Assembly (NCBI RefSeq): GCF_004138325.1
Contig: NZ_SBLB01000001.1
Coordinates: 1,039,855-1,063,854 of the forward strand
Direction of reading: 5' to 3'
Length of the DNA stretch: 24,000 nucleotides
Source of the DNA: Spirosoma sordidisoli
GTDB lineage: Bacteria; Bacteroidota; Bacteroidia; Cytophagales; Spirosomataceae
A model generated the notes under the pieces. The model was not told where the DNA came from. It made no database searches and saw only the letters and a list, made by a program, of their open reading frames with translations. Below are positions 1 through 24,000 of this stretch, in pieces; the stretch's first letter is position 1; each line of letters starts with the position of its first letter. The translations under genes and the position numbers were made by a program.

Positions 1-299
1 CGCTGCTAACGAACCAGGAACGCATGTACGGCTATGAAATAACGCAGGCCGTGAAAGAGCGTACGCGGGGGCAGCTCGTGCTCACCTTTGGCGCGCTTTA
101 CCCCGTTCTGCACAAGCTGGAGCAGGAGGGGCTGCTCATCACCGAATCGGTGGAAGTAGAAGGCCGGCTGCGCAAGTATTATTCGCTCACGCCCAGCGGT
201 ACCCAGGCGGCCCAGCAAAAAGTTTCTGAGTTCGAACGATTTGTTTCCTTGATGCGCTTACTCCTTCCTTCGCCTAAACTGGCCCTTAACAACTTATAA
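1..299 (+). CDS. PadR family transcriptional regulator (5' end outside window)
   Basis: The reading frame is open to the window edge (LLTNQER precedes the tracked Met). YGYEI...LTFGALYPVLHKLEQEGLI...YYSLT is the PadR winged-helix signature. The stop codon ends at 299. Confidence 0.8.
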   Translation, partial: LLTNQERMYGYEITQAVKERTRGQLVLTFGALYPVLHKLEQEGLLITESVEVEGRLRKYYSLTPSGTQAAQQKVSEFERFVSLMRLLLPSPKLALNNL

Positions 300-312
300 A
301 CGAATCTCGGTT

Positions 313-834
313 ATGGAAAAGCTAAACCCACAACAGGTTGCCCGGCTCTACGACCACCTGGTCCGCTCCGGCACGGATACCGACCTGCTCTCTGAACTAC
401 TCGACCATCTCGCCTGCGAAGTCGAATACTACATCTGGCTTGGTTTGCCGTTCGAGTCGGCCATGGACAAAGCACTGATGGAAGCCGACGTCAATGCGGT
501 TCAGACCCTGCGCCAGACCTACCAGCGGGAACTAAGCCTGAGCGGTCTGCAACTTGAGTCAGCCAGCAAGGACGACATCCTCTTCCAGTTCCGCAACAAG
601 GCCTACGGAGCCTATTACCTCCGGCAGGCCTACCCCACGGCGCTGCGCAATGCCTTTGGTCTGACGCTGGGCCTGTTTATGATGCTGATCGGGCTGATGC
701 ACATGATCGGTCGGGGTTCGTTTTCCTATTTCAGCATCTGGGGGGCGCTCTGGCTCGGTGGCCTCGTTGCGGTTACCCTGGCCAGTTTAAGCTGGTACCT
801 GGAAAACGAACGCCAGCGCATTCAGCTTGGGTAA
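313..834 (+). CDS. Hypothetical membrane protein, PadR-associated
   Basis: This 173-aa ORF starts 13 nt after the PadR stop. It has a soluble N-terminal half followed by two hydrophobic segments (LTLGLFMMLIGLMHMI, ALWLGGLVAVTLASL). I recognise no family. The position mirrors the common pairing of PadR with a membrane partner. Confidence 0.55.
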   Translation: MEKLNPQQVARLYDHLVRSGTDTDLLSELLDHLACEVEYYIWLGLPFESAMDKALMEADVNAVQTLRQTYQRELSLSGLQLESASKDDILFQFRNKAYGAYYLRQAYPTALRNAFGLTLGLFMMLIGLMHMIGRGSFSYFSIWGALWLGGLVAVTLASLSWYLENERQRIQLG

Positions 835-913
835 TCAACAGCTAAACGCCCGTTCGTTCAATCGGGCATCGATGTCTTCCTCTCTTGGCTGGTAGCCAGC
901 CGTTTACCACCCG

Positions 914-950
914 CCAAAAAGCCTGCCCCCTCATGGGTCAGGCTTTTTGG
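914..950 (+). terminator. Bidirectional intrinsic terminator-like hairpin
   Basis: CCAAAAAGCCTG (914-925) is the perfect reverse complement of CAGGCTTTTTGG (939-950), with a 13-nt loop. An A-tract lies before the stem and a T-tract after it. The element sits downstream of the 313-834 gene. Confidence 0.6.
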
Positions 951-1229
951 CGTTGCCGATTGCCGGTTTTGGGTTGCCTACCTGCCGTAATTTTGGTTTA
1001 TTACCGGCTTAAACGGAGCAGATCAACCTACCGGTTACGAGTTTTTTGCCCACTAGCCAACTTTTTTCTACTGACCAGGCTTATTGACAGGTCACCAATC
1101 CTACCAGCCATCTGATGGTCTCACCCAGTCATTTTCGACAGTCAGCCAACCGGAGTTGGTCGTCGTGGTTTCAACGCTCCGGACTACCTGCCGCCGATTC
1201 ATATACCCGATTTGTTTTTATACAGCCTC

Positions 1230-2495
1230 ATGAATTCTAACCTGAACGTTATTCTGGACGTCAGCATGCTGGGCATTGGCTTTTATCACAGACAGGCCAA
1301 GACGGGCGTAAGTCGCGTAGCCGAACAACTGCTTGATGGTCTGTGGCAGACCGACGACATCCAGCTTTCCCTGGCGGCTCCTACCCATCTGCCCGAAGCA
1401 ATGCGCTACGCCCGGGCGCATTTTGGCCCATCAGCCCCCGCCTTCGTGAATCGCCCGGCCGAACGAACGGTAGCCAGGCTAGAGAACGGGGTACTGAGCC
1501 CGTTTCCTGTTGGCAGTGTACCCAGCAAAGCTATTCGGGCGGGCGCGTACAAGCTTCGGAAACGTACCGGCTCCCATACTGCCCGATTCGACACCCGGTC
1601 CTGGCAGGGCCGCATCTATCACAGCCCTTTCTACGAAATTCCGGAAGCCATTGCGCAAAGCCGGGCAGTACAGAGCGTCCAGACGATCCATGACCTGATT
1701 CCGATTTTTCATCCCGAATGGTTTCCCGCTGGCGATAACAGTGTGCGGAGTATGCTGGCCCGGCTGAACCCCCGAACCCATATTGTCACTATATCGGAAG
1801 CAACCCGTAATGACTTTTGCCAGCATACCGGAACAGACCCGGCGCGGGTAACTCCCATTCATCTGGCGGCCTCTCCGGCCCTGTTTTACCCCGTCACGGA
1901 TCCTGACGCCCGGCAACGCGTTCGCCAGCGCTATCAGTTGGGCGATGCCCCTTACCTGCTTAGCCTGGCCACGTTCGAGCCCCGAAAAAACCTGGATCGG
2001 CTGATTCGGGCTTTTGTAACAACAGCACAAAGTGGTGATCTACCGGCCGAGGTCAAACTGGTACTCGTTGGCGCCAGGGGCTGGAAACTGGATCAGATTC
2101 TGAACGAACTGGCCAGTCACCAGGCGCTGCAATCCCGGATCGTCGTGACCGGGTTCGTTCCTGATGCCGAGCTGGCCTCCCTGTATTCGGGGGCAACGGG
2201 GTTTGTTTACCCGTCGCTGTATGAAGGGTTTGGACTGCCTCCGCTGGAAGCGATGCAATGCGGTTTGCCGGTTATCACCTCCCGCATACCCGCCATTCGG
2301 GAGGTAGTTGGCGAGGCTGCCCTGTACGTCTCCCCCACCGATACCGATGATTTATGCCAGGCTATGGTGAAGCTGGTCAGTTCGGATACCCTCCGCGCCG
2401 ATCTGGCTCAGCAGGGCCTGCAGCGGGCTCGCCTGTTTTCGTGGAGCCGATTCGTAGCCGAGCATGTAGCCCTGTACCGGCGGATAGCAAGCTAA
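1230..2495 (+). CDS. Glycosyltransferase family 4 (GT-B, glycosyl transferases group 1)
   Basis: The C-terminal EGFGLPPLEAMQCGLPVITS motif is typical of GT4. The ORF is open from a TTG at 1212, but the ATG at 1230 (MNSNLNVILD) is the more likely start. Confidence 0.85.
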   Translation: MNSNLNVILDVSMLGIGFYHRQAKTGVSRVAEQLLDGLWQTDDIQLSLAAPTHLPEAMRYARAHFGPSAPAFVNRPAERTVARLENGVLSPFPVGSVPSKAIRAGAYKLRKRTGSHTARFDTRSWQGRIYHSPFYEIPEAIAQSRAVQSVQTIHDLIPIFHPEWFPAGDNSVRSMLARLNPRTHIVTISEATRNDFCQHTGTDPARVTPIHLAASPALFYPVTDPDARQRVRQRYQLGDAPYLLSLATFEPRKNLDRLIRAFVTTAQSGDLPAEVKLVLVGARGWKLDQILNELASHQALQSRIVVTGFVPDAELASLYSGATGFVYPSLYEGFGLPPLEAMQCGLPVITSRIPAIREVVGEAALYVSPTDTDDLCQAMVKLVSSDTLRADLAQQGLQRARLFSWSRFVAEHVALYRRIAS

Positions 2496-2514
2496 TTTAC
2501 CCGCTTATAAAAGA

Positions 2515-2541
2515 GACGGCCCACTCAATGAGCGGGCCGTC
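2515..2541 (+). terminator. GC-rich hairpin after the GT4 gene
   Basis: GACGGCCC (2515-2522) pairs with GGGCCGTC (2534-2541) around an 11-nt loop, 20 nt after the stop codon. There is no clear U-tract. Confidence 0.45.
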
Positions 2542-2960
2542 TGCTAAACACACCTAATTAAACAAATCCTGGTAGGCATGATTGGCACTAAGCTATACCT
2601 ACGTTAAAAACTATCTCTTCGATTTCAGTAGACTAAAGCAATTCCGACTTTGCTCCCTCGATTTAACAGCTGATTTACCAAGACCGTTTCAGTCGGGTCT
2701 TATCAGACGAGTTCGTGCGTTCAGAGTCATCGGTACGACCTTATAATTTTCTTAGGCGCTGAGGTTCCGGTCTGCCTATGCCGCAAACCCGGCTTGCGCA
2801 CCCCACCCATCTTTGATTCATCTCATTCTGTAGGGTGTATAATGATATAATATCAGGGAGGCACCAAATGTTTCAGTTGGCATGGCCCAAGAAAGACAGG
2901 GGTAGCAGCTGACGCACAGCCTGCTTCTTATCAGGTAGTATCGGGATGCGTGATGAGGTG

Positions 2961-3683
2961 TCAGCGCCCAAAACCCGGTGGAGCCCGGAGAGCGCCTTGT
3001 ACAAGACGGCCTGTGATTACGTACCGGGTCGGCAAAAAATAATGGGTTCGGATTGATATGAGCAACGACCAGATTGGACCCGCTAAATAGGCGAATGAGC
3101 CGGACAGCCATTGCCCAACATGAACATCGGTCCGTTCATTCCAGTCCCGCCAGACGGCTGCCAATTCGGCTACGGGGCCGAAGCGGTCGGTCAGAAAATG
3201 GGTCAGCGCCGACGCCAGCCCTTCGTTCTGCCACGGCAGCGCACTGAAGCCTTCGGATGAGTCCGGGTTCAGAAACCGCTGATCAACACCCAGCAGGTAA
3301 ATACCTCCGCGACGGTCGTACCCAATCGGCAATTGCCCCTGCTGTAGCCGCGTGGCAGCCGTCAGCAGATCACTTACCCGCAGATCGGGGCAGTCGTCAC
3401 CCACAATGATAAGCTGGTTATAGCCCCTGGCCAGGGTTCTTGACATAGCCAGCTGAAGCTGCTCTCCGAACGGACGGGTGTAGTCGGCTGCGGTAAGCAG
3501 GGTACCCGATCGAACGCACACCAGACCGGCCGCCTGTATCTTGGCCCCGGTCAGTTCCGTCATACGCTCCCACAGCCGCTGGTTGCGAGCCATACGGCTT
3601 CCGGCCAGCTTCTTGCCAGCAGCCGTCCAGCACGCCGGGCGCGAGAACAATAAAACGGCTGTTGACAACGGAAAAACAGGCAT
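2961..3683 (-). CDS. DUF2064 / TIGR04282-like nucleotidyltransferase-fold protein
   Basis: AVLLFSRP near the N-terminus, IIVGDDCPDL and GGIYLLG motifs match my memory of DUF2064 proteins. The ATG at 3683 is preferred over the upstream TTG at 3704. The last ~50 aa look like low-complexity read-through, so the 3' end is uncertain. Confidence 0.6.
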   Translation of the reverse strand: MPVFPLSTAVLLFSRPACWTAAGKKLAGSRMARNQRLWERMTELTGAKIQAAGLVCVRSGTLLTAADYTRPFGEQLQLAMSRTLARGYNQLIIVGDDCPDLRVSDLLTAATRLQQGQLPIGYDRRGGIYLLGVDQRFLNPDSSEGFSALPWQNEGLASALTHFLTDRFGPVAELAAVWRDWNERTDVHVGQWLSGSFAYLAGPIWSLLISIRTHYFLPTRYVITGRLVQGALRAPPGFGR

Positions 3684-3827
3684 GTGAACAAATAAAGGCC
3701 ACAAATCAACGATGTAAATCTGTAAATTATATCATCTGCCCGACAAACCTAGGCAACGGTAGTTTATTCGCCTTCCTCGGCGGGTAACTTTCAGTTCGGC
3801 CTGACGTCAATCAAACTAAACATCGGC

Positions 3828-3835
3828 TATCTTTG
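3828..3835 (+). promoter_or_regulatory. Candidate Bacteroidota-type -7 promoter box upstream of kup
   Basis: TATCTTTG matches the TAnnTTTG -7 consensus described for Bacteroidota sigmaA promoters, 46 nt upstream of the kup ATG. I found no convincing -33 TTTG. Confidence 0.3.
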
Positions 3836-3880
3836 CCCCGTTTTATTCCGTTCTTGTAACGAAAGGCGTAAGCCTGTTTT

Positions 3881-5824
3881 ATGGAAGATAAGAAGCATTC
3901 AGACACCGTAACGGCCGCCGGTCTACTGGTGGCGATGGGTATCATTTACGGCGACATCGGCACCTCGCCCCTGTATACGCTTCGGGCTATTATCGGCGCC
4001 GATAATGTTATCCGGGCTGATGTTATATACGGCGCTTTATCCTGTATTTTCTGGACACTTACCCTGCAAACCACCGTCAAGTATGTGATCCTGATCCTGA
4101 GGGCCGACAACCGGGGTGAGGGTGGCATCTTTGCGCTGTACGCCCTGGTTCGTCGGCATGCCCGCTGGCTTACCTTACCGGCTATCATTGGCGGATCGGC
4201 CCTGCTCGCCGATGGGATCATTACCCCGCCTATCTCCGTGTCTTCTGCCATCGAAGGCCTGCGGCAGCTCTACCCCAACATAGAAACCATTCCGATCGTC
4301 ATTGCGATTCTGACAATACTATTCCTGATTCAGGCCTTCGGCACCAGTGTGGTCGGTACGACTTTCGGTCCGATCATGCTGATCTGGTTTTCGATGCTGG
4401 CCGTGCTGGGTATTGCTCAGCTGGTACAGGCTCCGGGGATTCTGATTGCCCTTAACCCCTACTACGCCTGGTGGCTGCTAACTCAATACCCGGACGGATT
4501 CTGGCTGCTGGGATCGGTGTTCCTCTGTACTACCGGTGCCGAAGCGCTCTATTCGGACATGGGCCACTGCGGCCGCTCCAACATCCGGGTGAGCTGGGTG
4601 TTCGTCAAAACGGCCCTTCTCCTGAACTACTTCGGTCAGGGAGCCTGGCTGCTGAGCATCGAAGGGCAGAAGCTCTCCGAACGCATTCCCTTTTACCAGG
4701 TGATGCCCGGCTGGTTCCTGACAATTGGCATTGGCATTGCCACGATGGCCACTGTTATTGCCAGTCAGGCGCTGATTAGTGGGTCGTTTACGCTGATTAG
4801 CGAAGCCATCCGGCTCAACTTCTGGCCCAAGGTACGGCTGCGTTACCCCAGCGTTCAGAAAGGGCAGCTGTACGTACCCAGTGTCAATTTATTGCTCTGG
4901 GCGGGTTGCGTGGGGGTCGTTCTGTATTTCCGGGAGTCGAGCAATATGGAAGCCGCCTACGGGCTGGCCATCACGCTGACCATGCTGATGACAACCCTGC
5001 TGATGACCTACTATCTGTATACGCACAAATACCAGGCGTGGGGAGTAGTACTTTTTTTAACGGTTTATCTGGGTATTGAAGGGTCGTTCCTGATTGCCAA
5101 CCTGATCAAATTCCCGCACGGAGGCTGGGTATCGGTATTCATCGGCGCTTCGATCGCCAGCGTGATGTACATCTGGCTACAGGCGTTCCAGATCAAACTT
5201 CGCCTGACGGAGTACGTTCGTATCGACCAGTACATTCAGGCCATCAAGGAGCTGAGCCGCGACATCAGCATTCCCAAATATGCGACCCATCTGGTATTCA
5301 TGAGCAACGCGGCCCGTCAGTCGGAGATCGAATCGAAAATCATTTATTCGATCTTTCAGAAGCGACCAAAACGGGCCGATATCTACTGGTTTGTGCATGT
5401 TGATACGACGGATGATCCATATACGATGGAGTACAAGGTAAACACGATCGCTCCCGACGACGCCTATAAAATCACCTTCAAACTGGGGTTCCGGGTCGAG
5501 CAGCGGATCAATCTGTTCTTCAGGAAGGTAATCGAAGACATGGTGAAGAATAAGGAAGTGGACATCACCAGCCGCTACGAATCGCTCAGCCGGCAGAACG
5601 TAATCGGCGATTTCCGGTTCGTTGTTCTCGAGAAATTTCTGTCGTTCGAAAATGAGCTGCCCGCCCGCGAACGGCTGATCATGAACATTTACTTTACCAT
5701 CAAGGGCTTCACCACGCCCGAAGACCGCTGGTTTGGTCTGGACAGCAGCTCGGTCAAGGTCGAAAAAGTCCCCCTCGTTATTCGCCCGGTCGAAAACGTG
5801 AAACTCAAACGCATTGCATCCTAA
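3881..5824 (+). CDS. kup: KUP/HAK/KT family potassium transporter
   Basis: 647 aa. The N-terminal GDIGTSPLYT signature is present, followed by about 12 hydrophobic segments and a cytoplasmic C-terminal domain of about 200 aa, as in Kup. Confidence 0.95.
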   Translation: MEDKKHSDTVTAAGLLVAMGIIYGDIGTSPLYTLRAIIGADNVIRADVIYGALSCIFWTLTLQTTVKYVILILRADNRGEGGIFALYALVRRHARWLTLPAIIGGSALLADGIITPPISVSSAIEGLRQLYPNIETIPIVIAILTILFLIQAFGTSVVGTTFGPIMLIWFSMLAVLGIAQLVQAPGILIALNPYYAWWLLTQYPDGFWLLGSVFLCTTGAEALYSDMGHCGRSNIRVSWVFVKTALLLNYFGQGAWLLSIEGQKLSERIPFYQVMPGWFLTIGIGIATMATVIASQALISGSFTLISEAIRLNFWPKVRLRYPSVQKGQLYVPSVNLLLWAGCVGVVLYFRESSNMEAAYGLAITLTMLMTTLLMTYYLYTHKYQAWGVVLFLTVYLGIEGSFLIANLIKFPHGGWVSVFIGASIASVMYIWLQAFQIKLRLTEYVRIDQYIQAIKELSRDISIPKYATHLVFMSNAARQSEIESKIIYSIFQKRPKRADIYWFVHVDTTDDPYTMEYKVNTIAPDDAYKITFKLGFRVEQRINLFFRKVIEDMVKNKEVDITSRYESLSRQNVIGDFRFVVLEKFLSFENELPARERLIMNIYFTIKGFTTPEDRWFGLDSSSVKVEKVPLVIRPVENVKLKRIAS

Positions 5825-5833
5825 CTACAGAAC

Positions 5834-5893
5834 GACCGGGTGGAAGGGCAAACGAGCCCCGTACGAACCGCTCGTTTGCCCTTCCACCCGGTC
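5834..5893 (+). terminator. Intrinsic terminator, 24-bp perfect stem
   Basis: GACCGGGTGGAAGGGCAAACGAGC (5834-5857) is the perfect reverse complement of GCTCGTTTGCCCTTCCACCCGGTC (5870-5893), with a 12-nt loop, followed by ATTTTAG. It starts 10 nt after the kup stop. Confidence 0.75.
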
Positions 5894-5908
5894 ATTTTAG
5901 TCAATTTT

Positions 5909-6970
5909 ATGAAACTTCTCATCACCGGCGGGGCCGGTTTCGTTGGCTCCTCGATCGCCATCTCGCTAAAAAAGAACTACCCCAACTACCAGATTTTTGC
6001 CCTCGACAACCTCAAACGACGCGGCTCCGAGCTGAGTCTGGCGCGGTTGAAAGCGGCTGGTATCGAGTTTTTACACGGCGACATTCGCAACAAAGAGGAC
6101 TTCGACGCCCTGCCTGCTGTTGATGCGGTCATTGAAGCATCGGCCGAGCCGAGTGTACTGGCCGGCCTCGACGGTACACCCGATTACCTCATCAATACCA
6201 ACCTGTTCGGTACGGTCAATTGCCTCAACTACGCGCTCAAGCATAAAGCCAGTTTCATTTTTCTGTCAACAAGCCGCGTATACCCGATCAAAACGATCGA
6301 AACCTTAAACTTTGCCGAAGCCGAAACCCGCTTCGTGCTGACCGACGATCAGCCGGTTCCGGGCGTTTCGTCGAAAGGGATCGCCGAGAATTTCCCGCTC
6401 GACGGGGCGCGCTCGCTCTACGGAACAACCAAGCTAGCTTCGGAACTGCTCATTCAGGAGTACAACGAGTTTTACGGGCTGAAAACCGTTATTAACCGCT
6501 GTGGCGTCATTACCGGTCCGTGGCAGATGGGCAAGGTCGATCAGGGCGTCATGGTGCTCTGGATTGCCAAACATTACTTCGAACAGCAGCTGGCGTATAT
6601 AGGGTACGGTGGCACCGGCAAACAAACCCGCGACATGCTCCATATCGCCGATCTCTACCGACTGGTGGACTGGGAGCTGCACAACCTCGACGCCGTCAAC
6701 GGCGAAATACTGAACGCCGGCGGCAGCAACGAAAGCTCGGCTTCCCTGCAGGAGCTGACAGCGATTTGTCAGGAAGTAACGGGCAAAACCATTCCCATCA
6801 ACGCCGTAACCGAAAACCGGGCCGCCGACATCCGGCTTTACATCACCGACAACACCAAAGTAACGAACCTGACCGGCTGGAAGCCCGAATTAGGTATCCG
6901 CGAGATTGTCACCGACATCCACGACTGGTTAGATAGTAACAAGGATGCACTGGAGCCGATATTGAAGTAA
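5909..6970 (+). CDS. NAD-dependent epimerase/dehydratase, extended SDR (CDP-paratose 2-epimerase-like)
   Basis: MKLLITGGAGFVGS is a Rossmann start, and STSRVY ... YGTTK supplies the catalytic Ser/Tyr/Lys pattern. The tracked ORF start at 5840 lies inside the kup terminator hairpin, so the ATG at 5909 is preferred. Confidence 0.85.
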   Translation: MKLLITGGAGFVGSSIAISLKKNYPNYQIFALDNLKRRGSELSLARLKAAGIEFLHGDIRNKEDFDALPAVDAVIEASAEPSVLAGLDGTPDYLINTNLFGTVNCLNYALKHKASFIFLSTSRVYPIKTIETLNFAEAETRFVLTDDQPVPGVSSKGIAENFPLDGARSLYGTTKLASELLIQEYNEFYGLKTVINRCGVITGPWQMGKVDQGVMVLWIAKHYFEQQLAYIGYGGTGKQTRDMLHIADLYRLVDWELHNLDAVNGEILNAGGSNESSASLQELTAICQEVTGKTIPINAVTENRAADIRLYITDNTKVTNLTGWKPELGIREIVTDIHDWLDSNKDALEPILK

Positions 6971-7005
6971 TACGTATATTTTTCAACACCTTATTCTCTT
7001 TTCGT

Positions 7006-7035
7006 AAAAATGACCTAGCAAATCGGGTCATTTTT
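7006..7035 (+). terminator. Bidirectional terminator-like hairpin after the epimerase gene
   Basis: AAAAATGACC (7006-7015) is the reverse complement of GGTCATTTTT (7026-7035), with a 10-nt loop and an A-tract/T-tract arrangement. Confidence 0.6.
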
Positions 7036-7155
7036 CATTTATACACATGTGTGTCAATAGCTTATCCCCCTTATTAATGAATTATATAATTATAAAGCCG
7101 TATAATGTATACATAAATTGGCTATATTGACAGACTACTTTTAGCAGATTGTAAA

Positions 7156-7584
7156 ATGACAGTTGAGTCTCTTTGGAGTCAGGTTTCTGAAAGTAAGCTA
7201 CAAAAATTACTAATGTTGAAGCTTGTAGCAAAAAATGGTCAAAAAGACTTGAAGCCCAGTCGTTACATTGTTTTTCTTGACACACCCATGAAGGATGATG
7301 GAACTGACAATGATGAAGTAGCTGGTGATGGCATCTACACTTCAGTCGAGACAAAGGCAGTTAGTGCCGAGGAGCCAACCTTTCAGTACCTATACGCTAG
7401 TAAGGAGCTTCAATCAAAAGCAAGATACAGTTGGCCAAAACTGACCATAAAGTGTTCCGATTTCTGCCTTGTATTTAACGGACAGAAATGCTGTGGTCAA
7501 ACTTGTTCAAAAGGCTCCATTTTTGGTGACCACGCCTACGTCTGTATTGGCGGCTGCGGTTGCAGTTCTGAATTTTCCTGGTAG
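7156..7584 (+). CDS. Hypothetical 142-aa protein with 8-Cys C-terminal module
   Basis: An uninterrupted 142-codon ORF in AT-rich DNA, where stop codons should be frequent. It contains DDGTDNDEVAGDGIYT, which resembles a Ca-binding-type loop I recall from secreted beta-sandwich domains. The last 43 residues carry C-x3-C-x7-CC-x3-C-x12-C-x3-C-x-C. There is no signal peptide and no upstream in-frame start (a stop lies at 7114-7116). Confidence 0.5.
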   Translation: MTVESLWSQVSESKLQKLLMLKLVAKNGQKDLKPSRYIVFLDTPMKDDGTDNDEVAGDGIYTSVETKAVSAEEPTFQYLYASKELQSKARYSWPKLTIKCSDFCLVFNGQKCCGQTCSKGSIFGDHAYVCIGGCGCSSEFSW

Positions 7585-7592
7585 AAATTATA

Positions 7593-7639
7593 ATACCATT
7601 GATGTCAATGCTTAATGCTAGCATTGACATCAATGGTAT
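7593..7639 (+). terminator. 20-bp perfect hairpin (terminator/attenuator, or tandem operators)
   Basis: ATACCATTGATGTCAATGCT (7593-7612) is the reverse complement of AGCATTGACATCAATGGTAT (7620-7639), with a 7-nt loop, followed by TTTG. Each arm contains its own CATTGA-NN-TCAATG palindrome. Confidence 0.6.
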
Positions 7640-7657
7640 TTGTAAAATACTGCGTTC

Positions 7658-8521
7658 ATGGATACCTTAATACAATTGCTCAGTGTATGTAGGTTAGCTC
7701 TAATTACACTATTTTTGCATTTTTCATCAACAGCTATTAGTGGAATAGTTATCTCTTTGCTAACAAGAGACAATATAGGGTCTGTATATTTAGAGTTATT
7801 AGCTAGAACATTTGTGGAGGTATTTTTTGCAGTAATTATCTTGTTCTTATATAACAAAAAATATACTAATAATATATATCAACAAATAAGTATAGTAAAT
7901 ATTAACAAATGTATTAACGTATCAGCAATAGCTACTGGCTTTTTCTTGTTTAATATATTTGTTATGTGGGTTTTATGCATCCAAAAATCCATATCAATCA
8001 ACCAAGAAATGAATGTTATAGATTTTTTCATATTTATGGTTCGAAGCATAGTTTTAGGTTTAAGAGGCTCCTTACTGGAAGAAATAATTTACAGGGGTTT
8101 TCTACAAAAAAAACTTATGAGTTATTCTTATAGGCTTAATTCTATTATTGTAAGTTCGTTAGTATTTAGTACAAGTCATCTAATCGGCATACAATCCTTT
8201 ACTGAAGGGCTTTGGACATTTGTCGACGTCTTTCTATTTTCTGTAGTTGTTGGCACCATATTCATCAAATATAATAGTTTCGTATATAGTTTTGCTTTTC
8301 ACTGGATATGGAATTTATTTATCTCCATGCACTGGGTATATGGAGATTGTAATTTACCAAAAAAAGACTATTTGTTTAGAACATACATATACTGTGATAA
8401 TTATTTATCTAATTTTGAATTCCTTAAACAAGCACCTATTACATACATACTCACCTCCTTTGCCTTCCTTTTTATATTAAATAAAAACCTAAGAGCATGT
8501 TTAAAAATTGAGAAAGTTTGA
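7658..8521 (+). CDS. CPBP family intramembrane glutamic endopeptidase (CAAX protease / Abi, PF02517-like)
   Basis: All three CPBP motifs are intact and in order: EExxxR (LLEEIIYRGF), FxxxH (VFSTSHL) and HxxxN (FHWIWNL). The protein has multiple hydrophobic helices. The gene has very low GC. Confidence 0.8.
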   Translation: MDTLIQLLSVCRLALITLFLHFSSTAISGIVISLLTRDNIGSVYLELLARTFVEVFFAVIILFLYNKKYTNNIYQQISIVNINKCINVSAIATGFFLFNIFVMWVLCIQKSISINQEMNVIDFFIFMVRSIVLGLRGSLLEEIIYRGFLQKKLMSYSYRLNSIIVSSLVFSTSHLIGIQSFTEGLWTFVDVFLFSVVVGTIFIKYNSFVYSFAFHWIWNLFISMHWVYGDCNLPKKDYLFRTYIYCDNYLSNFEFLKQAPITYILTSFAFLFILNKNLRACLKIEKV

Positions 8522-8559
8522 TAATCGTGTCAATTTTGTGGTCGACAAACTACAGAGCC

Positions 8560-8637
8560 ATGACCAAAGGGTGGAAGCCACTGACCGACTCTCAATGGGC
8601 CGTAATCGCTCCGGCGACAGCAAAACGGCAAAGCTAA
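8560..8637 (+). pseudogene. 25-codon remnant resembling the N-terminus of an IS5-type (DUF4096-like) transposase
   Basis: The region translates to MTKGWKPLTDSQWAVIAPATAKRQS then a stop. L(T/S)DxQWxxIxP is the usual start of DUF4096-type transposases. The downstream sequence does not continue the family in any frame. Confidence 0.35.
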
Positions 8638-8713
8638 ACAGCTCAAGCGCATCAAACCGGGCTTTTTTAATCCACCAGGCGGAGGCCCTATCCATGTACC
8701 TGGCTTCGAGTGG

Positions 8714-9526
8714 ATGGGGCTATTACTGGCGGGCTTGAAGAGCCACCCTATGGTTGCCTTCTTTCGCTGGTATACCACCTGGGTTGAGTACGCGCAAGAC
8801 CGCTTAAGAGTACGGTCGACCTTGTTAAGCCAAGCGGTCAGCGCCTTTGGCGGGCAACTCTGGCCTGTCTTCGACCAGGTTTATGCCGGTAAACGCTGGC
8901 TGGGGGAGCTACTCACCCAACGGGTGGGCTCTGTCCTACGCTGGCCTACACGGTATCAGTTGGTCGATGACAAGGGTCGGCGAGCGGCCTGGCAGATCGC
9001 CCGGCGCCGGACCGCCCAAGTGCGTCGCCGGGTGTGGGATACCCATCACCAGCAGTGGCGGACAGGAGCGGCCCTGGCGCTGGCCGTGAATCATCCGGAT
9101 TATCCTGATGAAGCGCTGTGGCTGGTTGTCTGCCGGCTGGGTAAAGGCAGGAAGCCCTGGTATCTGCTGACCAATTAGGCCTGTGATCAGGCGGATGTGC
9201 TGTGGTCGGTTGTGCTGGCCTACGCGCGTCGGTGGCAGATTAAGGCCTGCTGGCGCTTTTCCAAGAGTGAGTTGGCTCTTCAGTCACCCCGGCTATGGTT
9301 CTGGGCTAACCGGCTCAAGCTGATGATGATGGTAGCGTTGGTGTATGCCTTTTTACTGTCCTTGCTGATAACCAACCAACACTCTTACCGCCTGGTTTTG
9401 ATGCGAAGTTGGTGCCATCGAACCGGAAAGCGGTGCCAGTCTGCACTGACACCGCTTTATCGGCCACGAGCCGCCTTGGCTGCTCTGCTCACTACCTACC
9501 AAGTCATCACTCAAACTTCGGGATGA
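8714..9526 (+). pseudogene. IS4-family DDE transposase pseudogene (5'-truncated, in-frame stop, catalytic E lost)
   Basis: ORFs 8714-9178 and 9197-9526 share one frame and are separated only by a TAG at 9176-9178, within ...PWYLLTN*ACDQADVLWSVVLAYARRWQIK.... The IS4 signature Y-x2-R-x3-E-x6-K reads YARRWQIKACWRFSK, so the catalytic Glu is Lys (AAG at 9242-9244). The DRGFAG block reads DQVYAG. The region that should hold the first catalytic Asp is absent. Confidence 0.75.
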
Positions 9527-9542
9527 CTCATGTAACAATCAA

Positions 9543-10409
9543 TTACCTCCTGTCCTCGACGCTGTTGATCCAGTCTGGCAGTCCTGTTTCTGCAAGCCAG
9601 CTGTAGCTCTCCTGAAAAAACAACGCGATATGGGCGGTATCGGCGGCCTCTGAAATAGGCAACAGCGCCCCCTGCCAGTCCGGCCCGACGCGCCACTGGC
9701 CTGCCGAAAGCGCCGGTGCGGCCCCGAACCCGACGGCTTGCCCACGCTGGTAGCCCGACAGGTAAAAATAAGGTTCGCTGCACACCGAATCGGCGATGGC
9801 GTAGCCGGCCCAGATGGCTGCTTTTTCGCGTCCGTCGGGGTCGGTTTGGGCGTAGTACACACCCGTGTCGAAGTGGTGCGGCCAAATCCGAATGTCGCTC
9901 TCCCGACCGCTCCATTCGTTCAGGGTCTTTAACGCTGCGTTGGCGGTTGTTCGCCAATGCGCCCAGGTCAGCAACTCAGCGGGGCGTTTGTAAACGGCCT
10001 GTGCGGCAACGGGCGGCTGATCCAGCTGGTAGTTGAGCGGGTTACCGCCAGCCATACCCCAGGCCTGCATCTGACTCGTCCACCAAATCAGGGCGTCGGC
10101 CGGGGTTCGGTTTTCGGGCGAGAAGGTTGCCGAGATATGTTCCCGTTCGTCGATGAACTGCAACGTAAACGTGTTCATGTCAATGACCAGCCGTAGCTGG
10201 TGCCCGTTGTGGGTAAAGGGCCGGCCTTCGAGCCGGTGCCGGTCGCTGTTCCAGCACAGGTTCGTCTGGCTGTCGTCGGGTCGGGACGGCAACCACTGCA
10301 TAGCCGTCAGCGCCAGGAGCTGGGCGAGGCTGTGCAGGGTCTGGTCCGCCTGGTTTACCGCATTCATTGGTACGACCATTGGGGCAGTGGCGCGCTGGCC
10401 GTTACACAT
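9543..10409 (-). CDS. Hypothetical protein, DUF5996-like (remote, from memory)
   Basis: 288-aa ORF whose ATG overlaps the stop of the upstream Crp/Fnr gene (ATGTGTAA, 8-nt overlap). The blocks TLHSLAQLL, LRLVIDMNTFTLQFID, IRIWPHHFDTG, EPYFYLSGY and ALLPISEA...FFQESY parallel the order of conserved blocks I recall for DUF5996. Confidence 0.55.
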   Translation of the reverse strand: MCNGQRATAPMVVPMNAVNQADQTLHSLAQLLALTAMQWLPSRPDDSQTNLCWNSDRHRLEGRPFTHNGHQLRLVIDMNTFTLQFIDEREHISATFSPENRTPADALIWWTSQMQAWGMAGGNPLNYQLDQPPVAAQAVYKRPAELLTWAHWRTTANAALKTLNEWSGRESDIRIWPHHFDTGVYYAQTDPDGREKAAIWAGYAIADSVCSEPYFYLSGYQRGQAVGFGAAPALSAGQWRVGPDWQGALLPISEAADTAHIALFFQESYSWLAETGLPDWINSVEDRR

Positions 10410-11076
10410 TGAGCAAAGCCGGGTCGGTAATCCGGATCTGGCTACGGTCGTATTCCAGCATGCCCGCCAGCCGAAACTCGTTGAAAAGCTCGGTAACGGT
10501 TTGCCGGTTGCTGCAAATCATCCGGGATATATCCTTGTGCGAAAGGTAATTGGTAAGCACATTTGGCTGGCCCGGCTTGGCGTCTTTGTCGGCCCACTCT
10601 TTCAGAAACAACCGCAGCCGCGTCCGCACATCCTTGAACATCAGGTTGGCGTACCGATTCTGAAGCTGCCGAAAACGCAGGCCAATCAGTTTGGTATACC
10701 GGATGCCGAGCGCCGGGTTCTGCCGCATGATCTGTTCAAAATCAGACACCAGAAAGCTACAGAACGTAACATAATCGGACAGCACTACGGCGTACTGATT
10801 GCTGGCGTGGGGGGTCAGGGTAAACTGACCGAACAGATCGCCCGGCCGCAGAATCTCAATCAGTTGTTCGTCTCCGTCATTGTCCAGCTCAACCAGCTTC
10901 AGGATGCCCACTTTAATGGTGAAAATACGTTTTTCTTCCTGCGGAAGGGTAATCACGTCGCCTTTACGACCGGTACGAAAGTGGCTGAGGTAGGTCAGTT
11001 CATTCAGGTGATTACGTGACAATTCATCGAAAAGCTGATGATTGTGTAAGTACCAGTATTTTGCTTCAAAAGTCAT
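10402..11076 (-). CDS. Crp/Fnr family transcriptional regulator
   Basis: An N-terminal cNMP-binding beta-barrel (ILRPGDLFG) is followed by a C-terminal HTH (LSHKDISRMICSNRQTVTELFNEF). Confidence 0.85.
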   Translation of the reverse strand: MTFEAKYWYLHNHQLFDELSRNHLNELTYLSHFRTGRKGDVITLPQEEKRIFTIKVGILKLVELDNDGDEQLIEILRPGDLFGQFTLTPHASNQYAVVLSDYVTFCSFLVSDFEQIMRQNPALGIRYTKLIGLRFRQLQNRYANLMFKDVRTRLRLFLKEWADKDAKPGQPNVLTNYLSHKDISRMICSNRQTVTELFNEFRLAGMLEYDRSQIRITDPALLNV

Positions 11077-11175
11077 AATGAAGATCGGTTAACAGCTGAG
11101 CTGGTTGCCTGCCAGACACGTACCGGCAAGACATACAGCTGCATCTGGTTTAGTAATCGGTTCAAACGGCAGGGC

Positions 11176-11822
11176 TTACCCTTCCCGTTTCAGTTTGCCG
11201 TGCATGGCGTGGCGGAGCTTCTCGACTTTGGGCATCGATACGCGCTGAATATAGGGCTGGTCAGGATGCCGTTTGCAGTAATTCTGATGATACCGCTCGG
11301 CGGGGTAAAACACGGCGAAGGGGACAACCTCCGTTACGACCGGGCCAGCGTAGTGCTGAGCCGCATTGACCCGCTGAATGGCCGCCAGAATCTCCTGCTT
11401 CTCGGCGGGAGTGCGATAAAACGCCACTGACCGGTAATCCCGCCCCACATCGGGCCCCTGGCGGTTAAGCGTCGTTGTCGGTCGTGGCCCGCAAAAAATG
11501 CGTCCAGCAAATCGTGGTAGCTTATGAGGTCGGGATTGTAGTACACCTGCACCGATTCGGCATGACCCGTCTGGTCGGTACTCACCTGCTGATAGGTCGG
11601 ATTGGCTACGTGACCGCCCGAATAGCCCGACACTACCTCTCGAACACCCCGCAGCTGCTCGAAGCCTTCTTCCTGCGCCCAGAAGCAGCCACCCGCAAAC
11701 GTGGCGACGGCTTCGCCGGGTTTAAGCCTGGGCAAACCCGCCGGTGCTGTGTCCGGCTCCTGGGCCCAGCCCGGTTGACTCACGAGCCAAAACCCCAGTA
11801 TAATTAATTGTCTAAGTCGCAT
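11176..11822 (-). pseudogene. msrA: Peptide-methionine (S)-S-oxide reductase MsrA, interrupted by a 1-nt frameshift
   Basis: ORF 11334-11822 encodes a signal peptide, the GCFW active site and sequence through FFAGHD. ORF 11176-11448 continues in another frame with (PTTTLNRQGPD)VGRDYRSVAFY... A single missing C in a C-run (minus-strand CACGACCGACA where CACGACCCGACA is expected; plus-strand GG at 11480-11481) restores HDPTTTLNRQG. Confidence 0.85.
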
Positions 11823-11834
11823 GGTATAAGCCGT

Positions 11835-12344
11835 TCATGGTTTTTTGACAAATTCCAGCGCCACCCCGTTTATGCAATACCGCAGACCGGTGGGCGCCGG
11901 ACCGTCGTCAAAAACATGCCCCAGGTGAGCATCGCACACGGCGCATTGCACTTCGGTCCGAACCATGCCGTAGCTGGTGTCACTTACGTCTTTCACGATG
12001 GATTTACTGATCGGTTTGTAGAAACTGGGCCAGCCGGTTCCTGACTCAAATTTGGTGTCGGAGCTAAAGAGCGGCTCGTGGCAACCCGCGCAGCGATATA
12101 CGCCATGCGCATGGTTACTGGCCAGCGCGCTCGTAAAGGCGCGTTCGGTTCCGCGGTTGCGCATGACGGCGAACTGAGCGGGCGTCAGTACCTTCTGCCA
12201 CTCAGCCTCGGTCTTTTCGTACCGCCGGGGCGGTTTACCATCGTAGACGCTATAGGCTACCGGCCCAAAAGCGGATGCCAGCAGCCCGACAAAACCGATC
12301 AGGAGCAGTACGGCTAAGCGTTTCGATATGAGTTGTCGATGCAT
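11835..12344 (-). CDS. msrB: Peptide-methionine (R)-S-oxide reductase MsrB with N-terminal signal/anchor
   Basis: The zinc motifs CAGC ... CAVC and the catalytic RYCINGVAL motif are present. The N-terminal hydrophobic segment is [16 protein letters not shown]. Confidence 0.9.
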
Positions 12345-12367
12345 GATGTATGGGTTTGTTCATGGAA

Positions 12368-13063
12368 TTAATACAATACCGAGACGGGTAGCAGCGCGCT
12401 TACCTGATCGGCAATGTCGTGCGCCACGGCTCGCTTGGACTTCAGCCCGAAGCGGTGGATCGCGCCATTGCGATGAATGAGGGTTACCTGATTGGTGTCG
12501 TGGCCAAAGGCAGCTCCGGCATCTTTGAGCGAGTTGAGGACAATCAGGTCGAGGTTTTTACGAACCAGTTTGGCCCGGGCGTTAGCCAGTTCGTTGTCGG
12601 TTTCCAGCGCAAAACCAACCGTACATTGATCGTCGCGCTTCCGGGCGCCGAGGCTGGCCGCAATGTCGGCGGTCCTGACAAGCTCCAGGCTAAAGTCCGG
12701 CTCTTTCTTCTTGATTTTTCGGTCGGCTACTACCTTAGGCGTGTAGTCGGCCACGGCCGCAGCCAGTACCGTGATGGCGGCCGTTGGGAAGTGGTCCAGA
12801 CAGGCTGCGTACATCTGGGCCGCCGAGCGAACGTGCACCACCTGGATGGTTGGATACGCAACGGTCAGGTGGGTAGGACCGCTCACGAGCGTTACGCTGG
12901 CCCCGCGTTCGGCCAGCACGTCGGCGAGGGCGTACCCCATTTTGCCCGTCGAATGATTGCTGATGTACCGGACCGGATCGATGTCTTCCTGGGTGGGTCC
13001 GGCCGTGAGCAGGACGTTCAGGCCGGTCAGGCTTGTGTTGATGGGTGCAAATAAAGAGTCCAT
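12368..13063 (-). CDS. coaB: Phosphopantothenate--cysteine ligase domain protein (stand-alone CoaB, no CoaC half)
   Basis: 231 aa. LLTAGPTQEDIDPVRYISNHSTGKMGYALA ... AAAVADY ... VGFALET ... KNLDLIVLN aligns by eye with the C-terminal CoaB half of E. coli Dfp/CoaBC. No flavoprotein decarboxylase domain is encoded upstream. Confidence 0.85.
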   Translation of the reverse strand: MDSLFAPINTSLTGLNVLLTAGPTQEDIDPVRYISNHSTGKMGYALADVLAERGASVTLVSGPTHLTVAYPTIQVVHVRSAAQMYAACLDHFPTAAITVLAAAVADYTPKVVADRKIKKKEPDFSLELVRTADIAASLGARKRDDQCTVGFALETDNELANARAKLVRKNLDLIVLNSLKDAGAAFGHDTNQVTLIHRNGAIHRFGLKSKRAVAHDIADQVSALLPVSVLY

Positions 13064-13115
13064 TCGTTTGTTGGTTATGCGTGTTTGATGGCGCCAGGCC
13101 CGTGAGACCAGGCGC

Positions 13116-14225
13116 TTATTGTTTATCGTGCTGAGTCCGTTTCCAGATGCCGACGGCTTCGCAAAGGGTCATATAGGCGACACCCCGCTGGTGGTTTTCG
13201 CGGCTGATGTCATACAGCACACGCCAGTGGTGAAACAGCACCCGGTAGGCCTCCCACAGCGAGAAGCCGGGCTGGTAGATGTGTGCGGGTTCGGCACCGG
13301 CCCCGTTCAGCTCGAGAATCCGGATGTGCCGACCGGCGTACAGATCAGCCACAGTCCGGCAGCGCAGATCGTATCGGCCATAATAGAACCCCTCAATGGG
13401 CTGGCTGATGCGATCGAATACGCGGGTTAGCTCAGGCGTGATGAGGTGGTTGGCATCCAGAAATTTGGTTCCTTTGCTGTGGTTGCCGATAGACACCAGC
13501 GTCATCAGTTCGCCCGGGGCCGGTATCTCATGGAACCGGTTACCGTAGCGGGCCGTCAGGGCGGGTAGCTGCAGAATGGCCCGCTCGTTTTGTCGGATGA
13601 GGGCTTCGATGCAGTCGCGTCCGTTCCCCCGAATGGTCAGGAATTCTTTCTGAACAATCGACGAAATTACTCCCTGTAGCTGCCCGGGAAACCGGTAGTA
13701 AAACACGCCCAGTTCGAGTGGTTCGTCGACATATTCCTGAATCAGAAAATCGCCGGGGCTGCTCTGGCTGTAGTTGACCAGGCTCTCCCAGTCCCCGATC
13801 GTCTCGACCCGCCAGCCGCGTTCGCCCACGTTGGGTTTGGCAATTAAGGGGTAGGTCAGGCCCTGATCGGCCATCTGCGCAAAAACGGTATCGAGCTGGG
13901 TGGAGGCCGAAACGAACAGCGTCTTCGGCTTGAATTCGGCGCTGATGCGGTCCAGAATACCGGCCTTCGACTCACCCAGCAGCCCACCCGTTTCGATGGA
14001 TGGGTTGGCAGCCGAGAAGAAAAATAGCGACCGGGCCCTGATCGACAGCCAGATGTGGTAGATGAATACCGGGAAATACACCACCGCAAACGGCCAGTAC
14101 TCCCACGACCGCAGGCGGATAAAAAACGGGGTAGCAAGCCGCAGCCGGGCTAACCGGGCCCGCAACGGTTGCCCGAGCGAGGCAGACACCCCGGGGCGTT
14201 GGTCGAGTGAACTAAGCGATTGCAT
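13116..14225 (-). CDS. Membrane-anchored ATP-grasp fold ligase (RimK/GshB-like), function unknown
   Basis: An N-terminal hydrophobic helix (WPFAVVYFPVFIYHIWL) is followed by ATP-grasp landmarks: LIAKPNVGERG, FLIQEYV and ILELNGAGAEP (ExN metal ligands). Confidence 0.65.
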   Translation of the reverse strand: MQSLSSLDQRPGVSASLGQPLRARLARLRLATPFFIRLRSWEYWPFAVVYFPVFIYHIWLSIRARSLFFFSAANPSIETGGLLGESKAGILDRISAEFKPKTLFVSASTQLDTVFAQMADQGLTYPLIAKPNVGERGWRVETIGDWESLVNYSQSSPGDFLIQEYVDEPLELGVFYYRFPGQLQGVISSIVQKEFLTIRGNGRDCIEALIRQNERAILQLPALTARYGNRFHEIPAPGELMTLVSIGNHSKGTKFLDANHLITPELTRVFDRISQPIEGFYYGRYDLRCRTVADLYAGRHIRILELNGAGAEPAHIYQPGFSLWEAYRVLFHHWRVLYDISRENHQRGVAYMTLCEAVGIWKRTQHDKQ

Positions 14226-14934
14226 AAGCGGGTCGGATGGTTTGCTGGCTGAACGTAGACTGCGTAAAATCTTCGTAGATAAACTCGGCGTCCCCGTCCT
14301 GCTGCACGATGCTCGTCAGGCTGATGGTCAGCAACGCATGCTGCCGATTCATACGGATACTGGTTTCGGCATCACCATCACCGGCCGACTGGTGAAAATG
14401 CCGGATGTCATCAACCGTCGGGTTGGGGTGTTGCGGTAGCCAGTCTCCAAACCAGCCTTCGCGCTTCTTGATCATGTCGGGCGTGTAGAGGGTCACCGAC
14501 GACCAGATGTGGGCGCGGTTGGGGTCTTTTTCGTGCGTGAACAGCCGCTGTCCAGTCCAGCGGAGTTCGGTCAGACGCTCTGCTTCGGCAACCAGCAGGG
14601 TAAACGGTTCGATGTGGCCGAAGTCGTAGGCGGCCGAGAACGCGTTGATGGACGGATAAGTGAAGAAGTGCGGAATAACCAGCCCCCGGCTCTGTTTATA
14701 GGCCGGTTGCACCTGGTGCGGCACGAAGGCACCGTTGAGTAGGCAAACGGTGGTTCGGGCTGAGCTGGCAATCCAGGTACCCTGGCTCTGCGGGTCCTGC
14801 GGGAAGATTACGGCCTGGTCGCCAATCGAAAACGCTTTGGGTGGGCGCGCGGTCGGCCGAATCGCTTTCTCGTCCCGGCTGTGAGTCAGGATAAAGCCGT
14901 TGGTGGTAAGGGGTACATAGGTGGCGGTACACAT
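14212..14934 (-). CDS. NRDE family protein (TANGO2 homologue, PF05742-like)
   Basis: The protein starts MCT... and has SRDE at residues 19-22, in the position of the NRDE motif. At 240 aa the length is typical. Its stop lies 14 nt inside the ATP-grasp ORF. Confidence 0.7.
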   Translation of the reverse strand: MCTATYVPLTTNGFILTHSRDEKAIRPTARPPKAFSIGDQAVIFPQDPQSQGTWIASSARTTVCLLNGAFVPHQVQPAYKQSRGLVIPHFFTYPSINAFSAAYDFGHIEPFTLLVAEAERLTELRWTGQRLFTHEKDPNRAHIWSSVTLYTPDMIKKREGWFGDWLPQHPNPTVDDIRHFHQSAGDGDAETSIRMNRQHALLTISLTSIVQQDGDAEFIYEDFTQSTFSQQTIRPAYAIA

Positions 14935-14986
14935 AATCGGGCTGCTTGATTACCTGTTTTATAGTCAAGCAACGTACCAGCCTTTG

Positions 14987-15029
14987 CACGAAGCCCAAAC
15001 AACTGGTTTACAGTTGTTTGGGCTTCGTG
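14987..15029. terminator. 19-bp perfect hairpin between the SDR gene and the NRDE gene
   Basis: CACGAAGCCCAAACAACTG (14987-15005) is the reverse complement of CAGTTGTTTGGGCTTCGTG (15011-15029), with a 5-nt loop. It lies 65 nt downstream of the minus-strand SDR stop. A T-run is present only on the plus-strand side. Confidence 0.65.
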
Positions 15030-15093
15030 ATTTTGCATAGACCAGCCAGGCCGGTTACGATATTTCGTGAGATTTCCGGCAGGCCGTAACAGG

Positions 15094-15939
15094 CTACGGC
15101 AGAATGGCATTCTCGGCAACCTCGCGCCAGCGGTTTAGATCAGCCTGAACACTGTCCAGTTTGGTGCTGATGGTCTGGATGGCGATGCGGCCCAGTGGTA
15201 ACCGCAGCGGTGGGTTATCTATCCGGGCGATGTGGATAATGGCTTCGGCCGCCTTCTCTGGGTCTCCTTCCTGCTGGCCGTTCCCCTGTTTCATCCGGTT
15301 ACGAAAGAGGCCCGCCGTTGGCTGATAATCGGCAAGTTGACGCACGGCTTCCCGGAAGGCGGTACCGGCAAAGTTGGTTCGGAAGGGGCCCGGCTCAACA
15401 ATCGTCAATCGAATACCCAGGGGAGCCAGCTCGCCGGCCAGGGCTTCGCTGAGTCCCTCCAGCGCAAACTTACTGGCGTTGTAAATACCAAAGCCCGCAA
15501 ACGCTTTAAAACCCCCGTGCGACGACATTTGAATGATGTGCCCGCTGCGTTGTTGCCGAAACTGGGGCAGCAGCAGCTGTGTCAGGGCGATTGTTCCGAA
15601 GAAGTTGGTTTCGAACACGTCGCGAATTTCCTCGTCTGACGCTTCCTCCACGGCACCTGCAAACCCGAATCCCGCATTATTGACCAGCACATCAACGCGG
15701 CCGAATTGCGTCAGAACCATGCGTACAACCGCTTCCCGCTGCATCGGCTGGGTTACATCCAGCAGCATCCCGATTCCTTTACCCGCGTTTGCTGCGCTGA
15801 ATGCATCGGCCTGGGCCTGCTGACGGAACGTACCGATCACAACGTCTCCGCTGTTCATCACCGCTTCGGCCAGGGCCTGCCCTAAGCCACTGGATACGCC
15901 CGTGATGAACCAGATTTTGAGTTGATCGCTTGTCTTCAC
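15094..15939 (-). CDS. Short-chain dehydrogenase/reductase (classical SDR)
   Basis: TGVSSGLG glycine-rich loop, NNAG, and S...YNASK catalytic residues. Confidence 0.9.
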   Translation of the reverse strand: MKTSDQLKIWFITGVSSGLGQALAEAVMNSGDVVIGTFRQQAQADAFSAANAGKGIGMLLDVTQPMQREAVVRMVLTQFGRVDVLVNNAGFGFAGAVEEASDEEIRDVFETNFFGTIALTQLLLPQFRQQRSGHIIQMSSHGGFKAFAGFGIYNASKFALEGLSEALAGELAPLGIRLTIVEPGPFRTNFAGTAFREAVRQLADYQPTAGLFRNRMKQGNGQQEGDPEKAAEAIIHIARIDNPPLRLPLGRIAIQTISTKLDSVQADLNRWREVAENAILP

Positions 15940-16481
15940 TGCTTCAGCAACTCGATTTGACAGCTAATTCTGACCGTCTCTCCAACAGCCAGACCGCCAA
16001 AATCCATGATATTGTTCCAGGTCATGCCCCAATCCTTGCGGTTGATAGCGCCCGTTACTTTAAGCCCCGCTTTGGTGTTGCCAAACGGATCTTTCAGTAC
16101 GATGCCCATGAACTGAACATCCAGTTCAACGGGTCGTGTGATGCCCAGCAGCGTTAGGTCGCCAGCCATTTTGTACCGATTTTTCTCCACGACGCGCATA
16201 CCGGTGCTGACGAAGGTCATTTGCGGATGTTTTTCGGCGTGGAAGAAGTCGGCCGAGCGCAGGTGGTCATCCCGCTGCCTGTCCAGCGTATCAACGCTGC
16301 TTACATCAACGTGCATCGTCACGGTGGCATCCGAAAAGTCGTCGGATTCGGCCGCAACGGTTCCATCATACCGGGTAAAATGGCCTTCGGTTTCGGTGAT
16401 GCCGAAGTGGGTAACGGAGAAGCCAATTTTGCAGTGTGCGGGTTCAAAAACCCATTTTGTGCGTTGTTCCTGTTGTGTCAT
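15936..16481 (-). CDS. YceI family polyisoprenoid-binding protein
   Basis: KIGFSVTHFGITETEGHFTRYDG and a ~180-aa lipocalin-like length are typical of YceI. There is a 4-nt ATGA overlap with the SDR gene. Confidence 0.85.
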   Translation of the reverse strand: MTQQEQRTKWVFEPAHCKIGFSVTHFGITETEGHFTRYDGTVAAESDDFSDATVTMHVDVSSVDTLDRQRDDHLRSADFFHAEKHPQMTFVSTGMRVVEKNRYKMAGDLTLLGITRPVELDVQFMGIVLKDPFGNTKAGLKVTGAINRKDWGMTWNNIMDFGGLAVGETVRISCQIELLKQ

Positions 16482-16544
16482 TATGGTAGTTATTTGACGG
16501 ACACAAAGGTATCCTGCCCCTACCCGACGGGGTTAGAACGGGAC

Positions 16545-17429
16545 TTACTTTACCCGGTACTTTTCGGACATTGTCTGTTTGAAGGCAGCAGGTGACAGCC
16601 CCGTTTCGCTCTTGAAAACGCGGGCGAAATAAGACGAGTCGAGAAAGTTGAGCTGCGTGGCTACTTCCGTAATGGTCAGGTCGGAGAAGGTAAGCAGGCG
16701 CCGGGCCTCCAGCATACTTCTCGACCGGACAACGTCGCTGGCCGTTTTTCCGGTTACCTGTTTACAAACCACGTTGAGGTGGTGTTGCGTAATATTCAGC
16801 TGGTCGGCGTAGAAACTAACCGGCCAATTCTGGGCGAAGTGCTGATCGAGCAGGTTCTTTAGGTTCTTGTACAGAATCACGTATTTCCGGGACGATGCCT
16901 GTTCTGTCTGGCCGTCGACGCACCGCTGAATCTGGGCGAGCAACACGTGCAGCAGCGACTGCCCGATGGCGGTTGACCGGTCGTTTCGGCTCTGTTCCCG
17001 GCAAAGCAGGTCAATGGTATGCCGGATGTCGGCAAAGTTTCCGGCGCTCGGCTTCAGCAGTGGATTGGCATAGAAGTTATCCAGAAAACTCAGCTCGAAC
17101 AGCTTATCCTTATCCTGATGATTGAGCAGAAAAAAACTCTCGGTGAACAGGATACTTCCGCCCGTGAGCGGCTCCCACTCTTCAAAAAAATGGAGCTGCC
17201 CCGGTGAGATGAAAAACAGCGATTGCGGGCTTAATTCATAATCGGTGTAGTCGATGGTCTGACGACTTTTTCCCGAATCAATCCAGATAACTTCGTAGAA
17301 CGTGTGTTTGTGCGGATCATCAACGTCGGGCTCCTCCATCTGCTCAAACCGCAGAATCTCGAACTCAGTCCGGTTCTCGGGCTGGTTGATAAAGTGACCA
17401 ATGGAATAGAGTGGGAAAGTAGTTTGCAT
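16545..17429 (-). CDS. AraC family transcriptional regulator (cupin-like N-domain)
   Basis: C-terminal double HTH: YADQLNITQHHLNVVCKQVTGKTASDVV ... VATQLNFLDSSYFARVFK. Confidence 0.9.
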   Translation of the reverse strand: MQTTFPLYSIGHFINQPENRTEFEILRFEQMEEPDVDDPHKHTFYEVIWIDSGKSRQTIDYTDYELSPQSLFFISPGQLHFFEEWEPLTGGSILFTESFFLLNHQDKDKLFELSFLDNFYANPLLKPSAGNFADIRHTIDLLCREQSRNDRSTAIGQSLLHVLLAQIQRCVDGQTEQASSRKYVILYKNLKNLLDQHFAQNWPVSFYADQLNITQHHLNVVCKQVTGKTASDVVRSRSMLEARRLLTFSDLTITEVATQLNFLDSSYFARVFKSETGLSPAAFKQTMSEKYRVK

Positions 17430-17633
17430 AGTACGGTGGCTGGGTGCCTAGTTTTTTCAGGCGCGGGTTCAGCGTGGCTGGCGCGCGGGTCAGGCCGTCT
17501 CTGCCTCCGGTTGAGAAGCGTCTTGTGTAGCCGGTCTGTGTTTTCTGCGGTTCGGTCGGTTAACTTAGCGTTTCACCGGTTTGGGAGTCGATCTGTTGTT
17601 GGCTAACGCTCCCAGGCTGCTGGTTGTCAACCG

Positions 17634-18218
17634 ATGGATAAAGAACCACTAATCCTGTTTATTGAGCAAATCCTGCCCATCTCCCGGGCAACGGTCGAAC
17701 GCATAGCCAACCAGTTTGACGATAATGTGTTTGCCAAAAATGAGTACTTCGTCCGGGCGGGTAAAGTCAGCAATGACTATCTGTTCCTGACCGATGGCGT
17801 TATGCGGGCCTTTACCCTCGATACCGACGGCAGGGAAGTGACCACCGGATTTTACGTTAAAAACCGGGTCGTGTTCGAGGTGTCATCGTTTTTTATGCGT
17901 CGGATTTCCGACGAAAACATTCAGGCCCTGACCGACTGCCGGGGCTTTGTGCTGACCTTCGACAAGTTAAACCAGCTATTCCATACCATGCCCGAATTTC
18001 GGGAGTTTGGGCGGGCGATGCTGGCCCGGGAATTTGCGGCCTTCAAACAACGCACGCTGGCCCTGATTAACCAAAGCGCCGAGGAACGCTATGCCGATCT
18101 CATCCGCACCAACCGGGAGGTCTTTCAATACGCCCAGTTGAAGCACATTGCTTCGTACCTCGGCATTACCGACACATCGCTGAGCCGAATCCGGCGCGAA
18201 TACGCCAAAAAGGGCTGA
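17634..18218 (+). CDS. Crp/Fnr family transcriptional regulator
   Basis: A cNMP-binding-like N-domain is followed by a C-terminal HTH (HIASYLGITDTSLSRIRRE). Confidence 0.85.
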   Translation: MDKEPLILFIEQILPISRATVERIANQFDDNVFAKNEYFVRAGKVSNDYLFLTDGVMRAFTLDTDGREVTTGFYVKNRVVFEVSSFFMRRISDENIQALTDCRGFVLTFDKLNQLFHTMPEFREFGRAMLAREFAAFKQRTLALINQSAEERYADLIRTNREVFQYAQLKHIASYLGITDTSLSRIRREYAKKG

Positions 18219-18286
18219 CCCATTTCTTGCCATTTGGCAAGTACGTTCTTTTCATTTGCGAAGCTGCGCCCAGCCTTAGCCCGCGT

Positions 18287-18324
18287 CCTTTGTATCGTAA
18301 ACAGACACGATTATGATACAAAGG
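18287..18324 (+). promoter_or_regulatory. 10-bp inverted repeat enclosing the start codon of the NmrA-like gene
   Basis: CCTTTGTATC (18287-18296) is the perfect reverse complement of GATACAAAGG (18315-18324). The ATG at 18313-18315 sits at the base of the right arm. Confidence 0.35.
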
Positions 18325-19320
18325 AATGAGCCAGTATTGATAACGTCAGCGACGGGAAAAACGGGTTACGAAACCACCCTTCAGTTGCTGAACGACGGAT
18401 ATCCCGTCCGGATCTTTGTCCGATCCCGCAACAAACGGGCGCTGGAACTGGAAAAACGCGGGGCCGAGGTGGCCATCGGTGCGTTTAGCCAGTACGAGTC
18501 GCTGGCGAAGGCGCTAAAAGGCGTCAGGCGGGTGTACTACTGTTACCCGATCATGCCTGGTATGCCGCAGAACGTAGCCCTGTTTATCCGGGCAGCCAGG
18601 GAAGCCCAACTGGAGGCCGTTGTCTTTATGGGACAGTGGCTGGCCGAATTTGCCGATCAGGAAAGCCGGCTCACCAACGACATTAAAACGGCTTACCAGC
18701 TGCTCGAAGACTCCGGTCTGCCTGTCATCTATTTCAATCCGGGATACTTTGCGGAGGTGGTTATCCCGTTTCTCGAATTTATTATTCAGCTGGGTATTAT
18801 GCCTTCGCCGTACGGGGCCGGGAAATGTCCCTGGGTTTCGAGTCGGGATCTGGGGGCGGCAGCTGCGGCTTTGCTCAGGAATCCGGCCCCCTACGTCGGC
18901 CTGAAAATACACCCGACGGGTCCGGAGTCGGTTTCGGCGGAGCAGATGGCGGCTGTTTTTTCCAGAATCCGTGGCCGGAAAGTCAGACTCCTGCCCCTGC
19001 CCGACCAGCTGTTTCTGAAAGCCGGCTTCATGACCGGAGAGGAATTCGGCTATGACGCGTTCAGCATTGTTCAGGCTAATTGTTACAACCGGCAGTTCCG
19101 ACTAAACCGATTCGATGTGGGCGGGCCAACCACCGTCGTTAAGGAACTGACCGGCCGCGAACCCGAAGATTTTGAGACCATTGCCCGCCGGTTCATCGAG
19201 CAGTCGCCCTACCGACAACGCAGTTTCTCCCGCTGGCTCTCGGCCGTCACGAAGTTTATGACAATGCCCTTTACAACCCTGCCCACCAAACGGCAGCTTG
19301 CCGCGTTGAACCAACCCTGA
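18313..19320 (+). CDS. NmrA-like NAD(P)-binding protein
   Basis: N-terminal VLITSATGKTG Rossmann motif, an atypical-SDR/NmrA pattern, 335 aa. Confidence 0.8.
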   Translation: MIQRNEPVLITSATGKTGYETTLQLLNDGYPVRIFVRSRNKRALELEKRGAEVAIGAFSQYESLAKALKGVRRVYYCYPIMPGMPQNVALFIRAAREAQLEAVVFMGQWLAEFADQESRLTNDIKTAYQLLEDSGLPVIYFNPGYFAEVVIPFLEFIIQLGIMPSPYGAGKCPWVSSRDLGAAAAALLRNPAPYVGLKIHPTGPESVSAEQMAAVFSRIRGRKVRLLPLPDQLFLKAGFMTGEEFGYDAFSIVQANCYNRQFRLNRFDVGGPTTVVKELTGREPEDFETIARRFIEQSPYRQRSFSRWLSAVTKFMTMPFTTLPTKRQLAALNQP

Positions 19321-19431
19321 GCGCAGCACCACCGCATGCCCCTCAACCATCCTCTGGTTGCTTTTGGTTGGCAACTTTGTCCTGTCGGCCGCCACGTCGA
19401 AATCCTGGCGTAAACGACCGGGGGCCACTGT

Positions 19432-20946
19432 CTACGGCCGCTGGATACCCAGTTTTTTCATGCGCGAGTCCAGCGTGGTTGGTATCATCCCCAGGATTTC
19501 GGCGGCTCCGTTTTTGCCGCTGACTTTCCAGCGGGTGTGCTCCAGCACGGCCAGGATATGGTTGCGCTCGGCTTCTTCCATGGTTATGAGTCCGGTGGGT
19601 TTGGGAACCGACTGTTTCCGCCGGAGCCAGTCGCCGAGTTCCAGTTTCCGGCCCGACGAGATGATCAGTGAGCGTTCGACGACGTTTTCCAGCTCGCGGA
19701 TGTTGCCCGGCCAGTGGTACTCCATCAGGGTATCGATCACGTCTGGTGGAATAACGTCGATCTGGCGACCAATACCGGGGCCGTGTTTGGTGCAGAAGTG
19801 GCGGACCAGCAGCGGAATATCTTCTTTACGCTCGCGCAGGGGCAGGCTTTGGATAGGGAATACGTTGAGCCGGTAGTATAAATCTTCCCGAAAGCGTCCG
19901 TCGCTGATTTCTTTGTCCAGATCACGGTTGGTGGCGGCAATGACCCGCACGTTGACTTTGAGGGTTTTTGTGCCCCCCACCCGCTCCAGTTCACCTTCCT
20001 GCAACACCCGCAGCAGTTTAGCCTGCAAATCGATCGGCATTTCTCCGATCTCGTCCAGGAAAATCGTTCCCCCGTCGGCCAGTTCGAAGCGACCGATTTT
20101 CTGGGCGGTGGCCCCGGTGAACGCGCCTTTCTCGTGGCCAAAGAGTTCACTCTCGATCAGGGTGGCGGGCAGGGCAGCGCAGTTGATTTTCACCAGCGTT
20201 TTGTTCCGGCGGCTGCTCCGGTTGTGCACGGCCCGCGCCAGTAGCTCCTTGCCCGTACCCGATTCGCCCAGAATCAGGACCGACGTTGTGGTGGGGGCAA
20301 CCTGCTCGACCTGCCGGAGCACCTTCCCGAAGGCTTTGCTCTGACTAACGATTTCCTCGAAGTTGCTGGTCTGCTTGATTTCTTCGCGCAGGTACGTATT
20401 CTCGGCCTGTAGCTTGTTCTTCAGCTGCTCGACTTCGGCCAGTGCTTTCGAGAGCGACTCGGTTCGTTCGGCAACGCGTTGTTCGAGCAGGGCGTTGGCA
20501 ACCTGCAGTTCGCGCTGCAACCCGCGCAGGGCCAGGTGCGTGTTGATGCGGGCCAGTACCTCCTGCAGCTGAAAGGGTTTGGTGATATAATCCACCGCGC
20601 CCATGTTGAAGCCGTTGACCTTATCGATCGTTTCGGCCAGGGCCGTCATGAACAGCACCGGAATAGCCTGCGTGGTGTCTGCCCGTTTGAGTCGGCGGCA
20701 GGTTTCGAAGCCGTCCATGCCAGGCATCATCACGTCGAGCAGGATAAGATCGGGCTGGGCCAGCTGCGCCTGCTCGATGGCACTTTTGCCGTCGCGGGCC
20801 ACCAGCACTTTGTACTTGAACCGGGTCAGGGTTTCGTACAACACGCTGATGTTGTTAGGCATGTCGTCTACGATGAGGATGGTGCGGCCGGTGCCGATGC
20901 TGTCCATGTCGTCCGTAGCCGCGTGGTTCGTAATGAGCGCGCTCAT
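19432..20946 (-). CDS. Sigma54-dependent response regulator (REC - coiled coil - AAA+ - Fis-type HTH)
   Basis: REC ([14 protein letters not shown]), Walker A (GESGTGKE), the GAFTGA sigma54-contact loop ([15 protein letters not shown]) and a C-terminal HTH ([21 protein letters not shown]). Confidence 0.95.
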
Positions 20947-23291
20947 ACCGTTTCTAAACAGGTTTGAAGGTATTTTTTAATCCGGCGCGTATCGAACTCA
21001 CTGGCGGCCTGTCGGATCTGGTCGGCAAACGGCTGGTGGGCCGGGTTGGCGTTTTCTACCTCCGCAATCATCGTCAATACCCCCTGAATATCACCCAGGC
21101 GGGCCAGTTCATACAGCGCTTCCAGCTGGGTCGGTTCGGGCAGTTGCGTCGGCGCGCCACCCGCCTTTGGCGCGGCTGCCGGGTCCGCGCTGGGCCGGGT
21201 TTGCCACGTCAGGTTGAGATGCCTGCCGATTTTGGTCAGCAGCGAATCCAGCTGAACGGGTTTGGGCACGAAATCATCGAATCCGGCCTGCTGGCTCCGT
21301 TGCTTATCCTGCTCAAACACCTTCGCCGAAAACGCAAACACGGTGGCCTGACTCGTAGCCGGATTGCTTCGAATCTGCTTCAGGGCGCCAAACCCATCCA
21401 GATACGGCATCACCAGATCCAGCAGCATCAGGTCCGGTTGGTGCAGCATAGCCTGCTCAACGGCTTCGCGACCGTTGCGGGCTTCGATAACCGTAAAGCC
21501 TAAGGGGGACAGCAGGTTGGTCAGCACCGAGCAGTTTTCCCAGCCGTCGTCGGCCACCAGAATCGTTCGGCGCGCCCCTTCGTACCCAATGATCGGCTGA
21601 TCGGACTGGGTGCTCTGCCCCAAAGCGGGGGCACCGGTGGCCTCGGGCAAGGTCAGCGACAGCCGGAACTGGGTACCCTGCCCCGCCTGACTCGATACGT
21701 ACAGATCGCCGTTCATGAGCCGGACCAGCTGGTCGGTGATGGACAGGCCGAGGCCGGTGCCCTCCACAAAGTCGTTCGATTCGCGGATTTGCTGAAACGG
21801 CTGAAAAATACTGGACAGTTGTTCGTTGGCAATGCCCACGCCGGTGTCTTCGATCATGAAGCGGATGGTGGGGGACGGTGTTTCCGGACGGGCGTGATCC
21901 AGCCGGTCGGGGTTCCACTCGGCCCGGAACGTAATTGTACCCGTTGGCGTAAACTTCACCGCGTTTCCGAGCAGATTCAACAGCACCTGCCGGAGTTTAC
22001 GCTCGTCGCCTACCACCCATGCCGGCAGGTTGTCAGACAGGTGCGTCTCGAATCGAAGCCCCTTCTGTTCGGCCCGAACCTGCGTTTGCTGCGCAATATG
22101 CTGCAACAGCTCGGGCAGGTAGAACACCTCCGACAGCACGTCCATCTTGCGGGCTTCGATCTTCGACAGATCCAACACGTCGTTGATAAGCGAGAGCAGG
22201 CTCTCGGCACAGTCGTGCATGATTTTTACGCCTTTCTGCTGGCTTTCGGTCATCATCGGATCCCGTTTGAACAGCTGGGTATAGCCCAGAATACCGTTGA
22301 GGGGGGTGCGTAGTTCGTGGCTCATCGTTGCCAGGAAATCGCTCTTGGCCCGGTTGGCAGCTTCGGCTTCTTCCTTGGCTTCGGCCAGTTCGCGGGTTCG
22401 CTCGATGACGGTGGCTTCGAGCTGCTCCTGAATACGCAGCAGCCGCTCTTCGGCCACCTTACGGGCAATTTCGGCCCCCGAGCGGGCAGCCAGTACCCGC
22501 AGAATACCGATGTACTTGTGGTGGTCGGCCATCGGGCGGGTGTCACTCACCGACAGGTGGCCAACTACTTCACCCAGTTTATCGTAGATCGGCACCCCCA
22601 GGTACGATTCGAGGCCGACACCTTTACTAAAATTGTCGGCTACATCGGTGGGAAAGTACAAATCGCGGCCCTTCATGACAATGTCGCAGGGCGTACCGGC
22701 CAGATCGTATTCGACGTTTTCGTGCAGCGCATTATGTACGCTGAAGGCCAGGGTCCGGACGCGGGTCTTTTCGACGTTGGTGCACTCGGTCACCATCGCG
22801 AACTGCACGTTCAGCGTGGTAGTCAGTTGCTGCACCAGCGACTGAAAAAAGTCGATGCCGATGTTGGCAGCCGTTCCTTCCGAGATTTGGCGGAGCGTAT
22901 CGTCCAGCTGCGAGCGTTCGGTCACGTCGCGCACGAAACAGCACAGGTATTCCTGTTCGTCGAGCTGGATAAAGTTCATGCCAATCTCAGCCTGTCGTAG
23001 CGTCCCATTCTGCCGGAGCTGGCTCATCTCCAGCGTCAGTGTCTGCGCCTGTTTCAGCCGCTGCCATAGGTCGGCGTATTGCTCCTGGCTGTAGTCGGGG
23101 TGAATGGCACAAAAATGCAGGGTGCTGAATTGGTCAGGGCCATAGCCCAGTTGCCGGCAGACCGCTGCATTGGCCCGCTTCACCTGACCGCGCTGGTCGA
23201 AAAGAAGAATGGGTTCCAGGGCGTTTTCGACGGTGAAGTGCGACAGTCGAAGCACCTTGGGGGAGATGACAGCGGTTTCGTTTTCCATCAT
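20943..23291 (-). CDS. Cytoplasmic hybrid sensor histidine kinase (PAS-GAF-HisKA-HATPase-REC plus C-terminal helical domain)
   Basis: H-box [17 protein letters not shown] boxes ([23 protein letters not shown]) and a receiver ([14 protein letters not shown]). No transmembrane segment. There is a 4-nt overlap with the response-regulator gene. Confidence 0.95.
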
Positions 23292-23350
23292 GATCGGGTG
23301 AAAAGTCGTTGCGGTATGCCGTTGACCGGCTCATACACGATAAGTACGCC

Positions 23351-23366
23351 TGCAATTCCTGGTCCG
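23351..23366 (-). promoter_or_regulatory. Candidate sigma54 (-24/-12) promoter upstream of the kinase/regulator operon
   Basis: The minus strand reads CGGACCAGGAATTGCA. GG and GC are at the canonical 12-nt register and the -12 element TTGCA is perfect. The -24 element matches only the GG. The site lies about 60 nt upstream of the kinase ATG. Confidence 0.25.
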
Positions 23367-23655
23367 AATGGCCCGCTGGCCGGGATTAACAGCTATATGA
23401 GCCAGATTGGGCCCTTTTGCGCCATACTCATCACGGGTCTGACACATAACGGGCGGGTAAGTCCCGGTCATTTCGTGAAAGTTACGAAATATCGGGACTT
23501 ACCCGCTGGCAAGGAAGCGTGCTCTCTGCGCGTTTTAGGCGTTTTCCGGCCAGTGAGCGCGTTTTTGGCCGGCCTGGCACGGCTGGAACGGTATTTGGCA
23601 ATTGAGTCAGGGAGTTTGCGCCAAGCACTCGACCATCAATCGTCAAAACAAGATC

Positions 23656-24000
23656 ATGAAAACGCTTTCAATACTGTTCATCGCTTTCGCCTTTTTTATG
23701 CAGCCGAGCCAGGCCGGGTCGGGCCTGGTTCAATCGGACCCGACTGTTCGTAAAAAGCACTTCAACCTCGATAAAGGGGTCGCCATTCAGGGCTACGATC
23801 CAGTGGCTTACTTCACCCAGAACAAGGCCGTAAAGGGGTCGGCCGCCCACACATTCACGCACAGAAATGTAACGTACCGCTTCGCTTCAGCCGCCAACCT
23901 GAAGGCGTTTCAGGAGAACCCCGGCCAGTACGAACCGCAATATGGTGGCTGGTGCGCCTACGCCATGGGGGCCGCGGGTGAAAAAGTTGAGGTCGACCCC
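23656..24000 (+). CDS. YHS domain-containing protein with signal peptide (3' end outside window)
   Basis: My own translation is MKTLSILFIAFAFFMQPSQA... then GYDPVAYF ... YRFASAANLKAF ... PQYGGWCAYAM, the YHS-domain pattern. The frame is open to the window edge, which is why the ORF track did not list it. Confidence 0.8.
   Translation, partial: MKTLSILFIAFAFFMQPSQAGSGLVQSDPTVRKKHFNLDKGVAIQGYDPVAYFTQNKAVKGSAAHTFTHRNVTYRFASAANLKAFQENPGQYEPQYGGWCAYAMGAAGEKVEVDP

What the first reader, a model, noticed from the sequence alone, without database searches (positions are those of the whole stretch)
7051..8534. Abrupt AT-rich two-gene insert: Cys-rich protein plus CPBP intramembrane protease, framed by an 8-nt direct repeat and abutting IS debris
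Base composition collapses just after the epimerase terminator and recovers within about 10 nt of the CPBP stop codon. My hand counts of 60-nt lines inside the CPBP gene give 9/60 G+C (7861-7920), 18/60 (7921-7980) and 22/60 (8041-8100). The flanks give 30/60 (6541-6600) and 46/60 (9661-9720). The first gene is intermediate (20/60, 33/60 and 25/60 for the lines starting 7201, 7321 and 7441), so the two genes may not share one origin. GTGTCAAT occurs at 7051-7058 and again at 8527-8534, framing the two genes as a target-site duplication would. The insert encodes no recombinase, but a dead IS4-like transposase lies directly to the right. From established knowledge, CPBP/Abi (PF02517) proteins recur as self-immunity or maturation partners of secreted peptide toxins, for example in class II bacteriocin loci. 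Here the partner is a leaderless 142-aa 8-Cys protein rather than a double-glycine-leader peptide, and no exporter or modification enzyme is present. If the pair is functional it therefore does not fit a described bacteriocin architecture. My inference is a horizontally acquired toxin/immunity or protease/substrate module of an undescribed type.
Basis: partly seen in the sequence, partly recalled or inferred. Interest (0 to 1): 0.75.

Follow-up and report, generated by a model that had tools for sequence, protein, structure and literature searches.

The report
Decayed lipoprotein–CPBP protease gene cassette
The AT-rich patch is a foreign, partly decayed copy of a two-gene cassette found across Bacteroidota and apparently undescribed: a small disulfide-rich secreted lipoprotein followed by its own CPBP membrane protease, possibly a toxin and its immunity protein.

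Summary
The composition island is real. GC is 0.25-0.45 over 7000-8530 against 0.52-0.68 in the flanks. GC3 is 0.40 and 0.26 for the two genes against 0.64-0.76 for host genes.

The 8-nt "target-site duplication" is not significant (chance 0.10-0.24). No empty site could be found.

The two genes are a conserved pair. All 12 distinct homologues of the 142-aa protein that I examined, down to about 20% identity, have a PF02517 (CPBP) gene directly downstream on the same strand. The CPBPs diverge in parallel with their partners. A strong hairpin follows the first gene in all 9 loci where the spacer is at least 50 nt, including the window (7592-7640).

The partner is not naturally leaderless. Homologues are 160-200 aa with a signal peptide, mostly of the lipoprotein type. 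They carry a beta-sandwich domain with a DDGxxNDxxAGDGIYTS motif and a variable C-terminal domain with 4, 6 or 8 cysteines. The window copy has lost its signal peptide, while its CPBP keeps EExxxR, FxxxH and HxxxN.

Best reading: a horizontally acquired, half-decayed effector/CPBP cassette in Spirosoma sordidisoli. I favour toxin plus immunity over substrate plus processing protease. The partner family matches no Pfam model, PDB entry or paper I could find.

The parts
7006..7035 (+). Terminator-like hairpin of the upstream epimerase gene (AAAAATGACC / GGTCATTTTT). This is host intergenic DNA, not part of the cassette.
   Evidence: Perfect 10-nt inverted repeat with a 10-nt loop (I16). All eight relatives inspected also have a hairpin right after the epimerase stop.
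7036..7155 (+). Very AT-rich stretch where the signal-peptide coding region of the lipoprotein gene should be. It has stop codons in all three frames. The left junction of the foreign DNA lies somewhere in here. It contains the left GTGTCAAT (7051-7058).
   Evidence: Three-frame translations. Homologues have about 40 more N-terminal residues. GC is 0.15-0.35 in 40-nt windows.
7156..7584 (+). 5'-truncated gene for a small disulfide-rich protein (142 aa, 8 Cys; WP_129600237.1). It has an N-terminal beta-sandwich domain with a DDGxxNDxxAGDGIYTS (choice-of-anchor X) motif at residues 44-63, a disordered linker at about 73-92, and a Cys-rich C-terminal domain at 95-142. It lacks the signal peptide of its family.
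   Evidence: NF041940 scores 31 bits against a cutoff of 25. Full-length homologues are 180-192 aa. AF2 model: overall pLDDT 72.8, N-domain 81-94. GC3 is 0.40.
7592..7640 (+). Intercistronic hairpin with perfect 21-bp arms and a 7-nt loop. Probably a partial terminator or transcript stabiliser that separates expression of the two genes.
   Evidence: I1. MFE is -32.9 kcal/mol against -8.7 +/- 2.4 for shuffles, z = -10.1. An equivalent hairpin with unrelated sequence occurs in all 9 loci with a spacer of at least 50 nt.
7658..8521 (+). CPBP (Rce1-like, PF02517) glutamic intramembrane protease, 287 aa, with motifs EExxxR (E140-R145), FxxxH (F170, H174) and HxxxN (H215, N219) intact. It also has a clade-specific two-Cys segment, GDC...YLFRTYIYCDN (about residues 229-248).
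   Evidence: Pfam 56.6 bits. Alignment A3 shows invariant F170, H174, H215 and N219. Homologues align from residue 51-80 onward, so the 287-aa reading (GenBank RYC71417.1) is right and the 161-aa RefSeq call is too short.
8527..8534 (+). Right copy of GTGTCAAT. It lies 5 nt after the CPBP stop codon, at the point where GC recovers. It is probably coincidental.
8560..9526 (+). Degenerate insertion-sequence remains. A 25-codon ORF (8560-8634) is followed by an IS701/IS4-like transposase reading frame (8606-9523) broken by an in-frame stop at 9176-9178.
   Evidence: NCBIfam IS701 hit at E 5.8e-5, matching model positions 307-383 of 412. Frame analysis. No terminal inverted repeats found. tblastn match to an Emticicia contig end.

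Best explanation
The segment from about 7040-7155 to about 8535 is a horizontally acquired, partly decayed copy of a two-gene cassette that recurs across Bacteroidota and that I could not find described.

In its intact form, gene 1 encodes a 160-200 aa exported protein. It usually has a lipoprotein signal with acidic residues after the lipid-modified Cys, so I infer surface exposure. It has a conserved beta-sandwich N-domain and a variable C-terminal mini-domain locked by 2-4 disulfides. A stem-loop follows gene 1. Gene 2 encodes a catalytically competent CPBP intramembrane protease that co-diverges with gene 1.

I read gene 1 as a secreted, bacteriocin-like effector. I read the CPBP as its cognate self-protection protein, acting proteolytically at the inner membrane as proposed for the Abi/CPBP immunity proteins of class IIb bacteriocins.

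In this Spirosoma sordidisoli copy the effector gene has lost its signal peptide. Its 8-Cys domain therefore cannot reach the oxidising periplasm and is most likely non-functional. The CPBP gene is intact and may persist as an orphan immunity gene.

Shown: foreign composition, the conserved pairing, co-divergence, the truncation, intact catalytic motifs and the hairpin. Inferred: toxicity, immunity, surface exposure and the role of the hairpin. My confidence is about 0.85 for "decayed foreign copy of a conserved cassette" and about 0.4 for the toxin/immunity mechanism.
For: **Foreign origin**
- GC and GC3 collapse, and the tetranucleotide outlier.
- The same cassette is much more AT-rich than its flanks in L086 (0.38 against 0.60) and L100 (0.24-0.37 against 0.50).
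- IS debris abuts it.

**Conserved pair**
- In 12 of 12 distinct homologues a PF02517 gene lies directly downstream on the same strand.
- The CPBPs fall into the same clades as their partners. Window against L084 gives E 1e-30, and L084's partner P0003 is 56% identical to the window protein.
- Catalytic motifs are conserved in all 11 CPBPs aligned.

**Exported, disulfide-rich partner**
- A lipobox Cys followed by acidic residues occurs in about 20 of 29 family members. Another 5 have SPI-type signals.
- The last 60 residues hold an even number of Cys (4, 6 or 8) in 29 of 29.

**Truncation in the window**
- Alignments A1 and A2 start at the conserved Met of "MTVE". Stop codons lie upstream in all frames.

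**Pointers to toxin/immunity rather than maturation**
- The C-terminal Cys domain is polymorphic behind a conserved N-domain.
- L094 has two tandem CPBP paralogues, 45% identical. L088 has three further CPBP genes.
- In two loci the partner gene has decayed while the CPBP is intact: the window, and L097 with an in-frame stop after the signal peptide.
- A stem-loop follows gene 1 in 9 of 9 loci with a spacer of at least 50 nt, with z from -3.9 to -10.1.
- Regulators sit upstream: LytTR response regulators in L090, two-component systems in L091, and divergently transcribed HTH_3-type regulators in L088 and L098 plus a divergent regulator-like ORF (not profile-scanned) in L094.
- Precedent: the Abi-family immunity proteins SkkI, PlnI and PlnL (PMC8538875, citing Kjos et al. 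2010).
Against: - No toxicity, export or cleavage has been shown for any member.
- The Cys-rich domain resembles no known toxin. Foldseek against PDB found nothing at E <= 0.001. There is no PDB sequence hit and no Pfam hit.
- The best sub-threshold NCBIfam matches of the CPBPs are to sorting proteases (MrtS, MrtJ, myxosortase), not to immunity proteins.
- CPBP immunity has so far been described only in Gram-positive bacteria (my knowledge, and PMC8538875).
- The window ORF is still open for 142 codons and keeps every family-invariant residue, so a cytoplasmic role cannot be excluded.
- Acquisition could not be confirmed with an empty site.
- The cassette was not found on plasmids or phages.
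Confidence: 0.45

Rival explanations
1. This is a dedicated protease/substrate (sorting or maturation) pair. The CPBP cleaves the adjacent lipoprotein on the periplasmic face of the inner membrane, near its C-terminal Cys-rich end or in the disordered linker. Cleavage would release or re-anchor the Cys-rich domain. This is analogous to the two-gene MrtJ/JDVT-CTERM neighbourhood and to myxosortase/MYXO-CTERM. The window copy is a decayed instance.
For: [quoted passage not shown]
- The best NCBIfam matches of the CPBPs are MrtS, MrtJ and Mrt_core.
- Invariant cysteines lie close to the C-terminus. The last one is 5-10 residues from the end.
- The core-clade CPBPs carry an extra conserved two-Cys segment that could contact a Cys-rich substrate.
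- The AF2 model has a disordered linker at 73-92 that would be accessible to a protease.
Against: - The defining tripartite tag (motif, transmembrane helix, basic cluster) is absent. The maximum 19-residue Kyte-Doolittle hydropathy is 0.71, and the C-terminus is an amphipathic beta-strand.
- The NCBIfam scores are far below cutoffs (35.9 against 130; 29.5 against 75).
- The even Cys count in 29 of 29 members argues that all cysteines are in disulfides rather than one being lipidated.
- Duplicated and arrayed CPBPs, and CPBPs that outlive their partner gene, are not expected for a dedicated maturation enzyme.
Confidence: 0.3
2. A mobile element carrying two cargo genes inserted here by transposition and duplicated GTGTCAAT as its target site.
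For: - The 8-mer occurs at both edges of the AT-rich block.
- It occurs 3 times in the window against 0.62 expected, and only 3 of 100 shuffles reach 3.
- IS debris is adjacent.
Against: - Chance sharing of some 8-mer between the two boundary zones has probability 0.10-0.24.
- There are 17 such repeat families in 1.9 kb.
- There are no terminal inverted repeats and no recombinase.
- Gene 1 is truncated about 100 nt inside the left repeat. An intact element bounded by the repeats would therefore carry about 100 nt of non-coding AT-rich filler and a headless gene.
- The cassette in other genomes sits in unrelated contexts without this 8-mer architecture. DNA similarity to L084 is confined to 114 nt inside gene 1.
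Confidence: 0.07
3. The pairing has a non-proteolytic or regulatory role. The CPBP would act as a signalling or acyl-transfer partner of the lipoprotein. Precedents are Abx1 with CovS in group B Streptococcus and LnsB in staphylococcal lipoprotein N-acylation. The cassette would then be a cell-envelope module rather than a conflict system.
For: - CPBP proteins with such roles exist (PMC3578759 and PMC7387801, titles and abstracts).
- Regulators often lie upstream of the cassette.
- The partner is usually a lipoprotein.
Against: - All three catalytic motifs are strictly kept in 11 of 11 CPBPs.
- The strongly polymorphic C-terminal domain, the patchy distribution and the foreign composition fit a conflict or accessory module better than a housekeeping envelope function.
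- Five family members have SPI-type rather than lipoprotein signals, yet at least three of them (P0033, P0042 and P0048) still pair with a CPBP.
Confidence: 0.1

Closest known systems
Abi/CPBP immunity proteins of class IIb and related bacteriocin loci in Firmicutes (PlnI, PlnL, SkkI; Kjos et al. 2010, as cited in PMC8538875)
   Same: - A PF02517 membrane protein is encoded immediately downstream of, and co-transcribed with, the gene for a secreted ribosomal product.
- The catalytic motifs are conserved.
- CPBP genes can be duplicated or orphaned.
- Regulators of LytTR or two-component type can sit nearby.
   Different: - The partner is a 160-200 aa Sec/lipoprotein-exported two-domain protein with 2-4 disulfides, not a 30-60 aa double-glycine-leader peptide.
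- There is no C39 ABC exporter.
- The hosts are Gram-negative Bacteroidota.
- Neither toxicity nor immunity has been shown.
MrtJ/JDVT-CTERM two-gene neighbourhood and myxosortase MrtX/MYXO-CTERM (Guo, Haft and Wall 2025, PMC11980579)
   Same: - A CPBP protease is paired with a signal-peptide-bearing target that has invariant Cys near its C-terminus.
- For MrtJ the system is just two adjacent genes, found sporadically.
- These are the best (sub-threshold) NCBIfam matches of the CPBPs here.
   Different: - The target lacks the transmembrane helix and basic cluster of the tripartite tag.
- It has 4-8 cysteines in even numbers.
- The CPBP scores are far below the family cutoffs.
- The phylum is different: Bacteroidota rather than Proteobacteria or Myxococcota.
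Polymorphic toxin systems (Zhang et al. 2012, PMC3482391)
   Same: - A conserved N-terminal trafficking or presentation domain is followed by a variable C-terminal domain.
- The cognate protective gene lies immediately downstream.
- Extra or orphan protective genes occur.
- Distribution is patchy and suggests horizontal transfer.
   Different: - The proteins are far smaller than typical polymorphic toxins.
- The C-terminal domains are disulfide-rich mini-domains with no recognisable enzymatic toxin fold.
[quoted passage not shown]
Choice-of-anchor X domain proteins (NCBIfam NF041940)
   Same: The window protein passes the model's cutoff (31 against 25 bits) through the DDGxxNDxxAGDGIYTS motif. 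The same motif recurs in large surface proteins found.
   Different: The model covers only about 20 residues of the protein. It says nothing about the Cys-rich domain or the CPBP partnership. Most other cassette members score below the cutoff.

Membership tests
CPBP / Rce1-like glutamic intramembrane proteases (PF02517) | Significant match to the Pfam model above the gathering score | tested here: met
   56.6 bits against a cutoff of 22.4, E 3.2e-15, covering model positions 5-93 of 93.
CPBP / Rce1-like glutamic intramembrane proteases (PF02517) | Catalytic motifs EExxxR, FxxxH and HxxxN/D in hydrophobic segments | tested here: met
   LLEEIIYR (E140, E141, R145), FSTSH (F170, H174) and HWIWN (H215, N219). 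F, H, H and N are invariant in 11 of 11 partner CPBPs. Hydrophobic segments were found by Kyte-Doolittle analysis.
CPBP / Rce1-like glutamic intramembrane proteases (PF02517) | Proteolytic activity | not testable with these tools
   Needs biochemistry.
Myxosortase-type sorting systems (MrtX/MrtC/MrtP, MrtJ, MrtS) | Protease reaches the NCBIfam equivalog cutoff | tested here: not met
   MrtS 35.9 against 130, MrtJ 29.5 against 75, Mrt_core 21.9 against 100, MrtP 14.3 against 250. The picture is similar for partner CPBPs in L084, L081 and L090.
Myxosortase-type sorting systems (MrtX/MrtC/MrtP, MrtJ, MrtS) | Target has a tripartite C-terminal tag: a short Cys motif, a transmembrane helix and a basic cytoplasmic cluster (PMC11980579) | tested here: not met
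   There is no hydrophobic stretch: maximum KD19 is 0.71. The C-termini are amphipathic strands ending in F or W, with no Arg/Lys cluster.
Myxosortase-type sorting systems (MrtX/MrtC/MrtP, MrtJ, MrtS) | Target has an N-terminal signal peptide and is encoded next to the protease (MrtJ type) | tested here: met
   Met for the family: about 25 of 29 members have a signal peptide, and adjacency holds in 12 of 12. Not met for the window copy, which has lost the signal peptide.
Class II bacteriocin / Abi-immunity loci | Small precursor peptide with a double-glycine or Sec leader, plus a dedicated exporter | tested here: not met
   The partner is 160-200 aa with a lipoprotein or SPI signal. No C39-type exporter is present in the window or in the loci examined. 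ABC ATPase genes follow the CPBP only in L084 and L088.
Class II bacteriocin / Abi-immunity loci | Antibacterial activity of the product and protection by the CPBP | not testable with these tools
   Needs expression and killing/protection assays.
Transposon or IS-mediated insertion with target-site duplication | Direct repeat at both ends beyond chance, terminal inverted repeats and a transposase | tested here: not met
   Chance probability of the repeat is 0.10-0.24. There are no terminal inverted repeats. The only transposase remains are a broken IS701-like frame outside the repeats.
Transposon or IS-mediated insertion with target-site duplication | An empty site in a relative | tested here: inconclusive
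   80 epimerase loci were retrieved. kup-epimerase synteny is kept, but similarity stops at the epimerase stop codon and nothing downstream is shared. No second S. sordidisoli genome was available.
Choice-of-anchor X domain (NF041940) | Score at or above the curated cutoff | tested here: met
   31.0 bits against 25, residues 44-63.

The most novel reading that the evidence does not exclude
The small proteins with a choice-of-anchor-X motif and a variable disulfide-rich C-terminal domain are a new class of Bacteroidota antibacterial effectors, anchored on the cell surface or released. The cognate CPBP protease neutralises them at the inner membrane. This would be the first CPBP-based immunity system in Gram-negative bacteria.

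A further speculation concerns the C-terminal strand. It has alternating hydrophobic residues and ends in F or W, as in ...CEISIEFEW. It may mimic an outer-membrane-protein beta-signal and target the BAM machinery of competitors.
Probability: 0.3. Interest if true: 0.8.

Novelty: new variant of a known kind. Interest (0 to 1): 0.6.

Why it matters
Bacterial CPBP proteases are numerous, yet almost none has a known natural partner. The 2025 myxosortase paper calls prokaryotic CPBP family members "largely unexplored" (PMC11980579).

This cassette supplies a strict one-to-one, co-diverging pairing of a CPBP with a small exported protein across Flavobacterium, Saprospiraceae, Spirosoma and other, mostly unnamed, genomes and metagenome contigs. 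CPBP function becomes directly testable with two genes.

If the pair is toxin and immunity, it adds a new family of protein antibiotics and a new immunity mechanism for Gram-negative bacteria. If it is substrate and protease, it adds a sorting or maturation signal that lacks the usual tripartite tag.

For genome annotation, three points follow:
- A "choice-of-anchor X" hypothetical protein followed by a CPBP gene should be treated as one unit.
- The RefSeq 161-aa CPBP call here is too short.
- The window copy of the partner gene is probably a remnant.

Tried and rejected
- **Word-indexed searches.** Searches with either protein found only the source genome's own entries. The exhaustive HMMER search was needed to find the family.
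- **Empty-site search.** A scan for epimerase loci gave 80 loci but no shared downstream DNA, and S. sordidisoli itself was not among them.
- **Metagenome scan.** The scan with alignment A1 added only 3 loci, two of which were already known.
- **Structure of the CPBP.** The single-sequence model was useless, with pLDDT 42.7.
- **Family and sequence databases.** Pfam scan of the 29 family members: nothing meaningful. PDB profile search: nothing. PADLOC and PHROGs: nothing. Plasmid and phage tblastn: nothing. Rfam and tRNA scans of the window: nothing.
- **Promoters.** No Bacteroidota-type TAnnTTTG box lies upstream of either gene, and sigma-70-like hits are at the shuffle expectation.
- **IS ends.** No inverted repeats were found, and Pfam gave nothing on the IS fragments.
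- **Literature.** Six full-text searches found no description of this pair.
- **Degraded signal peptide in 7036-7155.** I looked for a remnant and rejected it. Only the roughly 7 codons just upstream of the ATG show faint similarity to homologues (LLLADCK against LNDLKK).
Full report
**1. The observation**

The window comes from Spirosoma sordidisoli. Both proteins match that species' entries at 100% identity.

GC in 200-nt windows runs at 0.49-0.59 through kup and the epimerase gene. It drops to 0.25-0.45 between 7000 and 8500 and is back at 0.55 or more by 8540.

The drop is at silent positions. GC3 is 0.40 for 7156-7584 and 0.26 for 7658-8521, against 0.64-0.76 for six host genes. Tetranucleotide distance from the window mean peaks here, at z = 4-5, and nowhere else. 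The composition island is therefore real and is not caused by amino-acid content.

GTGTCAAT does occur at 7051, 8527 and 4881. However, it is one of 17 direct-repeat families of at least 8 nt in this 1.9-kb stretch. The chance that the two boundary zones share some 8-mer is 0.10 under a Markov model. It is 0.24 for equally spaced zone pairs taken elsewhere in the window. I found no terminal inverted repeats. I do not accept the repeat as a target-site duplication.

**2. What the two genes are**

The 287-aa ORF is a CPBP/Rce1-like protease: PF02517 at 56.6 bits against a cutoff of 22.4. EExxxR, FxxxH and HxxxN are all intact.

RefSeq now calls only its last 161 residues (WP_394343299.1), whereas GenBank has 287 (RYC71417.1). 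Homologues align from residue 51-80 onward, so the long form is correct.

The 142-aa ORF has no Pfam hit. It passes NCBIfam "choice-of-anchor X" at 31 against 25 bits through a 20-residue motif at residues 44-63.

**3. The partner belongs to a signal-peptide-bearing family and is truncated here**

Word-indexed searching found nothing but the protein itself. The exhaustive HMMER search found full-length relatives: P0003 (182 aa, 56% identity), P0004 and P0006 (184 aa), P0008, P0020 and P0021.

All of these have about 40 extra N-terminal residues forming a lipoprotein-type signal (…SC or …AC). The window ORF begins exactly at the conserved Met of "MTVE(S/A)(I/V/L)W". Upstream of 7156 there are stop codons in all three frames and no alternative start. 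The window gene is therefore 5'-truncated.

A profile search widened the family to 29 aligned members. Their architecture is:
- **Signal peptide.** About 20 of 29 have a lipobox Cys followed by acidic residues, and 5 have an SPI-type signal.
- **N-domain.** It carries DDGxxNDxxAGDGIYTSVE.
- **Linker.**
- **C-terminal domain.** It is variable apart from three invariant cysteines, and it ends in an alternating strand that usually finishes in F or W.

Every member has an even number of cysteines (4, 6 or 8) in its last 60 residues. This points to a fully disulfide-bonded extracytoplasmic mini-domain.

From published work on Bacteroidota lipoprotein export signals, which I recall and did not test here, acidic residues after the lipidated Cys suggest surface exposure.

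AF2 with the 29-sequence alignment gives:
- a confident beta-sandwich for residues 1-70 (pLDDT 81-94);
- a disordered linker at 73-92;
- a weaker beta-rich C-domain.

There is no structural or sequence match in PDB and no Pfam match for any member.

**4. The pairing is conserved**

I examined the neighbourhoods of 12 distinct homologues, ranging from 56% down to about 20% identity and including members with quite different Cys-domain types. In 12 of 12 a PF02517 gene follows directly on the same strand.

| Locus | Homologue |
|---|---|
| L081/L096 | P0021 |
| L084 | P0003 |
| L086/L095 | P0020 |
| L088 | P0004 |
| L089 | P0008 |
| L090 | P0033 |
| L091 | P0048 |
| L092 | P0038 |
| L094 | P0006-like |
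| L097 | P0052 |
| L098 | P0042 |
| L100 | P0040 |

The CPBPs group as their partners do. The window CPBP is closest to those of L084 (E 1e-30), L088 and L094. L086, L089 and L081 form a second group.

The first group shares an extra two-Cys segment, G[DS]C…Y[LI][FV][RK]T[YF]x[YDE]C.

In all 9 loci where the spacer is at least 50 nt, a strong hairpin of unrelated sequence follows the first gene's stop codon, with z from -3.9 to -10.1. The window's is 7592-7640, with 21-bp perfect arms and z = -10.1.

The pair is thus an old, co-evolving unit. This refutes the suggestion that the two genes arrived separately. The window's GC3 gap of 0.15 is still the largest seen; the other loci differ by at most 0.11.

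**5. Mobility and decay**

The cassette is also much more AT-rich than its surroundings in L086 and L100. It sits in unrelated contexts in each genome. This supports repeated horizontal transfer.

No copy was found on plasmids or phages.

In the window it abuts broken IS remains. An IS701-like frame at 8606-9523 carries an in-frame stop, and a short ORF starts at 8560.

An empty site could not be tested. Among 80 epimerase loci from related genera, synteny and DNA similarity end at the epimerase stop codon.

A second decayed copy exists in L097, from a Saprospiraceae MAG. There an in-frame stop separates the lipoprotein signal from the rest of the gene while the CPBP is intact. A sequencing error is possible in that case.

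**6. Mechanism**

Shown:
- an exported disulfide-rich protein and a catalytically competent CPBP are inherited together;
- they are probably expressed at different levels because of the intervening hairpin.

Inferred: what the CPBP does to, or about, the protein.

*I favour effector plus self-protection (about 0.4).* Five features fit conflict systems and the Abi immunity precedent (PMC8538875; PMC3482391):
- The C-domain is polymorphic behind a conserved N-domain.
- CPBPs are duplicated in L094 (two paralogues, 45% identical) and arrayed in L088.
- In two loci the CPBP has outlived its partner gene.
- Regulators of the LytTR, two-component or XRE type lie upstream.
- Distribution is patchy and the composition is foreign.

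*The main rival (about 0.3) is a dedicated substrate/protease pair.* The model here is MrtJ/JDVT-CTERM, described as a conserved two-gene neighbourhood (PMC11980579). The CPBPs' best NCBIfam hits, though far below threshold, are MrtS and MrtJ.

Against membership in that family:
- The tripartite tag is absent. There is no transmembrane helix (maximum KD19 0.71) and no basic cluster.
- The even Cys counts argue against a free, lipidated Cys.

*In the window itself,* the loss of the signal peptide means the 8-Cys domain cannot reach the periplasm. The first gene is therefore most likely a remnant, and only the CPBP is plausibly functional.

**7. Comparison with known systems, and novelty**

CPBP genes next to a secreted partner are a known kind of arrangement. 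Examples are Firmicute bacteriocin immunity, MrtJ/JDVT-CTERM and myxosortase.

What differs here is the partner. It is a two-domain, disulfide-rich, mostly lipoprotein family with no Pfam model, no solved structure and no paper in six full-text searches. The phylum differs as well.

I rate it a new variant of a known kind. The window's own copy is a decayed example, so the interest lies in the family it led to.

**8. Verdict**

| Claim | Outcome |
|---|---|
| Composition island | Confirmed |
| Target-site duplication | Not supported |
| Separate origins of the two genes | Not supported |
| "Leaderless" partner | An artefact of truncation |
| "Undescribed toxin/immunity or protease/substrate module" | Supported at the family level, mechanism unresolved |

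Interest: 0.6.

Noticed in passing
window 7658-8521: RefSeq (WP_394343299.1) annotates only the C-terminal 161 aa of the CPBP gene, whereas GenBank (RYC71417.1) has 287 aa. Homologues align from residue 51-80 onward, so the RefSeq start is too far downstream and removes several transmembrane segments.
   Followed up: yes
L097 3860-4462: In a Saprospiraceae MAG the homologous lipoprotein gene has an in-frame stop between its signal peptide (MKNFINLFSVLAVCGLFLLTSC...) and the rest of the protein, while the downstream CPBP is intact. This is a second decayed partner with a retained CPBP, or a sequencing error.
   Followed up: partly
L094 3520-5362; L088 1-1575: L094 has two tandem CPBP paralogues (45% identical) after a single lipoprotein gene. 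L088 has three further, unrelated CPBP genes plus a HigB/HTH toxin-antitoxin pair just upstream of its cassette. The layout resembles an immunity array.
   Followed up: partly
family alignment A2 (29 proteins): The C-termini end in an alternating hydrophobic/polar strand that finishes in F or W, for example CEISIEFEW, CSFDFEWTW and, in the window, CSSEFSW. This resembles the C-terminal beta-signal of outer-membrane proteins. The resemblance comes from memory and was not tested.
   Followed up: no
L084 7512-9220; L088 4794-5294; L098 2656-3060; L100 1977-2354: Extra genes follow the CPBP in some loci. L084 has an ABC ATPase gene followed by a 358-aa ORF with no Pfam hit, and L088 has an ABC ATPase gene. 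L098 has a small unannotated ORF of 134 aa with a signal-like N-terminus, and L100 has one of 125 aa. They may be optional parts of the cassette.
   Followed up: no
window 8560-8634: A short ORF, MTKGWKPLTDSQWAVIAPATAKRQS, starts 39 nt after the CPBP stop codon. From memory, the LTDxQWxxIxP pattern recalls the N-termini of IS5-type transposases. Pfam gave no hit. It may be a second IS fragment distinct from the IS701-like remains at 8606-9523.
   Followed up: partly
window 9543-10409 (- strand): A 288-aa ORF at host-like GC (0.62) has no Pfam, NCBIfam or PHROG match. It overlaps the start of the Crp/cNMP-like regulator ORF (10402-11076, - strand) by 8 nt. No homologue was found in any of the 80 related epimerase loci.
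   Followed up: partly
window 7156-8521 versus 12 other loci: GC3 of the two cassette genes differs by 0.15 in the window (0.41 against 0.26), but by at most 0.11 in the other loci. DNA similarity to the closest cassette (L084) is confined to 114 nt in the Cys-domain region (7451-7564, 75%). The window copy may be a recombinant.
   Followed up: partly

Follow-up and report, generated by a model that had tools for sequence, protein, structure and literature searches.

A conserved NRDE/TANGO2-type and ATP-grasp gene pair with a CoaB paralogue and Msr genes in a probable operon of Spirosoma sordidisoli

Glutathionylspermidine synthetase/amidase (GspSA) of E. coli makes and breaks one amide on a thiol metabolite, the balance between its activities being set by oxidative stress. 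Structurally, TANGO2 belongs to the Cys-Ntn hydrolases; it is a reported acyl-CoA binder, and vitamin B5 improves TANGO2 deficiency (PMC13044924, PMC11867700, bioRxiv 10.1101/2022.11.04.514597); its structural relatives include bile-salt hydrolase, NAAA, acid ceramidase, and isopenicillin-N acyltransferase (PMC13044924). Our literature search found no paper describing an NRDE/ATP-grasp/CoaB cassette. Here, we analyzed a 24,000-nt stretch of Spirosoma sordidisoli DNA (the window) that carries one; its NRDE/ATP-grasp operon offers a testable bacterial handle on the disputed function of TANGO2.

The five-gene string and its promoter motif

Genes for NRDE, ATP-grasp, CoaB, MsrB, and MsrA proteins formed a five-gene string on the minus strand at positions 11176-14934. 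ORF coordinates revealed a 14-nt overlap between the ATP-grasp and NRDE genes, followed by gaps of 52 nt (ATP-grasp to CoaB), 23 nt (CoaB to MsrB), and 12 nt (MsrB to MsrA, which begins at 11822), exactly the spacings given in the original prediction, whose family calls also held against Pfam and NCBIfam profiles or, for the ATP-grasp protein, by fold.

A sigma-54-type -24/-12 motif (TGGTACGTTGCTTG then AC; 14966..14979, minus strand) was located 45 nt 5' of the NRDE ATG, between a hairpin and the NRDE start. Of 30 related loci, 20 had the pattern TGG[CTA]A[CT]-N5-TTG 40-50 nt 5' of their NRDE start, against a mean of 0.02 loci in shuffled controls; the -12 element here reads TTGA, compared with the canonical TTGC. 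The minus strand carries no TAnnTTTG -7 motif from 11176 to 14980, and no terminator-like site was found in the intergenic gaps of the string. The conserved sigma-54-type motif and the absence of internal Bacteroidetes sigma-A -7 motifs support the operon organization proposed earlier, and the five genes probably form a single operon with its own sigma-54-type promoter motif. The 19-bp perfect hairpin (14987..15029), which separates the promoter motif from the SDR stop codon, also proved real: the 71-nt stretch containing it (14975-15045) gave -40.1 kcal/mol (z = -8.9). It probably terminates transcription of the YceI-SDR unit, and in Fibrella arboris (L033) a hairpin followed by a T-run occupies the equivalent position.

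Further upstream, a sigma-54-dependent response regulator with receiver, Sigma54_activat, and HTH_8 domains (19432..20946, minus strand) was paired with a hybrid PAS-GAF histidine kinase (20943..23291, minus strand). Orthologues of the regulator (cluster c12) were encoded directly 5' of NRDE in L001, L008, L015, L017, L018, L020, L021, L082, L086, and L087, and the kinase cluster (c22) was present in L001, L003, L008, and L010. The pair lies 4.5 kb upstream here, whereas it is directly upstream in relatives; it is the probable activator of the promoter. A Crp/Fnr-family regulator gene (10402..11076, minus strand), 99 nt 3' of msrA, is a possible tail of the transcription unit, and in Fibrella aquatilis (L010) the Crp/Fnr-family gene comes after CoaB.

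The core gene pair and its variable partners

The 240-aa NRDE/TANGO2-family protein (14212..14934, minus strand) matched PF05742 (TANGO2) at E = 7.6e-10 (39.8 bits; cut-off 22.6), and a profile of its homologues matched the human TANGO2 structures 8sv7 and 9bwa at E = 0.005. Residues M1, C2, R20, D21, E22, G52, W54, N67, S82, R83, and G84 were invariant across 11 cassette homologues from two phyla, and the originally noted Met-Cys start, together with an H-S-R-D-E motif, was present and invariant across relatives. The protein is predicted to be a Cys-Ntn hydrolase or acyltransferase.

The 369-aa ATP-grasp carboxylate-amine ligase (13116..14225, minus strand) was assigned from its fold and invariant residues (K130, GERG 134-137, Q163, R284, D286, E305, and N307), the only Pfam match being borderline (TTL, 20.8 bits versus a cut-off of 20.1). 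Its AF2 model, of low confidence (pLDDT 66.8), gave the GshF ATP-grasp domain 3ln6, cyanophycin synthetase, Ddl, and LysX as best Foldseek PDB matches, which confirmed the ATP-grasp fold at the level of the predicted structure. The ligase has a conserved hydrophobic N-terminal module, whose segment scores 1.50 on the Kyte-Doolittle scale (a borderline membrane helix), and GshA/GshB equivalog profiles gave no match.

The NRDE gene was directly 5' of the ATP-grasp gene in 27 of 80 genome loci, including 21/21 Spirosomataceae loci with enough upstream sequence, and the association recurred in Planctomycetota. NRDE-ATP-grasp fusions were found in Siphonobacter aquaeclarae and Dyadobacter sp. OTU695, and four-domain TANGO2-hydrolase-VTT-ATP-grasp proteins were also identified (P0337, P0455, and P0465); the fusion partners of the ligase were NRDE, LysE, DedA, and alpha/beta hydrolase. 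In Planctomycetota, where alpha/beta-hydrolase-DedA-ATP-grasp fusions are common, the gene order was DinB_2, NRDE/TANGO2, and the fusion, which overlaps the preceding gene by 4 nt. CoaB and Msr were both absent from 73 of the 80 ATP-grasp loci and from all Planctomycete loci examined. Because the core unit spans two phyla, mostly without CoaB and Msr, its chemistry does not require the CoaB paralogue or Msr. These patterns suggest an evolutionary core in which an NRDE/TANGO2-type Cys-Ntn enzyme is functionally coupled to an unusual ATP-grasp ligase, and elsewhere the partners of the pair appear to be DinB_2, an alpha/beta hydrolase, and a membrane protein of the LysE or DedA/VTT type.

The stand-alone CoaB (phosphopantothenate-cysteine ligase, PPCS) paralogue (231 aa; 12368..13063, minus strand), without a CoaC domain, matched PF04127 (DFP) at E = 9e-70, TIGR00521 over positions 182-391 (208.5 bits), and the PPCS structure 5int at E = 3e-52. 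Cytophagales CoaBC has 85 positions with conservation of 90% or more, and the paralogue keeps 83 of them; it still looks like a canonical phosphopantothenate-cysteine ligase and is under strong purifying selection. Stand-alone CoaB was beside NRDE in 14/14 contexts and also with ATP-grasp in 13 of them, spanning Spirosoma, Fibrella, Fibrisoma, and Dyadobacter-like genomes, and none of the contexts examined had an adjacent CoaC.

MsrB (11835..12344, minus strand; PF01641 SelR, E = 2e-50; TIGR00357, 193 bits) has a membrane anchor or signal at its N-terminus (residues 12-30, Kyte-Doolittle 2.29), and MsrA (11176..11822, minus strand; PF01625 PMSR) has a signal-peptide-like N-terminus. Two Msr genes had been predicted; both families were recovered, but only msrB is intact, msrA being split over two frames (11334-11822 and 11176-11448) by a 2-nt insertion at approximately 11478-11479 compared with the 95%-identical relative L092, in which msrA is intact (214 aa). 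Both proteins look exported, and with Msr genes in only a handful of NRDE/ATP-grasp loci, they appear to be variable add-ons gained in the Spirosoma/Fibrella branch.

A conserved orphan protein with the motifs WPHHFDTGVYY and PYFYLSGY (9543..10409, minus strand) travels with the cluster, adjoining it in L004, L010, L012, and L081 and overlapping the end of the ATP-grasp gene in L012; it had no Pfam, NCBIfam, or PDB match. Across the wider loci, a DinB-like gene was present in 56/80, through weak matches (E = 5.5e-4; flagged as weak), and a YHS (seleno)protein in 43/80; DoxX, Msr, and an MsrQ-like ferric-reductase/Rieske protein were less frequent. Conservation of YHS-DinB-ATP-grasp-LysE within Cytophagales may in part be plain synteny.

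Proposed function and competing readings

The reading that we favor, as a guess, is a paired amide synthetase and amidase, analogous to glutathionylspermidine synthetase/amidase, whose substrate would be a small molecule linked to pantetheine or cysteine and whose role would lie in defending the envelope against oxidative stress. The ATP-grasp ligase would form an amide on a cysteine-, pantetheine-, or CoA-linked small molecule, and the NRDE enzyme would cleave or transfer that amide; the extra CoaB would supply 4'-phosphopantothenoylcysteine uncoupled from decarboxylation or, alternatively, re-attach cysteine to phosphopantothenate released by the NRDE enzyme. A membrane partner would move the product, and the whole system would act within an envelope oxidative or electrophile stress response. 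To the core pair, Spirosomataceae have contributed a second CoaB domain that lacks the decarboxylase, and the Spirosoma/Fibrella branch has further gained the exported-looking MsrB and MsrA. The neighbors DinB_2, YHS (seleno)protein, DoxX, and MsrQ-like ferric-reductase/Rieske protein lend indirect support to an oxidative-stress/thiol theme, and the low-molecular-weight thiol or pantetheine derivative originally proposed as the product is one inference among several. Taken as a whole (operon, core pair, added CoaB/Msr, synthetase/amidase chemistry, and stress role), this is the best explanation, held tentatively at somewhat less than an even chance.

Alternatively, ATP-grasp, NRDE, and alpha/beta hydrolase could make and remodel an amino-acid-containing or N-acylated membrane lipid, with DedA/LysE flipping or exporting it, CoaB only raising CoA supply, and Msr as unrelated stress cargo, a reading that we consider unlikely though far from negligible. 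The NRDE enzyme of such a system would be an acyl-amide hydrolase or acyl-CoA-dependent N-acyltransferase. DedA is a lipid-scramblase family, and the DedA and alpha/beta-hydrolase fusions and the likeness of TANGO2 to fatty-acyl-amide hydrolases are no less compatible with a lipid substrate. The frequency of the Planctomycetota fusions, a LysE-ATP-grasp fusion, and the hydrophobic module of the ligase point in the same direction, as do the structural relatives of TANGO2, all acyl-amide enzymes, and the lipid imbalance in TANGO2 deficiency (PMC13044924, PMC11179719). However, a lipid role leaves unexplained both the decarboxylase-free PPCS copy retained in the operon in four genera and the redox-flavored neighbors (DinB_2, YHS (seleno)protein, DoxX, Msr, and MsrQ-like); moreover, the hydrophobic segment is only borderline, and the best fold matches of the ligase are soluble peptide/amino-acid ligases.

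Operon accretion, with NRDE/ATP-grasp as one unit and CoaB and MsrB/MsrA as independent stress-useful genes sharing only an inducible promoter, would account for the restriction of CoaB to 7 of the 27 NRDE/ATP-grasp genome loci, the scarcity of Msr, the variable content 3' of ATP-grasp (LysE, hydrolase, CoaB, Msr, Crp, or orphan protein), and the plasticity of the region (AraC-YceI-SDR and cNMP-NmrA inserted upstream; a 2.6-kb insertion downstream). We nevertheless regard it as unlikely: look-ups starting from CoaB rather than the ligase fell in the NRDE operon in 7/7 cases, CoaB is beside NRDE in L084 where ATP-grasp is absent, purifying selection on the paralogue is strong, and its slot between LysE and hydrolase is fixed both in Dyadobacter-like loci and in an early-branching member of the Spirosoma/Fibrella/Fibrisoma clade.

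It is very improbable that NRDE traffics haem for envelope haem proteins as a chaperone of the Shewanella HtpA kind. The DUF833 protein SO0126 is reported to show haem binding and a cytochrome c phenotype (PMC10470608), and a haem-type ferric-reductase/Rieske protein lies near the cassette in two loci, but Cys2, R-D-E, and S-R-G are invariant, as expected for a catalytic Ntn site, NRDE is covalently fused to three enzyme/membrane domains, haem biosynthesis and cytochrome-maturation genes are absent from all neighborhoods, and the haem binding has been called non-specific in the crystal-structure paper (PMC13044924) and the haem role challenged (PMC12782551). Scarcely credible, and disfavored, is a housekeeping split with this coaB as the genome's only CoaB and coaC elsewhere, which would suit the fully canonical PPCS sequence, but Fibrisoma limi and F. 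montanum own both a 231-aa CoaB and a 403-405-aa CoaBC, Spirosoma rhododendri carries a CoaBC, and the close relatives Fibrella musci and several Dyadobacter species are without the stand-alone copy at the locus. Judged from the genomes of relatives, CoaB is a paralogue. Since its adjacency to NRDE extends across four genera and CoaBC occurs alongside it, the genomic association withstood the two objections open to computation, confinement to one strain and a housekeeping split.

Comparison with known systems

Relative to the bifunctional CoaBC (Dfp) of Cytophagales, the paralogue showed 57-66% identity to the CoaB domain among the matches listed and kept all PPCS motifs, including the RYISNHSTGKMG and KIKK segments, but it is a second copy without CoaC and sits in a putative sigma-54 stress operon rather than a housekeeping locus. 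The NRDE protein shares the Pfam family (PF05742/DUF833) and the Met-Cys, NRDE, GTW, and RG motifs with eukaryotic TANGO2 and Shewanella HtpA; unlike these, it has approximately 240 aa and is part of an enzyme cassette, as a neighbor or as a fused domain. The Cys-Ntn acyl-amide enzymes reported as structural relatives of TANGO2 cleave or transfer non-peptide amide bonds, some via acyl-CoA, a likeness that comes from the human TANGO2 paper (PMC13044924).

The glutathione system (GshA/GshB or GshF plus gamma-glutamyltranspeptidase) shares its logic with the cassette: after one ligase has made X-Cys, an ATP-grasp enzyme lengthens the product, which an Ntn hydrolase breaks down. The ATP-grasp half of GshF (3ln6) is also the best fold match of the ligase; however, in the cassette a CTP-dependent PPCS takes the place of the first ligase, GshA/GshB equivalogs are unmatched, and NRDE is Cys-type whereas GGT is Thr-type. 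No sequence relationship was found between the cassette and E. coli GspSA, whose amidase has a CHAP rather than an Ntn/TANGO2 fold and which lacks the membrane partner, alpha/beta hydrolase, and DinB_2. The likeness, by analogy, would lie in architecture: in GspSA an amidase with a cysteine nucleophile precedes the ATP-grasp amide synthetase, and the order of the NRDE-ATP-grasp gene pair and of its natural fusions matches it.

Organization and predicted control of the operon

Pfam and NCBIfam analysis confirmed the families that the original prediction had assigned to the five minus-strand genes. The string begins with the NRDE gene (14212-14934, 240 aa), which shares a 14-nt overlap with the ATP-grasp gene (13116-14225, 369 aa), followed by the CoaB gene (12368-13063, 231 aa) after a 52-nt gap, the MsrB gene (11835-12344, 169 aa) after 23 nt, and the MsrA gene, which starts at 11822 after a further 12 nt and is split. 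MsrB scored above the TIGR00357 cut-off (193.2 vs 113 bits), and msrB, directly upstream of the split msrA, is intact. The broken frame of msrA had been overlooked when the gene was listed as a plain member of the string: its halves occupy 11334-11822 and 11176-11448, and the TIGR00401 matches come in two pieces (95.2 and 47.4 bits; cut-off 108.1), with no intact frame covering the whole model. Two extra bases are present at about 11478-11479 relative to L092, a JGI metagenome contig collinear with the window (95% DNA identity, same gene order) in which msrA is intact at 214 aa. The split represents either a pseudogene or an assembly error. The MsrB N-terminus is strongly hydrophobic (Kyte-Doolittle 2.29) and MsrA starts with a signal-peptide-like sequence (MRLRQLIILGFWLVSQPGWA/QE), suggesting that both proteins are probably extracytoplasmic.

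The 19-bp hairpin noted at 14987-15029 proved to be real, with the surrounding 71-nt stretch folding at -40.1 kcal/mol (z = -8.9). On the coding strand the hairpin is followed immediately by TGGTACGTTGCTTGAC (14966-14979 plus two bases), placed 45 nt ahead of the NRDE ATG. When the 200-nt regions preceding NRDE were compared across 30 loci, the motif TGG[CTA]A[CT]-N5-TTG appeared at 40–50 nt upstream of the NRDE start in 20 of them, against a mean of 0.02 loci in the shuffled-sequence control. The window copy reads TGGTAC-N5-TTGA at -45; its -12 element, TTGA, differs from the canonical TTGC, and most of the loci likewise have TTGA or TTGM at this element. The putative promoter was not picked up by a strict search for TGGCAC-N5-TTGC and emerged only from the comparison of upstream regions. 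Judged by its sequence, this architecture resembles that of a sigma-54 -24/-12 promoter, with a non-canonical -12 element.

Upstream of the string, and on its strand, are the genes for a sigma-54-type enhancer-binding protein, namely a response regulator carrying Sigma54_activat and HTH_8 domains (19432-20946), and for a PAS-GAF hybrid kinase (20943-23291); in many relatives the orthologues of this pair directly adjoin NRDE. The window itself does not contain rpoN. Between the pair and the presumed target promoter, the window carries AraC, YceI, and SDR genes (minus strand) and genes for a cNMP-binding protein and NmrA (plus strand) at 15094-19320; as many relatives have no such block, it looks like an insertion into the regulator-target unit. 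The Bacteroidetes sigma-A -7 motif (TAnnTTTG) was not found inside the string, and the gaps between its genes contain no terminator-like sites, which, together with the sigma-54-type motif, makes the proposed single-operon organization well supported as a prediction. Sigma-70 consensus promoters and intrinsic terminators occurred at chance level, and no riboswitch, other RNA element, or tRNA was found in the window. The cassette suggests that Cytophagales have an envelope stress regulon under sigma-54 control.

Several other features were observed in the window. Relative to L092, which has 147 nt at the corresponding position, there is a 2.6-kb insertion at 6929-9532, whose low-GC part (34–42% GC) contains a 142-aa orphan ORF and a gene for a Rce1-like CAAX protease (7658-8521). 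Two out-of-frame ORFs at 8714-9526 include a YARRWQI...K stretch resembling the end of an IS4-type transposase, and neither has a Pfam match. A conserved orphan protein, likely about 265–277 aa, is encoded on the minus strand at 9543-10409 and carries the motifs WPHHFDTGVYY, AAIWAGYAIAD, and PYFYLSGY. It accompanies the cluster in the related loci L004, L010, L012, and L081, overlapping the end of the ATP-grasp gene in L012; it had no profile matches in PDB or Pfam, and its single-sequence AF2 model was unusable (pLDDT 45). Plus-strand ORFs of up to 288 aa at 12419-13054, 10153-11019, and 14062-14439 lie antisense to real genes, and coding was assigned to the minus-strand genes because these have family matches and homologues.

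The NRDE and ATP-grasp proteins and their conserved neighbourhood

In humans, loss of TANGO2 causes a lethal metabolic disease, TANGO2 deficiency, and the molecular function of the protein is disputed, with a haem carrier, an acyl-CoA binder, and a Cys-Ntn hydrolase all under discussion. The NRDE protein of the string scored 39.8 bits for PF05742 (gathering cut-off 22.6, E 7.6e-10) and has both the N-terminal Met-Cys and the (N/S)RDE motif. Among 11 cassette homologues from Bacteroidota and Planctomycetota, M1, C2, R20-D21-E22, G52, W54, N67, and S82-R83-G84 were invariant. A PDB search with the single NRDE sequence gave no match, and the profile of the cassette homologues matched the sequences of two structures of human TANGO2, 8sv7 and 9bwa, over residues 10–118 (E 0.005); this profile-to-sequence match is the result that bears on the predicted four-layer alpha-beta-beta-alpha Ntn fold, in which Cys2 would act as an amidase or acyltransferase once Met1 is removed.

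For the ATP-grasp protein, an earlier RimK/GshB-like assignment held for the ATP-grasp fold and failed for a RimK/GshB equivalog match. Foldseek matched its AF2 model, which is of low confidence (pLDDT 66.8), to GshF, CphA, Ddl, and LysX at probability 1.0 (E 1e-9 to 1e-5), and the best fold matches were the ATP-grasp half of GshF, cyanophycin synthetase, D-Ala-D-Ala ligases, and LysX. No NCBIfam family reached its cut-off (top PRK12767, 21 vs 271 bits), Pfam gave a borderline TTL match only, and Pfam RimK was seen weakly in fusion relatives. K130, G134-E-R-G137, Q163, and E305-L-N307 were invariant in 13 sequences; by analogy, the Lys, the Gly-rich loop, and the E-x-N motif were assigned putative ATP-binding/Mg-binding roles. 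These fold matches and conserved residues point to a probable carboxylate-amine (or carboxylate-hydroxyl) ligase of the peptide/amino-acid class. Conservation is highest in an unusual N-terminal module comprising WEYWPF, a hydrophobic helix, and ARSxFFFSAxNPxIExGG; its Kyte-Doolittle value is borderline (1.50), and we do not claim a certain transmembrane helix. A protein of Spirosoma sp. 209 is 99% identical to the window ligase. The cassette defines an uncharacterised and unnamed ATP-grasp family of large size, for which clustering at 50% identity gives about 2,900 representatives (2,858 at E ≤ 1e-3).

Scanning for ligase loci with one genome per species gave at least 588 loci, the best 80 of which were kept and inspected. 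In 27 of these best 80, NRDE lies immediately upstream of the ligase (tblastn), including every one of the 21 Spirosomataceae loci whose upstream sequence was long enough; L034, L036, L047, and the Saprospiraceae-like MAG L078 are also among the 27. Neighbour clustering in the best 80 loci revealed the recurrent order YHS (seleno)protein – [DoxX] – DinB-like – [NRDE] – ATP-grasp – LysE-type – [alpha/beta hydrolase], with the YHS (seleno)protein in 43, DinB-like proteins in 56 (weak matches), and LysE-type proteins in 50. A single protein combines NRDE and ATP-grasp in Dyadobacter sp. OTU695 and, at 584 aa and in several independent assemblies, in Siphonobacter aquaeclarae; these natural fusions support a functional link between the two. 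The ligase is also fused to LysE in Psychroserpens, to VTT/DedA proteins, and, in many Planctomycetota, to an alpha/beta hydrolase plus DedA (about 860–900 aa), while three protein clusters of 1,121–1,158 aa combine TANGO2, hydrolase, DedA, and ATP-grasp. The DedA and LysE fusions suggest that the ligase associates with the membrane. Two of three Planctomycete-type contigs have the order DinB_2 – TANGO2 – [hydrolase-DedA-ATP-grasp]; on the third, the fusion gene comes straight after DinB_2. On all three, the fusion gene overlaps the preceding gene by 4 nt. These gene orders place the cassette in at least two phyla.

The YHS neighbour (cluster c3; loci L006, L009, and L024-L080; L081 6928-7374 and 9093-9593) matched NF041384, 'YHS domain-containing (seleno)protein', at 126 bits and carries a signal peptide and a GGWCAYA motif; a redox role is hinted at by the selenoproteins among the members of this family. 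A four-gene set adjoins the cassette in a Dyadobacter-like genome and a Planctomycete (L082 8219-10813; L083; L089 3247-5531). It consists of two small membrane proteins, an MsrQ-like ferric-reductase/Rieske fusion that is 47% identical between the two phyla, and a membrane protein of ~260 aa.

The stand-alone CoaB paralogue

The CoaB protein scored 234.7 bits for PF04127 and matched the PDB phosphopantothenate-cysteine ligase (PPCS) 5int at E 3e-52. In the CoaB domain of 57 Cytophagales CoaBC proteins, 85 positions are at least 90% conserved, and 83 of them are identical in the stand-alone copies; together with the PDB match, this makes canonical PPCS chemistry, in which cysteine would be ligated to 4'-phosphopantothenate with CTP, the economical reading for the predicted enzyme. 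TIGR00521 was matched at model positions 182–391 only (208.5 bits vs a cut-off of 219.7), and a CoaC domain (PF02441) was found neither in the CoaB protein nor in an adjoining gene in any of 14 contexts. Among the matches listed, the closest homologues, 67–100% identical and mostly 214–254 aa long, come only from Spirosoma, Fibrella, and Fibrisoma, and the next matches are Cytophagales CoaBC proteins of ~400 aa at about 57–66% identity. A simple housekeeping split of coaBC is disfavoured and was rejected, as the paralogue coexists with full CoaBC on one contig in Fibrisoma limi and both forms also occur in F. montanum; Spirosoma rhododendri likewise encodes CoaBC.

Occurrence of the adjacency beyond one strain had been set as a test of the original prediction. 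Confinement to a single strain was rejected: all 14 stand-alone CoaB contexts examined lie in the NRDE cassette, namely seven of seven looked up from CoaB rather than from the ligase, plus seven loci of the genome scan. In S. litoris (L081) the order is NRDE – ATP-grasp – CoaB – MsrB – MsrA, with YHS, LysE, DinB_2, and DoxX on the opposite strand. Three Dyadobacter-like loci (L082, L086, and L087) have response regulator – NRDE – ATP-grasp – LysE – CoaB, followed in L086 and L087 by an alpha/beta hydrolase. L088, basal in the Spirosoma/Fibrella/Fibrisoma CoaB clade, has an NRDE-sized gene (no Pfam match on record) – ATP-grasp – LysE – CoaB – alpha/beta hydrolase. The metagenome locus L084 has kinase – regulator – NRDE – CoaB and no ligase; there, at 5086-6720, CoaB follows NRDE directly, and the adjoining conjugative-transposon genes (DUF3875, DUF4133, and DUF4134) point to a possible remodelling of the operon by mobile DNA.

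In three reference Dyadobacter genomes the operon lacks CoaB, which suggests that the paralogue was inserted and has been kept by some members of the family. The stand-alone copies fell into two clades in an unbootstrapped NJ tree; two independent recruitments are not claimed, and a single insertion is favoured because in both clades CoaB is placed between LysE and the hydrolase.

Proposed function and relation to known systems

At the level of sequence, we consider the operon anatomy, the conserved sigma-54-type motif, and the coupling of NRDE to the ligase to be established, along with the cassette membership of the membrane protein, hydrolase, and DinB_2 and the finding that CoaB is a paralogue that has been retained and is specific to this operon. 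Conserved order in two phyla, translational overlap, and natural fusions are three independent lines of guilt by association, and they argue for NRDE proteins as enzymes that work at the membrane together with an amide ligase. Four genera add a connection to CoA synthesis, at the step where cysteine is joined.

Our tentative preference is for a synthetase/amidase couple that would act on a small cysteine-, pantetheine-, or CoA-tied amide in an envelope response to oxidative or electrophile stress, the chemistry being the conjectural part. This reading is favoured by the recruited PPCS without a decarboxylase, by the redox-flavoured neighbours (DinB_2, the YHS (seleno)protein, DoxX, the probably exported MsrA/B, and the MsrQ-like ferric-reductase/Rieske protein found in one Dyadobacter-like and one Planctomycete locus), and by published work connecting TANGO2 with CoA and vitamin B5 (PMC11867700; bioRxiv 10.1101/2022.11.04.514597). 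The main rival, a lipid-amide system, draws on the DedA and hydrolase fusions and on the fatty-acyl-amide relatives of TANGO2, and we regard it as rather unlikely. It is unlikely that the genes are co-regulated only, without shared chemistry. A haem chaperone is disfavoured: a 2026 crystal-structure paper judged haem binding of TANGO2 non-specific and grouped the protein with Cys-Ntn acyl-amide enzymes (PMC13044924).

A bolder version, which we consider very unlikely, is that NRDE/TANGO2 proteins are amidases for the pantothenoyl-cysteamine/-cysteine bond of (phospho)pantetheine-type molecules and that the operon serves to exchange the thiol terminus of CoA or pantetheine. NRDE would clip an oxidised or alkylated thiol end to leave 4'-phosphopantothenate, the decarboxylase-free CoaB would re-attach cysteine, and the ATP-grasp protein with its membrane partner would handle the released or an alternative amide. 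If true, this would give TANGO2 a molecular function and explain the benefit of vitamin B5 in TANGO2-deficient patients. We rate the cassette, viewed as an amide-ligase/amidase small-molecule pathway, as of high interest because it makes TANGO2 function testable by concrete assays in tractable soil bacteria.

Literature searches found no paper on the cassette or on a bacterial NRDE-CoaB link and none combining TANGO2 with ATP-grasp; queries about NRDE/DUF833 and DedA/DinB/ATP-grasp turned up no pertinent work. Papers that mention TANGO2 together with PPCS deal with the human disorder, and one of them cites PPCS only as part of the route to CoA. Each component comes from a known family, and no characterised system is known to combine them. 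No match to GspS was found in Pfam or NCBIfam. The nearest architectural analogue is glutathionylspermidine synthetase/amidase (GspSA), in which a Cys amidase lies N-terminal to an ATP-grasp ligase. As in GspSA, a Cys-amidase candidate and an ATP-grasp protein are joined in the cassette, here by a gene overlap and in relatives as single-polypeptide fusions; unlike the CHAP-fold amidase of GspSA, the amidase candidate of the cassette belongs to PF05742.
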